Below, piece by piece: positions 1-64,000 of a stretch of DNA of 64,000 nt (position 1 is the first letter of the stretch; each line of letters opens with the position of its first letter). Location of the stretch: the NCBI GenBank assembly GCA_964036045.1, contig OZ038379.1, positions 14,136,001 to 14,200,000 of the forward strand. The letters are read 5' to 3'. The position numbers were made by a program, and so were the translations under genes. The notes beneath the pieces were generated by a model. The model was given only the letters and a program-made list of their open reading frames with translations. It ran no database searches and had not been told where the DNA came from. This DNA comes from Eutreptiella sp. 'Long Island Sound 2002' (taxonomy: Eukaryota > Protista > Euglenida).

Positions 1-491
1 ACGGGCCCGCGGCGCACGCGCCGACGCGGTACCAGCGCCTCCGGGGCCGCCTCCGGCGGGCGCTCCGGCACATCATCCTGCGGTCCCTGTTCATCACCGC
101 GATCTTCGTCAACCTTATCGTTCTCGCCTTCGACCACTACGAGGCCCCGGAGGAGGTGCACCAGCTCATCCACATCACCAACACCGTCTGCCTCGCGGTG
201 TTCCTCCTGGAGATCGCCCTCAAGTGGTGCGCGTTCGGGCTGCGGCAGTACTTCCGGGTCCCCTTCAACATCCTGGACTTCCTCCTCATCCTCATCAGCT
301 GCCTGGAGTTCGCCATCGCCCAGACCAGCGCCGTCTCCGGGCAGCGTTCCCTCGTCGCCATCCAGCGGGTGATGCGGCTGCTGCTCATCGGCCGCCTGGC
401 GCACAACATCCGGGCGGTGGCCGTGCTGCTGGGGGCGCTGGGGTACGCCTTCAAGGGGGCGCTGGTCACGTTCTTCCTCCTGTGCCTCATG
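1..491 (+). CDS. Four-domain voltage-gated cation (Ca-type) channel, exon encoding domain II S1-S5 (runs off the window 5' end)
   Basis: Open frame from nt 3: LFITAIFVNLIVLAFDHY (S1), VFLLEIALKWCAFGLRQYF..PFNILDFLLI (S2-S3), QRVMRLLLIGRLAHNIR (S4). Phase-0 donor ATG|GTGTGT at 492. Confidence 0.92.
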
Positions 492-1305
492 GTGTGTCCT
501 TCGCCGCCATCCATTTTGTGGCAACCATCATTTTTCAGGGATTGACATGGGAGGGAGGGGGGGCGGGGTCGGGGCGGGTGCTGCAGCCCCAGGGTAGGGT
601 GGGTCAAAAATCTGGGACCCCCCCTCCCTGTTCCGACTGTGGCTTGGGTGGGTGGGCTGCAGTCTACGAACTCCCCTTTGAAGGTTTATCTCTTGGGTCT
701 ATGGCTCGGCTGTTTTCATTGGGAGATGAATGATTGAGGTTGCTTGTTTTTTAAAGCTTTCATGATGAGGTTTTCGCAGCACGGAAACGGCAACCACAGA
801 GAAGAAGAGAAGGATCTGACAGAGGCAAGCCACGTAAGACGCAAGCCACGCATAAGTGTAGCAGAAGCCGCAGCCAAAGCAGTAGCGACAGCGGTACCAA
901 TGAAAGCAGAAAAGCAGGGGAATGTCCAGAGACCGACGACCCCGAGCTACGTCGCCGCATCACCCTGGGCCCCGCCCTTCCCCAACGCCCAAGCCATCAG
1001 CCATAAAACACTCCAAGAAAAAAGGGGGCAGGAAAAGCACAAAACCCACAAAAACATCAGAAAAGTACAACCCCTCCCCCCCCAATAAAAGGGGGAGGAC
1101 TATGTGCTTCAGCAGCCTTTACAACATCATCTCAGGGGGAGTCGGGGCTGGGGCCCAATCTGGGAGAGCCCTTCCACCCACCCACCCACCCGTGGATCTT
1201 TACAAGAAGAGGGGGTCTGGGCGGGTGCCATGATCTTGGGGGGGGGGGTGCCTCAGCTCCCCCTGGCCCCTTCCCCTCTTATAAACGACGATGATTGTTT
1301 CGTAG

Positions 1306-1630
1306 GTGTTCGTGTTCACGGTGCTTGGGGTGCAGCTCTTCGGGCACCTGGACACCTCCGGGGCTGCAGTCCGCTTCAGCTTCAGAGACCCCTATGGGGC
1401 GATGCTGACCGTCTGTGCGCTGTTCTCTGGGGAGACTTGGGCCGACATCGCGCTGCATGTCATGCAGCAGTCGGGCCACTGGGGGTCGTACTTCTACTTC
1501 CTGACAGCCTTCATCATCGGGCAGTGGCTCCTGATCTCTCTGCTCATCTCTGCATTCGTGGAGGCGTTCAGTGAGAGCCGCAGAGCACACGATGAAATGG
1601 TGCGCCGTATCAAGCAGGCGTCGCGTGCAG
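1306..1630 (+). CDS. Channel exon: domain II S5, pore loop and S6
   Basis: Acceptor TTCGTAG| at 1305. VFVFTVLGVQLFG...FRDPYGAMLTVCALFSGETW (filter E)...YFYFLTAFIIGQWLLISLLISAFVEAF. The phase-1 GT donor at 1631 matches the exon at 10477; an alternative phase-0 GC donor lies at 1618. Confidence 0.9.
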
Positions 1631-1698
1631 GTTCCACGTGCCACGCTCCCTCGGTAATGCCCGTGCAGCCACACACCACTGCAGCGCGTGGTATAACA

Positions 1699-1896
1699 AC
1701 ACCACGCAACACAACACGGCACAATACAACACAACACAACCCAATGCAACACAACACAACACAACACAACGTAACACAACACAACACAGCACAGCACAAC
1801 ACAACACAACACAACACAACACAACACAACACAACACAACACAACACAACACAACACAACACAACACAGCAGAGCACAGCACAACAGAGCACAACA
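1699..1896 (+). repeat. (CACAA)n pentanucleotide microsatellite, 5' flank of LINE-B
   Basis: Direct reading; minor CACAG/CGCAA variants. Confidence 0.97.
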
Positions 1897-4800
1897 GGAC
1901 CAACGGACATACTACCAGGGAGTCCTGCAGGTGGACGTCCCAGACCGCAAAATTCAGCACGGGTCAACGACCCCCAGCCCCTACACTCGCCCACTCCGGC
2001 AGCCGCGGCCCGACACGTAGGCCACGTGTGGGCAACGGATAGCCCGGAGCAACGGGAGGAGGCGTTGGCCGAAGCCCCGGAGATCCGGCCCTCCCGGCTT
2101 CTCTGCTATATGGGGACGGACATCTACCTCCAAGGCACACCCACGGCCCCCCGAAACCTACCGGAGGTCAGGGCGGCGGTCTGGAAGCAGCTCCGCCCCC
2201 AGCAACTCCCCCCGGACGCGGCCATGATGGTGCTCATGGCAAAGCTCCCGAGAAAACTGCTCCCCCTGGCCAGCGTCTACCGCCCCACGGCCCAGGTGCA
2301 CGCGGCCAACGACGCCCTGATGGTGCGGGCATACAAGTACATGGCAGGAATCTCCCGCCATGCCCACACCGAAGCACTCTGGGGGCCCTGGGAGCATGGA
2401 TGCCAGGGTTTGACCCGGTCCTCACACTCGTGGCAGACTGCGGTCACCCGGGAATGGGTCCGGCAGGGGGCCTGGGCTAAGGAGGACTTCCGAGAGTCCC
2501 AAACCTACACCCTCCAGGCACACCAAGCGCTCAGAGGGGGGTGCCCAGTGGTGCTCACCCCAGGGCAGTACACCCACCACCCGAGGTGCTCACCTCGTCG
2601 CTACGCTGCAGCGGGTAGTGGATGAAGTGTCCATGCCCATGTGGATGCCGGCCCCCTGCTCAGGGACGACCCCCATCCTGGTGCGGGGGCCTGGCGGATC
2701 TCGGGCAGGGGCGGCAGCGGCCCCCACCCCCCAGGTGGAGGTGTACCCGACCCAGTACGGCGATATCGTGCAGGTAGTCATCCCCCCGACCGTCCACGAA
2801 ACGGTGCACGAAACGGTGCAGGCTCTGGGATACCACCACCCGGGAGACTTGTACATAGAAGACCACCGCATCAAAGGGGAACGGGCCCTTAAAGAGCGGG
2901 CGCAAGCCCGCAAGGGTATCCCCGGCCTACGGGCATGGTTGGCCCGCCATGGCGCCGTCCCGGCGCCCCTACTGCGGGTGCCCCCGCCGCGGTGGCAGAC
3001 TGCGCCTAAGGGCTGGATCCCGGGCGCCGTGCCCGCATACCCGGCGGAAGTGGTCATCAGGGGCCGGGTGGCCAAGACCACTCGGATGGAGACCGTGTAC
3101 CACGGGGGCTATCCAATCAAGGTGACGACAGCCATGAAGGATGCCATGCATGGAGGCCAAAGACTGGACGCCGGAGCTCCGGGTGTGCTGCTAGCCCCCA
3201 AACACGCTGCCAAGCGACACCCGATTAAACCGTCTCGTGGTTGCCCTTCTGGGCGTCCAAGTGCAGGTCAACGTGCCCCTGCATGCCCAACTATGGGACG
3301 ACCATCACCATGTGTCCCTAGGCCAGCTACAGAGCGCGGGGGTATGGGCACCTACCATTGTGTGGATGTCCGAGCCTCCGGCAGACGCCTACTGGCAATG
3401 GGCCCAGGCATCGCCGGCCCCTCTGTCACCGTCACCACAACACTGTCGCTGTGGCCATGGATAGCCATTGCCCCGGCTGCGGTGGCTAAGTCCAAGTACC
3501 CCGCGGAGTGTGTGGCGCACAAGTGCCCAGGGCACCCGAATAAGGGGCCCCTCTACTACTCGCTCGGTACAGCGGGAACAGTACCGGCAGAGCTCGGCCC
3601 TGCCCTGCGAACCCACCTCCGTGAACACCATGGTGACCTGGCTCTCCTGGCGCCACACGGCCTGGCTACCGACCCCCCACAAGTACTAGCCCCCGAGGTC
3701 AAGCCGGGCATTTGGTTCCATGACCTACCGGCGCTGGCGACTCTCCGCGGAACCGTGGCCACGGTGGATGCCGGAACCACGCAGGCAGGCATGGCTATGG
3801 CAGGGGTCGCCCAAAGCGGGCCTGAGGCCTACCGGACCCACGTGGCCTCCGGGGTAGGCACCTCCCAAGAGGGGGAGGCCATGATACTCCTCTCATACAT
3901 CCGCAGGCTGGCGCAACAGCCAGGGGTATTTTGGCTGGTGCCGGACTCAGAGGCGGCGGTGGGGGCCTTCCGCACGTATCAAGAAGGAGGCCATTGTGGG
4001 GATGGTATACACCACCTCTACGCCACTGTCTTGGGAGGCCAACACCTCTCCCCTACCTCAGCCATCAACGTGGTTACCACGCCGTCGCACTGGATAACAT
4101 ACCTGAACGTCCGTGTTGATGCAGCGATGCAGGAGCCGCCAGAGGTAGACCTGACGTGGCTCCTCCGGCGCCCTTTCTCCTTCCTCTCCCCGGTAACTTA
4201 CCGGGACCAATGCCAACTCTCCCCAACGGCGTTGAGCAACTGGTTACAAGACCGGGCCTCCATACCGGCGCGGGCCGGCTATGAGGCCCGATGGGGGGCA
4301 AACTACACATCGGGGAGTGGATTCCCCCTCGACTGGTTCGATGGCGACCAACAGCGCCACATCACGGCGCACCGCATGGACAACATCCCCACGATGACTG
4401 TCTTGGCGCACCGGTCTTCCCACCGGGACACGGTGCTAGACACCACGTGCCTCCTCTGTGGAGCACAGCCCGAAACGGCACCCCACCTTTGGGCCTGCTC
4501 GGCCCAGTCCCATGAGTGGGGACCGGCTCGCCAGCGGCTCACGGAGTGGCTTGACCAGAAGGTGGGGAAACGGGTTGCCTCGGTGCGCCACCAGCTGTGG
4601 GAGCCGACTGTACTGGAGCAGTGGGCGGCGGCCTTGCGTACCCCCTCCATGCAGCGAGCCCACATGGAGTGCTCACGGCCCCACACGCTGGGGACGGAGT
4701 TCATCCGTCACGTAATCGAGGAGTCCATCATAGTCTGGTACGCCCACACCAAGGCGCGTGCCACGTTGCTGAAAGCCCGCCTGGGCCCACGTTGCTGAAA

Positions 4801-5067
4801 GCCCGCCTGGGCCCAGGCATCACAATGGCGTGGGTGTTGCAGGAGCTACGCCTGCACCAGCAGGTGGAGAGAGAGGGAGTATAGCGGGAACTTCTGGGAT
4901 GACAACTGTCGCCAGGAGGGTGACATCCAGGTGTCCCCGGCTCCCCCTCTTCACAGCGATAACCACACACTTGCACACGGCGCGCGCGCTACACACACAG
5001 CCCTCCCGTTTACCTGTACCCGTGGGTAGACATCCCGGCCATTTCCTTCTGGTAACAGCGCCTTCGG
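1897..5067 (+). mobile_element. 5'-truncated non-LTR retrotransposon (LINE-B) inserted in (CACAA)n
   Basis: Begins in the late RT/thumb region (LLCYMGTDIY; ALWGPWEHGCQGL resembles LINE-A MLWASIDDLGF). Continues into RNase H-like and Cys-His motifs. Ends GGTAACAGCGCCTTCGG followed directly by (CACAA)n. Confidence 0.85.
2618..4798 (+). pseudogene. LINE-B ORF2 C-terminal part: RNase H-like domain and CX2C...HX3C knuckle, frameshifted
   Basis: Acidic RNase H residues in VATVDAG / SQEGEAM / LVPDSEAA / NVRVDAAM. CLLCGAQPETAPHLWAC is typical of LINE C-termini. Frame break near 2620 and a 26-bp duplication at 4762-4813. Confidence 0.8.
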
Positions 5068-5293
5068 CACAACACAGCACAACACAACACGCTGCAACAC
5101 AACACAACACAACACAACACAACACAACACAACACAACACAGCACAACACAACACAGCACAACACAGCACGGCACAACACAACACAACACAACACAACAC
5201 AACACAACGCAACACAACACAACACAATGCAACACAGCACAGCACGGCACAACACAACACAACACAACGCAACACAACACAACACAACACAAT
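5068..5293 (+). repeat. (CACAA)n microsatellite, 3' flank of LINE-B
   Basis: Direct reading. Confidence 0.97.
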
Positions 5294-5295
5294 GC

Positions 5296-6285
5296 CCCCA
5301 AGAAGTGAGGCAGTGCATTGCAGGAGTGGCACTGCCTACTGCCCGAGGGCAGTGAGGCAGTGCATTGCAGGAGTTGCACTGCCCACTGCTCCCAGCCAGT
5401 GAGGCAGTGCATTGCAGGAGCTGCACTGCCCACTGCCCCCAGGCAGTGCGGCAGTGGATTGCAGGAGTGGCACTGCCCACTGCCCCCAGGCAGTGAGGCA
5501 GTGCATTGCAGGAGCTGCACTGCCCACTGCCCGCAGGCAGTGCGGCAGTGGATTGCAGGAGTGGCACTGCCCACTGCCCCCAGGCAGTGAGGCAGTGCAT
5601 TGCGGGAGTTGTACTGCCCACTGCTCCCAGGCAGTGAGACGGTGTATTGCGGGAGTTCCACTGCCCACTGCCCCCAGGCAGTGAGGCAGCGCATTGCAGG
5701 ATTTGCGCTGCCCACTGCCCCCAGGCAGTGGGGCAGAGCGTTGCAGGAGTTCCACTGCCCACTGCCCCCAGGCAGTGAGGCAGTGCGTTGCAGGAGTGGC
5801 ACAGCCTGCTGCCCGAGGGCAGTGAGGCAGTGCATTGCAGGAGTTGCACTGCCCACTGCCCCCAGCCAGTGAGGCAGTGCATTGCAGGAGTGGCACGGCC
5901 TGCTGCCCGAGGGCAGTGAGGCAGTGCATTGCAGGAGTTGCACTGCCCACTGCCCCCCGGCAGTGAGGCAGTGCATTGCAGGAGTTGCACTGTCACTGCC
6001 CCCAGGCAGTGAGGCAGTGCATAGCAGGAGATCCACTGCCCCCTGCCCCCGGGCCGTGGCGCAGTGTGTCGCAGGAGTTCCACTGACCACTGCCCCAGGC
6101 ACGGCGGCAGTGTATTGCAGGAGATGCCCGGCCCACTGCCCCAAGGCAGGGAGGCAGAGAATGGCAGGAGTACCACTCCCCACTGCCCTCAGGCAATGCG
6201 GCGGTGTGAAGCAGGATTTCCACTGCCCACAGCCCCCGGGCGGCGTGGCAGTGCGTTACACTGCCCACTGCCCCCTGCCCGCAAC
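5296..6285 (+). repeat. 47-bp hairpin-forming minisatellite, about 20 copies
   Basis: Unit GGCAGTGAGGCAGTGCATTGCAGGAGTGGCACTGCCCACTGCCCCCA; period measured 5490 to 5537. Confidence 0.93.
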
Positions 6286-6473
6286 AACCGTGCAGCAGGG
6301 CACGCACAGTGCAGTGTAGTGCACAGCACCAAGCAGTGCGGCACCACACAATAAGCACTGATGGTGCAGCGCGGCACGCAGGGTGCAGTGGGCCCACGAG
6401 ACCCTGTGTGACTGCGCGCAGGCGTCGGCAAGGCAGTGTCGGCCAAGTGCGAGAGTGCACTGGTCCGGCTATG

Positions 6474-6583
6474 CCACAACACACTTACGCACAGCGCGCA
6501 CACAACACACACAGCCCAGCCCGTTTACCTGTACCCGTGGGTAGACATCCCGGCCTTTTGCCTTTTGGTAACAGCGCCTTCGG
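6474..6583 (+). mobile_element. Second, about 110-bp copy of the LINE-B 3' terminus
   Basis: CCGTTTACCTGTACCCGTGGGTAGACATCCCGGCC...GGTAACAGCGCCTTCGG is near-identical to 5006-5067 and is again followed by (CACAA)n. Confidence 0.9.
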
Positions 6584-6710
6584 CACAACACAACACAACA
6601 CAACACAACACAACGCAACACAACACAACACAATGCAACACAGCACAGCACGGCACAACACAACACAACACAACGCAACACAACACAACACAATGCAACA
6701 CAACACAACG
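6584..6710 (+). repeat. (CACAA)n microsatellite
   Basis: Direct reading. Confidence 0.96.
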
Positions 6711-8385
6711 CAAAATAAGAGAACTGGTTCAGTGCCAGCTCTTAAATTCAATACAGAAAACATAACCTCCACTCCAAACTCAAAACAAGAGAACGGGTTC
6801 AGCGCCCGCCCTTGTAAATCACCCTGAACACAGCGCCACAGCGCCAAACGCAGCGCCACAGCGCCAAACACAGCGCCACAATGCCAAACACAGCGGAACA
6901 ACGCCAAACACAGCGCCATCGTGCCAAGCACAGCGCCACAGCGCCAATCAGAGCGCCACAACGCCAAACACAGCGCCACGGCGCCAAACAGAACGCCACA
7001 ACACCAAACAGAGCGCCACAGCGCCAAACGCAGCGCCACAGCACCAAACACAGCGCCAAACACAGCGCCACAGCGCCAAACAGAGCGCCACAGCGCCATA
7101 CACAGCGCCCCAGCGCCAAACACAGCGCCCCAGCGCCAAACACAGCACCACAGCGCCACGCACAGCACCACAGCACCAAACACAGCGCCATTGTACCAAG
7201 CACAGCGCCACAGCGCCAAGCAGAGCGCCACAACGCCAAACACAGGGCTACAGCGCCAACCACAGCGCCGCAGCACCAAACACAGCGCCACAGTGCCCAA
7301 CACAGCGGAGCAGCGCCAAACACAGCGCCACAGTGCCAAGCACAGCGCCACAGCACCAAACACAGCGGAGCAGCGCCAAACACAGCGCCACAATGCCAAG
7401 CACAGCGCCATAGCGCCAAACACAGCGCCACAACGCCAAACACTGCGCCACAGCGCCAAACCCAGCGCCATCGTGCCAAGCACAGCGCCGCAGCGCCAAA
7501 CACAGCGCCACAACGCCAAACACAGCGCCGCAACACCAAACACAGCGCCGCGGTGCCAAGCACAGCGGAACAGCGCCCAACACAGCGCCCCAGCGCCAAA
7601 CACAGCGCCACAGCGCCAAACACAACGCCACAGCGCCAAACCCTCCTTTCATCCCTCACTCCTTCCCTCACAACCCCTTCCCTCCCATTCCATGCCGTCC
7701 CCCCTCCTTCCTCAATCCTCCAATCAAATAAGAGAACTGGCACAGTGCCAGCTCTTAAATTCAACACAGAATACATAACCCACACTCCAAACTCAAAACA
7801 AGAGAACGGGGTCAGTGACCGCTCTTGTAAATCACCCCAATCAAATAAGAGAACTGGTTCAGTGCCAGCTCTTAAATTCAATACAAACAACAAACATACC
7901 CTCCACTCCAAACTCAAAACAAGAGAATGGGTTCAGTGCCCGCTTGTAAATCACCTGGAACACAGCGCCACAGCACCCAACGCAGCGCCACAGCGCCACA
8001 TCGCCCAACCACAGTGCCACAGCCCCAAACACAGCGCCACAGGGCCAAACACAGCGCCACAGGGCCAAACACAGCATCACAGCGCCAAACACAGCGCCCA
8101 AGCGCCCAACACAGGACCATAGCGCGCAACACAGCGCCACAACGCCCAACACAGCGCCACAGTGCCCAACACGGCGCCACAGCGCCAAATACAGCGCCAC
8201 ATCGCCCAACACAGCGCCAAACCCTTCTTTCATACCCCACTCCTTCCCTCACAACCCCTTCCCTCTCATTCCGTGCCTTCCTCCCTCCTTCCTCAATCCT
8301 CCAATCAAATAAGAGAACTGGGTCAGTGCCAGCTCTTAAATTCAATACTGAATACATGACCCCCACTCCAAACTCAAAACAAGAG
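6711..8385 (+). repeat. Composite repeat: (ACACAGCGCCACAGCGCCAA)n blocks alternating with a 115-190-bp module
   Basis: About 20-bp CAGCGCCA-rich units at 6826-7640 and 7958-8220. Module AAATAAGAGAACTGG..GTGCCAGCTCTTAAATTCAA..CTCCAAACTCAAAACAAGAG at about 6714, 7728, 7845 and 8307. Confidence 0.9.
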
Positions 8386-8535
8386 TCAAAGCGGGCAAGC
8401 CACCCCGCGGCTACCAAAAGGAGCCAGTCCGAGGTATGGGGGCCGGCGGTGGGTATGCGTAGTCCTCATTAGGGCATGACAAACATATAGTCATGCCGCC
8501 ACACATGAGGTGACTGCTATACTCCCTGGGGAATA

Positions 8536-8955
8536 ACACAACACAACACAGTACAGCACAGCACAACACAACGCAACACAGCACAGCACAGCACAGCACA
8601 ACACAACACAGCACAGCACAGCACAACGCAAAGCAACGCAACACAACACAACGCAACACAACGCAACACAACACAACACAACACAACACAACACAACACA
8701 ACACAACACCACACAACACAACACAACACAACACAACACAACACAACACAACACAACACAACACAACACAACACAACGCAACACAACACAACAAAACACA
8801 ACGCAACACAGCACGGCACAACACAACACAACGCAACTCAACACAACACAATGCAACGCAACTCAACACAACACAACACAACACAACACAGCACAACACA
8901 ACACAACACAACACACCACACCACACCACACCACACCACACCACACCACACAACA
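8536..8955 (+). repeat. (CACAA)n / (CACCA)n microsatellite
   Basis: Direct reading. A short inverted (GTTGT)n run follows at about 9063-9105. Confidence 0.96.
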
Positions 8956-9118
8956 CCAAGTGACCTTCGAGGAGAAAGGCGGCGGAGAGCAGCTCGCCAC
9001 GCAGCAACAATGACATGGGGAGTGCAGCAGCCAGCAATTGTGCCCCGCGATGGACATTGGGATGTGTTGTGTTGTGTTGTGCTGCGCTGTGTTGTGTGGT
9101 GTTGTGGTTGAGGTGCAG

Positions 9119-9416
9119 GCGCCGCCCCAGGGGCTGGCTCCACTTCTACCTGCCCTGTGCCGCCGGAGCACCGCAGTCCGGCCGTCAAGGCTCCGGTTCC
9201 ATGGGCCACCATCACTTGCGACACCACTTCCAGGGGGGTCCCGGGGCAGCGAGCCAGAGACAAAGCACTGGTGGAGGATCACAAGAAGACATCCCCTGTG
9301 GGCCGGAGCTCTGGTGGTGAACAAGAAGATGTTCAACCGCCGCTGCAAATGCAAGGCGTGCGGGTTCGAACTCCCCTCCCAAGAGGGACTCCCGGCCCTG
9401 CTCCGAAACATGGGGT
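9119..9416 (+). CDS. Candidate extra or alternative exon of the channel II-III linker
   Basis: Open frame after GTGCAG| (phase 0, fits a GC donor at 1618), ending before GTGTGT at 9417 (phase 1, fits 10477). Encodes ...NKKMFNRRCKCKACGFEL.... No polypyrimidine tract. Confidence 0.3.
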
Positions 9417-10476
9417 GTGTGTGGGGGGGCGGGCGTGGGGGGCACCAAACTGGATATGTCCAATTGTTACTGGAGCCCCCCCCCCCCCCGCCCGCCAGTT
9501 ACTGTCTACCTCCCCTTTACCCCTCCAGCAGGAGAACAGAAAGCCGTATGGTTAGGCCGAAGGAGTGCATCAGGCTATACGGCCCTGTGATTCACTGCGA
9601 CACATCAACACAGACGCAGCTTGAGGGCGTGGCTGTTTTTCATGCACCATCTAGCTCAGCAACACACAGGTATTGATCTTTAGCAGTTCGCCGTCCACAG
9701 GTTATATAACAAATGCAGCTGCCACTGGCACCGCTGATTGAAACCTTGTACCTACTTGTTGTACATTGAATAGTGGAGCACCCCAACCAAGAAGGGGACA
9801 CATGCATCTGTGAGAGAACCTCTGGACTAATGGCTGAAAGTGTCTATGGCGGGGACATTCAGTCGATCAGCACCGACCATTGATCCCCCCGCCAGTTGTC
9901 TGAGACCATCCGAGTGGCCACGGGGGCCCGATGCCATGGTGTCCATCATAGGCTGCGCTTCCCAAGCCGAGGCTGCAGTGCGAAATGGGCCATCCGTGCA
10001 CACCGGGTACACATCGGCACACACCCTCTCACCCACGCACCCACCCGCACATGCCGGCACCCGAGGGGAGGGAGTGCCCTTTCTGTTGGGAAAGAGCCCG
10101 GGGAGCTTCTGCGGGACACACTCCCCGCAGAAACTGGGCGCCCAGTCTCCTGGCGCCCCCCTGCCACCCCTCAATAGAGTTTCACAGAAGGTCGTGGCCC
10201 ACCCCCCCCAGACCGCAACTGTTTTTTGTGACAGTAGCTGCCGGAGACGCTCCAACTTGTACCCAACTCCAACTGCGGCTGCACGGTTTTGTAACGGCCT
10301 CCTCCTCCCCAACCGCTTTCCCAACCGTCGTCAACCGCGTTTCCCGCAATACCCTGTGGCCTTCCTCTCCTTCAAGCGCAGGCCTGACCCCCACACTGCG
10401 GGTGTTGGGGTCCAACATTCCAACTCAGCCCCCCCCCCCCCCCTACACACATGTCCATATGCGTTTGTGTGCGCAG

Positions 10477-11116
10477 GTCTGATGAAGGCGGCGGTACTCC
10501 AGCAAATTGGCAGCCCCACGCGCCGCGCCGCCCCCCTCGATGCCAACGCCGCGTCCCCACTCCGGCCGCCGGGCAAGTCCAGCCCACGACCAACGCGGTG
10601 GACGGTCCCCATCGACGTGCAAAACGTCGAGCCGCCTTCGCCCCAGACTCCACCCGCTCCCGCAGCCCAGGGAGTGCACCCTCCCCCAGCCCAGCCCCCC
10701 GCCTTCGAACAGCCGGAGGAGGCGGATCCCGCGTCCAGGGCCGGGTCGGTTCGATTCCGTGTCAGCCACCCCGCCCCGCCTGAAGCCGCGCCCGACTGCC
10801 CAGCACCGGCGCCCCCGCCGCTGGGCCCCGAGCCCGCCTCACCCTCCGGGGTCGTGCTCTCCGGGTCGCAATATGCGCACTTCTCGCGGGCGCGTCTCAA
10901 GGCGTTCGTCGACCACAAGTGGACGGGCTGGTTCGTCCTGGGCACGATCTGCCTGAGCTGCGCGTGCCTCGCGGTGGTAACCCACACGACGCAGCAGCTT
11001 TGCCTGCGCGCCGCGTGCACGCCCTTCGAGTGGACGCTCTGGGGCCTTAACGTCCTCGTCACTGCGGTCTTCGTCCTTGAGATGCTCCTCAAGATGGCGG
11101 CGTACGGCCCGCGGCG
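10477..11116 (+). CDS. Channel exon: Pro-rich II-III linker and domain III S1-S2
   Basis: Acceptor GCGCAG| at 10476. FVDHKWTGWFVLGTICLSCACLAV (S1), VFVLEMLLKMAAYG (S2). Phase-2 donor CG|GTAACT. Confidence 0.88.
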
Positions 11117-11134
11117 GTAACTATCTTTCACTCG

Positions 11135-12098
11135 TCTAGTCTCGTCTAGTCGACTCTAGTATCGTCTCGTCTCCTCTCGTCTCCTCTCCTCTCCTCTCCT
11201 CTCCTCTCCTCTCCTCTCCTCTCCTCTCCTCTCCTCTCCTCTCCTCTCCTCTCCTCTCCTCTCCTCTCCTCTCCTCTCCTCTCCTCTCCTCTCGTCTCAT
11301 CCACAGTTGGGGGGCTTACCTGTGAGGCCTGACAACCCCCCCCCCTCCCCCCCTTCCCCCCCCCTCTGGACCCCCCAACCCATACTAGTCAGCACCTGGT
11401 TAGAAGCAACTTGGGCGCCAACAGCGCCCGGAAAATTTTTTTGAGCCCGGAAAATTTGCAACACACTTGATTTCCCCCCACTTGTTTACATTCAAAATGC
11501 TCACAATGAGTTAGGGAATGCCGTGCGACATGCCTTCTTCTGCTGGCCGGGAGGCCTTTGCTGATTCACAGGTACATCTGTTGGAATATGGTACTGTTTT
11601 TCAGTCGTTGTGAGGGGTAAAACCAAATTTCACTCCATTTGTGTATATTCAAAATGCTCAGAATGAAACGGGGAATTCAAAAATGCCCCCAAAACGGAGA
11701 AAATTTATCGACACCCACCCCCCCCCTCCCGGACCCCTCGACACCAACGCTGCGGGGGTTGGTGTCTAGAACTGAGCTGCAGACCCCCCCCCCCGTGGTC
11801 TCGTCTCCTCTCGTCTCGTCTGCTCTCGTCTCGTCTGCTCTCGTCTCGTCTCGTCTGCTCTCGTCTCTTCTCCCCTCGTCTGGTCTCCTCTCCTCTCGTC
11901 TTATCTCGTCTGGTCTCCTCTCGTCTCCTCTCCTCTCGTCAGGTCTCCGTCTCCTCTCCTCTCCTCTCCTCTCCTCTCCTCTCGTCTCGTGTCGTATCCT
12001 CTCCTCTCATCTCCTCTCCTCTCGTCTCATGTCGTCTCGTCTCGTCTCGTCTCGTCTCGTTTGCTCTCGTCTCATCTCGTCTCGTCTCGTCTCGTTCC
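11135..12098 (+). repeat. (CTCGT)n / (CTCCT)n pentamer microsatellites at about 11135-11298 and 11796-12095
   Basis: Direct reading; the interval between them is other dispersed repeat sequence. Confidence 0.93.
11704..11880. repeat. Short dispersed element abutting (CTCGT)n, copy 1
   Basis: TTTATCGAC.CCCACCCC..GGACCCCTCGACACCAACGCTGCGGGGGTTGGTGTCTAGAACTGAG.TGCAGACCCCCCCGTGGTCTCGTC is near-identical to 13485-13660. Confidence 0.88.
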
Positions 12099-12687
12099 GT
12101 GTAGTGTAGTGTAGTGTAGTGTAGTGTAGTTTAGTGTAGTGTGGTGTAGTGTAGTGTAGAGTAGAGTAGTGTAGTGCAGTGTAGTGTAGTGTAGTGTAGT
12201 GTAGTGTAGTGTAGTGTAGTGTAGTGTAGTGTAGTGTAGTGTAGTGTAGTGTAGTGTAGTGTAGTGTAGTGTAGTGTAGTGTAGTGTAGTGTAGTGTAGT
12301 GTAGTGTAGTGTAGTGTAGTGTAGTGTAGTGTAGTGTAGTGTAGTGTAGTGTAGTGTAGTGTAGTGTAGTGTAGTGTAGTGTAGTGTGGTGCAGTGTAGT
12401 GTAGTGTAGTGTAGTGTAGTGTAGTGTAGTGTAGTGTAGTGTAGTGTAGTGTAGTGTAGTGTAGTGTAGTGTAGTGTAGTGTAGTGTAGTGTGGTGCAGT
12501 GTAGTGTAGTGTAGTGTAGTGTAGTGTAGTGTAGTGTAGTGTAGTGTAGTGTAGTGTAGTGTAGTGTAGTGTAGTGTAGTGTAGTGTAGTGTAGTGTAGT
12601 GTAGTGTAGTGTAGTGTAGTGTAGTGTAGTGTAGTGTAGTGTAGTGTAGTGTAGTGTAGTGTAGTGTAGTGTAGTGTAGTGTAGTGT
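12099..12687 (+). repeat. (GTAGT)n pentamer microsatellite, about 118 nearly perfect units
   Basis: Direct reading. Confidence 0.98.
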
Positions 12688-12846
12688 GGTCCACAGCATA
12701 TCAGCTTCGCTTTGCTTTCCTCACTGACCCCGCTCCCTTTCTTTTGAAGTGACTGGGCGATTTTTTTAGCACCTTCGGCCGCCATCTGCGCCGCGGAATT
12801 TCCTTCGTCACCACCACCACCCCCCCGCCCCCCCTCTCTTCCGCAG

Positions 12847-13456
12847 GTACTGGACGGCCCCCCTGGACTGCATCGACGGGCTGTGCGCTTTCCTCTCCGT
12901 CGCCGGGCTGTTCTTCGTCTGGACCAAGACGTTCCGGGTCGTGCGGGTCATGCGGCTGCTCACGCACATGGAGGGCCCGCGGCGGGTGGTGGTGGCCCTG
13001 GCCGCCTCTCTCCCGGTCGTGTCGGGCATCGTGGTGCTCATCCTCCTGCTCTGGTTCCCCGCCGCCGTCATCGGCGTGCACCTCTTCCAGGGCCTCTACT
13101 GGACCTGCAGCCGCGTGCCCTACGTCGCGGAGGCGGCGGAGCTGCCGGAGGGGCAGGCGGACTGCGCGGCGCACTGGGTGCGGATGCTGCCCAACTTCGA
13201 CAACTTCTTCACGGCGATCCGGACGGCGCACATCCTGAGCACAGGGGAGGACTGGACGCGCATCATGTGGAGCAGTATCGACCGCGTGGCGCCGGGGGGG
13301 GCGCGGGTCCCGGACTCGCACCTCTTCTACGGGCTGTACTTCGTGATCTTCTACTTCTTTGGGGGGCTGATGCCGATGCAGATGGTGGTGGGCGCCATCG
13401 TGGACCACTTCAACTGCCGGGACGCGAGGGCCATGTTGATGACGGCGCAGCAGCAG
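12847..13456 (+). CDS. Channel exon: domain III S3-S6
   Basis: Acceptor TTCCGCAG| (phase 2). YWTAPLDCIDGL (S3), KTFRVVRVMRLL (S4), NFDNFFTAIRTAHILSTGEDW (pore, filter E), FYGLYFVIFYFFGGLMPMQMVVGAIVDHF (S6). Ends MTAQQQ at a GC donor. Confidence 0.93.
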
Positions 13457-13484
13457 GCGTGTGCCCCTCCCCCGGCCTCCCCCT

Positions 13485-13660
13485 TTTATCGACCCCCACC
13501 CCCCCCTCCCGGACCCCTCGACACCAACGCTGCGGGGGTTGGTGTCTAGAACTGAGTTGCAGACCCCCCCGTGGTCTCGTCTCCTCTCGTCTCGTCTGCT
13601 CTCGTCTCGTCTGCTCTCGTCTCGTCTCGTCTGCTCTCGTCTCCTCTCCCCTCGTCTGGT
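13485..13660. repeat. Short dispersed element abutting (CTCGT)n, copy 2
   Basis: Matches 11704-11880; starts about 30 bp after the GC donor. Confidence 0.88.
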
Positions 13661-14954
13661 CTCCCTGCCCCTCCGTTTCGCACTCCTCACCATTCTCCTC
13701 CCCCCCCCTCCCCCCCCCTCCCCCTCCCCCTCTTCCCTCCCCCATTGCCCTCCCCGAGCGTCCCAGTCATCGAGCGGTCGGGATGCCGGGTGCTTGTAAG
13801 AACCTCCAGTTCGATTCCCGGGGGGAGGGGGGGGGAGTACAGGTCGTGCCGCGCTGGGTCTGTGAAACAATGCCTGGCAGCCCCCAGCACGGGCCCCGGT
13901 AGTGGAGAGGGAAGGTACGGAACTGGTACGCGCCCAGGCACACCACCCACGTACGCTTGAAGCGGGAGGGAGGGGTACCCCCCCTGTTCCAGGTGGCGGT
14001 CGGCCCCGCCCACCACGTCTGTCCGCCCTCCACGCCCCCCCCCCCCCCCCCCACCGGGTTGTACCTGCCAGAAATCGCCTTCCAACCGCTTTCCCCACCG
14101 CCAGTCACCGCTCTTCCGACCACTGCTGCACCCCCCCCCCCCCCCCCTTTCGCCCCTCCCTCCCCAGGGACGCATTGGAAGGGGTGGGAAGCCCCTTCCC
14201 CCCCCCTCTCCAGGGCCCAGCCTACGCCCAGCCACTGCCTCCCCTGATGGCAAGTGCCAGCTTCAATGGCATTTGTCACGGACAGGAACCGCCCCTAACC
14301 ACTTTGGCAACGTTCCGCAACCCCCTATCTAACCGCGTCTGAGGCCCCTTTCCTTCTAATGGAGCCCTGCCCCTCCCTCCGAATCCTCGCTACACTTCCT
14401 CGGGGGGTTTCAAGGCGCTGTGCTCAGCGGCAGGGCGCATATGCGCGGGTGGTCTGCTGCATTGCCGTTGAGCCTCACGATCGGTGCCATGAGTACTGAC
14501 CCTCTGCTGTGCCCCTTCCCTGGGCCCCACTCCCGCCCCCTCCGCATCATGTTTCAAGGTGCCATCCCCTCCGCCCCCCAAAAGGGGGCTTGCGGGGAAA
14601 GGGGGCTCCCCTGACTGAGCAGTACTACCGGTGGAACAAAAAGGCGATTTTGTGCCCACCGTTTGCTATTTGGGCGTGGCGGTCGGCGGGTGACGGCTCA
14701 GCGTCTCTACAAGTGTGAGCGGGGTAGTGCCCCTTAGGGCCAGACCTCGTTTATTTTGCATCGTTTGAGTCATCTCAACAGGTTTTGTAGGTTTTGTGGC
14801 ACATCCATCGCTAGAGGGGGGGGGGGAAGAAGATCACGGATGGCCAGGGACGCCCCGGGCTCCGCATCAGGTCTTCGGCATTCAGAAGTCGCATTGCCCA
14901 TCCCCCTTGTGAAGCTGGGGGCAGAAAACGGCCTCAGTCACAGGAGCCCCTTTT

Positions 14955-15582
<628 letters not shown>

Positions 15583-17313
15583 GTTATTGTTATTGTCTGA
15601 GCGGTGTATGTTTAGGGAGGTATTCCCCAAGGGAGAACGGCAGTCACCTCCCGTATGACGGCGTGAGCTATATGTGCCACGCGCTCGGGAGGACTACGCA
15701 CCCCCACCGCCGGCCCCCGTACCTCGTACTGGCCCCTTTAGGCGGCCGCGGGGTGGCTTGCCCGCTGCTTTTGCCGGTGAGGGAAGACTGTTCCGAGAGC
15801 CGGCACTGCTTCGGTTCTCTCGGACTACATTGATTTGATGTTGGGTGATAGGTATTTCTTGGGGTGGGTGAGTATGCTTCTCGCCTTTGGGACTTGGGTG
15901 ATTGAATTTTGCTGCATATAGTCAGTGGTCGTGGTTTGGTGCTCGGGTTGTTACTCTGTTGGGGATTCTGATTTTTTTTTTTATGGCATGACATTGTGCA
16001 TTATTCATTTTCACACTCGATTCACATCATGCTGCTTTTGCTTTCTTATGGATGGGCGGTGGGTCATAGTCTGAGCATGTATATTGGGGTTGAGAGAAGG
16101 ATGGGGGGTTTTGCCTGCTTTCGATTGATGCATTGAGGATTACGGGCATGACATGTCAGGAAGCATCGCACGCATTGCACATTGAACATTGAAGGCATGT
16201 GAGCATATGAGCATCGTCTGTCATTCTTCGAGGTTTGAATCAGGCACTTGTATTGTTTTTGAGTTAGTGGGTCAGCTTGGCGGTTGGCAGATGGGGATTG
16301 CATCAGAGAGAAGACGGGAGGGACATGAGAGACATTCTTTCAGCATCTGTTTCTATCACTGGAGTGAGTCGGCGGGTCTATGGAGTAGGGAGAGGACGAA
16401 TCAGATTCTGACGGAGGTGACATGCTTCTTGAGCATTCAGCGAGTCTGGTACATTGGCACATTCGTTCTGAGGGCGTCGTCTATTGGCATTGACTCTGTG
16501 AGATTGGCATGCAGTGGGTCAAATCAGGTGGAGTTGCAACATTTCTTTTGATAGCGGAGAGCACATTTCCAGTTCTTTGGTACTTTTGTACACAATTCTT
16601 TCATCGGACTTGGGTGTGTTGATTCTTGTAGAGGATCTCTAGCATCAATCGACAACGGATGAGATGATTCGGATGGGGTTGCAACATTTCTTTGGCATGC
16701 AAGATTCTGTCCCTGATTCTTTGACTCACTTGTGCTTAATTCTTTCACAGGGCTTGAGGGCATCAGGCACTTGTGTTGTTTTTGAGTTTGTGGGACAGCA
16801 TGCCGATTAGCAATGAGAGTTTGCATCAGGAGGAGGATGGGCACATGGGAGGCATTCTTTCTGCACCTGTATCTGTCACTGGAGTGGGTCAGCTGGCTTG
16901 TGGAGTGGGGAGTGGACAAATCTGATGGAGGTGTCATGCTTCTTGAGCATTTAGCGTGTCTGGTTCATTGGTACATTCGTTCTGGGGGCATCGTCTATCG
17001 GCACGGACTCTGTGAGGTTAGCACACAGTGGGTTGAATCAGGTGGGGTTGCAACAGCGGAGAGCACATTTCCAATTCTTTGGTACTTTCGTCAATCGGCA
17101 ACGAAAGAGATGAATCGGATGGGGTGGCAACTTTTCTTTGACATGCAGGATCTTGACCCTGATTCTTTGACACACTTGTGCTCGAATTCTTTCACAGGTC
17201 TTGAGGACATGAGTTCTTTTTCAGATCAGTGGGGGGAGCAGCATTGGTTAGCAAGAGATGGGTTAGAGCGGAGGAAGGGACCAAGCATGAATTCATTCGC
17301 AGAGTGAGTTTCT

Positions 17314-20300
17314 TTACTCTGAGTCCCAGTACTCCGAGTCGTCAGATTCTAGGATTGACTCTGGGGCAGATTCGCTGGCGGAAGATGAGACTTCATCCCA
17401 ATTGGGAGGTGGCGGCTCAGGGTCGTGTCGTTGATCGTGTGGATTACATGGCCATTCGTCTTGTAGCAGGACAAGCGTGAGTTTGGGTGCTAGAGAGATA
17501 AGCAGTTCTCTGCTGAACATGATGTACAATTCACCTGTGGCACGAAAAGTTATCATGCTGGTTCTGATTTGCTCGTTCTGCGGGGACATCATGGAGATGT
17601 ATACTGCTCGAGGATCATGTTCAGGTCTAGGGCAGGCAATGCACGCATGAAAGGGTGTGGGGTTGAGTGAGGGAGGAAGCAGATTCAGAGGGACTGGGTT
17701 TAACGCTTCCTGATGAGGTTGTGCACTGCGGCCTGCAAAATTGTATGCTGCAGCAATGACGCAGAGATTCCATTGCGGGCTGAGCACTGGCCATCCTACT
17801 GGATCTGATTCTTTCAGCAGGTTCTCTCTCCGGATCAGTGGAGGCCAGCGTCGTCTTCTTCCCAGCCCATTCAAATACTTTGCACTCAAGGTGACCGCCT
17901 CCTCGGTTGATAGAGAAGCTTCTTTTGATCGCAGCACTATTCCTGACCATGTGATGCATGTACTCAGAGCGGACCATTGATGTGCATTTTCAATGAGGAA
18001 ATCTGGTACCAAGCCCCATTCTTGTTGTTCTCCTTCTTGATGTGTTGCAAAGTGGGCTGGGGATTTCCATTCCACTGTGTGTCCCAATGCTGCTAGATGG
18101 TGAGCAACTTCTGTGAATGACCACATACATAGCATGGGAAGAATTAGACACGACCATTGCATGTGTGTGCCCCATCCTGTGTCCAAAGAGCGGCAGAAAG
18201 CACAAGAGAATTCTTCTTTTGTTCCTTCATGACAGTACGGTATGGTTCGTATCCAGTAGGCCACCGTGAGCCCCTCGTTCGTATACTTTCCTTGAGTGAC
18301 TCCTCTGCGCCATATTACTTTGCTTTTGGGATCTCCGAGATGAAAGTCTGGGCGTAAGGAGCTGTTGTAGGCTTCATCAAGAACATGCACCACGTTAGCT
18401 GCAAGTGTGCCATGATGAAAGCAGAGCATCGTGTCGTCTAGTGATTCTGGCATGGGTACTTGTCCTGCTATTGCATTCTTCAGGGCATGCTTGGCCGTGT
18501 CGTCAGTGTCCTTCTGCCATAACGCGACTTGTGTCTTGCTTTTGGTGTTGTGCTTGGCTGGGATATAGAATTCTGGTACGTGGTTCTCACTCAGGAATGT
18601 GGCGTATTGACGTCGGTAGCCGTCTATCCAGGCACATTTGGAGGGTTTGCCCCCATCTCCTCCGTGCATTGCTGCAAGATTGTCCGAGATGGCTCCAAGC
18701 ACTTGATGTGGGTTGATGTCGTACTTTTCCAGTAGTAGATAGGCAAGAAATTTGCCGCACCACTCTGCCACCCAGCTGCTGCCGCCTTTACATAGCACTT
18801 TGGAATATGCTCTTATGGCTACTCCTTGCTCATCAATCACCAGCGCTGACCACGCATGATCATCTTCTTTCTTGGCCCCATCAGACATCAGGATGATTCC
18901 GCCTCTTGGAGAGTGGATTACTTCGATTGCAATTGGAGATTCTGTAAGGTCGTACGGTAAGTGGAATGAGATGCCGTAGCTGGCCATCCATTGTTGCGCT
19001 GTGATCCAGTCTGGGTGGGTTGGCACTTGCTGTGACGGGTACAGCATGATGGTGCGGATGGTTTCCCTGGTGTAGGTGCTTCTGCTGTTACATGCAGAGA
19101 AGAGACCCTTGATGTATTGCAGCTGGAGGCGGGTGAAGATGTGGGGGACTGCAAAGCCGAGATCGTCTATGCTGGCCCATAGCATCTTGTTGGGGGTGCG
19201 CACCGGGATGCAGAGCGTTTTGCAGGCTATTCTTTTGATCTGTATCTGCTGGGGTTGTACTTGTTCTGCTCGTGCTGGGATGGCAGAGAAGACGTAGTCT
19301 ACCACTGAGATTGTGTATGTGACGAGAATTCGGAGAACTAGTATCAGTGAGGGTTGGAGTCTCCCTAGTGATCCTTGCAGTACTTTGAGGCGTGTGGTGA
19401 ATTTATCAATGGCAGTTTGCGGCTGCTCATTGGGCAGAAGAGGTATCCCTGTCATTTTTAGGCCTGAGCATTGCAGATTGAATTTGTCTTGCATCGTGTC
19501 CACCGTGTCCTCGATGTACTTTAGTTCTCTCGGGTTCTTGGGTTCTACTCCAAATATCTGCACTTTCCTGCATTGAGAAGAACCTCCTGTCGACCAGCAT
19601 CCTTGACTGTAAACATGGAACATGTGGGCAGCGTCTTCCAAGGTAGAGGTGAATCCTCTGCGGTCGTCGCTGTATACAATCTCCAGTACTTTGATGCTGC
19701 TGTTCCACGGGGCAGGGAGGCATTTGAAGGCATGTTCTGGTGCTCTGCTGGAGAGGTCTGATGGGTTGCGCTGTTGACTCAGGACTCCGTTGTGAAACCT
19801 GGTCCTGGCACAGGTGGTGGTTGCGTATAGGCCCACTCCCATGGAGTCACCTTGCGATCCCCCGTGGCGCATGCAGTATGGTTCTGTCAGTCCAAATGGT
19901 GAGACAACATAGATACGAAAGAATCCAAAGAACTGTTCTGCCCAGCGTTCTACTTGAAGCGCTTCTCTGGGGAGTAGTTTGTCCATGTCGTGTCTGATGG
20001 TGTTGCAAAAGGCATTGCTCTCATCCCAGTCGATAATGAACACCTTACCGTTGGTATGGGCATACCACCATGTGAGCCATCTGCAGGTGATCGCGCACAT
20101 CTGGGGTGATAACTGCTTTCTGTAGGCATAGTGAGATGGGGGTGTCCATTGGAACCATTCTGAGCGCTCTTGTTGACGCAGGAAAACGTTGCTGGATTCG
20201 AGACGACGTAGGTAGGGTTCAAGCAGAATGGGTCTGCTATTGGGAATGAGCCAGGAGGGTTTTTTCTTCTTTAGACATAGGTGAAGTACTGCACATAAGA

Positions 20301-22716
20301 GTGGACAGTGACTGCCGTTAGCAAATGCTGCGAGCAGTGTGGAGATGAGTAGCAGACTGAATCCGTCTAGGAGACTCACCAGAGCATGAGGAAGCTGCTC
20401 CAGTGAGGTGGCTTCTGACGATGAGCGACCGACTAGTGCAGTGAGTTCATGGAAATTCGGAGTTTGACCTGCTGCATCGTCGATGGGAAGGCCTGTTCGG
20501 GTTCTTTGGAGTCTGTTCATGTGGGCGATGAAGTCAACTGTATCTTCAGGTTGGTCCGTGTCCAATTTCATGCCTTTCTTGAGGTGCTCATAATCTAATC
20601 GGATTCCCGGACGCCCGCTGTACAATTCCTTGGCTTGACGCAGCATCTCTTCCTGAAATTCTTCTTTCTCCTGTGGAAAATACTTGCCATCAGCACTGAT
20701 TTGGTCCACGACTTGGAATTTGTTCTTTTTAAGTTTGATGGCATGAGTTGTTGCGGATGTAATGGATACTCCCTGCAGTTTTTCCAGTGGGATATGCAGC
20801 TTGGACGCCATGGCCTTGTTGTTTCGGTTTTCCCACCACTGGGTAACTGCCACAGAATTTCTTCCATCATGTGCTTGAAGTGCAGCCGCCATTGCTTTGG
20901 CATCTGCCACCGTCAAGGAGAGGTGTGATTTTCTGCGGGGAATTATACAATCCATTACCAGGAAGTACATGTGCATGACGGCTGTGGGGGACCGTTCTGT
21001 AATGTTGGCCCATGCGAATAACAGAGAGCAGATGTTCGCAATCTCTTGAAATTCTTTCTGGTTCAGGTGCCGGAAGTCGTACCTGCGTTGAGATGGATCT
21101 GCCGGCTTCATCTGGTCGCTGTCCATCACCAGGAAATACTGCTGCACTCGGTGAGAGCTGAGGCCTGGCAGTTGGTCTCTGGTGCACGCTACACATGGAG
21201 TACTGTTGTGGGTGAACATCCCATCGATTTCTTTCTCTGAGAGTCCTTTTTTAGTCAGCACTTGATTGGTGGGGTGACCTGTAGCGTACGGACAGTTGAA
21301 TTCTTTCCATTCTTTCGAGAGTGTTTTCTTGAGCCAGCCACGCTTGCTGCGCATAACGTCATCATTCAGATCTCCCTGTATGAATGTGATTGTTGCTTTT
21401 GCGTTTGAGAGGAATGATGCCACAGCCTTGCTGTGTTCTTCTCTGCTGATTGGGCAAATGCCGGGAGGGAAGTGGACTGATGCTACCGCTATGGAAGTCG
21501 GTAGTCCCGGGTTAATGTGGGCGCAGAGGGAGTGCTTTCTGACATGTGTCTTCCATTTCTTTTTCGAGAGTCTTCTCGTGTGCACCAGGATGACCAGGCC
21601 GCCGCCTTTGTATGGATCTGAGGCAACGTGTTGATAGGGGAGTCCGTTGAGCCATCCTTCGGGCATGAGAGCCCACGTTTCTTGAAGACAGACAATGTCC
21701 GGCATTCCCAGGATTAGGTAACAGTACAGCTGATGCAGCTTCTTCTCGAGGCTTCCGCAATTGATGCCCATGATCTGTAAGTCCACCCAGTCTGGGATGT
21801 CTGGGTTGGTCGCGGGTGGTATCATGGTGCTGAATTCTTGGTGCATTTGTGCATATGCACGTTGAATGTGCGGGTGAACATCATTGGGAAGTGAGGGTTT
21901 GCATGGCCACATTCTGCTGTCGGTGATCGGGAAAACTCCTTCGAGCTTGAATGTTCCCAAGTGTATAATGCTGTGTGTCGCCATTTGAGCTGAAATACTT
22001 TCTTGCTTGGGAAGATGCCAGCAGGCACTGATGTGGGGCTGATTCTGTTGATGGGGGGTTGTCAGATGCAGCTTCATGTGGTAACCTGACAGTTTTCCAC
22101 ATTGACGACATTCCGGGCCGTCTGACCATGAAATTGTGTCCTTTGGGTCGTATTCTTGGGCGCAGATCATGATGTATCCGCCTTGAGATTGGAATTGTTG
22201 TACCCGTGTTCTTTCTCGAAAGAGTCGGGCATCAGGTGAGATGATTGTCTGGCACCAGAGGAGTAGGACAGAGTCGCAGGACACTATTGGGTAGGACGGG
22301 GTGAAAGTCTTGTTGTACTGGTTCTCTGATTCCATGTATGCTTGAAGCCATGCATGGATGATTCGAGTCTGACGGAGCACTACTGCTGGGGGAACTCCTT
22401 CTAGATTGGGGATTCTTGTGATGCGATACAGCAGCTCGACTGCTGCCTCTTCTTCTGGGGTTGCTTGATGACAGGGTATGCCATACAGTGCTGGGTTGGG
22501 GCAGTTGCAAAGGGCTGTTGTCTCCTGTGAAGCTGGAGTTCCACATCGTGTACATACATGTAGTAGGGTGGTGTGTTCTGGGTTTGCTCTGGTGTTTTGA
22601 GATGGTGGCTGGAGGGGGTCATGATTGAGATCTGTTGAGCATTTGGTGGACCAGTTGTGTAAGTCTGTCAGGGATGCATCAGCGGTTCTCTTGCTGAGTG
22701 AACCGTGTGGTAGCAA
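17314..22716 (-). CDS. LINE-A ORF2 polyprotein: N-terminal Cys/His region, APE endonuclease, reverse transcriptase, RNase H, Cys-His knuckle, C-terminal extension
   Basis: APE: IMGINCGSL, DIVCLQETW, GGGLVILV, IQGDLND, IDGMF, SSHR. RT: RPILLEPYLRRL, HYAYRKQ, GGSQGDSMG, IVYSDD. RNase H: MSDGA, VAEW, ISDN, KDTDD. Knuckle CAFC..HMQWSC. No internal stops. Confidence 0.95.
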   Translation of the reverse strand: MLPHGSLSKRTADASLTDLHNWSTKCSTDLNHDPLQPPSQNTRANPEHTTLLHVCTRCGTPASQETTALCNCPNPALYGIPCHQATPEEEAAVELLYRITRIPNLEGVPPAVVLRQTRIIHAWLQAYMESENQYNKTFTPSYPIVSCDSVLLLWCQTIISPDARLFRERTRVQQFQSQGGYIMICAQEYDPKDTISWSDGPECRQCGKLSGYHMKLHLTTPHQQNQPHISACWHLPKQESISAQMATHSIIHLGTFKLEGVFPITDSRMWPCKPSLPNDVHPHIQRAYAQMHQEFSTMIPPATNPDIPDWVDLQIMGINCGSLEKKLHQLYCYLILGMPDIVCLQETWALMPEGWLNGLPYQHVASDPYKGGGLVILVHTRRLSKKKWKTHVRKHSLCAHINPGLPTSIAVASVHFPPGICPISREEHSKAVASFLSNAKATITFIQGDLNDDVMRSKRGWLKKTLSKEWKEFNCPYATGHPTNQVLTKKGLSEKEIDGMFTHNSTPCVACTRDQLPGLSSHRVQQYFLVMDSDQMKPADPSQRRYDFRHLNQKEFQEIANICSLLFAWANITERSPTAVMHMYFLVMDCIIPRRKSHLSLTVADAKAMAAALQAHDGRNSVAVTQWWENRNNKAMASKLHIPLEKLQGVSITSATTHAIKLKKNKFQVVDQISADGKYFPQEKEEFQEEMLRQAKELYSGRPGIRLDYEHLKKGMKLDTDQPEDTVDFIAHMNRLQRTRTGLPIDDAAGQTPNFHELTALVGRSSSEATSLEQLPHALVSLLDGFSLLLISTLLAAFANGSHCPLLCAVLHLCLKKKKPSWLIPNSRPILLEPYLRRLESSNVFLRQQERSEWFQWTPPSHYAYRKQLSPQMCAITCRWLTWWYAHTNGKVFIIDWDESNAFCNTIRHDMDKLLPREALQVERWAEQFFGFFRIYVVSPFGLTEPYCMRHGGSQGDSMGVGLYATTTCARTRFHNGVLSQQRNPSDLSSRAPEHAFKCLPAPWNSSIKVLEIVYSDDRRGFTSTLEDAAHMFHVYSQGCWSTGGSSQCRKVQIFGVEPKNPRELKYIEDTVDTMQDKFNLQCSGLKMTGIPLLPNEQPQTAIDKFTTRLKVLQGSLGRLQPSLILVLRILVTYTISVVDYVFSAIPARAEQVQPQQIQIKRIACKTLCIPVRTPNKMLWASIDDLGFAVPHIFTRLQLQYIKGLFSACNSRSTYTRETIRTIMLYPSQQVPTHPDWITAQQWMASYGISFHLPYDLTESPIAIEVIHSPRGGIILMSDGAKKEDDHAWSALVIDEQGVAIRAYSKVLCKGGSSWVAEWCGKFLAYLLLEKYDINPHQVLGAISDNLAAMHGGDGGKPSKCAWIDGYRRQYATFLSENHVPEFYIPAKHNTKSKTQVALWQKDTDDTAKHALKNAIAGQVPMPESLDDTMLCFHHGTLAANVVHVLDEAYNSSLRPDFHLGDPKSKVIWRRGVTQGKYTNEGLTVAYWIRTIPYCHEGTKEEFSCAFCRSLDTGWGTHMQWSCLILPMLCMWSFTEVAHHLAALGHTVEWKSPAHFATHQEGEQQEWGLVPDFLIENAHQWSALSTCITWSGIVLRSKEASLSTEEAVTLSAKYLNGLGRRRRWPPLIRRENLLKESDPVGWPVLSPQWNLCVIAAAYNFAGRSAQPHQEALNPVPLNLLPPSLNPTPFHACIACPRPEHDPRAVYISMMSPQNEQIRTSMITFRATGELYIMFSRELLISLAPKLTLVLLQDEWPCNPHDQRHDPEPPPPNWDEVSSSASESAPESILESDDSEYWDSE

Positions 22717-22779
22717 GTTATCCGTGTAACGTATGATTAGTGCAGAGCACGATGTGGATTTGGGGAGGGCGAGGGGGAT

Positions 22780-25371
22780 TCATTTCTTCTCCTGCGTTAC
22801 TCCTGGTGCCGCTGGGATAGAGGCACTGGACGCCGTAATTTGGGCTGGAGGCAAGTCTTCTCTTCGTGGCGTGGATGAGCGTGCTGCTCGATTCTGCGAC
22901 TGTGGAGCATTGATACGGGCTGTTTCCGCCGCTGGACGTTGTTGATCCGGTGTTGGATGAGCCATAGGGTGCATGTTCTCGTATAGGTGTGGTTGATAGT
23001 GTGAGAATGATGGTTGCATGTGGGGCATGGGTGGATGATGAGGAGGGTACCATGGGTACATAGGACTCTGAGGTGGATACGGGTTGTACTGGTGTCCTGG
23101 AACTATTCCTGGTGTTGCTGCAGGTGGGGGTGGTGGCGGGGCCCCCGTGGCTTGTGCTGGTTTGCCTGTTGATTCTGTCTTCCTTCTTTTCGCTGGATTG
23201 GGTGGTTCATATGGATCTCCAAATTCATTCTTTGACCGTACTCCAATGTACTTGTTGTTGCCGATGTGGAGCCATACTTTTTCTTTGCCCTGTGCTAGGG
23301 CATTCCATGCATGGGGATTCACACTGTTGAGGAACCAGAATCCCTTGTGGATGGCTGCAGGTTGCAGCCCTGAATTAAATCCGAAGTGCTTCTCGATCTC
23401 GTTCTCAAGGTCCTTGTACGGCACATCTTCGATTTGGGTAATCATCAGTGTAAGTCCTTGACCTTGATGCTGAGGGTATTGAGGTGGTTGCTGCACGGGT
23501 GGTTCTGGGGGTTGATTCGTTGGGGGGAAAGGCAGCAGTGAGTTCTTGGGTGTTGTGGGTTGCATATGCGATGTGCTTGATCTTTGTGGGGGATTTTGTT
23601 GGTATTGCTGGTACTGTTGATGTTGTTGAGTTGGCATCGGGGTTGGGGTTTGTGGCTGGTATTGGGTAGCTGCTGTAAGGGGTTGATTTGGCTGTGGAGC
23701 TGTGGTGACTGAGTGGTGAGGATTCTCATCTTCCGGAACCATCCATTGGTTGATCCAGTCTGGAGTTTGCACATTCACTGTGGCACCTAGATTCTCTAGT
23801 TCAGTCTGCACCGTGTCAAAGTCTGCGACGTTGGTGGTGGTGGCAAGATTTCTTATTACTGCGTTCCACCACTGGGCTGCGGTTTGAGTGGACATCAGAC
23901 TCAATCGGGTGTTCTCTTCTGTATGAAATGAAAAAGCCAGCATCGTCGCCGACATGGTCCAATCTGCATCTTGTGGGATGGATTGCCACATTTTCTTTAA
24001 TTCGCTGATTCTTTTGCTGGTCTCAGGGGAAGAGCCGACAGTTCGTCCTTGCATAAATCTCAACCAATCTTGCAGGGCCTGAGTTACTGCTGGGATGTCG
24101 CTCGATAGGGCACACATGTGGGCTTTGAGTATGGCCCCGAGTTGCTTGCACTTTTGTGCCTTTTGGAAGAAGTTGAGGATTTTCGCAGCCGCTTTGACTG
24201 GTAGTAGGCGCATGTACAGCTGACGTGCTGCAACTTCGCATTCACTGTCATCCAGTGCTTCGCATTTTTCTTGTACTCTGGCTATGATGTCTTCAAAGTT
24301 GGCGTAGGTGTCGTTGGTTGCAGCTTGTGAAGGGGGATGTAGTCCTGGCATTCTTTGATCTTGGAATGAGGGCCCTGGCTGATTTTTGGGTACGTAGGAT
24401 CGGCTGACTTTGTTGAAAGCAAATTTGTTGTGATCTGTGGAGTATCTCTTGGGAGGTTCATAGTCCCTTAGACCTGAGTGGAGCATCAAGTCCGCTGTTG
24501 AAGAAATTGATGGGGGTTTGATGGCTGTTGTTCTTCGATTCTTTGCTGCTGGTGGAGCTTCCAGTGGCACATCAAGATGAGCATCCAGATTGATAATGAA
24601 CGGTGGATGGTTTCTTCGAGGGGATTGAGCACGGGATGGAGATTGCCCTCCGGGGGATGGAGCACGTTGTTGAGAGCCGGCACGATTTCCTTTGGGTTGG
24701 GGTGTGCCTGGTTTCAGGGAGCGAAGTGTAGTGGTGATACTGGCCCTCAACGACTGGTCAGACATGGCTTGTTTGTGCGGCTTGCCATCAATAAAGTTCG
24801 GGGACCATGGGGGCAGCTTGTGTTGAGAAGTGGCCCATGCTGCATATAGGGTTGCCCAATAGAATAGCCAGAAAGTGGATTCCGACAGTTGCTTGTCTCC
24901 TTCGATAAGTTTGCCGTCTGCCTCCAGCAACCGCTGAAAATTGTACGGATCCTCATTGATGAGTTTATCGAACTTTTCTTTGGCATTTTCTGATTCCAAA
25001 TAATGCGACATTCTGTCCAGGATGTCACACCATTCTTCGTTGGACGCATTCTTGAGCCATTCTTGAGTCTGCATTGTCAGGTCTTTGATTGTAAGCCACA
25101 TGTAATCCGGAAATTCTGCAACCAGTAGAGTCAGGTCTTCCTCGGAGATCGATGCGCGCATCAAGGAGGCGAACATTCCGAAACATGTTGCAAGGCTGGT
25201 GGTCATCGATACTTCTGATACTTCAACCTTGGATGGCCAGTGCGTCACTACTGCTTTCAGGTCCCCATCGGAATAGTAGATTCGGGTGAAGTACCCCGCG
25301 GTTGTGGGATCTACATACGCACGCTGTCGTTCTGGTGCAAGGGCAATGAATTCTTCAGAGTTCATGGTCAA
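22780..25371 (-). CDS. LINE-A ORF1 (863 aa), Gag/ORF1-like, with a C-terminal RRM-like segment
   Basis: Long ORF directly upstream of ORF2. Q/P-rich linkers and a segment LTLMITQIEDVPY..FWFL..W..RSKNEFGDPY. Function inferred from position. Confidence 0.8.
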   Translation of the reverse strand: MTMNSEEFIALAPERQRAYVDPTTAGYFTRIYYSDGDLKAVVTHWPSKVEVSEVSMTTSLATCFGMFASLMRASISEEDLTLLVAEFPDYMWLTIKDLTMQTQEWLKNASNEEWCDILDRMSHYLESENAKEKFDKLINEDPYNFQRLLEADGKLIEGDKQLSESTFWLFYWATLYAAWATSQHKLPPWSPNFIDGKPHKQAMSDQSLRASITTTLRSLKPGTPQPKGNRAGSQQRAPSPGGQSPSRAQSPRRNHPPFIINLDAHLDVPLEAPPAAKNRRTTAIKPPSISSTADLMLHSGLRDYEPPKRYSTDHNKFAFNKVSRSYVPKNQPGPSFQDQRMPGLHPPSQAATNDTYANFEDIIARVQEKCEALDDSECEVAARQLYMRLLPVKAAAKILNFFQKAQKCKQLGAILKAHMCALSSDIPAVTQALQDWLRFMQGRTVGSSPETSKRISELKKMWQSIPQDADWTMSATMLAFSFHTEENTRLSLMSTQTAAQWWNAVIRNLATTTNVADFDTVQTELENLGATVNVQTPDWINQWMVPEDENPHHSVTTAPQPNQPLTAATQYQPQTPTPMPTQQHQQYQQYQQNPPQRSSTSHMQPTTPKNSLLPFPPTNQPPEPPVQQPPQYPQHQGQGLTLMITQIEDVPYKDLENEIEKHFGFNSGLQPAAIHKGFWFLNSVNPHAWNALAQGKEKVWLHIGNNKYIGVRSKNEFGDPYEPPNPAKRRKTESTGKPAQATGAPPPPPPAATPGIVPGHQYNPYPPQSPMYPWYPPHHPPMPHMQPSFSHYQPHLYENMHPMAHPTPDQQRPAAETARINAPQSQNRAARSSTPRREDLPPAQITASSASIPAAPGVTQEKK

Positions 25372-25852
25372 ATTCTTTCAGAAAACACTGATTGACATTG
25401 AAGGCATGCATATCTGATATCTGGAAATGAGTTTTTTGGAGGGGCGTGGTTCACTGTTAACGGTACTACGTGGGGGGAGTGTTGCACTGACTTCTGCGTG
25501 AGCACATGTACAGTCATGCACTTTTGATGGTCTGTTGATCCTTCCCTATTCGTTATATTGTTGTTGAGCAAACTGTGATCACTTGCAGCATGCACGTACC
25601 TGGTTGCGATCTTTGCATCTTGTTCCTGTGCTCTCCTTCTGGATTAGGGTCAGTGCTTTATTCGATTTCCCTTCGTGCCTTGATACTTGCATTGGGTCCG
25701 GGAGTGTGTGCTGCGGTGTGGAGAGGGCTTTACCTTGTCTGTTTGTCTTTTGAATAAGAAAGATTCGATATGACTTTGGATGCTGAGTGTGTTTGGAGAT
25801 TTTTTTTTTTTTGGCTTGATTAATTCTCGGTGAGATTTTGACATTCTTTTCT

Positions 25853-26502
25853 TTATACTGAGTTTCTGTACACCGAGAACATGATGTGCAAGTCATCTGT
25901 GGCATGCAGAGTTATCATATCTGTTCTAATCTGCTCCTTCTGCAGGGACAACATGGCGAAGAATGTTGGTTGGGCGCCGTGTTCAGAATCTCGGGCAGTG
26001 CTCGGGCAGTGCACGCATGAGAGATTGTGGGGCGAGGTGAGAGAACATGTAATATCGTTGGGACAGGATTCATCACTCCCTGGTGTGATTGGACATTGCA
26101 GGTTACAGAATGGTACGTTGTGATTTTGGCCCTGAGATTCCCATGTGGTCTTGGTGTGGGGTGTCCTACTGAATCTGATTCTTTGAGCTGGTTCTCTCTC
26201 CGGACTGGTGGAGGCCACCGTCATCTTCTTCCCAGTCTCTTCAGATACTTTGCTCTCTGTGTGATCGTTTCCACGATTGATCTAGATGTTTCTTTTGAAT
26301 TCCACTCTTTTCCTGACCATGTGATGCGTATACTCTGGGCGGATTGTTGATCTGCATTCTTGAAGAGGAGACCATGTATCATGCACCATTCTTGATTGTT
26401 CTCCTTCATTGAGTGTCGCAAGGGGGGCTGGGGAATTCCTGTTCCACTGTTTGTTCTGATAATTGCAGATGGCGGGTCACTCCTGTACAGGACCACGTAC
26501 AT
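25853..26502 (-). pseudogene. Decayed paralogous copy of the ORF2 C-terminus (may extend to about 27280)
   Basis: ITWSGKEWNSKETSRSIVETITQRAKYLKRLGRR vs ORF2 ITWSGIVLRSKEASLSTEEAVTLSAKYLNGLGRR. EQIRTDMITLHATDDLHIMFS vs EQIRTSMITFRATGELYIMFS. Stops and frameshifts present. Confidence 0.85.
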
Positions 26503-27681
26503 GGCATGAGACGAATTAAGTATGATTATTGCACGTGTTTGTTCTATTATGTGTTCAAGCGCAGCAGAAAAGTGAGGGCTGGGTGTATGCAGAACCTTGA
26601 CATTACTTGTATGTTCATGGCAGTTATTGATTTTACTGGTGATGTGATTCTCTGGGTTGATGATTGATCATCTCTGGGTGACTAAGCAGGGCAGAAGGGC
26701 ACAGGCAGATGTACTTCTGGCATAACTTCTGGTGCTTGTGACATTGTCTGTGGATGCAGATGAATCGGGTCCGATGCTTTCTGTCCGGGGGGTTCACCGT
26801 TGCCACGGTGGACGTATTTGCGGGTCCAAAGGGCTGCAGCATGATTGCATGAGAGCAATGAGACGGGTCATATATTGCGGGCTGCAGCATGATTGCATGA
26901 GAGCAATGAGACGGATCATATATTGCGGGTGGGAAGTCCGTTGGCATTTTGAAAATTTTACTTGAGAGTGCATGCATTTTGGCCGTATGCTGAGGTTATT
27001 GTGGATACTGCTGATTTACTCATCCTGGGCGTGAGCGGGGTTCAGTGCAATTGCAGGTGCGGCATGATTGACGTGTGATACATCTCCACTTCGCAGGTGG
27101 GATACTGATCCGATTCCAGTGTCGCTTGGAAAGCATTTGCATCTGGAAGTGATGCGTTCAATAGCAAAATGAGGGGGGTGCTCAACATTCATTCTTTCTT
27201 CAGGTATGCGGATGCTGGGTGATGCTCGATTGGGGGGTGGAGAGAAAGATTGTACCTTTCCCGGCAAATAGACTGGCATGGCCAGTACGGGCAGGTTGAT
27301 CCGTCCATTGTGGCAGCACCAAGTTGAGTTGATGGACGCAAAAAAAATTTTATTTATGCATCACTGTTTCTGTTACTGTGTTCTCTGAGGACTCGTGCGT
27401 ACGAGATTCTGATATGTGAAGGGACATGAATTGTCACAGATCCGATCAGATTCTTTTTTCGGCTGTTGGACGTCCTCGGATCATTTGCTCCCAGATTGGG
27501 GTTTAGAAACATGAAACTTGGGTGCCTCCTAGTTGCATACACCGCGAATTGCTTGAGGATCATGGGGTGCGCACGCATGCTGATTTCTGAGTGAATTCTG
27601 AATTCTGATTGCATTTACATGAGCATAGATTGATTCGGTTTCATTCTTACGCATCTGGACTTGTTCTGATTCTCTGCATCC

Positions 27682-28032
27682 TTAACTCCTCAACTCCCAC
27701 CACTCATCACCATCTGGGGTCAGCGCAGCGTTTGTGAGGATGAAGTTCTTCTCCCGTGACTGTATTGCACTCGGATAGCCGATGATGGATCCCATGAACA
27801 CACCATGCTTCCAGGTGGAAGCTTTCGTCACCAATAGCACCAGGTTCGGGCAGCGATCCCCAAACAGAAAGACACAGATGGGCACATCCTTCGGATTCTC
27901 CCACTCAGGGTCGATCACAGGGCACTGAGATGCAGGCGTCACGTATGGCGCATTCGGATGTGTAGCCTTGCGACCACAGTCTGGGGTCCACGGCTGGCCA
28001 ATCAGTGGGGTGGTCCAATCAATCGCGGTCAT
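27682..28032 (-). CDS. 116-aa ORF whose ATG overlaps the stop of the upstream ORF1 paralog (ATGA)
   Basis: Minus strand AAG AAA GAA TGA / ATG ACC GCG. Complex, non-repetitive sequence of unknown function. Confidence 0.4.
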   Translation of the reverse strand: MTAIDWTTPLIGQPWTPDCGRKATHPNAPYVTPASQCPVIDPEWENPKDVPICVFLFGDRCPNLVLLVTKASTWKHGVFMGSIIGYPSAIQSREKNFILTNAALTPDGDEWWELRS

Positions 28033-30095
28033 TCTTTCTTCTGCGGGTCATCCATGTGCAGCTTGACCGTCAGCGTGACCGGCACCGTCAGCTCACTCTC
28101 CTTGCCGCTCCGGCTTTTGCCACTGCTCTTGCCGCTTTTGCCACGGTACTCTTGGGTATGGGGGTAGCGGTACTGAGGTTTGCCTTTGCCATACTGCCGA
28201 TACGCGGGAACACTCGGGTCGCGTGCGTCCGGGATTCCTTTTCCACGGGGATCTCGGGGAGTGAACTGTCGGGCATGCTCATCAGAAGCCGAGGTCGGAG
28301 GTCGAGAAGCCGAGGTCGGAAAAAGCGTGTCGGACAAGTTGCGGAGTCGCAACACCAGGTCATGTGCTTCGTCCGAGGCAGGCAGATGGCTCGCCATGTG
28401 AGGCTCAGCGCTGTGCGCAGCAGGTTCGTTGATGGGACTGCGGTTGCTCTGAGATCGATACTCATGCTGGCTGTGCTGTTCGTGACGAGCATACGGATCT
28501 TGTCTGTCAAACCGATCGTATCGCTGTTGTCGGGGGCGTGCCTGTTGTCCTTGCTGTTCGGCCACCACGTCCCAGCCTCCAGTGGATGGGAAAACCCCAG
28601 TCTGTCCCCAGCCGGACGGTTCCGGTCCTTGTTCCGGTGCCTGTTCCTCGTGAACTCCGTGATCGTATCGGCTTCGCCTGGGTTCATACCTGCCGTACTC
28701 AGAAGGGACAGGGGGACTCATCCTTCGGTGCTTGGCAGGAGGCTCGTCAATTTCTTCTTCATCACGATGTTGGGTGTATGCAGACCGTCTGGATTCCATC
28801 CGACCTTCAGTGCGAACGTCGCAATCTCGAGGATGGCGGTAATCGCTGGGGCCATGAGCCGAGTCTCGGGAAACGGTGCTTGCATGAGAGCCAGGACGCG
28901 CACGGGTGAGGACTCGTTCACGTTCACGTTCTCGGTCACGTTCACGTTCACGTGCACCTTCACGTTCACGTGCCAGTTCCCGTTCATGCTCGCGCAGGAG
29001 TGCTCGTGCTGCTGCCACTGCGTGCTCAGAGATAGGTTCTTTCACATATTCTCGCTCGAGTTCGTGAGCTGGTGTCCTGTCATGTGCTCTGGGGCGCTCG
29101 CGGACGACATCTCGATAGGATTCATGTGCACGTTCCCGCACCGGTTCTCTGGTGTATTCTCGAGTCCTTCCACGCATGCGGTCTGGGCTGTAGTCTCGAT
29201 CGAAGCGTTCGCGGGCGTGTTCGCGAAAATACTCTCGAGCTGGCGTGTGGGGTGCTCCACGAGCAGAGTACGTCGAGGGCGAGGTACGCGGCAGGCCACT
29301 CTTGCCTTTTCCTTTGCCTTTGATATGTTGAGTGTACGGCGATCCATCCTGATGCTGGGATCTGATGCGGAAAAAATCACCGTCCTCTTCCAGTCGCACA
29401 CGCAGTTCGTAAGTATTCGCGGAGTCCGGGCACATTCGTTGCCAATTTTCTTGCGTCGTCTCGACCATCCAAAATTGGTGCCTTGTCGCAGCCTGTGGAA
29501 TGATGGCACCCAGTCTTCGCCTGATGATGGAACTGATTTCGTTGTAATTGTCTTCAGAGATATCCTGTACTCTCAGCACGATCGGATTCGCAATATCATC
29601 ATCATCATCCGACAGATTCTGGGGGGCGATGTGCACATACTCCTGGCCCCGGGCAATACCAACGGATGGAGGATTGCTGATTGCTGATTGCATGGAGGCT
29701 TGCTGATGGCTTTGTTCAGGACTCTGTGCTGGGGCTGGTTCTTGGTACGGTTTCAGTCCTTTTTGGGAGGACGTATAGTCGGGAGACTCTGGGGCTGGAT
29801 CTTGGCTCTGGTTCGGTCCTTCCTGGGAGAGCATGTGATCGGAGGACTTTGGGGATTCTGATAGCAATTCTCGGAGAGCCCTTTGTACTTCATCTTCTTG
29901 TTGCTCCGGTTCAGATTCTGGTGCTGGATCTTGCGCATGGGTTTGTTCAATCTCTGGTCTGGGATCTCTGGTCGTCAGGTTTGGGAAACTCCTCCATCGC
30001 CATTGTGGCTCCAGCGGTGTCAGAGGAGAGGCGGCAGACGTGGCATCAGAGGAGGGGACAGAGGAGGGGACAGGTTCTGATCCTGACCTGGACAT
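28029..30095 (-). CDS. Second ORF1-like gene of LINE-A (688 aa; R/E-rich, with an RRM-like segment paralogous to ORF1)
   Basis: IVLRVQDISEDNYNEISSIIRRRLG..AATRHQFWMV..W..RIRSQHQDGSPY aligns by eye with ORF1 LTLMITQIEDVPYKDLENEIEKHFG..AAIHKGFWFL..W..GVRSKNEFGDPY. Has an ARERERDRERE-type low-complexity tract. Confidence 0.72.
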   Translation of the reverse strand: MSRSGSEPVPSSVPSSDATSAASPLTPLEPQWRWRSFPNLTTRDPRPEIEQTHAQDPAPESEPEQQEDEVQRALRELLSESPKSSDHMLSQEGPNQSQDPAPESPDYTSSQKGLKPYQEPAPAQSPEQSHQQASMQSAISNPPSVGIARGQEYVHIAPQNLSDDDDDIANPIVLRVQDISEDNYNEISSIIRRRLGAIIPQAATRHQFWMVETTQENWQRMCPDSANTYELRVRLEEDGDFFRIRSQHQDGSPYTQHIKGKGKGKSGLPRTSPSTYSARGAPHTPAREYFREHARERFDRDYSPDRMRGRTREYTREPVRERAHESYRDVVRERPRAHDRTPAHELEREYVKEPISEHAVAAARALLREHERELAREREGARERERDRERERERVLTRARPGSHASTVSRDSAHGPSDYRHPRDCDVRTEGRMESRRSAYTQHRDEEEIDEPPAKHRRMSPPVPSEYGRYEPRRSRYDHGVHEEQAPEQGPEPSGWGQTGVFPSTGGWDVVAEQQGQQARPRQQRYDRFDRQDPYARHEQHSQHEYRSQSNRSPINEPAAHSAEPHMASHLPASDEAHDLVLRLRNLSDTLFPTSASRPPTSASDEHARQFTPRDPRGKGIPDARDPSVPAYRQYGKGKPQYRYPHTQEYRGKSGKSSGKSRSGKESELTVPVTLTVKLHMDDPQKKE

Positions 30096-30154
30096 ATTGC
30101 AGATGCCCTAGTGTTCGTTGTGAGATATTGGATGAATGAGGACTTTTGTCAGTG

Positions 30155-31195
30155 GTATGTGGCAGCGAGCACAAGGAGCTGGCACCGTACCAGTTCTCCA
30201 GACACGCACGGGATTTTTGACGAGGTACGATCGAATTCTCGGAGAGTTCTTTTTTTTTTTTTTTTTTTAGGCAGCAAGCACAAGGAGCTGGCACCGTACC
30301 AGTTCTCCAGACACGCACACGCATGGGATTTTTGACGAGGCATGATTGAAGTCTCGGAGAGTTCTTTCTTTTCATCAGAATTTATGAGGCAGCAGGCACA
30401 AGGAGCTGGCACCGTACCAGTTCTCCAGACACGCACGGGATTTCTGACGCGGCACGATTTATGTCTCGGAGAGTTTTTTGTTATCATCAGAATGTATGGG
30501 GCAGCAAGCACAAGGAGCTGGCACCGTACCAGTTCTCCAGACACGCACGGGATTTTTGACAAGGCACGATTGAATTCTCGGAGAGTTCTTTGTTTTCATT
30601 AGGAGTTATGATGCAGCAAGCACAAGGAGCTGGCACCGTACCAGTTCTCCAGACACGCATACGCACGGGATTTTTGACGAGGCATGATCGAATTCTCGGA
30701 GAGTTCTTTCTTTTCATCAGAATTTATGGGGCAGCAGGCACAAGGAGCTGGCACCGTACCAGTTCTCCAGACACGCACGGGATTTCTGATGAGGCACGAT
30801 TTATGTCTCGGAGAGTTTTTTCTTATCATCAGAATGTATGAGGCAGCAAGCACTAGGAGCTGGCACCGTGCCAGTTCTCCTGACGCGCACAGGATGTTTG
30901 ATAAGGCACGATTAATTGTACGGAGAGTTCTTTCTTTTCATCAGATATTATGAGGCAGCAAGCACAGGGGGCTGGTACAGAACTGGTTCTCCTTATATGC
31001 ACGAAATCTTAGGATATGATCGAAATTCTCTGAGATTTGGGGGCTTGGAATGTGTTCTCTGAGAGTTTTTGTTGTCATCAGGAATCATATGGCAGCAGGT
31101 ACGTGATGGTAACATACTTTTGTGGTGATCGATTGCACTTATTAACAAGCACATGGAGCTGGCACCGAATCAGTTCTCCGGCATGCATGGAGAGT
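30155..31195 (-). repeat. LINE-A 5' tandem monomers (about 112 bp, 8-9 copies, with an about 342-bp higher-order trimer); putative internal promoter
   Basis: GGAGCTGGCACC at about 30175, 30284, 30403, 30515, 30626, 30745, 30856 and 31156, plus a variant near 30968. Confidence 0.9.
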
Positions 31196-31408
31196 TGAAT
31201 GCAACTGAGAGATAACTAAACAGTACCTTACCATACGAGGAGAGATTATGGCTCCACCGGTTTTCTGCACACACCGCTCGCAACTTTGAGCGATTGCCCC
31301 ACCGGCGCCAGGAGCCATACTTGGGCCGGCCTGACGGGAAGTGGCAGGAACAACAGGACAGTCCACAGACAACAACTGCCATTGGACTGCCCCCCGCCAC
31401 CCCCAGTT

Positions 31409-32352
<944 letters not shown>

Positions 32353-33579
32353 TGGGGAAACGGGACTCGAGTGACCCCCAACCCTTGAAAATGACTTCTT
32401 CCCCGGCCTTTCAGGGGATTTTTGTAATTTTTTTTGTGCTTTTGCGCAGCCCATCTTTCGCAGTTTTGACTGCTGCAAGTGCCACCTTTTTACACAATTT
32501 GTATGTTTTCTCGGGACTTCGGACAGGCACCAATTCTCAGCCAAGCGCCATTTGAGTGGTTCAGGGGGTGAGGCGGGTAGAGGTAGAATGATCGGGTGAC
32601 CTCCTGGGCCCTTCTGAACAATTATCTGTCCCTTCCAGCTCGCGGCGTCAACGCCTGAGCGCCGAGGACGGGGTATGCCCCCTCTGGGGTTCCACCTCGG
32701 CACCCTCTGGTTGGGCGGCCGCTGAGCCATTGAGCTCGTTCTGAGAGGGTGCAATGGCAGGGGCCCAAAACGCTTGCAAAGGGGTTTGGAGGGCTGGGAG
32801 GTGGGTGGGTTTGGCGAGGCCCAGTCCAATGCGTGGCCCCCTGAGGGAGCGCGGATTCCCCTGCAATGGCGAGGAAGTGTAAGCAGACCCCCCATTAAAG
32901 GCCCTGAACTGACAGTCTGCGAGTTCACAAGGGCAAGGGTCTTCGCATGAGCATTGGAGGCACCGCTGGTATGCCCGCAGCTTGCCCCCCCCCCCCCCCC
33001 CCCTCGTTGCGCTAGCATGACTTTATCTCAGCACAGCGCCTGGGGTGACGACCATCGTCAGATTATGGCTAAGCAATACGACCCGGTCTGACCTTCGTTC
33101 TTCTGACCACAGGGTTGACCCCCGTCCGACCCTCGTTTTGCCCGCCCTTGTGCAAGAAGGATTGGGGGGGGGGGGGGCTCCTGAGTGGACATGGCTCCCT
33201 CTCGTTTGACACGCCCAAAGATGCCTGCGCACTGCTAAAGGACTTGCATGTACAAGATGGAGTTGCCATTCCTGGGGAGAAGGGACGACGGTATGGAGTG
33301 ACGGTCTACCGGAACGGCACAGAGTGACGGTGTAGAGTGGCGGTACAGACAACCGATGTGACTGCATGCAGTGACGGGAAACCGTGAAGGTGGGGGTATA
33401 GAGTGACCGTGTAGAGCAACGGTATCGATTGGGAAGCCACGCTTCGCGTGCCCGCATTTCCTTGCAACCTGTCACCCCCCCCCTCCTGTGTGATGTGTGC
33501 GCTTCCCGAAGCTCTGCGGGAGCTTGGGCCGTGGGTTGTGCACCTCCGTCCTCTGCCTCTGCCTCTGCACTCTCTGCAG

Positions 33580-34077
33580 GAGTGGGTCATGAACATGCAA
33601 CTGATGCGCTTGACGGACGGGGAGTACATCCACCACGCGCAGCAGCCCCGCAACCGCTTCCGCCGAGTGATCTTCCGCATGGTGACGTCGATCTGGTTCG
33701 ACAAGGTGGTCGCCGTCTGGATCTTCATCAACGTGGTGTTCCTGTCGCTGGAGCACTACGGGCAGTCGGACACGTGGGAGGCGGTCCTGGAGTGCGCCAA
33801 CTACGTGTTCCTGGTGCAGTTCCTGGTGGAGGTGCTGCTGAAGCTCATCGGCCTGGGGCCCAGGCCGTGGGCGCGGAGCTACTTCAACATCTTCCAGGGC
33901 GTGACCGTCATCCTGATCGTCGTCTTGTGGGCCGTGCAGACCACCGCCCTCAACCCTGTCCGGCTGCTGCGAATCGCGCGGATGTTCATCATCGCGAACT
34001 ACGCCGTGAACATGAAGATCCTCATCACGTCGCTGCTGCTCTCCCTGTCGGCCGTGTGCAACATGCTGCTGCTGCAG
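33580..34077 (+). CDS. Channel exon: III-IV linker and domain IV S1-S4
   Basis: Acceptor CTCTCTGCAG| (phase 0). EWVMNMQLMRL..QPRNRFRRVIFRMVTSIWFDKVVAVWIFINVVFLSLEHYGQ, FLVEVLLKLIGLG, NPVRLLRIARMF. Donor CAG|GTCAGC. Confidence 0.94.
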
Positions 34078-34134
34078 GTCAGCGATGTGCATAAGAACCG
34101 GTCAACCGGTTGGTGGGGGTGTGTTGGGGGGCGG

Positions 34135-34468
34135 GGAAACACAGCGAGGCAGGCTATGGACGGCCTGTGGACAGAGGCGCGTGGACAGCAAAAACAGTCA
34201 AACGACCCCGCCAACAACCAGCACATCCTCAATACGCCAATTATTGGGCGCCGCTGACGCGCAAACGGCACGCCATGCCACATCCAGCACAGCCCCAACA
34301 CACCAACCACTGGGCTCCGCGAGCGAACGCGGAAACGATACCAGCAGGAGCACCGGCCGCAGCGGCCGACAGAAAGCAGCGACCCAACGCAACATGCGAA
34401 GGGAAGAACGGGTGACTGTCCAGGGCCCCGTAAAGAAACAACAACCCGACGGAATGTCACACAGGGGG
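34135..34468. repeat. About 330-bp SINE-like dispersed repeat, copy 1
   Basis: GGAAACACAGCGAGGCAGGCTATGGACGGCCTGTGGACAGAGGCGCGTGG...GGAATGTCACACAGGGGG is shared with 56185-56482. Confidence 0.9.
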
Positions 34469-34472
34469 CTGT

Positions 34473-34762
34473 CTGTCACTCAGTGACAGATGGGAATGGC
34501 AAGTAGGGAGAGTGACACATATTTTGCGCAGATGTGAGAAAATGGGGCGCTGAAGGCCCCGGAAATTTTTTTGGGGGCTGCCGAAGAGGGACAAAAAAAA
34601 CCCCATGTTTTGCCCCATGTGTGTGTACTCAAAATGTCAGATTTTTGTGGAGAATTCAAATGTGGGTGAAAAACACGAAAAAAATTTCGGCCCCCTGACC
34701 CGACCTCCAAGTCGGCCCTTGGCTGCTGGCCCATCCATCTGTCACCTGTCACTCGTCACTCG
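34473..34762. mobile_element. MITE-like element with GTCACTC/GTGACAG inverted ends
   Basis: Left end CTGTCACTCAGTGACAGATGGG; right end CCATCTGTCACCTGTCACTCGTCACTC. The same ends recur at 63451-63810, and the interior resembles about 38050-38215. Confidence 0.6.
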
Positions 34763-34826
34763 AGGAGGGGGGGGTTGCGTGTGTGTGGGGGGGGGAGAGG
34801 GGGCACTGAGCACATCACTGCTGCAG

Positions 34827-35699
34827 GTCGTCATCATCTTCACCTTCGGCGTCTTCGGCGTCGCCCTCTTCGGCAACGTGCAAGTCGCCGGCAACCCGTT
34901 CCTGCCGAGCACCCTCAACTTCCAGAACATCGGGCACGCGCTACCGGTGCTGTGCCTGGCCTGCACCCGCGAGCAATGGGTGGAGATCATGAAGGGCGTG
35001 TCGATCGACGTGGTGGGCTGCACGGGCGACACGTGCGGGATGCCCACGTGGGCCGGGGTATACTTCCACGGGTTCGTCGTCATCAGCGGGTACCTCGTGA
35101 TGAACATCGCGGTGTTCATCGTGACGTTCCACTTCCAACAGATCTCGTCCAGTTACAAGGAGTCCAAGGCCATGCACGCCCTCCACCACTTCATCCTCGC
35201 CTGGGACCAGTACGGCAAGAGATCCCACGCGCTGCACGTCGAGACCGTCGTGCAGCTGCTGCTGCCGCTGGAGTACCCGCTCGGCATCATGAAGGCCCCG
35301 CCGCGGAGCACCTTCCGGAAGCTCAACACCTTCCGCAAGCTCAACTCCATCGCGCCCGTTGTCACGTCGTGGGCGGGTCTCCCGCCCCGGGACCGGGTCC
35401 GGATGCTGAACGTGCTGGCGAAGATGCAGATCCCGTTGACCCCGGCCCATCTGGTGGGCCGCAGCGACATGGTCGCGGCCATCAACGCGTACATGTGTAA
35501 AATCGACGAAACAGATCTGTGTTTGATCGCGAGTCATGGGGTGCAGGTGCCGGATCGCGCGAGCACGAGCAAGCGCTGGTACGTGCACCACGTCATGGCG
35601 GCCCTGCAGATCCAGTCCTGGTACCACACACGGACGGCGCTGCGTGCCTCGAGGGCCGACCGCGCAGAGGCTGACGCCAAGGCTCTGGATGCGGTTTGA
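34827..35699 (+). CDS. Channel last exon: domain IV S5-pore-S6, EF-hand-like region and IQ motif, stop
   Basis: Acceptor CTGCTGCAG|. VVIIFTFGVFGVALFG (S5), NFQNIGHALPVLCLACTREQW (filter E), YLVMNIAVFIV (S6), FILAWDQY..LEYPLG, AALQIQSWYHTR (IQ), TGA at 35697-35699. Confidence 0.94.
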   Translation, partial: VVIIFTFGVFGVALFGNVQVAGNPFLPSTLNFQNIGHALPVLCLACTREQWVEIMKGVSIDVVGCTGDTCGMPTWAGVYFHGFVVISGYLVMNIAVFIVTFHFQQISSSYKESKAMHALHHFILAWDQYGKRSHALHVETVVQLLLPLEYPLGIMKAPPRSTFRKLNTFRKLNSIAPVVTSWAGLPPRDRVRMLNVLAKMQIPLTPAHLVGRSDMVAAINAYMCKIDETDLCLIASHGVQVPDRASTSKRWYVHHVMAALQIQSWYHTRTALRASRADRAEADAKALDAV

Positions 35700-38600
35700 C
35701 CCCCCTTTTTACTGCCCCGGCGTCCCCCCTCGCAGTGTGCGGGGGCGTCCCGGGGCAGCCCCACCCCCGCAAAGCAAAGGCCCGGTCGCGGCTGGTGCTG
35801 TTGGTGCTGTTTTGCGTGATTTGGGCGCGTCTGACCTGCGCTCCCAGTGACCATTATGATGTGTGTAAAAATTGAGAAAAGCACACCTGATTTTATGCAA
35901 CTTTTCCCGGTACTTTTCCCGTTCTGTACGAAGTGCAATGCCCCCCTGCCCTATCGCTAACCTCAGCTGAACTCGAAACTAAAACACTGAGGCTACTCTC
36001 TCTCTCTCTCTCTGATGATTGTCATGATCACAGTACTCAGGAACAAACAGACTTGCCGCCAGCATCCGCCAGCTCACATATGATCACCAAGAGCCGGGTC
36101 CTACCTCGTTGTGCACTGGATGCATCTGTTTCTTACTGACTTCTGCGTGTGGCTGGAGCAGGCAAATGGAACAGGGCCGTCGCGAAACTGCGAGTGGCCC
36201 TGCCGGACACTGATGGCAAATCTGGCAAACAATTGAGGAGTGCTTTATCCGGCAGCCGTTACGAACATATTCAATGAACAACGTCCGGAACGGCGGGTTG
36301 ATCCGCAACGAAATAAAAGAAACACAGGGAGACCAGAAGAAACAGGGGCTTGAAAACCTCTTGCGCAAGCCTGGCCTTGTCTGGGCATCGAATCCCCGTT
36401 CCCCGATCTGGGCCGTAACTGCCCAAGACGGGGGGGGAGGGGGGCGGGTTGGTATTTGGGTGTTGTCCTACTCTCCCACCGTTCGGCTACCGCAACAATA
36501 TACCCGCCAACCACCGGTAACCGCATCTGTAACCGCTCCTGACCATGTCTTTCACACTTCCTCTCCATTGATAGCGAAGCAGGACAACACACTTCATCTT
36601 ATCATAATTGTTTATGGTAACTTTATTAATGTATGGAGGTGCTTTGTGGTGATACTCGCCTTTGGGGGTTGTTGCTCCAAACTGCACCGCCAGCAGCTCG
36701 TGGAAGATGGGTATGAACAACACGAGGGCGGTGGTGCCGGATTTAAGTTAGGTTTGGTGGATTGCCGATTCATTTTAGTGGACCTGACATTTGATTGTCT
36801 CGGTTCCGCCCAAAGACGTATGCATTTGGCATCTGTTCTGCGTCCGTGCAACGTCCCCGGCCAGCTTCTCTGCGTGCTGCCGCTCTGCTGTCACCTTTTC
36901 TTGGAGCAGCGGCGCTGGTTGGCGGCCTCGTTTCTGCGGTCTTTGCGACAAGCTTCCCACCCTTCAGCATCCTTGTTTGAGACCCCCGAGTGAAGCTTAA
37001 AGTTTGAGCCAGGCAATGCTCGATGGCCGGAGCTTGGGGGGCGTGTGGGCATGAGCGCTTGTGAGCGCGCGCGTGTGTGCTCCCACCCTGCGCCGGCTCA
37101 GGGCCACGTCGCATGTTACTTACAAAGTGGTGCTGTTACCCCGCCACACATATGCCGTCTTGAACCTAGCCAACGCAGATATCCCCTTCCCCTTCCCCGT
37201 ACATTTTCAAATGTACTTATGTCACCCAGCCCCAAATGGAGCGACTGCATCGCATTGATGGCCACACCCGGAGCAGGCCATTTTGAAACGGATCCGGCTG
37301 GTACGCACCACACCCATTACTTTGAAACGAGCCTTGGACACAGCCTCAGTCCTTGCCTGACTGCACCTGTGACGTGGTGCGCAGGCACAGGCGTTTGGGA
37401 CCAGTTGGGCGGTGCGTTGCTCTAATCCCCACTGTGTAGTCGCCCCTGTCACAATTTTGCATGAAGGGACAGCCATTAGGGTGAAAGATGCCATTCCTCA
37501 GCCTGGGCGGCAGACTCGCACCTGTATTATACGCCAAGTAGTGGGACGGGAAATGGAGGACGCCGCTGTATGGCTCACCAAGAAGCGAAAATGGAGGGCG
37601 GGGGGGCTGTTCTGGAGTGAGGACATACATGATCAACAGTGTGATTGCCCTGGAATAGCGAAAGCATCACGTTTCCACCACATTAGCCCTGAGCGGTTGA
37701 TCGCAGTCCTCTAGTAGAACATGACTGACAAGAATTTCTGTTACTCCGTCCGTGAGTTCCGTCTGGCACCGGCAATGGTGCATCCCCATGGGGGCGGCTC
37801 CACTGCCCAGGCAGCTGCATTGCATTCTGTGCGGGGCTGTCACGTACATGAGGCATTAGGGGGAGTTACTGGTCCCACCTGAGGGGTTCCCCACCAGTGT
37901 AGGGGCAATGTCATGGTCGGTACAACAGGGCCAGTGGAGTCACGGGGGCTGCTCCCGGCCAGGACCCGACCCCAAGGGAGGGGGGGGGGGTTCTACAGAC
38001 CCCAAAATGGTTGTACGGAACAATAGGTTTTGTGGATGCAGGAGATTTTGTTTAAGGCATACGGCAGGGGGAAATTTTTTGTTTGACCCTATGTGTCTAT
38101 ACTCAAAATGCTCAGAATTTTGTGGAGAACTCAAAAATGGATGAAAAACACAAAAAAAGATTTTGACCCCAACCCGACCTCTGGGTCGGACCTTGGCTGA
38201 TGGGAGCCTGAGTTGATGGGCAAATTTTTTTTTGAAAAATTGTATGTTCAAAATGATCAGCGCATCATGGGGATCGTGTGGAGGTTTGTATGTTGGGGTA
38301 CCCACCGACGCCCCCCTGGGGAGCCCGGCAGCTGACCGCCCGACCCGCTGACCCCCCGGCTTTGGGTCAACAAAGCCCCCCCCCCCCCCCCTACAACCCC
38401 AAAACGGTTGCACATCCCTCGGGGTCACACATTGGCTGGCGGCAGCCCCCTTGGGTGGAGTACCCGGAGGTAATGCAAAAGGCCTGCTGCCTACTGTCCG
38501 CAGCATGGGGCTCAAATGTGACTGCATGGAGCGGCAGGGTGACCCCTGTACTGGGTGGTGTATGGGGCAAACCACCAGGGCACCAGGCCTTGTGTTTTGG

Positions 38601-40874
38601 CAGGGTGTGCCCTCACTCTGGAGTGGTCCCTCAAATCTGGTCCGCCATTGTGCTCCCCTTCTACCCCCAAATACGCATACTTGCCCACACTCCTCACGGG
38701 CGTCCTCGCACAGGCTTCGAGGTTTTGCACTACTTTTGTCCAGTTTGCTGTGCATAATGTGGTGCCACGTGGACGTGTTGAGTGCTGAGTGGCTGTATGG
38801 CACCTGTGGTTATGCGGGCGGCTGCCACCGCTGCCTGGAAAGCATTTGCCCACTCACGCAGTGCTTGCACCGCGCACATGGAATCCGGGAACTTCACGGT
38901 CTTGTGTGTGTAGCAGGGGGGGGGGGGTCGTTTCTTTGCAACGCCTGGTCCCTCCATACAATACTCCTTCTGTTGGATGAATCACGCAACAAGTTTTGTC
39001 TCAGTCCCAAGACAACGGGGGCTATGCTTTTTGGGAACCCCCCATTTTTGCTGCTTCACTTCTCCTGACCCCTTCTGCAACTGCTGCCTGATCCTTTCTG
39101 TGAGCGCTGCTGCCTAGGAAGGGGCGCACCAGGTTGGGGGTCCATGTTGTTTTTTGTTTGGACCGACCTTCTGAAGTGGTTGATGGACCGACCCTTTTCG
39201 CTCCGTCTGAGCGTGTTTGGAAAGCGCGTGAGGAAAAGACTCCAGCAAACCCACAGTGCACTACAATATCCTGCAGGACAGTAGGAGCACGCTCCAGGAG
39301 CCTCCGAGGGACAGCCCTTTGAAGACCTCTTCAGAGAGACCATGCGCCCGGGTTTTAGTTCAAAGTTTTTACAGTGTGTGCAGTGTGGGCTGGACGGAAC
39401 TAACCGGCGCTAACCTTGGCGGCGTTTCGGCTCGGCCGATTAGGTTCCGGCAGTTCAGCTCGGTGGCGGTCTCGGTCGGCGAAGCACCGCCCGGCACTTC
39501 AGCCGGCTGAAGCGCCGGGCCGTTCGGACACCCACCCCCTAAACCCACCCAATCCCCCCTCATTTTCACCACATCCACTCCTTTCTACGGTGATGTATGT
39601 ATGTATGTATGGTCCATCCGAGCTTTGCCCCCCCCCCCCCTTGGGGGTCCAGAGGTCCCCAGGCCGGGCGCGTAGCGCTCCATGTGGGGTCCACAGAGTC
39701 ATAGCAGCTCCGGCAACGCGCTGACAGTTTGCAAATGTGGTCACGCGCCCCATTGTGCGTGCACACAAAGTTCGTGTGTACGTGCTGTCCTGGTCTTTTT
39801 CCATGCTTCCATGCTTTCCTGCACTGTTCTTCACACATCTATGCTAAAGTGACTACCCTGGAGCAATGCCTGGTAAGATGATTGGGGTAGCCAAGGTGCA
39901 GTAGGTGTGGACCATGCTTCTGTTTGTGCGTATTGTACATATGTGGGGCTCGATTTTCAATTTGGTATGCAATCTGCGGTCAAATGCCGGACCGGAACAA
40001 GATGTATGGTCACCAGTGGGTGGAAAAAGGTCAATCAAATCACAATCAATGCAATGTGACCTACCGAACAAGCAAAACTTAACGTGTATCAAGTATCTTT
40101 CCTCATGTTTGCCTATCATGACCGAATCAAAACTAGGTCCCGAATTAACGCAGTTCCTACGCTTACACATGTGTAGTTTGGACAAAGCGTAGGTTGGACA
40201 AAAGAGGGGGCGTTCGTCTCATTGACCATGGCCCCGAAAACCGCCATATTAATATAGCCCATACGCCTACTGTGCCTTCCACAATATTGTGACGTGCAGC
40301 AGTCCAAGCCCAAGACTGTGGTGTTTCAATACAACACTGCATTACGATGTGTTCCCACCAGAGAGGTTTTCTACATGCATGCAAATGCAGACCGTGTACC
40401 TGCTACAATCAAGGGGTTCTTGACAACGTGGGGATGGTTTTGCCGTCTCTCAGTACCCTCCCCCCCCTCCCCTGCACAGTCCCCCCTAGGGGCAGAGGGG
40501 GCAGAGGGGGGGGCAGGCGTCACTTGCCTCAAAAGTCCATGGCGCCGAAGAAACTTTTTCCTCTCGTTACAATGGAGTTGTAGTGGAAAGGTCCGGTTTG
40601 GGTCCTCGTGTATGCCCCCCGTGGAGACCATTGCACATTGTGGGCGAACTGTCCATGTGGGCGAGGCGGGGGGGCTGGCATGAAGGGAACGTCTCGGCAA
40701 AGCTGGTGGTGGTGCTGTGCCATCCTTTTGTGGCGTTGGGAAAAGGCACAGCATGGGGGGAGCATTAGCACGCTGGGCACACGCCGTGGGCAATTTTTTT
40801 TTTTTACCATTCCCCATCTGTGCCTGCTTTTGCCCCCCCCCAACCCACCCACCAAACAAAACAATCCACAAATG

Positions 40875-41390
40875 GAGTGGCCCGTTGAGCTGGGGAAATG
40901 GACTCCCAAGCTTCGGTGTGGCCCCTCAACTTGGGGTGATGGACTCCCATGCTTTGGTGTGGCCCCTCGAGTTGGGGTTATGGAGTCCCTAGCTTTGGTG
41001 TGGCCCCTTGAGTTGGGGTCATGGACTCCCACGCTTCAGTGTGGCCCCTCGAGTTGGGTGATGGACTCCCACGCTTCGGTGTGGCCCCTTGAGTTGGGGT
41101 TATGAACTCCCTTACTTCGGTGCGGCCTCTCGAGTTGAGGTTATGGACTCCCACACTTCGGTGTGGCCCGTTGTGTTGTGGTTAAGGACTCCCACGCTTC
41201 AGTGTGGTCTTTTTAGCAGGGGTTAAGTACTTCAACGCTTCGGTGTAGCCCGTTGAGTCGGGGTGATGGACTCGCATGCTTCGGTCTGGACCCTCGAGTT
41301 GGGGTTCATGACTCCCACGCTTCAGTGTGGCGCCTCGAGTTGGGGTTAAGGACTCCTCCGCTTCAGTGTGGCTGCTCGAGTTGGGGTTAA
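40875..41390 (+). repeat. 41-bp minisatellite, about 12 copies, degenerating 3'
   Basis: Unit ATGGACTCCCACGCTTCGGTGTGGCCCCTCGAGTTGGGGTT; starts at 40898, 40939 and 40980. Confidence 0.92.
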
Positions 41391-42282
41391 GGCATGGCGT
41401 CCCATATGTGTTGCACCATTTCGTGCTTGTTTTGTTGCATTTCACGGAATTGTGCATGCGGAGTCAGGTCCGTCACACATTTTATAGACCATGGTGCCCT
41501 GTCCCGCCTGCCAAGCAAGATGAGGGAGAGGATGAGGTAGATGTGTGTGGGTTGTGCTGTGAGAGACGGCCCACCACCACAGTTTGTGGTGAGTGCAAGG
41601 AGCGTTTTTCTGCAGAATGTATCGAACCCACTTTTGTAGGGATTTTGGGGTTTGTCAGACACAGACCAAGTCACGAGCATTGATATTGAATTCCGCCGCT
41701 TTGCTTTATGCTGTTCTGCTTTGTAGGTCTGCAGTCCAGTCTGGCCTACTTGGGGCCCTTCTCTAGGGGAGGATAAACCTGGGGTTAAAGTCGGGATTGT
41801 TGAATACAAAAGTAGCGTGCTGGTGCGCGCCGTGCAAACACTCCCCCATGCCTGCTATGTCCCACAGTTGTAATGGTAGTGTTGGTGGTTTTTTGCGAGC
41901 CACGTGCAAGCTGCGCTTCAGGTACAAGGGGCATAGGTGCTGTATTGATTTTGGGGGCCAGGCGTAGTTTGAACCAGGGGGTTGACAGGGTACCCCTCTT
42001 GCGAATGTTGCAGCTGTAAATTGTCGGGGTCGCCATTTTCCAGAACTCCGCCCATCGTAAATTTTGGCTGGAACCGAATCCCATTGTGACCTCCAGGGCA
42101 CAGTGAAATGTACCAGCAGGATGTACCGGCAGGTCGACAATACTTCCATGCACAACTCACGCATGACTGGCACGGGCCCGTTTCCTGGGTGTGGTGGGTC
42201 GGCACAGACTGCCCAGTCTTAAGTCTGCCCACCCACCCACCCACCCACCCTTACACAACCTTTGTGCCAGCACAGCCATGTC

Positions 42283-42586
42283 TGTAATGGTACTGATCCT
42301 CTGTTATTGATTTGCGATATCCTGCAATGCTTTTTCAAAATCACTCAAATTGTTGAACTCCTTGCATCCTCTTAGTATCCCTCAGCGAACACAACAGAAG
42401 ACTGTCCCAAAACGTAATGTCATCCCGTTCTCTGTATAACAATAAAATTCACATATGCACTGCAAAATACCTAGATTATTTCTGATTGTCTATTTCATAT
42501 CGCTGTGTCCTGTTACGCATCTGCACGTACTCGCTGCGCATGCGCAACCCATCGCGTTAGCGATCTTTACACCGTGTCCTATTACA
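42283..42586 (-). repeat. 3' LTR (304 bp)
   Basis: Differs from the other LTR by about 6 substitutions and a 2-bp indel (counted by eye). Confidence 0.95.
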
Positions 42587-42596
42587 CTCCCTTCCC
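42587..42596 (-). other. Polypurine tract GGGAAGGGAG
   Basis: All-purine 10-mer directly abutting the 3' LTR on the minus strand. Confidence 0.85.
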
Positions 42597-44828
42597 AAGC
42601 TATTTGCTGGGGTTTACCTCAGCAAATGGCTGACTAAGGAAAATAGACACTCGGATCTTTACACTAGTGTGGGGGGGGATGGGCTGAGCTGCTGTAGACA
42701 GCCCAGAACAGGGTGTCAAACAAAAAAAGTCAAACACACACCCCAAACAAAAATTTACTGTGGTGTGCTGCAGTGCAAGAGTGCACTGCAGCCCTACATG
42801 CTAGTTAGAGTGGGTGTGGGGGTAGAAATGTGGGCGGCCTAAGTTGCACAGCAACCCTACAATAGTAACCTGCCTACAAACAGCTAACTGCCTGCAGCAA
42901 TGGCTAAGCAGGCATCGCACTGCACTAGACCTTGTGCAGAGGAGGCGGGGGGGGATGTCAAAAAATCTGTAACAATTTTCTGCCTGCCTGAAAAGGTTAG
43001 AATATTTTACAAATAAAAATTTGTATCCCTGCACTTGCAACCCTGCAGACAGTAACAGCACCACATAAAAAAAATTTTCTCTTCTTAAAACTTCTCAGAA
43101 GTTTGTCAAACCTGAAGTAAAGTACAAAAACCCATTAACCTGATTAACCGGACTGCTGAGTTCTGTCTTCACTTGTTTTCTGTCCGCATTGGCGCTGTAG
43201 TCTGCAGAGCAAGCAAGGCAAAGAAACAAGGAGAGAAGAAAAAAAGCGAAGCGAAAGCGAACCGAAAGCGCAGAAAAGCGATGCAAAGCAACCGCTCGTG
43301 ACAAACGACGGAACACTGCAGAGGAGCAGAAACACACCTGAAGTGCTCTGCTCCCGCGTTCTGTGTCGCTCGTTGTCTTGAACTTCTTTGCACCTGTGCA
43401 AAGCAAAAGAATAGAAAGAAAACACACATGTCATATAAAAAAAAACGACGCGTCAGATCGTCAGTCATACCTGATGAAAATTCCATACTGAAACTCCTGA
43501 TTCCCACCTCTGATTCCTGAACAGCTTGCAAAGCACACACAGAGGTTGTAAAATACACACACGCAAACGACAACTATGCCAATGCACACGATGTATATAA
43601 ACGCAAACGAAAGCCTACGGAAACGCAGCCTGAAATATTTTTATCATTGTATCTTGTGGTCAAACGCGTAACTGTATTTGTAAAATCTATAACAAAAACC
43701 AATCAAGTTGGACTGCGCAAACATACGCCAACGCTTTGCCACACCTGGCGCACGCACAAATGCACACACATACTTGCAAGAAAAAGCGAAAGACCAACAC
43801 ATACAGAATATTTTGAAATGTAAAAGAATTAAAGTAAGAAGTAAAAGTATACTGAAACACAAACAACAAAGAAAACTCACAACTCATGACACAACTGACA
43901 TGAACACACACAGGGTCACAAAAGATATAATACAAAAGCGGGCATACATTCCCTGCTCACTGACCCACAGTTACTATATACCTCAGACCAGGCCCTGTGC
44001 ATCGCGCACCACGGCCAGGGAGCGGGGCGAAACACACGCACCACTCCGAAGAGAAAAATCACCCTAGAAAAACTAACCATTCACAGGGAGGGGTGTCCGG
44101 GGGAAGCATCGCGCAACCCCAAGGACTGGGCGCTTCGCACGCCACACAAAAAATTCGCCGCATCACGCAGCGCGGGCGGGGTGCCTCACACACCTCTAAG
44201 CGCATCACGCGCACACCCTAGGGTTTGGGGTTTTTGAGCCTCACGCTCCTTAGACAGTAGGGGGTTTACCGTACCTCTAGTCGTCGCCCACGATAGGCAG
44301 CAGCCGCCGAAGGCAGGAAACAGAAAAAATAACACCCATTCGGAAATGTAGAAATAGAAACCCAGAAACACCTACCAACTCACCATGGAAGGTTGCACCC
44401 CTAATAATTGAAATACAAAGTGAAAATCAAAAACGAAATAAGGGTCGTGTCTTTGCCCAAAGGAGGCAGGAAGACAACCAATCCAAAAATACTTAAAAAA
44501 GAAAAGAAAGACAAAGAAAAGAGACAAAAAAATCCTCACCAAAAAGAAACACCAAGCAGGCGTGCAACAAACAACACACCGAAAATGTGTTTGTCGTTGC
44601 TCACCATACTCATGTGTCGTGTCTTGGCTGCTGCTCTTTGTGTCCACCTGCAAGGCAGGGCAGAAGACAAAACGCAAAGCAGCAGTTCTAAAATACTAAG
44701 TTACGAAGCGAGGCGCAGCGCGTTGAAATTCGAATCGCAATGTATTCACAACAAAAAAAAATATACAATGCACTCGTAAATTTACCTACATTACTTCTCA
44801 GGTTGCTTCGACTTACGCACTGCACTGT

Positions 44829-45320
44829 TCACCTTTGTTCAGCGTCACCCTGACGCTGCATTGTGGCGCTCTCCTTGGCGCCAGTCTCTTTTACCGCCAT
44901 CAACAAAGTTTCCACACGATTTCGCAAGACGGCGTTCTCATCATCCCTGGCCGCCAAACGTCGTTCCAACAAAACGATCCTCGCGCTCTGCTCAGCGACC
45001 TTCGTTTCAGCGGCTTCGAAGCGTACTCGGTCATCCTGTTGACGCTGCTGCATACGCGCGGTAAGAATCCTTATCTTGCGATGAAGACCTTTGCAGGCCT
45101 TGTCAGCGCGCCTTCGCTCTGTACGCAGCTCCTCAGCGTGCTGGGCGCGCGCCGCCTCAAGTAATCGGCTGATCATCTCCTTGGCGTCCGTCAAGCCCTC
45201 ACATGTTGCCATGGACGCTGAACTGGGTAGATCGCTCTCACACAAACCGTTGTCCCCATTGGATGACGGTCTCCTTGACGACGGCGTCCCTTGCACAGCA
45301 GACATACCAAAATTCTCCAC
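44829..45320 (-). CDS. Coiled-coil ORF inside the LTR element (about 158 aa from the ATG at 45305); possible Gag remnant
   Basis: Heptad-like, E/R/Q-rich (RLLEAARAQHAEELRTERRR..AVLRNRVETLL). Starts just downstream of the PBS, in the sense of the element. Confidence 0.55.
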   Translation of the reverse strand: MENFGMSAVQGTPSSRRPSSNGDNGLCESDLPSSASMATCEGLTDAKEMISRLLEAARAQHAEELRTERRRADKACKGLHRKIRILTARMQQRQQDDRVRFEAAETKVAEQSARIVLLERRLAARDDENAVLRNRVETLLMAVKETGAKESATMQRQGDAEQR

Positions 45321-45339
45321 GGCGATTTTTGAATATTTC

Positions 45340-45350
45340 GAGAACGGGAT
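45340..45350 (-). other. 11-nt primer-binding site ATCCCGTTCTC, complementary to a site within the LTR
   Basis: Abuts the 5' LTR and is not TGG-initiated. Complementary to GAGAAYGGGAT in the minus-strand LTR (42422-42432 perfect; 45488-45498 one G-U pair). Confidence 0.8.
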
Positions 45351-45652
45351 TGTAATGGTACTGATCCTCTGTTATTGATTTGCGATATCCTGCAATGCTT
45401 TTCCAAAATCACTCAAATTGTTGAACTCCTTGCATCCTCTTAGTATCTCAGCGAACACAACAGAAAACTGTCCCAAAACGTAATGTCATCCCATTCTCTG
45501 TATAACAATAAAACTCACATATGCACTGCAAAATACCTAGATCATTTCTGATTGTCTATTTCATATCGCTGTGTCCTGTTACGCATCTGCACGTACTCGC
45601 TGCGCATGCGCAACCCATCGCGTTAGCAATCTTTACACCGTGTCCTATTACA
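45351..45652 (-). repeat. 5' LTR (302 bp)
   Basis: TGTAAT...ATTACA direct repeat of 42283-42586. Confidence 0.95.
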
Positions 45653-46300
45653 TGTCTCAGCACGACGACCCCATGTCACCATGATGTTTGGGAGTGCCAT
45701 TTTTGTGGTCCGGAATACGGAGTCACCAGAATGTGAGCCGGTTGTGCGTGGCAGGACAAGGAAAGTAAGGCTGGAGCAGGCGCACAAGCGATTTTGATTG
45801 GTGTTGATTGGGGTGTGAATGGAACTTGACAGTCTCCCGGTGCAGCTTCACACCCTTCCCTCAGGCTAACGCAATCATAGCACAGGTTCAAGAAAACGAC
45901 CATGACACGGGGTAAACTGCTGGGCTTGCTACAGAAGCAAGACAATAGGCCTCAGGCGACCGCCCATGAGGATGTTCTATGCAGCCAACCCCTTTCTCTT
46001 TGCGTCACGTATGCTCCTGTCTGGGGTTACAGTAGGTCCCAGATTATTTTGGCTCCTAATTTGATGCAGTACCAAATGCAATGATACAGTAAGATCTGAG
46101 AAGCAAAGCGAAACTGCATTTTTGGCATTTTGCCAAAGACTTGGATTATGGAATGGATGGGGATGTGTGTGCGTGTGTGTGTGTGTGCGTGTGCTTGGGT
46201 GTCTCTGTGTCAACTGTCACAGTAAGGCGCTTAGGCGTGCAATTTTGGTGTTTTGCAGCTTGACAGGGGCAATCCATACCTGTTTGTGTGTGTGTGTGTG

Positions 46301-46339
<39 letters not shown>

Positions 46340-49300
46340 AAATGCTGCACATGCCACATCGGTTGTGTCCGAGGTCAGCACACATGCTGTTGGCGTTTGG
46401 GCGTATCTAAGACCAACTCGATATCAAGTGCAAACTGCCAGTGTCAATTCACACCCCTAGCTCCTGGTCCTTCAACCCCCTCAGCCTCAAACAACAGGGC
46501 TCCCCCCCCCCCCCCTGACCAACACACAGCACTCTGCATCCACAGGCTGCTGTTGCAATGCAAGCGCATTGCATGCACAGCAATGTGCGATGCAATTCTA
46601 CACGTCACTCACACAAGATTGCCAGTCTCCGACATGACCGAACCCCTCCATCCACATGTTGGGCTCTGGGACAGTCTTGGGGTACCTGTTTTCAACTGTG
46701 AAAAAGTGGGGAAGTACGTAGAAAGCGTACATTTTATTTTGATTGTGGCACTAGTTTTCAGCACACTGGAGCTAACAATCGGGTCAAATTGTTGACAACC
46801 AAATAGCACAAAAAAAAAATAAGTCGGCGGTAGATCAGTTTTACACTCAAAATACATGCTTTGCACTCATTCCGTAGGTCTTTTCTATCTGGGTAACAAT
46901 AGGTGTCATGTGACCTAATTCGTCGATTTATTTTACTGATTGGGGAGGGCGGGAGAAGGTTTGCATTCAAGGTGTGTAATTTGATCAGCTGGGCGGGTTG
47001 GGAAAGGAGCTTGTGTGACAGGCCAGTCCTAAGACGCTAGTCTAGACACTAGTAATGATTTAACACCATTTTTTCAAGAAATGCCAACGGCCCGTCGGGA
47101 GGTGAGGGGTGGGGGGGTTCGTGAAAAGGGGTACTAGCCCACCCTCCGCTGGGGGGTCACAGCGGGGTGTTGCCATTGTTTTTGCCATCCCACTCACGAC
47201 CTACATGGTGCAACAATTTTTCTAGTTTTCAAAGGATGCGTGGGAAGGGAGCTATGGGGACACTGGCCAAGGTAGGTGTGATGGTGATTGATATGAAATG
47301 AGGTATGACCAACAAGAATGTGTTTACTATTTTGCAGAACAAATGCATTTCTTTTGGTTGAGGTTTCGGAAAGGGCGAAAAGGAAAAATCATTGTGCAAG
47401 AAGAAACCATGCATGACATGAACCGGCTAATGTTGTTTGCCACACCCCGCACAAGGTCATGTGCTTTCTACAACACCCCGAGACAGCTACTCCAACTTGG
47501 AGGGTTCGGGCTTTGCAACGGAGTCTTTGAATTCTGTAAAAAGACAACCCTCATGATCCGCTACATTTTGAACAACTTTGTGTGGCACGACATTGTTAAA
47601 GGTAACGTGCTTCATGAATTCAAAAAAAAAAAAACTCAACGTCATGCCCTCTTACCGCCTAGTAGTTGCAGAGCATGTAGTCTCGTCATCTGAAGCGCCA
47701 ACGGCCAAAACGAAACAGGCTTTTACTTGGTGGTGCAAAACCGTGCGGGGCGGGAGGGGGGGGGGGCTTGAATGTGCCAACATGGCATTTTACAAGAGGG
47801 TACAAAAACCTTGAAATACCCTCCACACAGCCATTTTCTCAACTGCAAGTATTATTTTTACGCCGCAAAAGGCCTCCTGCTGGTTTTAGCCGAGAAGCTT
47901 CCTCTTTTTGACGCGAGTATTTTGCCTACCGCAGCCAGCTTGGGATGCCAAGATGTTTCGGAGTTTGATGTCGTCGTGGGTCTTAAAGCGGCGCACGCAA
48001 TTGTTACAGTGTGCACACCTACTTGATCTAGCTCGATGAAGTTGCACTTGAGCTTGTAAATATTGGTAATGACACTAACGGTTGGTAATGCAGAATGGGA
48101 AATGTCACTTTCTAAATGTCTGTTTTTTCTTTGATTTCTCGGGCTTTGTGCTGATGTTGGAGACTTGGTTTCGTCTCAGCTCAAAAACCGCATCCCGTCA
48201 AAACGATTTTACATATCAAAGAGAAATGCCCATTGAGCCGTAAAGAAGGTCCCTACCAGGACCGGCCCCTGCTGTGCCCCTTCCGCCTGTAACCCCTGCC
48301 GATTTGCTCCTGATCAATGATTGCATTTGTCAAAATCCAGGGTTCCAAATCCAAAAATATAGAAAATAAAATACAATCCTCCTTCAACCCTGAACAGCAA
48401 CCAGATCCCACAAATCCAGCAATAATCCAATCCACACTGCGGGCTTCCGTTCAGCACACTGGTCGTCCCACGGTGGCGGGCATGTACAAGAATTGCACCA
48501 AGGAAGAAAGCCCTGAAATTGGCATATGAACACAAATAAAGCAAAGTTGGGGAAAGAGGTAAACATACACATTCACAGCCACAAACCCCTCATTCCCTGG
48601 ACTCAAGACCTTCCCTTGACTCACCAACATATTGCCCTGAACCAGGTCAAATGAGAGGGCTGAATGCCATGTGTCACATATCAATACACAAACCCCAAAA
48701 ATGTGTTCACTCCCAAGCCTCTAAATCCTAGCCCAATAGGGGAGGTGGCGTGTCATGGCCTAGAGTGGCACTCAGGACCATGCCCTACCCTGACATAACC
48801 TTGGTTGGACTTGGAGTCGAATGGGCTTGGAGATATGCCCCATGAGTTTGAACTCATAACATGCCAAAAAACTGCCAATTCACACCATATTGGCCATATA
48901 TCAAATATATGCTCAAAATTGAAGTTACCACTTATCCGAAGGATCAAGGCATGCATGGAATCGAAGTCTAGTATTCAGGGAGGATAGAGACCAAAGGCCA
49001 ATGCCCATGTACATCCCCACCTTACCCTCGAAACCCCTTCGGATATGGGCGCCACGCACTGCCCAAGTCAGCCCATGATCTTGAGACCAATTCTTGTGAT
49101 CCTTCATGCGCCAAGCCAAATGGAGTACGCGATCCGGCATATGGTGGTGTTGGACTCCAAAGCATATGCCAACATATGAACAACATACCATGGTTCGACT
49201 CTCCATAGGCTTCTTGCTGTTTGCCGACCGGGTAAGTACACAAAACGCAAAAATGAGCAAAAATTGAGGTCAAAAACATGAAAATATGACCAAACACAAA

Positions 49301-52300
49301 GTTGTCATGATAGTATATCTCTATGCTCACCCATGATATCCGCGCATGGTTCGATATACAAATGATTGGAACCATTTGCGAACAATTCCCCCACTTGGAT
49401 CCCCAATCGGGCGCATGGAGATACCTTCGCCACTCGTATCTACATGCCCCATGAAAATGGGAGTGCACTCATGGATCTCCTTGCCAAACATACCATGAGC
49501 AATACATATGCGGTAGACTTAGTCTAGCGCTTTGAATTCCACAATTGGGACATGGGCAAAACCCTTGTCACGTATGGCTCCCCATCTCTTCGGCCACACG
49601 AAGATATATAACATGGGCGTGAGCATATCAAGACATATACCATGCATATAAAACATACCCTCAAAAGTGGCTCCCACCATGATATGCCATGTCCCTCCAT
49701 TGGCATAACTTCACGTTAAAAATGCGTAGGAACCCAAGGAAAGTATCTATGCAACCCCAACACTCATGCGGTACACTCGAAAGTCGCAATAAAATATTCG
49801 GTTGCACGGCCCAAGAGTTATATATCACTTTATACCCTCTTGACCATTATCCCTTGCTACATCGGGCATGTGTACACACCAAAGGCGTTTGATGCTTCCT
49901 AAACTAAGTTGAGACTAAGGCGCTTGCAACCCAACCTTCCTTATTCTCTCTCCTCACACTCGCGCGTAGATATGGCCCTTCAAAGTGGTCCCACGATTCA
50001 CTTTTGTTTCCCTTATATCTCCAAGTCAAATGGGTGGCAAGTATAAGGGAAACCTGATTCGGGCATAGGGAAAAGAGTATGACCACTCGAAGAAGACCAA
50101 ATCAAGTGCGGCGATGTCGAAGTCGAAAATCCGATTTCGACATCACGAAAAATTCAGAATAAAATTTCGATTGCATATTTAGAAAATTGCGGAAGCAACG
50201 AACCCTTTACTGATGAAATCTGACCCTTCATCGGGGTTTCCGCCAAAATATCTGGAAATAACAGTTAACCAATCGGTTAACGCAAAATCGCGAGCCAACT
50301 GACAGTCGCCGATACATTGACCATCAGAACGAAAGGCTGAAAAATTACGGAAACATTATGATAATAAAACCCTGTTGATTCCTGATATTCTGATATATAG
50401 ATCTCCGCTGGCGGCGCCTCGGTACTGAATGTGGCCGCTCATAGCCGGAATGGCCAAACCTATCACACTATCACATCGGGTTAGTTCAGGTGGACGGGAG
50501 AGTATGATATCAGCCAATGGCGGCTTGCCGGCACATAGATACACACCCCAAGTGACCCCAAGATGGCCACGGGGGTCCGAACCGGCTTCAGCCGCATGAA
50601 AAGCCTGCTAAAGACTTTCGTGAAAGAAGTTCTGTAAACTACATTTGCGCAAGTTACAGAGGTTATCAAAGCCTATTTTTGGGACGTACAAACGTTCCGG
50701 CAAGCTATATGGTACCACAAAAAGAGTTGCATTAAGTTTTCAATTGTCAACGGAACCAAGACCTTCACCGCTCGTTGTCGGGGGCTCAGGACTGGCTTTT
50801 CTATACCTATGGTAGCTTCGGCAAAACAAGGCCCGTGCCACTTGCCCTACTCTTCGTAAGCCCGGCGACATAAACGATCGGCTACAGAAAACATACCTGT
50901 GACGGGCAACGATCATGGCTTGTCAAAACCTGCCAAAAGCAATAAGCCGCCCATAGCACGCGGAAAACGACAGTGCAGATGCCTACAAAGTTTTCTACTG
51001 AGCCTCTACTACTACAGTTTCTACTACCTTCAACGAAAGTACATCAAGTCCGAACGTTCATTCCGGTGCGCAAGGCAAAGCCTATGATCCATCTTGTCAG
51101 TCAATTCACATCTCACCACATTTTCCCTGTTCTGCAAAGCAAATGTGCCACACGTTTGGAACCAGGGATGCCTGTCAACTCTGAAGAGAGACACAGCAAT
51201 CGTGAATTCAATCACAAGCATGCTCATCAATATGGACGAACGGAACCAAACAGACATATACATACGCGCAAGCATTGGGCAATCACCCACTACGACATTA
51301 CATAAAAATCAATTCTGTCCGTCACAAAACCAAAACATTTTGATTTTGAGTTAATTTCGAATTCTAAATTTCAATTCCGTCTTTTGCTATGTGCGAGAGT
51401 CACTGAATTCGGTCTCATGCTATGTGCAATAGTCACCTACCATCGTAACCTTTAACAATCCTTTGTTCGCTAAGCCTTGGTCTAGGTCCATTTTCCGGTC
51501 GTTTGCTACTTCTCTGCAGACTTAGCTTCAGTGCTACTGGTGGTTGGCAAGATAGCTTGATGCTGGGCCGTTGGCGTCACCACCGTTGCCGTCATGTTTT
51601 GTGTTATTTTGGACCGTTGTAATGTAGGTACGCCGAATAAAAACTCTCTCTAGCAGTCTTGATAGTGTTACATCTATCCTATTACATCCATCAATACAAA
51701 TCCAACACAAAGGTAATCCGGCGAAAAATAATGTGCATCTACACGGGCCCTACTGCTTGGTTGTTACTATGGAGAGCAAGAGGCGGTCAACACTCTCTTA
51801 TTACTTCTAGTATTCCGGTAGTAGGATAACTTACTAAACTTGGAGCGAGATAGAGCCGCTCTAGGGAAGCTCTGGGGCAATTACGACTTCTCCAAGCCTG
51901 ATACCTACTTTTTGAATGATTTTCAAAGGTGAGCAGTGCCAGTGCAAGGCTTCTAGAGGCCCTGAAGTATACCAACCACCACCACTTCGGGTGTATGGCG
52001 GGGTATGCGCCCCCCTGATGAGGCACCAAGGGAACTCACAGGCACCCCAGAAATTCTCGCACGCGCACAGCAGAAATTTGCATGCGCAAGGCAAATCTAA
52101 CGTACTGCTCACTTTTTCGTGGTGGCCTTCTATTCTTACGCCCAATTTTCAGCTTTCCACTTAAAGAACTGATGCTGTGTCTTTTCAATGCTTTTTTCCA
52201 TCTTCTGATAGCTCAGCTTCTGCAACCACAAAAGCAATTTTTGAGCTCAGCTCTGACACCTGGCTGCTTAACTGTGTGAAGTCGATGCTTGTTGTACACG

Positions 52301-53865
52301 TGGCACGCACAATCGAGGCACGATTAGGGTCCGGTCTCACCACCGGATGAAACCGAAATGTACCGGTTTGCTGTGCTTTCTGCATACCTCTCTGGGGGCA
52401 AGCTAACCAAGCGAAACACTGAACTCCCGCTGTTCAAATCATCCAAGATGTGGTGGTTGTGTCTCGTTTCGTGTGGCGTTCGTGCGTTTCAGTATCGTTT
52501 TTAAGTGGAAGATACCAATACCGTGGTTGGTACAGTGGTGGGCCACGCTATGGCAATTTCTGCCATACAGTGTGGGCAGTGCCAGTCACAAATATGAAGA
52601 GCAACTTTACTTTTGAGCTTTTTGAAATCGATTGTTATTTGTTGGGAATATGCCAGTTCGACATCGAAGTAATGTTGTGTGACCGCACCCTGCAAGTTGA
52701 AATAGCTTCTTCCCTGGATGTCTGTCAGCTGGCAGGTATGTGCACCGTGTTGGTTGGTAGCTGAAAGCTTCTCCTCCATTTGCAGTGCATGTCGTTGTTC
52801 GCCAATTGACGGCGTCCGAATTGACCTGCGCCATGCGACTTCTCTTTTGGGTTGTCATCGCCTGCTTGGTGATGGCTACCCAACCCTCTGGATTACATCC
52901 ACGCAAGCCCCAACACCATGCAGGCGAGAAGCTCCAAGTGAAGGGACCTCACCCGTGGGACTCGTGGGAGTCAGGTATGAGAATGCACTTGTCCTTTGTG
53001 GATATCCCGACTGTGCACTTGGCGTTTTCGTGGAATTTTTGTTCTTGCTGGGGGCTACCGCCTGACGAGGACGCTGGGTGCTGCGAAAGATTTCCTCTGT
53101 GTTTGGAACATAACAAGGTTCTTGTTCTTCTTCCCATAACGATGTTGGCTTGTTTGCAACTCCCGTCCTGGTTGCCTGGAAAATCGTGTCCGAATCATCG
53201 TTCAACGTGCTTGTCCACAACACCACTTTTCCTGTCCCAGCGGGCTTGCCGATCGTGTACCATCGGGGCCGCAAAGAGATGGTGGTCACACCATATTTGG
53301 CCAGAAGCGAAACGAAACGGAAGAAGAAGCCGATTTCTGCAAAGGCAAAGTTGCTCCGCAAGCGTCGAAGTGCAGTCCCCCAATCAACTGGTACGCTGGC
53401 TGTTGCTTTTTGTTCCGTCCGTGCCCTGTGTTCCGCCGTCTCACTGCTCCTTTTCTCATCCCCTCATAGGAGAGACTTATGTTTTCTTCCAGGCTGCACC
53501 AAGTATGTTGCAATTTACCGCCGGTCCCTTCTATGGGACGCGCATTGTGCTGTTGCTTTCGCCTCTACAATCATGGAGAGAAAGACAAAATTGAACTTTT
53601 AGTTGGCGTGTTGATTTGAGGGTCGAAGTGACCAACGCATTTTACTCAGGTTGCTTCGATGGTATGAAGAATGGAGACGAAACAGGCGTGGATTGTGGAG
53701 GAAGCACGTGTCCGAACTGCGTGGCAAGTATGTCGACTTCTTCAGTAAGGCGTGACTAAAGCACCACCTAAGTTTTGGTCTGACGTTGGATGTGTTTGGA
53801 CTTCGGTGCCGCCTCAGCCTGTCGTCAGCTGCATGCATCGGCAATCCTGGGCGTCATCGTTGCAG

Positions 53866-54031
53866 GTGACGTCACTTTGTTGGTTGAATTCCTATTCCGT
53901 ATGCCCAAGGCCCAGTTCTTGCAGAATTTAGCCACTATCAAGACTGCACTTGCTGCGCTTGCCGCCTCTGAGTTCGCGGATGGCCCAAGCCCAACTCCAC
54001 TACCCATCGCGGATATCACAATCGTGGCAGG
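53866..54031 (+). CDS. Probable exon of a second gene (SEA-like surface-protein module, part 1)
   Basis: TTGCAG| phase 1. GDVTLLVEFLFRMPKAQFLQNLATIKTALAALAASEF..IADITIVAG. Phase-2 donor at 54032 or 54071 joins the exon at 54757. Confidence 0.5.
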
Positions 54032-54756
54032 GTCGGGACAGCAGCTATTCTTCCCCATCGCACCACGAGGGTATTACCCCACCCTTCCTGTGCCCCTGAA
54101 GTGAAAGTGCGGGCCCAAAGTACCGTACCCCAAGCGGTTGACATTCTCTCTGGCCAATTTCGTTCTTCGAGCGTTTGGAGGCCTGGTTTCATTGTCTGGA
54201 GTAAAGGGCCGTGTACACCAACATGGCATGCTTTTTGACACGTGCGCCTGTCCTGATGTGCTCTACTTTTACACCGGACTCACGTTGGCTGACCCCACGT
54301 GAAGAACATGAACGTTAGGAGGAGGCAGTTGGGGTTCCGCAGGGGGTGACGGCACAGTCATGCTGTCAGTGTCGTCCAGAGGATCAGAAGCATTCGTAAC
54401 CGCAGGGCGCGCCTTGTGTGTTGTCGGTGGGGGTTGAACTTTCAAGGTCATGTAAAAGGGCATGCATATGAAAGGGCCAAGCGAGAAGGTTCACGTCCGA
54501 GAGCCCCAATGCCAGGCCCAACCTGACAATAAAATGTTGCCGATGTCCATAAACCCTGGTGTCGCTGTTTTGCACAACTAGAATGCATGAATGCATGCGA
54601 ATTGGACCACCCGTAGCACCGTGAGACGAGTATGCAAAGCACAGCCCCCGAGCGGCAGAAGACAAGCGAACCCGAGGGACAGTGGCTGTGGATGGATCCA
54701 ACTGTTGCTGCATTCCACACAAATTTGCCATGCAACACTTTCGTGTTGATGCACAG

Positions 54757-54902
54757 AAAAGAATGGTACTCGATCGAGGTCGAATTCCCAATCAATTACG
54801 AACCAGAGCAGCTTGAGGATTTCTTTGCTTTGGATGACAAATTCCAGTCATTGGGAATCCCCCGGCCCGAAATTCTGTCCATCATGTTGTTTAACCCCAA
54901 TG
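54757..54902 (+). CDS. Probable exon of a second gene (SEA-like module, part 2)
   Basis: GCACAG| phase 2. KEWYSIEVEFPINYEPEQLEDFFALDDKFQSLGIPRPEILSIMLFNPN. Phase-1 donor G|GTATGC. Confidence 0.55.
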
Positions 54903-56184
54903 GTATGCACGTTCTCTATGTCGGCTTGGAGTTACGGGGTATTGGATGTGCATGCGCTCCGTGATTTATCCTCCGAATGATTTGTCTGTGCTCCCTCCCT
55001 TCCTCGCTGCCCCGTCCCTCCCTGTTGCAATGGTTTTTCTTCTCTCCTACCCCCCCCCCCCCGCCTCTCGGCCCCCAAACAAGGTTGGTCCACCTACGCT
55101 TCAAGGAAGGGCATTTCGTCTCAGCAACCGATTTATTAGATTTCGCTGCACACGCAGAGCACTGCGCCTCCACTTCAACCCGACGGCCATCGTAAGATGC
55201 AAAAACGCAGCCACAAAGCAATCTGAAACAGCACAAGTCACACACTCCAATATGTGGTTCTTTCTTTTCTGCCGATTCAGCACCGGATCTGCGTGCCTCG
55301 TTTGACGAGGCACACCAGGCACCGGGGGGGGGGGGGTGGCGGTACCGAGGCGTGCGGGGGAGTTTGGTACACGGGCATGGCTATCTGTAGACACTGCCTG
55401 CCCCAAGCAGATAGTCTGTAGACACTGTCGGCATGTTGTACACGCGAAGTGACAATATTTGGGAAGTATTCCAAATGCCCCGTTCCCCAAAAAACGGTCC
55501 GCTGACAGCATTTACCCGTGCACATAGGCATGTCCCTCAAGCAAGGGGAGCAAGCAAGGAACCTGCATTGTGGCAGGTGTAGAGCGAGCAAAGCGGGCGA
55601 GGAAGGTGCAAGGCAGCGGGGTGGGGGGTTGGTGCAATTTGGTGGGTTTAGCGCACGGAGTGGTTTGGCGCTACGGGGGGGGGGGGGGGTTGGTGCCAAC
55701 GAGGCGCACGGGGGGTGGGGTTGGCGCTCACAAAGGGGGCAGGCGGGTGGGACAGGAGTGGGTGCGCAAAAGGGGCACCCAGGAGCGCCAACAGACAGGG
55801 GGAGGAGCAACACAGACACACAGAACGCGGGAGCCACACCAGGAGGGACGAAGGCGAGCACAGCAGACAAGGAGGAGGGGCGCAGCAAGGCAGGAGAGGC
55901 AACCAGGACAGGGAACCAGAATGCTGCGGATGGGAGAGCGTGCGCATGGGAGGCAGCGACAACAAAAGGGATGGCCTGGCCAGCCAGCCCAGTCGCTACC
56001 GGGTGCCAGGGCAACCCCTGCTCAACCGGCATCAGGTGGGGCGTGTCTCCCGCAGCCCAGATGGGCTGTTTGCGCAGCAGGAGCGGGAGCCCATCAGGGG
56101 CAGACCAGCCGTGAGGGGGAAAAGGACATGGTGAACGGCCAGGACAACGCGTGGAGGAACAGGGCACCTGGGCCTCACGCACAC

Positions 56185-56482
56185 GGAAACACAGCGAGGC
56201 AGGCTATGGACGGCCTGTGGACAGAGGCGCGTGGACAGCAAAAACAGTCAAACGACCATGGCAACAACCAATACCACCTCAATATGCCAATTACTGGGCG
56301 CCACTGATGCGCAAACGGCACACCATGCCACATCCAGCACAGCCCCAACACACCAACTACTGGGCTCCGCGAACGCGGAAACGACACCAGCAAGAGCACC
56401 GGGCAACATGCGAAGGGAAGAACGGGTGACTGTCCAGGGCCCCGTAAAGAAACAACAACCAGACGGAATGTCACACAGGGGG
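56185..56482. repeat. About 300-bp SINE-like dispersed repeat, copy 2
   Basis: Homologous to 34135-34468 with a short internal deletion. Confidence 0.9.
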
Positions 56483-57033
56483 GGAGTTTGGCGCCAACGA
56501 GGCGCACGGGGGGTGGGGTTGGCGCTCACAAAGCGCGCAAATCCAGCGAAACACTCCGGTTCAGAGGTCTGCGCAATGCGTTTGGAAACTGTGCAAGCTC
56601 TCCACTGCTTTTCCGGAAGTAGGGCACATCAGATGCAGTGAGACAGAGCCACAATGAGGCAATGAGATACAATGACCAGACCCGCAGGTGGTAGAAAGGG
56701 TCTGAGCCTACAGCCAGCTTGTCACCAGCCCCGTACCGCAGCCTTGCTTGTTGCACGTGTTCCTCGCGCATGGTGTGGCCGCAGGCTGCCCACATCCTCT
56801 CACCTCTGTGTCTGTGCTCTGATTATCCTCTGTGTCACGGACCTCTGCCTTTCTTTGTGGAACTCCAGTTGCTCTGGCTTGGCTGCATCTAGTAAAACAC
56901 CTCCTGCGCTGCATGCACACTGCATGCTCTGGACTGAAGTTTCCCAGCGGTATCCTCCAGGTTAACACCCCCCCTCCCCAAACATGGTGAGGGTTTTTTT
57001 TTTGTTTTCCCCTGCATCGCTGAATGTGCTCAG

Positions 57034-57111
57034 GGCCCGCGTGTGATGATGGGATTGAGAACGGCAAAGAAAAAGGAGTTGATTGTGGTGGACCTGTTTG
57101 TGACGCATGCG
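57034..57111 (+). CDS. 78-bp symmetric (phase 1-1) exon encoding a CxDGxxNGxExGVDCGG Cys-rich repeat
   Basis: CTCAG|..PACDDGIENGKEKGVDCGGPVCDAC..G|GTATGC. Confidence 0.75.
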
Positions 57112-57859
57112 GTATGCTTGGCAACGGCGTGCATGAGCTCCACCAAGCCCAAGCCGGTGGGCTCCCCAGCAAACACTTGCCTCCAGTCAACCACAGAAGA
57201 AATGGATGGAGAGAAATGGGAAGTGGATGAGGATACAATGTTCCAGCTTTTGCGAGAGGGTGTTTTTGGAGTGTGATTCAGTTTGCCGTCCACAGCTTGA
57301 TACAAAACCAGAAGAGCAGCACATCAGTACACGCGAAAGAATGCATGCCACACGATGCCATGTTTTGCCATTCCACACCGTAAGGTACAGTGCCGTGTCG
57401 GTGTTTTTGGCCCCCAGAGGGCGTGGCGTGTTGTGCGGTATGGTGTAATACTGCCAACATACCCAAAAAAGTTAACCGAAAATGGGGGGTTTGGTGGGCT
57501 AATTTTGGCATTGGTCATTTTTTATTTGGCGTATGCTGAGAAGACGTTTCGCATTGCTCTTCTTTCTTGTCCACCACAAGAGTCTGCGCTTCGCGTTTTT
57601 GGCTGGATGGACTGGACGGAGTGCGCCGAGGTGCTGTCCCCGTGAGGTCTGCAACAGGCAGCTGACTGGTCCCCCGTCCGTCCGCCGACACAGCTCTCGC
57701 AAGCCGAATCCTGAAAGTCCTAATTTTGTGTATGGGTGTTCCACTGTCATGTTTCACTGGGCGATGGGGCCTTTTTGGTGTGGCCCGTCACCAACCGAGG
57801 GGACACTGAGGGGAACCAGTGGACGCACACTGTCTGCGCATTTCCACTGTCTGTCTCAG

Positions 57860-57937
57860 CACCCAACTGCTACGACAATCGCCGAAATGGTGACGAAAAG
57901 GGTGTTGATTGTGGTGGAAGCTGTGAGCAATTTTCAT
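57860..57937 (+). CDS. 78-bp symmetric (phase 1-1) exon, second DCGG repeat
   Basis: TCTCAG|..PNCYDNRRNGDEKGVDCGGSCEQFS..T|GTATGT. Confidence 0.75.
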
Positions 57938-58334
57938 GTATGTGCCATCATTGACCCGTTCTTTTGCGGTGTGATTGACGTAGTCTACATCTATCGACCG
58001 GACCCCGTTGCGTGATGACGTGCTGGAATGGCGGGCCATGGGCCGCTGTGTGCCGGGGGATGGTTGGGCCTCGGATCCATTGCCTTACTGATATGATTGA
58101 TGCTGTGACTTCACCGCGGCCCGCACCCCGTGCGTTTGGACCTTCTTCCCCTGGAGCAGGCCTCAGCCAAGGCTGGGGTTTCAACTCGAGCTCTTTCGGC
58201 TGGTCCTCACATACTCCAGATTCACGATTTAGAGCCAAGCCCAGAATTTCAGCCACGGCCTCCTCGGTGCAACAGCCCCTCCCAGGCTGCCTATTGTCCA
58301 GTGCCTCGCCTGCAGTTCCCGGTTTTGTGTCCAG

Positions 58335-58427
58335 GCGAGTTGTGGTTCGGACCACCTGGTGGCTTTGGCGGCGGCTTCGGTGATGATGACGAGTTCGCCT
58401 TCCATGGTGACGTCGATCAACTTGAAG
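58335..58427 (+). CDS. Candidate phase 1-1 exon of the second gene
   Basis: TGTCCAG|..GELWFGPPGGFGGGFGDDDEFAFHGDVDQLE..G|GTATGC. Confidence 0.4.
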
Positions 58428-58874
58428 GTATGCGTGGGTGTTTCGTGACATGGCTGTGAAGAATTGCCCCCAACTGTCAACATTAGGTTGTGTATGCATC
58501 GGCCCCCCGGCGTGTCCCCCGCAGGGTGCGGTGGATATCATTGCAGCTCAGCTTGGTTGCAAACCCTACCGCACTCCCAACAGTGCCCCCCCCCCCCCCC
58601 CCCGCCGCCGATACCTCATACCGAGGCCTTGTGCCCCCCCCCCCCCCCCCGCCACCGCTACACACACAATCAGTAAAACATACAGAAGCATGCCCGCGCC
58701 CCTGGACTAGGGTTGTAGCGACCGGGTGCCGAAGCGTGACCCCAGACGGGCTTCCGAGGTGCCACGGGTCCGGCCCCTCCTGCAGAAATGACCCAAGCCG
58801 ATACGCCCACGTTGGGGAGGGGAAGTGCCATAAAGGCTGAAGGAGTACGTTTCGAGGGCGAGGGGGGCTCAGCA

Positions 58875-60578
58875 GGCCCGCCGGATTTAACCGTACCTGG
58901 GTTCGGCGTACCTGTCGGCTCGGCGTACCTGTCGGCTCGGCGTACTTTCGGCCGGCCGATCGGCCGGCCGAAAGTCCGGCCGTACCTTCGGCCCGCCGAC
59001 TCGGCTGGCCGAAGGTACGGCCGTACCTTCGGCCAGCCGATCGGCCGGCCGAAAGTACGGCCGTACCTTCGGCCGGCCGATCGGCCGGCCGAAGGTACGG
59101 TTTAATCCGTCACCCCCCCTTGGCAACGGAGGGTTAGGGTTAGATCCGGAACTCCCACCCAACTCCCCGCCGGGCCCTACGGGGTGAAAAGGGGGCACGG
59201 GCAGGGCCTCGGGGGTGGTTCCCGAGAGCGCTCAACCGTGGTCCACTATAAAGCTGTACACACAGAAGGCGGTGCACACACAAGGCGGAACACACAAAAG
59301 GCGGTCTATAGCCACCGCAGGAGTCATGTTATTAAAGGGGCCACAGGCAAGGCGGTACACACAGAAGGCGGTACACACAAAAGGCGGTGTGTGGCCACCG
59401 CAGGAGTCATGTTATTAAAGGGGCCACAGGCAAGGCGGTACACACAAAAGGCGGTGCACACACAAGGCGGAACACACAAAAGGCGGTCTGTGGCCACCGC
59501 AGGAGTCATGTTATTAAAGGGGCCACAGGCAAGGCGGTACACACAAAAGGCGGTGCACACACAAGGCGGAACACACAAAAGGCGGTCTGTGGCCACCGCA
59601 GGAGTCATGTTATTAAAGGGGCCACAGGCAAGGCGGTACACACAAAAGGCGGTGCACACACAAGGCGGAACACACAAAAGGCGGTCTGTGGCCACCGCAG
59701 GAGTCATGTTATTAAAGGGGACACAGGCAAGGCGGTACACACAAAAGGCGGTGCACACACAAGGCGGAACACACAAAAGGCGGTCTGTGGCCACCGCAGG
59801 AGTCATGTTATTAAAGGGGCCACAGGCAAGGCGGTACACACAAAAGGCGGTGCACACACAAGGCGGAACACACAAAAGGCGGTCTGTGGCCACCGCAGGA
59901 GTCATGTTATTAAAGGGGCCACAGGCAAGGCGGTACACACAAAAGGCGGTGCACACACAAGGCGGAACACACAAAAGGCGGTCTGTGGCCACCGCAGGAG
60001 TCATGTTATTAAAGGGGCCACAGGCAAGGCGGTACACACAAAAGGCAGTGCACACACAAGGCGGAACACACAAAAGGCGGTCTGTGGCCACCGCAGGAGT
60101 CATGTTATTAAAGGGGCCACAGGCAAGGCGGTACACACAAAAGGCGGTGCACACAAAAGGCGGACTGTGGCCACTGCAGGCGTCCTGTTATTAATATATA
60201 GGGGGGGGGGTTGTTAGTATATGGGGGTCTTACTACAAGGGGGGGTGACGGATTAAACCGTACCTTCGGCCGGCCGACTCGGCCGGCCGGAGGTACGGCC
60301 GTACTTTCGGCCGGCCGATTCGGCCGGCCAGAGGTACGGCCGTACTTCCGGCCGGCCGAAGGTACGGCCGTACTTTCGGCCGGCCGAGCCGGCCGGCCGA
60401 AGGTACGGCCGTACCTTCGGCCGGCCGAAAGTACGGCCGTACCTCCGGCCGTTTTTTCGGCCAAAACAAGGGGGGGATGACGGATTAAACCGTACTTTCG
60501 GCCGGCCGATCGGCCGGCCGAAAGTACGCCGAGCCGACAGGTACGCCGAACCCCAGGTACGGTTTAATCCGGTGAGCT
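58875..60578. mobile_element. Non-autonomous fold-back / Mutator-like DNA element with a 9-bp TSD
   Basis: TSD GGCTCAGCA at 58866-58874 and 60579-60587. Termini GGCCCGCCGGATTTAACC and (reverse complement) AGCTCACCGGATTAAACC. TIRs at about 58875-59122 and 60237-60578. No transposase. Confidence 0.88.
59260..60195 (+). repeat. 99-bp tandem array (about 9-10 copies) inside the fold-back element
   Basis: GCCACCGCAGGAGTCATGTTATTAAAGGGG at 59394, 59493, 59592 and onward to 60087. Internal AAGGCGG(T/A)ACACACA subunits. Confidence 0.96.
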
Positions 60579-63450
60579 GGCTCAGCAAGTGCCGGTTGGT
60601 GCCTCCGGGTGTACGCACGGGTTTGGAGTTTCAGGTGTCCACATCGCTTGTCCCAAGCCACTGGGAAAGGGTGTGTTTGGTGGGTGAGAGTGGGATATGT
60701 GTCCCTCTGCCCCTGGGCGTCCCTCCCATTGCAGCGCCGGCATGCTTGGCATTCAGTCCTTCCCACTGCAGTGGAATTCGGAGGGTGCCCACCACCACCG
60801 AGGCAGGAACCCGGGAGTTGCGGAGTACCAAGTGTTGCCCGTCGGTGGTACGCAGCATGTCCAGGCCATTTGCCCTTTGGGGAACAATGAGGGCGGCATT
60901 TTGATCCGTGGGAGGGCCCGCGGCATCTCTGCTACACATCGCATGGTCAGGCTGGTCTGTACATGGCAACTCTTTTCTCGCTTTCCTCGCATACCAGTCG
61001 CTCCTGTTTTCGGCGTGCGATCGACACCCAGGCCATCCCCTTTATTGGCCTCCATACCCGAATCCCGGAGCCTTCGGAGCCCCTCTTCTGAGCAGTTCTT
61101 TATGGCTTGCAACCCACCCCCCACCGCCCCCCCGCTGGGTGTGCCATGACCTGTGCGAGGGCTTTAAGCACAGAGCACATTGTACACACAAAAGGGGGGG
61201 GGAGGGGCTACAGACTAGTGACAAGCAGACGCCACGAAGCCCCCGCCCCGCCCCGCTCCCCCCTCGCCGGTAGTAGAGGCAACGCTGCTGCGGACCTGCG
61301 CTGCGCGAAGCGGCGCAGGTCCGGACCGCCAGTGTCTAAACCGGAGCTCTCCTCCCAAATACAATTACACACTCCCCCAACCCCCCCACGTACAGCACGG
61401 AGGCACGCCTCCACAACACACACCCCAGTGCGGGAGACCGGAAGCACCAATCGGCAAACGTACTCCATTTTATGGTTTAGCCCCCCCCCCCCCTCCGGAG
61501 GTCTACCAGGACTCCATGGGTGCTTGGGGTGTGAGCAGCGTTCCCTTGTGTGTTTGTCCCCCCCACCCCCACCCTTCGACCCAAAACAGGCCCTACAGAC
61601 CCAAACAGGCCCTACATAGCTCTTGGGCTGGATTGCGGCCGTTTTGGATTTTGCAGTCCAGGGAAGTGCAATTCAGCCCAGGCCCCCTGGGGTCAGGCGT
61701 CTGTGCAACTGAAGGGCACCAGGCGTACCGTGCAATGCCGCGTTGTTGCGATCGATCTATTGGATTGGTCGCTGTGTCATCAACCGCGTCAATCACGGCC
61801 ACCGAGCCATGAACGGTTGGCAAAACCGTGGCCACTGTGTCACAAATCCCGTCAAATGTGTCACACTCAGCAACGAGCATGTCATGGATCGCTGCGAATG
61901 GTGCCCGGCATCAAATTGCGCGTCCGCCGTCCCCACTGGGGATCTTCTCCAAACTGTGATGTACCATTCGGTGCTTTCGCTGAGGCACACAAGGGACCCA
62001 TCCATGTTCAGCTGAGGGGCCATGGCCTTTGCTGTGCTGATTATTCTCCATTGGGGAAGGGTGGGGGGGTTGGACCTCCCACGGACGCCCCCCTCTTTTA
62101 ATGGTTCCCAAGGCGGTGCGGTTGAAGACAGAGGAAGCATGGTGCGCAACTACTCCTGTGCGCCGTTTTCCGCCCGTCTGCCAGCTGCCATCAATCAGTC
62201 ATTGTGAATGTCAGTACCGCAAAACCTTTTTGGTTCAAAAATGGCCAAAACTGTGTTCACTGAACCCCGGACAGGCATGGGTTTATCCAGACCCCCTCGT
62301 GACTCTGATTCCAAAAAAAAATCATTTTCAATTTTTCTGACATTGGGGGTCCAGGCCATCCCCCGGGGAGGTGTGCCATGAAGGCATTTAATGAAGGAGT
62401 ATGCCGGTTGGTATTTCCCGGTGTACGTACGCCTGCGCTTTTCGAGGAGAGAACCCTCGCTTTGTGGAGAGGTGGGTTGGTTGCCCACTTGTGGTTGGGG
62501 GTGAAGGGGGAGGGCTCTGAAATACTGCCAGAGGTGGGCAGCCAGTTGGGTTACCTACCAGCCTGGGAATTTTTTTTTAGTTTTTACTGTGAGAGAGTGA
62601 AACGGTTGTCCCGCTACTCATGAGTGCTGCTTCTGCCCCTTGGTGTCTCTCCCACGCCGGTGCCGGCATGCTTGGAGGGTGCTCACCACCACTACTGATG
62701 TAGGAAATGTAACTCAGGGCCAGGGGGTTCTGGATTACCAGGTGTTACCCATCAGTGGTGTGCAGCATGCTGAGGCATTCTGCCAGTAGTTTCAGGGAAT
62801 CTGTGCATCCCATTACAAGGTGGGGGGGTCCGGGGGTGCAGTCAGTGGAGCCTTTTTTTGGGGGGGGTCCCGGGCCATCCCCCCGCAATCGTAAATCTGG
62901 GGTGCCCTGATCGACAATCACTCTCAAAGAAGTACCCCCCCCCCCCCCCGTGCCTAGGAACCACCTTGCGCAAGAACCGCTCCCTGGTTCCGCGGTCGAA
63001 CTCTCGCACCCCTTTTTTTACCAGGGTATTGGGTTTTTCATGGTTCTGGTGGATGTAGGACAGCTGTTCAGGTGTGCAGGACATCATTTCATGTGTGTTG
63101 CTACGGGTCCCCCCATCACTCCTTTGGTGTTCATTTGTCAACGTGGTTAACTGTGGGAAAGGAGAGGGCGCGCATGTTGCGGGGTAATGCGCCGGAAAAT
63201 TTTTTTTCGTGGTACGGGGCTGCCCACGGTCATGCGCAAGAACCAACCCCTGGTTCCGCAGTCGAATTTTGGGGGAAAAGCGTGCGCAAGAACTGCCCGC
63301 TGGTTCCGCGGTCAAACATTGCCGGTTCCTGGGCACGGGGGGGGGGGGGTACAACGAGGCATAGAACCGTCGCCAATCTTGCTGTCCGTCTTGTCCATAG
63401 CAGGGATAGCCGTAAGAATGGGTCTAAATTTTTGGCCGGAGGGGGGGAGG

Positions 63451-63810
63451 GTCTGGGTATCTGTCACTCAGTGACACATGGAGAGTGACAGATGTAGATG
63501 ATGGCCAAGTGCCGCAGTGTAGCAGTGCATGTTTGTAATGGACAGATGGAGATGGCGCTGTCGGTGACAGTGACAGTTACAGGTACAGTGACAGTGGCAA
63601 TTTGTTGCAAACTGTAATGCCTGATTCAATGTTTTTGTCTGCTGCCTTCCTGCTGCAGACCTATTTCCAGCAGCAGCAATCTTTGTTGCTCCTCGGATGA
63701 CAGTAACGGTGATTGTTAACACATGCATGGACAAATCTGTTCGTCGGCGCGCACTGTGTTGTTTGCTTGTGCAGCATTTCTGTCACGCTTGTCATGTCAC
63801 TCGTCACTCA
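63451..63810. mobile_element. Second MITE-like element with the same ends as 34473-34762 but a different interior
   Basis: CTGTCACTCAGTGACA...TGTCACTCGTCACTC, with internal GTGACA subrepeats. Confidence 0.5.
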
Positions 63811-64000
63811 TCATTTGAGAGCGGGGAGAGGGGCTGCTATGATATTCCCTGGTCCACAGATTTCTGTTCACACATGCCCTGTAAAATCGTGGTTGGATCG
63901 GGATATGCGCGCATGGTTTTGGCCCCCACTGTCCTAGCACCGCAAAGCAGCGGTTGTTGGCTTTGCGGCTTCACTGCGCACAGCCCTGGGCGTATGCAAT

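Follow-up and report, generated by a model that had tools for sequence, protein, structure and literature searches.

The window, a stretch of 64,000 nucleotides, carries on its minus strand, between positions 31407 and 15579, what is very probably a single full-length and apparently intact copy of a LINE belonging to a multi-copy family. The order of parts claimed by the sequence-only reading was present in full, all on this strand (Table 1). ORF1a, ORF1b and an intact ORF2 were found as described, the 3' side ends in (CAATAA)3 followed by (CA)n, and no microsatellite separates the two units that had been distinguished, there being just an A13 run between them. The 5' part of the transposing unit comprises the leader, the 112-bp monomers, ORF1a and a non-coding spacer of 2.3 kb in which a relic ORF2 C-terminus is embedded; the 3' part comprises ORF1b, ORF2 (APE-RT-RNase H-CCHC), a 1.7-kb 3' UTR, (CAATAA)3 and a (CA)n tail. 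The (CA)n array bordering the 5' end most likely represents either the microsatellite that was targeted or a tail left by an older insertion. Self-BLAST revealed, within the 3' UTR, an internal duplication of ~0.5 kb (element positions 14110-14646 versus 14547-15169, 70%).

Table 1. Features of the LINE and its borders, in window positions
Feature	Position	Strand	Basis
(CA)n array upstream of the element	31408..32351	- ((TG)n on forward strand)	TRF
5' leader, ~110 nt, long stable hairpin	31300..31407	-	conservation and folding
7.2 tandem 112-bp monomers, 5' UTR, candidate promoter	30156..30975	-	TRF
ORF1a, 688 aa, extra gene	28029..30095	-	
116-aa ORF	28032-27682	-	PEPCK fragment joined to ATG overlapping ORF1a stop
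Captured host GTP-PEPCK fragment, ~335 bp, sense	27688..28022	-	Pfam PF00821
Non-coding spacer	25372..27681	-	stops in all frames, flat codon-position differences
Decayed relic ORF2 C-terminus (ORF2 aa 1506-1735)	25874..26573	-	tblastn, self-BLAST
ORF1b, 861 aa from ATG (25365) or 863 aa from TTG (25371)	to 22780	-	
ORF2 region (APE - RT - RNase H - CCHC)	17314..22779	-	listed ORF of 1800 aa, 22716-17314
3' UTR, 1.7 kb, terminating in (CAATAA)3	15579..17313	-	
(CA)n tail or target microsatellite	14957..15578	- ((GT)n on forward strand)	TRF; junction repeated in other copies

Judged by its endonuclease, its reverse transcriptase and its structure, the element is an APE-type non-LTR retrotransposon. 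It lacks LTRs, its 3' end is defined and followed by a simple-repeat tail, and its copies are dispersed and variably truncated at the 5' end. ORF2 has 540 relatives at E<=1e-3 (its 90% cluster has 104 members), and a profile built from them matched the L1 ORF2p endonuclease (9e-11) and the R2 RT (7.5e-8). Taken alone, the window ORF2 scored below the cut-off of Pfam Exo_endo_phos (E 0.0024), which its relatives pass, while one relative, P0009, matched RVT_1 at 4e-6 with 27.1 bits, just under the gathering cut-off of 29.6. The S/D/D columns of the RT catalytic box are invariant (YSDD in the window), as are the D/E/D columns of the RNase H, for which the profile match was weak (0.19). The only named distant match was a Drosophila teissieri Pol protein (E 2.8e-6) in which Pfam recognizes RVT_1 and RNase_H. 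ORF2 lies in frame with ORF1b after a single UGA and its first AUG is codon 128 of the listed ORF; codons 1-127 evolve as coding sequence (0.011/0.022/0.050 at the three codon positions), and ORF2 may be produced by read-through of the UGA.

Between the ORF1a stop and the start of ORF1b lie 2.3-2.7 kb, and the 90% cluster of ORF1b has 45 members. A candidate RRM-like domain, of predicted RRM-like topology, lies near aa 640-720 of ORF1b; the top Foldseek matches of its AF2 model (pLDDT 60) were almost all RRMs, but at E values of at least 0.026, and its Atlas features also indicate RRM families. Pfam gave no match for ORF1a or ORF1b, so neither was recognized as an L1 ORF1p of the Transposase_22 type. 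Two related LINEs, L009 and L010, have a single ORF1 to which the ORF1b N-terminus is homologous (E 5e-5 and 1e-7). Since these relatives bear one ORF1, of the ORF1b type, comparison among them shows ORF1b to be the ancestral ORF1 of the LINE group and ORF1a to be the added gene.

The protein encoded by ORF1a would be mostly disordered and rich in Arg, Glu and Lys, with one conserved folded domain at aa about 166-260. The sequence-only reading had held that this ORF was kept open; its dN/dS of 0.20-0.44 goes beyond that claim, being the mark of purifying selection. The third codon position differs 2-4.6 times as much as the first and second, an excess still seen at dS 0.4-0.7, and in the folded domain the three positions differ by 0.054/0.053/0.248, the N-terminal and central parts being under weaker constraint. 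Similar dN/dS values were obtained for ORF1b (0.15-0.37) and ORF2 (0.15-0.35). In the spacer, which has many stops in all frames, codon-position differences are flat (pseudo-dN/dS 0.5-1.2) and the sequence evolves neutrally except for its last ~60 nt (25431-25372), which are 93-100% conserved. The substitution patterns show that ORF1a, ORF1b and ORF2, but not the spacer, have been under purifying selection during diversification of the family, and the element is, by this measure, a LINE with an extra ORF kept by selection 5' of the usual two.

ORF1a is uninterrupted in the window, L004, L007 and L011 and broken in some copies; all three ORFs are open in the window, L007 and L011. A search of 5.8 billion proteins returned only two relatives of ORF1a, both inside copies of the 15.8-kb element, and no host paralog. 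No match was found by fold search with its poor structure model (pLDDT 56). The RRM-like segment said to be common to ORF1a and ORF1b turned out to be marginal (BLASTP E 0.039; domain profiles, hhalign E 0.048; HMM 0.13). Full-length profiles of the two gave no match, and no significant similarity was seen between ORF1a and the single ORF1 of L009 and L010. ORF1a may therefore be a captured gene and not a paralogous ORF1.

The 116-aa frame coupled to ORF1a exists as the earlier reading had it, but it is not a LINE gene. It was rejected as such because it matches PEPCK_GTP (Pfam PF00821, E 6.5e-27), a host GTP-PEPCK fragment joined by chance to an ATG overlapping the ORF1a stop. The fragment is in frame only in the window copy; in L004, L007, L011 and L012 it is out of frame owing to 5 additional bp after codon 12, and in L001, L002, L005 and L006 it is missing, with about 8-14 bp in its place. 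Five assembled copies and a high read depth support the piece, and reads contain forms with and without it (joint 27687>28029). These comparisons show that the youngest subfamily acquired ~335 bp of host PEPCK just 3' of the ORF1a stop and then amplified it. Metatranscriptome contigs that cover the piece could stem from the host gene.

The relic ORF2 C-terminus announced by the sequence-only reading is real (tblastn E 4e-23, 41-50% amino acid identity; 71.8% in DNA over 696 nt). In the old copy L001 its identity to the 3' end of today's ORF2 is 83%, and it extends ~110 nt beyond the ORF2 stop. It begins abruptly, and the 1.1 kb from the ORF1a stop to it show no ORF2 similarity. Of the proposed head-to-tail fusion of two related LINEs, one part is supported, as the relic places a LINE 3' end 5' of ORF1b, and the other is not, as the similarity between ORF1a and ORF1b is not significant. 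The upstream module has kept an open ORF1a and has lost the enzymatic part of ORF2. No sign of its independent transposition was seen: it is continuous with ORF1b-ORF2 in all nine copies, with no tail after the relic. It may descend from a related LINE reduced to ORF1 in the manner of HAL1 or, alternatively, from a transduced gene adjoining a LINE 3' fragment, and read-through transcription from an upstream promoter would have joined it to a full element.

We looked for further copies through predicted ORF1a or ORF1b proteins in the same organism, a sampling from which rare copies starting at ORF1b could escape. The order of ORF1a, spacer with relic, ORF1b and ORF2 was found in nine of nine independent copies. 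Four of them (L004, L007, L011 and L012) align with the window element over 15.4-15.8 kb at 92-98% identity, L004 and L012 along the whole length, L007 at element positions 91-15436 and L011 at 1-15435. L002 and L003 are 85-93% identical to it, and in L005, L006 and L001, which are older or truncated, the order is unchanged; divergence among copies ranges from 2% to about 25%. Flanks are unrelated between copies, the window flanks matching only L008, which is the window's own locus. Among full-length copies both termini coincide exactly, with one and the same 3' end in the window, L004 and L003, and three copies are truncated at element positions ~1400, 1430 and 1859, all inside ORF1a. From the common order, the differing flanks, the exact ends and these truncations it follows that the composite was reverse-transcribed as one unit, which bears out the earlier suggestion of mobilization as one 15.8-kb element.

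In every full-length copy (CA)n abuts identical first bases, and it lies on both sides of the element in the window, L004, L002/L003, L011, L012 and also the 5'-truncated L005; in the truncated L006 and L001 the 5' side has no adjoining (CA)n, which counts against our explanation. Because both junctions fall inside (CA)n, a target-site duplication is unreadable. Shared order and exact ends, unrelated flanks and truncations inside ORF1a together show that a single RNA spanning the composite is the template of target-primed reverse transcription at (CA)n microsatellites. Across the whole upstream module, runs of two organisms give a very high and uniform word depth. RNA evidence consists of short metatranscriptome contigs, none full-length, at 89-98% identity and with possible DNA carry-over. 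The 15.8-kb three-gene family is real and multi-copy, and its activity probably continues today.

Concerning expression, the leader is 97% identical in six copies versus about 85% for the remaining 5' UTR, and its hairpin is predicted to be stable (MFE -59.3 kcal/mol, z -3.9); an Rfam search of the leader matched no family, ribozymes included. In L002 this 112-bp monomer is repeated 5.2 times. Tandem monomers also occur in the 5' UTR of mouse L1, and by this analogy the monomers may drive transcription. ORF1b-ORF2 would be translated by internal initiation at the conserved 60 nt preceding ORF1b.

Other explanations of the unit were considered. Two different LINEs might have inserted at this locus just once, one inside or beside the other, their unity being coincidental; this would suit both the relic's protein identity of about 50% to ORF2 and the head-to-tail arrays that LINEs of this genome form through (CA)n. 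However, the same junctions recur in the nine copies, the units are not separated by (CA)n and none of the copies sampled through ORF1a or ORF1b proteins, which are not a genome-wide census, starts at ORF1b; this reading is already refuted and has next to no probability. The proximity or tandem arrangement of some copies (L003, L011) might suggest segmental duplication of a composite locus instead of retrotransposition, which is nevertheless highly improbable in view of the unrelated flanks, the exact common ends with a microsatellite tail, the graded 5' truncation and a divergence of 2% to about 25% with coding-type substitutions. Nor is ORF1a likely to be a passenger or upstream ORF without protein function, open by chance or youth. 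Its largely low-complexity sequence, its less constrained parts and its broken copies would agree with that, but the third-position excess persists at dS 0.4-0.7 and is absent from the neighbouring spacer, and we regard this reading as quite improbable.

A more serious alternative concerns the source of ORF1a, which could be host-derived and could have come by 5' transduction, that is, by read-through from a host promoter and gene upstream of an old LINE 3' fragment and a full element; the composite would still be one unit. The lack of significant similarity to other ORF1 sequences, the capture of host PEPCK at the 3' boundary of ORF1a, the abrupt relic start at ORF2 aa about 1506 and the 1.1 kb before the relic, devoid of ORF2 similarity, speak for it. 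On the other hand, the protein search found element copies and no host paralogs, the marginal similarity to the RRM-like domain of ORF1b keeps a consistent register in three methods, and the predicted secondary structures mostly coincide, although one strand of the ORF1b model is unmatched in that of ORF1a. We consider a host origin possible but rather unlikely. Within the preferred reading of a single LINE with an added gene, the basic, largely disordered ORF1a protein with its small folded domain may be a second RNA-binding or packaging factor. We tentatively propose, at somewhat less than even probability, that the LINE is obligately tricistronic: two unrelated first-ORF proteins would both be needed, ORF1a (from another lineage or the host) would contribute what ORF1b does not provide, for instance RNA condensation, nuclear entry or counter-defence, and ORF1b-ORF2 would be expressed from the 15.8-kb RNA through an internal entry site within those conserved 60 nt. 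If so, this would be, to our knowledge, the first LINE shown to gain and keep a whole additional sense gene.

LINEs are usually taken as one- or two-gene elements that cannot grow beyond what the processivity of reverse transcription allows. Here, in contrast, 15.8 kb are copied whole, with a third large gene selected across subfamilies that differ by up to ~25%, and the same family has recently amplified a host gene fragment. The element offers a natural case for gene and promoter gain by fusion with an ORF1-only derivative versus 5' transduction, for translation of a far-downstream ORF from a LINE RNA and for the contribution of a second ORF1-like protein. Annotation is also affected, as gene callers fragment the element, yielding numerous hypothetical genes along with one spurious PEPCK gene.

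Among known systems, the upstream module with its candidate promoter region, open ORF1a and ORF2 stub resembles HAL1 ('half-L1') of mammals, a LINE derivative with an open ORF1 that has lost the ORF2 enzyme domains (PMC5753468). Yet HAL1 moves alone, being non-autonomous and dependent on L1 proteins supplied in trans, whereas the module here is joined to a complete element and its ORF1a is not demonstrably related to the ORF1 of its partner. Modular replacement of 5' regions, known from LINEs (PMC5753468), is a shared feature. With canonical bicistronic LINEs (L1, I, Tad) the element has in common a putatively RRM-like ORF1, a downstream ORF2 that encodes APE and RT (plus, in some clades, RNase H), 5' truncation and 5' UTR monomers. 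L1 has 6-8 kb and two sense ORFs, the sole extra ORF described being the 71-aa antisense ORF0 of primates (PMC5203782), unlike the 15.8 kb, the second large selected sense ORF and the 2.3-kb non-coding spacer inside the transcript seen here. MinoAg1 targets AC microsatellites, and Waldo, Kibi, Koshi and Dong are other repeat-targeting APE LINEs (PMC3812793); as in these, independent copies lie in one microsatellite type and the element terminates in that repeat, but they are animal elements of ordinary size. Finally, TART-A and other telomeric LINEs of Drosophila have captured host gene fragments (PMC7785250, PMC13534243) and, as here, the fragment lies within an active LINE and is amplified along with it. 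Their pieces derive from genes of silencing pathways and give rise to antisense small RNAs, whereas this LINE carries a sense-oriented piece of PEPCK, a metabolic gene.

The 15.8-kb LINE lies on the minus strand of the window and totals 15,829 bp, its element coordinates (e) being 31407 - window position + 1. Unique sequence begins directly after the upstream (CA)n array, and (CAATAA)3 closes the element before the downstream (CA)n. The sequence-only reading had described this layout, and its repeats, ORFs, relic and ends were all located on the minus strand, with two labels in need of correction. The only internal repeats are the monomers, the pair formed by ORF2 and its decayed C-terminus in the spacer (the relic, 72% identical at the DNA level over 696 nt) and a duplication in the 3' UTR. 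The latter (window 15849-17213, minus) is an old duplication of about 0.5 kb (e 14110-14646 versus 14547-15169, 70% identical). The spacer also holds a 48-bp tandem duplication (window 26831-26929) in young copies only, one unit being absent in L002, L005, L006 and L001. Antisense to ORF1a is a 560-aa ORF (window 28005-29687, plus strand), a frame that gene callers chose in several copies (e.g. L004 5578-6879) and that probably results from the repetitive, GC-rich sequence of ORF1a. Gene calls on L008, the window's own locus, placed fragments of an ion channel gene (Ion_trans) on both sides of the element and on the opposite strand (window 12938-13537 and 33492-34256, plus), so this copy probably lies antisense in a channel gene of the host, within an intron.

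Features of the element (window positions) and other sampled copies (extent in element positions)
Feature or copy	Position or extent	Strand	Remarks
(TG)n	31408-32351		Tandem Repeats Finder
(GT)n	14957-15578		Tandem Repeats Finder
7.2 monomers, 112 bp each	30156-30975		Tandem Repeats Finder
ORF1a	30095-28029	minus	688 aa
116-aa ORF	28032-27682	minus	
Relic	26573-25874		ORF2 aa 1506-1735; 41-50% identity, frameshifts, E 4e-23
ORF1b	25371-22780	minus	861 aa from ATG at 25365
ORF2	22716-17314	minus	1800 aa
L004	full length		98.1% identity to the window's element
L007	91-15436		97.4% identity
L011	1-15435		92-97% identity
L012	full length		96% identity
L002/L003	full length		85-93% identity; without PEPCK piece; 2-kb insertion near ORF2 end
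L006	from e ~1859		92% identity
L005	from e ~1430		78-92% identity; adjoins (CA)n
L001	from e ~1400 to early ORF2		71-85% identity

The composite exists as a family of copies rather than as a single event. With ORF1a and ORF1b as protein queries, matches came from one ENA assembly only. One of these loci, L008, is 100% identical to the window in the element and 99.7-99.97% in the flanks; as it is the window's own locus in the same assembly, the remaining loci are paralogous copies in the same organism. All sampled copies show the order ORF1a, relic-bearing spacer, ORF1b and ORF2 with identical junctions, and the window's flanks matched those of no other sampled copy. Copies with the same order and different flanks, as foreseen by the sequence-only reading, thus exist in L001-L007, L011 and L012. 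The first bases after (CA)n are identical among full-length copies, and the 3' junction (CAATAA)3(CA)n is identical in the three examined (window, L004 and L003). That reading had held that copies starting at ORF1b would reveal a single nested insertion; none occurred among those sampled, and the ORF1b-based sampling gave no advantage to copies with the upstream module. Some 5' truncations lie over 13 kb from the 3' end, which shows that reverse transcription extends past ORF1b and the spacer and reaches ORF1a. Clustering at 90% identity gave 45 ORF1b and 104 ORF2 proteins, and word depth was in the thousands, that of the upstream module not falling below the start of ORF1b. A different 5' UTR considered for L005 was rejected, this copy being truncated beside (CA)n.

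Some copies lie close to one another or to other repeats. L003 (16838-21098) contains the 5' end of a second copy, placed head to tail after the first and separated from it by 1.5 kb and two (CA)n arrays; in L011 (1-3617) the element is preceded at about 2.4 kb, presumably with intervening (CA)n, by the 3' end of another copy. Directly upstream of the (CA)n of L002 (1-7056) stands a satellite of over 7 kb built of 96-bp units. Secondary insertions were observed within ORF2 of L006 (14126-18549) and L003 (12287-14359); the 4.4-kb insertion of L006, in which an ORF matches RNase_H weakly, is probably another retroelement.

Copies were aligned to the window's frame, differences were counted per codon position, and dN/dS was calculated by the Nei-Gojobori method. 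Values were 0.20-0.44 for ORF1a, 0.15-0.37 for ORF1b and 0.15-0.35 for the 5' half of ORF2, whereas the spacer, used as a control in all three frames, was flat (0.23/0.23/0.21) with pseudo-ratios of 0.5-1.2. LINE copies owe some of their divergence to neutral decay once inserted, and these ratios therefore understate constraint. Between the window and L001, the oldest copy, ORF1a shows 0.139/0.145/0.352 differences per codon position; its most constrained part is the folded domain at aa 166-260 (0.054/0.053/0.248), followed by the C-terminus (0.068/0.052/0.174). The ratios and the codon-position pattern show that ORF1a has been a working gene over the whole history of the family, which extends the earlier interpretation. 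The window, L004, L007 and L011 have an open ORF1a frame; of these, the window, L007 and L011 have ORF1b and ORF2 open as well.

ORF2 aa 300-1400 served as query in a full HMMER scan, which gave 540 relatives. Two long ones from the same organism, 26-27% identical, have one ORF1 each directly before ORF2 (698 and 739 aa), homologous to the ORF1b N-terminus (E 5e-5 and 1e-7); ORF1a showed no similarity to the ORF1 of either. Since the single ORF1 of these relatives resembles ORF1b and not ORF1a, ORF1b is the ancestral first gene of this LINE group and ORF1a an addition. The RRM-like segment that the sequence-only reading saw in both proteins is marginal as a shared feature: BLASTP (E 0.039 across 86 residues), domain-only profiles (E 0.048) and an HMM of ORF1b-type proteins against ORF1a (0.13) all gave the same register at these values, and full-length profiles (hhalign) gave no meaningful match. 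AlphaFold models were weak; that of ORF1b (pLDDT 60) has RRM topology and matches almost nothing but RRMs, and that of ORF1a (pLDDT 56) found no structural match. Under the BLASTP alignment predicted secondary-structure elements mostly coincide, one strand of the ORF1b model being unmatched in ORF1a, and both proteins contain the short string RS-x4-G-x-PY. These data are suggestive of ORF1a as a paralog of ORF1b and do not establish it. A small beta-grasp domain, weakly indicated for the folded part of ORF1a by Atlas features, scored at chance level and was rejected.

Concerning the origin of the upstream module, the relic proves the former presence of a LINE 3' end behind ORF1a. In L001 it is 83% identical to the present ORF2 3' end and extends about 110 nt beyond its stop codon, and in young copies it is 71-72% identical, which fits a relic that began close to the family's own ORF2 and then drifted unconstrained. 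It starts abruptly at ORF2 aa ~1506, the 1.1 kb from the ORF1a stop to the relic has no ORF2 similarity, and no closer donor was found among 183 fetched proteins. Of two origins that fit, the joining of a full element to a HAL1-like, ORF1-only derivative of a related LINE is slightly favoured. In the other, a gene and a LINE 3' fragment would have been acquired through read-through from an upstream promoter, making ORF1a a captured gene, an alternative that we regard as rather unlikely. As to the earlier proposal of two fused LINEs, its main prediction, that the composite moves as a unit, was borne out, and the origin itself is one that we infer, with the HAL1-like derivative as the preferred reading.

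The 116-aa ORF, previously described as a coupled ORF, does not belong to the LINE's own genes and matches PEPCK_GTP (Pfam, E 6.5e-27). About 335 bp (28022-27688) are absent from four copies (L001, L002, L005 and L006), which have ~8-14 bp in place and short microhomology at the 3' junction. The piece is a host gene fragment taken up by the youngest subfamily. The ATG overlapping the ORF1a stop predates it and originally opened a 5-codon mini-ORF; the PEPCK frame is joined to that ATG in one of the five assembled PEPCK-bearing copies, the window's own, the other four having five additional bases after codon 12. No sign of its maintenance as a gene was seen. Contigs from two organisms' runs contain the PEPCK-less joint as well as the PEPCK-bearing form, the latter at a depth as high as elsewhere in the element.

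We infer the mode of expression of the element, RNA evidence being short metatranscriptome contigs only, across ORF1a, the spacer and the ORF1b start. A single TGA separates ORF1b from ORF2, which continues in the same frame (window 22336-22782, minus), and the 127 ORF2 codons ahead of the first ATG show coding-type substitutions (0.011/0.022/0.050). Both features fit read-through, and the substitutions point to read-through of the stop codon or to initiation at a non-AUG codon. Just before ORF1b, the final 60 nt of the spacer (window 25372-25431, minus) keep 93-100% identity even in the oldest copies, in an otherwise neutral spacer, and may serve as an internal signal for translation or processing. 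At the 5' end of the element, the first ~110 nt (window 31300-31407, minus), 97% conserved in six copies, fold into a long, very stable hairpin (-59 kcal/mol, z -3.9). The 5' end matched nothing in Rfam, ribozymes included, and an HDV-like ribozyme was rejected as it had no support there even with lax filters. The stretch just past the hairpin bears what we take to be a resemblance to the HDV-ribozyme P1 region, unsupported by any test. Dinoflagellate and euglenid spliced-leader motifs were not found in the window.

In an alignment of ten ORF2 sequences, columns of the APE, RT (SDD), RNase H-like (D, E, D, H) and C-terminal CCHC motifs are invariant or nearly so. A single ORF2 sequence had no match among solved structures; with the profile, matches were obtained to the human L1 ORF2p endonuclease (9e-11), the R2 RT (7.5e-8) and, weakly, RNase H (0.19). 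The sole named distant match was a Drosophila teissieri Pol protein with RVT_1 and RNase_H domains (E 2.8e-6). By these signatures the element is an APE-type LINE with RNase H. L1 elements are normally 6-8 kb with two sense ORFs, and the element departs from them in size and gene number (PMC5203782). Our literature searches gave no precedent for a LINE in which two different large sense ORFs precede ORF2 (two-ORF1 or tricistronic), which is no proof that none exists. The upstream module is similar to HAL1, the "half-L1" of mammals, but is not independent (PMC5753468). MinoAg1 is an earlier example of insertion into AC repeats (PMC3812793), LTR elements are documented to have captured additional ORFs (PMC5408684), and TART and other telomeric LINEs offer precedents for the capture of host fragments (PMC7785250, PMC13534243).

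Follow-up and report, generated by a model that had tools for sequence, protein, structure and literature searches.

A pol-less LTR retrotransposon of the euglenid Eutreptiella with a primer-binding site complementary to its own LTR

The window analysed here, a stretch of 64,000 nucleotides from the genome of Eutreptiella sp. 'Long Island Sound 2002', contains an LTR element whose primer-binding site (PBS) does not have the TGG with which tRNA-type sites start. How, then, would reverse transcription of this element be primed? Self-priming, in which the element supplies its own primer, has been established in Tf1, with predictions for its relatives (PMC4600332, PMC6317226), and the initial annotation had suggested the same mechanism at this locus.

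Structure and coding capacity of the element

The complete element (42283-45652, 3.4 kb) lies on the minus strand, as do all the features described below. The 5' LTR (45351..45652, 302 nt, TGTAATAGG...CCATTACA) and the 3' LTR (42283..42586, 304 nt) are direct repeats of 97.4% identity, differing by six mismatches and one 2-nt gap, and both have the ends TGT..ACA. The same four nucleotides, GACA, are found at the outer edge of either LTR, at 45653..45656 on the 5' side and at 42279..42282 on the 3' side. Target site duplications (TSDs) of the same length, 4 bp, were observed in families A, B and F at other copies (TTCT, TTGG, AGGC and GGTT). The PBS, ATCCCGTTCTC (45340..45350), extends from the first base after the 5' LTR, while the polypurine tract (PPT), GGGAAGGGAG (42587..42596), adjoins the 3' LTR and recurs in other copies. 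The region therefore displays the structural features of an LTR retrotransposon, namely LTRs with TG..CA ends, a 4-bp TSD, a PBS after the 5' LTR and a PPT before the 3' LTR, and re-reading of the minus strand of 42283-45652 confirmed that the ends, TSD and PPT are intact, as first annotated. It is a single and relatively recent copy of a helper-dependent LTR retrotransposon, with LTRs, PBS, PPT and one conserved coiled-coil ORF.

This ORF, ORF1 (44829..45305), encodes 158 aa from its ATG, or 163 aa if counted from an upstream GTG at 45320. Its frame is open in most copies, and its dN/dS between families A and B is 0.23. The product is predicted to have a disordered N-terminus and one long helix forming a coiled coil; it matched no Pfam family, and neither a capsid nor a zinc-knuckle domain was found in it. 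In a profile search of 1.84 billion representative proteins, only 19 relatives were recovered, all of 354 aa or less and none of them a gag-pol fusion. The search of the protein collection confined ORF1 to this organism, where it was present in genome assemblies only and in no transcript contigs. The internal non-coding region (42597..44828) matched no Rfam family. The element has no further long ORF, and tblastn gave no match in it to the pol of the local gypsy, chromovirus and copia elements. Since ORF1 is the sole conserved ORF and no protease, reverse transcriptase (RT), RNase H or integrase is encoded, the description of the element as non-autonomous was borne out.

An autonomous partner, whose RT might be placed relative to Tf1/sushi, had also been envisaged; ORF1, profile and domain-family searches found none. 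The ORF1 protein matched only pol-less families of the genome. Searches with the Integrase_H2C2, Chromo and RVT_2 families led to an abundant Ty3/gypsy element, host CHD helicases, a chromodomain-transposase-like ORF and a Ty1/copia element, and the LTR elements among these results were all of the TGG type. From this genome or its sister assembly, five LTR elements with pol were read: the abundant Ty3/gypsy element, a chromovirus, the Ty1/copia element, a divergent 10.8-kb element and a second copia with the same LTR type as the first. The chromovirus and the 10.8-kb element were taken from ENA assemblies and are both tRNA-type. All five bear a TGG-type PBS, and none (0/5) has an anchored complement in its LTR; no pol-bearing element read shares the LTR ends of the present element or its self-complementary signal. 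Family E was considered as a chromovirus on account of a chromodomain match, which was ruled out: its 8.6-kb copy lacks pol and the chromodomain ORF is not an integrase. As all the pol-bearing elements read are tRNA-type, no source was found among them for a dedicated RNase H such as Tf1 needs.

Complementarity between the LTR and the PBS

The PBS ATCCCGTTCTC is the exact 11-nt complement of GAGAACGGGAT, which lies intact in the 3' LTR (42422..42432), 139 nt ahead of the LTR end. Its counterpart in the 5' LTR, the proposed self-primer segment GAGAATGGGAT (45488..45498), differs from it by one C-to-T change at a CpG, leaving a single G-U pair with the PBS. The bases next to the match do not pair at either end, so that the complementarity is exactly 11 nt long. 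These readings agree with the initial annotation on every point: a PBS without TGG, an LTR complement that is perfect in one LTR and has one G-U in the other, and a match that stops at 11 nt. The element thus has the hallmark of the self-primed class, a PBS without TGG that is complementary to a segment of its own 5' LTR. Of 20,000 shuffles of the LTR, 2 produced an exact reverse complement of 11 nt or longer that was anchored at the first post-LTR base.

Family A, which has this primer segment, has at least 226 candidate matches in the genome. Among 30 of its copies, the PBS is intact in 27 and the LTR motif GAGAACGGGAT is unmutated in 23. With these retention values (0.90 and 0.77, compared with a mean of 0.83 for 11-mers), the two sites are no better preserved than other 11-mers, which is to be expected of dead copies. 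RNA folding was rejected as evidence: the fold-back helix is predicted, yet leaders whose interiors had been shuffled form it as well, in 195-200 of 200 cases.

Seven distinct primer/PBS pairs, designated A, B, F, G, C/D, E1 and E2, occur in related pol-less families, in this genome and in the sister assembly. They comprise 10-13 nt each, are all exact or nearly so, and all begin at the first base past the terminal ..ACA of the LTR. Besides GAGAACGGGAT of family A, the primer segments are GACTGATGGGAT (B), GAACAATGGGAT (F, an old copy with one end mismatch), GATCAACTGGAT (G), ACTAAAATCT (C/D), GGATGCAATGTTT (E1) and TCTAACGAACT (E2). Shuffling was applied to A, B, C/D, E1 and E2, and reached the observed length in at most 8 of 20,000 shuffles per pair. 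When the leaders of A, B, F and G are aligned, pairs are formed in 98 of 99 cells, and four of the nine alignable pairs are altered on both sides; sliding the 3' partner by 1-3 columns as a control reduced the paired cells to 27-60 of 99. The four double-sided changes in A/B/F/G are the PBS/LTR covariation that the initial annotation had proposed looking for among family members, and they support the view that compensatory change has preserved the pairing among related families. A few extra upstream bases of families D and E2 are able to pair across a small bulge. The similarity of families C and D ends right after the primer segment and was considered as a scar left by recombination where cleavage would occur; this idea was dropped, as the alignment is a more complex mosaic.

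Proposed priming mechanism and alternative explanations

Taken together, the comparisons suggest, with a probability of about 75%, that the element is helper-dependent and starts reverse transcription with 11 nt of its own RNA, not with a host tRNA. Of the self-priming first annotated for it, the pairing of the PBS with its own LTR and the covariation across families stand as observations, and priming itself is what we infer from them. The RNA would start within the LTR, either at GAGAACGGGAT or a short way upstream of it. The 11-nt segment would fold back about 140 nt to the PBS directly after U5, and the duplex would be cut at its 3' end in a manner analogous to that of the Tf1 RT/RNase H in fission yeast. 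Minus-strand DNA synthesis could then be primed from the freed 3'-OH. The first strand transfer would be followed by renewed copying of the segment from the 3' R, and a plus-strand copy of the RNA primer might re-write the PBS; we propose that both sites would thereby stay matched while drifting. The transcription start (45498), the cleavage and the identity of the enzyme are what we infer within this scheme. The sharp 5' edge of the complementarity is compatible with the segment forming the first nucleotides of the mRNA (the start of R), and the extra pairing seen in D and E2 gives a hint that transcription may begin further upstream.

A chance match has next to no probability as an explanation. 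A single family would be a single observation, the one point in favour of chance, but the 2 of 20,000 shuffles obtained for family A are joined by six further pairs of different sequences, and co-variation across families refutes this reading. The primer might otherwise be a fragment of a host tRNA or of another small RNA, with the LTR copy incidental. Such half-tRNA priming is known: in copia, one half of the initiator tRNA serves as the primer (PMC6317226). Seven sites would nevertheless require seven host fragments, each copied without reason to the equivalent place in an LTR. None of the seven sites (0/7) starts with TGG, and ARAGORN and Rfam found no tRNA-like RNA in the element. Complementarity to host tRNAs, a further check raised by the initial annotation, was carried out in part: the family A primer occurs in a tRNA T-loop context at chance level (5 vs 2 and 1 vs 1), and it stands beside a T-loop motif at none of 63 scored tRNA loci. 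A host fragment is accordingly very unlikely as the primer.

More weight, if still little, can be given to the possibility that the pairing is real and serves another purpose, such as PBS masking, leader circularisation, or packaging and dimerisation, while the true primer is another molecule with the same 3' sequence. Regulatory long-range pairings do occur in retroviral leaders, and co-variation demonstrates pairing and not priming. The border of the duplex, however, coincides with the U5/PBS junction in all seven pairs, which is where the 3'-OH of a primer must sit, and a masking helix would have no reason to keep to it. A separate primer would also have had to co-vary seven times, and no tRNA-type site is present nearby. 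It is about equally improbable that priming occurs in trans, two RNAs of the family being packaged together and the 5' end of one annealing to the PBS of the other in place of the fold-back. The RNAs of LTR elements are generally dimeric in packaging, and sequence data do not separate cis from trans. Trans priming is a variant of self-priming, not a separate mechanism, and there is no point against it.

Comparison with known systems and significance in euglenids

The nearest comparison is with the Tf1/sushi group and, in fission yeasts, with Tf1 and Tf2 of Schizosaccharomyces pombe and Tj1 of S. japonicus (Levin 1995, 1996; Lin and Levin 1997; Butler et al. 2001, as cited in PMC4600332); the Tf1 primer segment is the first 11 nt of the mRNA. 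As in these elements, the present one has no tRNA-type PBS, the site that immediately follows U5 is complementary to a short LTR-derived RNA segment, of 11 nt in Tf1, and the 3' end of the primer is at the U5 border. The Tf1 group, however, consists of autonomous chromoviruses in which the element's own RT/RNase H makes the primer, whereas the present element has no pol; its host is a euglenid and not a fungus or a vertebrate; and the local families differ in primer length (10 to 13 nt). Moreover, the segment is the mRNA start in Tf1, while here it is the putative start. As the element carries no RT and no partner was found, the comparison with Tf1/sushi is limited to mechanism and does not extend to membership.

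Outside Tf1/sushi, self-priming has been predicted for the plant Tcn1 chromoviruses and for the TAR lineage of Ty1/copia, including Houba and Osr-1 (PMC6317226). The argument in those cases is likewise drawn from sequence, a PBS complementary to the 5' LTR with no tRNA match. Those elements are autonomous and were placed by RT phylogeny, in contrast to the co-variation among pol-less families used here. The LARDs, TRIMs and TR-GAG elements of plants, all non-autonomous, are also comparable; TRIMs are treated in PMC6934838. The element shares with them the possession of LTRs, PBS and PPT without pol, so that enzymes act in trans, and it resembles TR-GAG elements in keeping one selected ORF. Described examples of these groups generally have tRNA-type sites, however, and the ORF found here is a single long coiled coil that lacks capsid and zinc-knuckle domains and is confined to this organism.

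The genome had been described as protist-like, and it is that of a euglenid, with 2,588 occurrences of the host spliced leader. A literature search found no published report of self-priming in euglenids. The proposal that the mechanism extends to a new host lineage stands in this respect, in a narrower form, given the earlier predictions beyond Tf1/sushi: the mechanism is known, and the novelty lies in the host group and in how clearly related families co-vary. To our knowledge, self-primed reverse transcription has been proved experimentally for the fission-yeast elements only, and its attribution to other fungi, vertebrates and some plant lineages comes from sequence comparison.

Seven pairs that keep one border are about the strongest sequence evidence possible for such a pairing, and they would place self-priming on a very distant branch of the eukaryotes, in several families without enzymes of their own. 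Annotation pipelines that rely on tRNA sites will miss or mis-score such families, in a genome of which a fifth to a third consists of LTR elements (PMC11252322). If no self-primed autonomous element exists, the families would be mobilised by tRNA-primed helpers. It is conceivable, though rather doubtful, that self-priming is here a device of the parasite and not a trait common to it and its helper: each pol-less family of this group would self-prime and carries a coiled-coil ORF1 of its own, while each sampled pol-bearing LTR element has a tRNA-type site. Were this so, no dedicated RT of the Tf1 type would be needed to generate the primer by cutting the RNA duplex, and the parasite would be freed from matching the primer tRNA of its helper.

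Structure and coding content of the element

The window region 45656-42279, read on the minus strand, carries a complete LTR element of textbook type. Its 5' LTR (302 nt, TGTAATAGG...CCATTACA, 45652-45351) directly adjoins an 11-nt primer-binding site (PBS; ATCCCGTTCTC, 45350-45340), which is followed by ORF1 (45305-44829, 158 aa from its ATG), an interior of about 2.2 kb without coding capacity, a polypurine tract (GGGAAGGGAG, 42596-42587) and, adjoining the latter, the 3' LTR (304 nt, 42586-42283). The 4-nt target-site duplication GACA lies outside both LTRs, which are 97.4% identical (six substitutions and one 2-nt gap). In the 3' LTR, the segment GAGAACGGGAT (42432-42422) is the exact reverse complement of the PBS 11-mer; its 5' LTR counterpart, GAGAATGGGAT (45498-45488), bears a CpG-to-TpG change that still permits a G-U pair with the PBS. 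The bases next to the match are unpaired on either side. The initial annotation had placed an element with such a PBS and LTR complement at 42283-45652, and all its observed parts proved correct on re-reading the coordinates. Further direct repeat pairs (146-387 nt, 82-96% identity, 1.1-1.8 kb apart) occur in the window at 4962-8222, 11704-13664 and 58938-60428.

No remnants of reverse transcriptase (RT), RNase H, protease or integrase were found in the element in a search with the local pol types; it has LTR anatomy and needs enzymes from a helper. ORF1 (44829-45305, minus strand; outside the window L101:4501-4977, L105:4501-4962 and L102:9001-9522) matches no Pfam family and contains neither a capsid nor a zinc-knuckle domain. 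It is predicted to form a disordered N-terminal part and, after it, a single helix about 120 residues long (pLDDT 84). Most copies keep the frame open, dN/dS is 0.23 between families A (that of the window element) and B and 0.33-0.44 against family G, and only 19 relatives, all short, were found among 1.84 billion representative proteins. Because of these features, ORF1 is a lineage-restricted coiled-coil protein under purifying selection and no recognisable Gag. In family E, an 8.6-kb element without pol (L097:917 to L089:2050, G000:C17:10088716-10097312) has a self-complementary PBS and a 5-bp target-site duplication, CAGAG. Inside it are a fragment that resembles H+-pyrophosphatase and an open frame of 450 codons, which ends in two chromodomains with a zinc-finger-like motif ahead of them; it looks as if a non-autonomous LTR element had captured genes.

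Co-variation of the LTR segment and the PBS

With the complement anchored at the base that immediately follows the LTR, shuffling the family A LTR 20,000 times gave an exact match of 11 nt or more twice. Since one family is one observation, the real test of chance is the comparison with relatives. Diverged relatives were reached via ORF1, and ENA assemblies, from this organism or a sister one, supplied extra copies. The LTR segment and PBS are GAGAACGGGAT and ATCCCGTTCTC in family A (11 nt, exact), GACTGATGGGAT and ATCCCATCAGTC in family B (12 nt, exact; ORF1 66-80% identical), GATCAACTGGAT and ATCCAGTTGATC in family G (12 nt, exact), and GAACAATGGGAT and TTCCCATTGTTC in family F, an old copy (LTRs 93% identical) with one end mismatch. 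Families C and D (ORF1 36-43% identical) share ACTAAAATCT and AGATTTTAGT (10 nt), and two families with unrelated interiors have GGATGCAATGTTT and AAACATTGCATCC (E1, 13 nt) and TCTAACGAACT and AGTTCGTTAGA (E2, 11 nt). In all seven pairs the PBS starts at the first base after the LTR-terminal ..ACA, and the segment lies 75-192 nt from the LTR end. For each pair shuffled (A, B, C/D, E1 and E2), the observed match length was reached by at most 8 of 20,000 LTR shuffles.

The PBS/LTR covariation proposed as a check by the initial annotation was indeed found among relatives, with seven different pairs. In the leader alignment of families A, B, F and G, where nine pairs were comparable column by column, 98 of 99 cells were paired and four pairs were altered on both sides, against only 27-60 of 99 cells paired when the 3' partner was slid by 1-3 columns. 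This co-variation among families shows the predicted pairing of LTR segment and PBS to be under selection. In families D and E2, a few extra bases upstream of the segment can pair across a bulge; this suggests that in some families the RNA may start slightly upstream of the segment, which the self-priming model tolerates. In all seven pairs the proposed primer ends in U at its 3' end and the PBS begins with A, right after ..ACA, which may reflect a cleavage preference of the processing enzyme.

The host genome measures 2.28 Gb and contains 2,588 occurrences of the 26-nt Euglena gracilis spliced leader, versus 0 for the reversed control, which identifies the host as a Euglena or a very close relative. 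A 5' LTR plus PBS query gave 226 candidate places, of which 40 were scored and are 93-96% identical to the window copy. Of 30 aligned family A copies, 27 retain an intact PBS and 23 an intact LTR segment; this retention does not exceed that of the average LTR 11-mer (0.83), as expected for copies that decay neutrally once inserted. The 4-bp duplications TTCT, TTGG, AGGC and GGTT flank further copies of families A, B and F. Tandem arrays with common LTRs occur in family A (three LTRs, spacing 2.9 and 3.1 kb) and family E (four LTRs, spacing 1,860 nt), at L031:1961-8278 (G000:C10) and G000:C1:126999673-127005353. A family A copy with LTRs 98.1% identical (L104:10576-13788) is nested in an element (L104:6577-20606) whose LTRs, compared over the 223 nt visible, are 100% identical. 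This apparent paradox in age may come from gene conversion or from the shortness of the stretch compared.

Pol-bearing elements and priming by host tRNA

The pol-bearing LTR elements read in this genome or the sister assembly have ordinary, tRNA-type sites. The LTR is followed by AG-TGGTAGCCGGCTAGG in a 10.4-kb Ty3/gypsy element (reached through a domain search that gave 26,053 candidates), TT-TGGTTTCAGCCGC in a compact chromovirus, C-TGGTAGCATTATC in a Ty1/copia element and TGGTAGCAGAGGC in a divergent 10.8-kb element. No anchored LTR complement of even 5 nt was found in the gypsy, chromovirus and copia elements (three shuffled controls). Priming by tRNA is thus supported in this host, and the group with TGTAA..TTACA ends stands apart. 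Alternatively, a host tRNA or small-RNA fragment could prime the pol-less families, the LTR copy being incidental. ARAGORN detected no tRNA in the window, and the element gave no Rfam match at a threshold as loose as E = 1. In a partial test, the family A primer occurred 5 times (control 2) upstream of a T-loop motif at a distance of up to 30 nt and once (control 1) just downstream of such a motif; none of these matches coincides with any of the 63 tRNA loci that were scored. Logic gives a stronger argument: each of the seven different sites would require a host fragment of its own, and every such fragment would also have to occur in the LTR without reason. Priming by a host RNA is therefore very improbable.

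A tRNA-like T-arm stretch with stem-like flanks, of GGTTCGATTCC or GGTTCAATTCC type, is present in the LTRs of the tRNA-primed copia elements and in those of the 10.8-kb element (L100:1444-1835, L099:6557-6960, L104:6577-7370). Upstream of gag, the very abundant 10.4-kb Ty3/gypsy element (L055+L053+L054, G000:C2:163265500-163281000, minus strand) has an ORF of 243 aa with no Pfam match, and two more ORFs, of 191 and 175 aa, follow pol downstream. At L080 and L084 (G000:C5:142574575-142576075, G000:C7:26526070-27580), a repeated long ORF runs on downstream of a chromodomain match and resembles a transposase-type protein rather than an integrase.

A self-priming model

The self-priming reading takes as its model the steps described for Tf1, the fission-yeast element primed by the first 11 nt of its own mRNA (PMC4600332 and papers cited there). 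The RNA would start at, or just before, the LTR segment, which would fold back onto the PBS; the duplex would be cut past the last pair, and the new 3'-OH would prime minus-strand synthesis. The co-variation shows a selected RNA pairing of LTR segment and PBS, with its 3' end exactly at the U5 border. Plus-strand strong-stop DNA would copy the RNA primer and write changes of the 5' segment into the progeny PBS, which would explain the joint drift of both sites. The likeness to Tf1, as judged from pairing geometry, concerns the probable working mode of the element; membership in the Tf1/sushi group would be judged from an RT, which the element lacks.

No helper was found for the pol-less families, all pol-bearing LTR elements read being of tRNA type. 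The duplications of family E (5 bp; GGTCG, CAGAG) differ from the 4-bp ones of A, B and F, so at least two integrases are involved. It seems unlikely, though conceivable, that self-priming is limited to such parasites, their helpers not being self-primed.

The mechanism is known, not new, since self-priming was already predicted outside Tf1/sushi, for Tcn1 and TAR elements of plants (PMC6317226). Our literature search found no paper linking it to Euglena and a single one on non-autonomous LTR elements mentioning it (PMC6934838), which gives no mechanism for its own elements. What makes the present element notable is its unusually clean co-variation.
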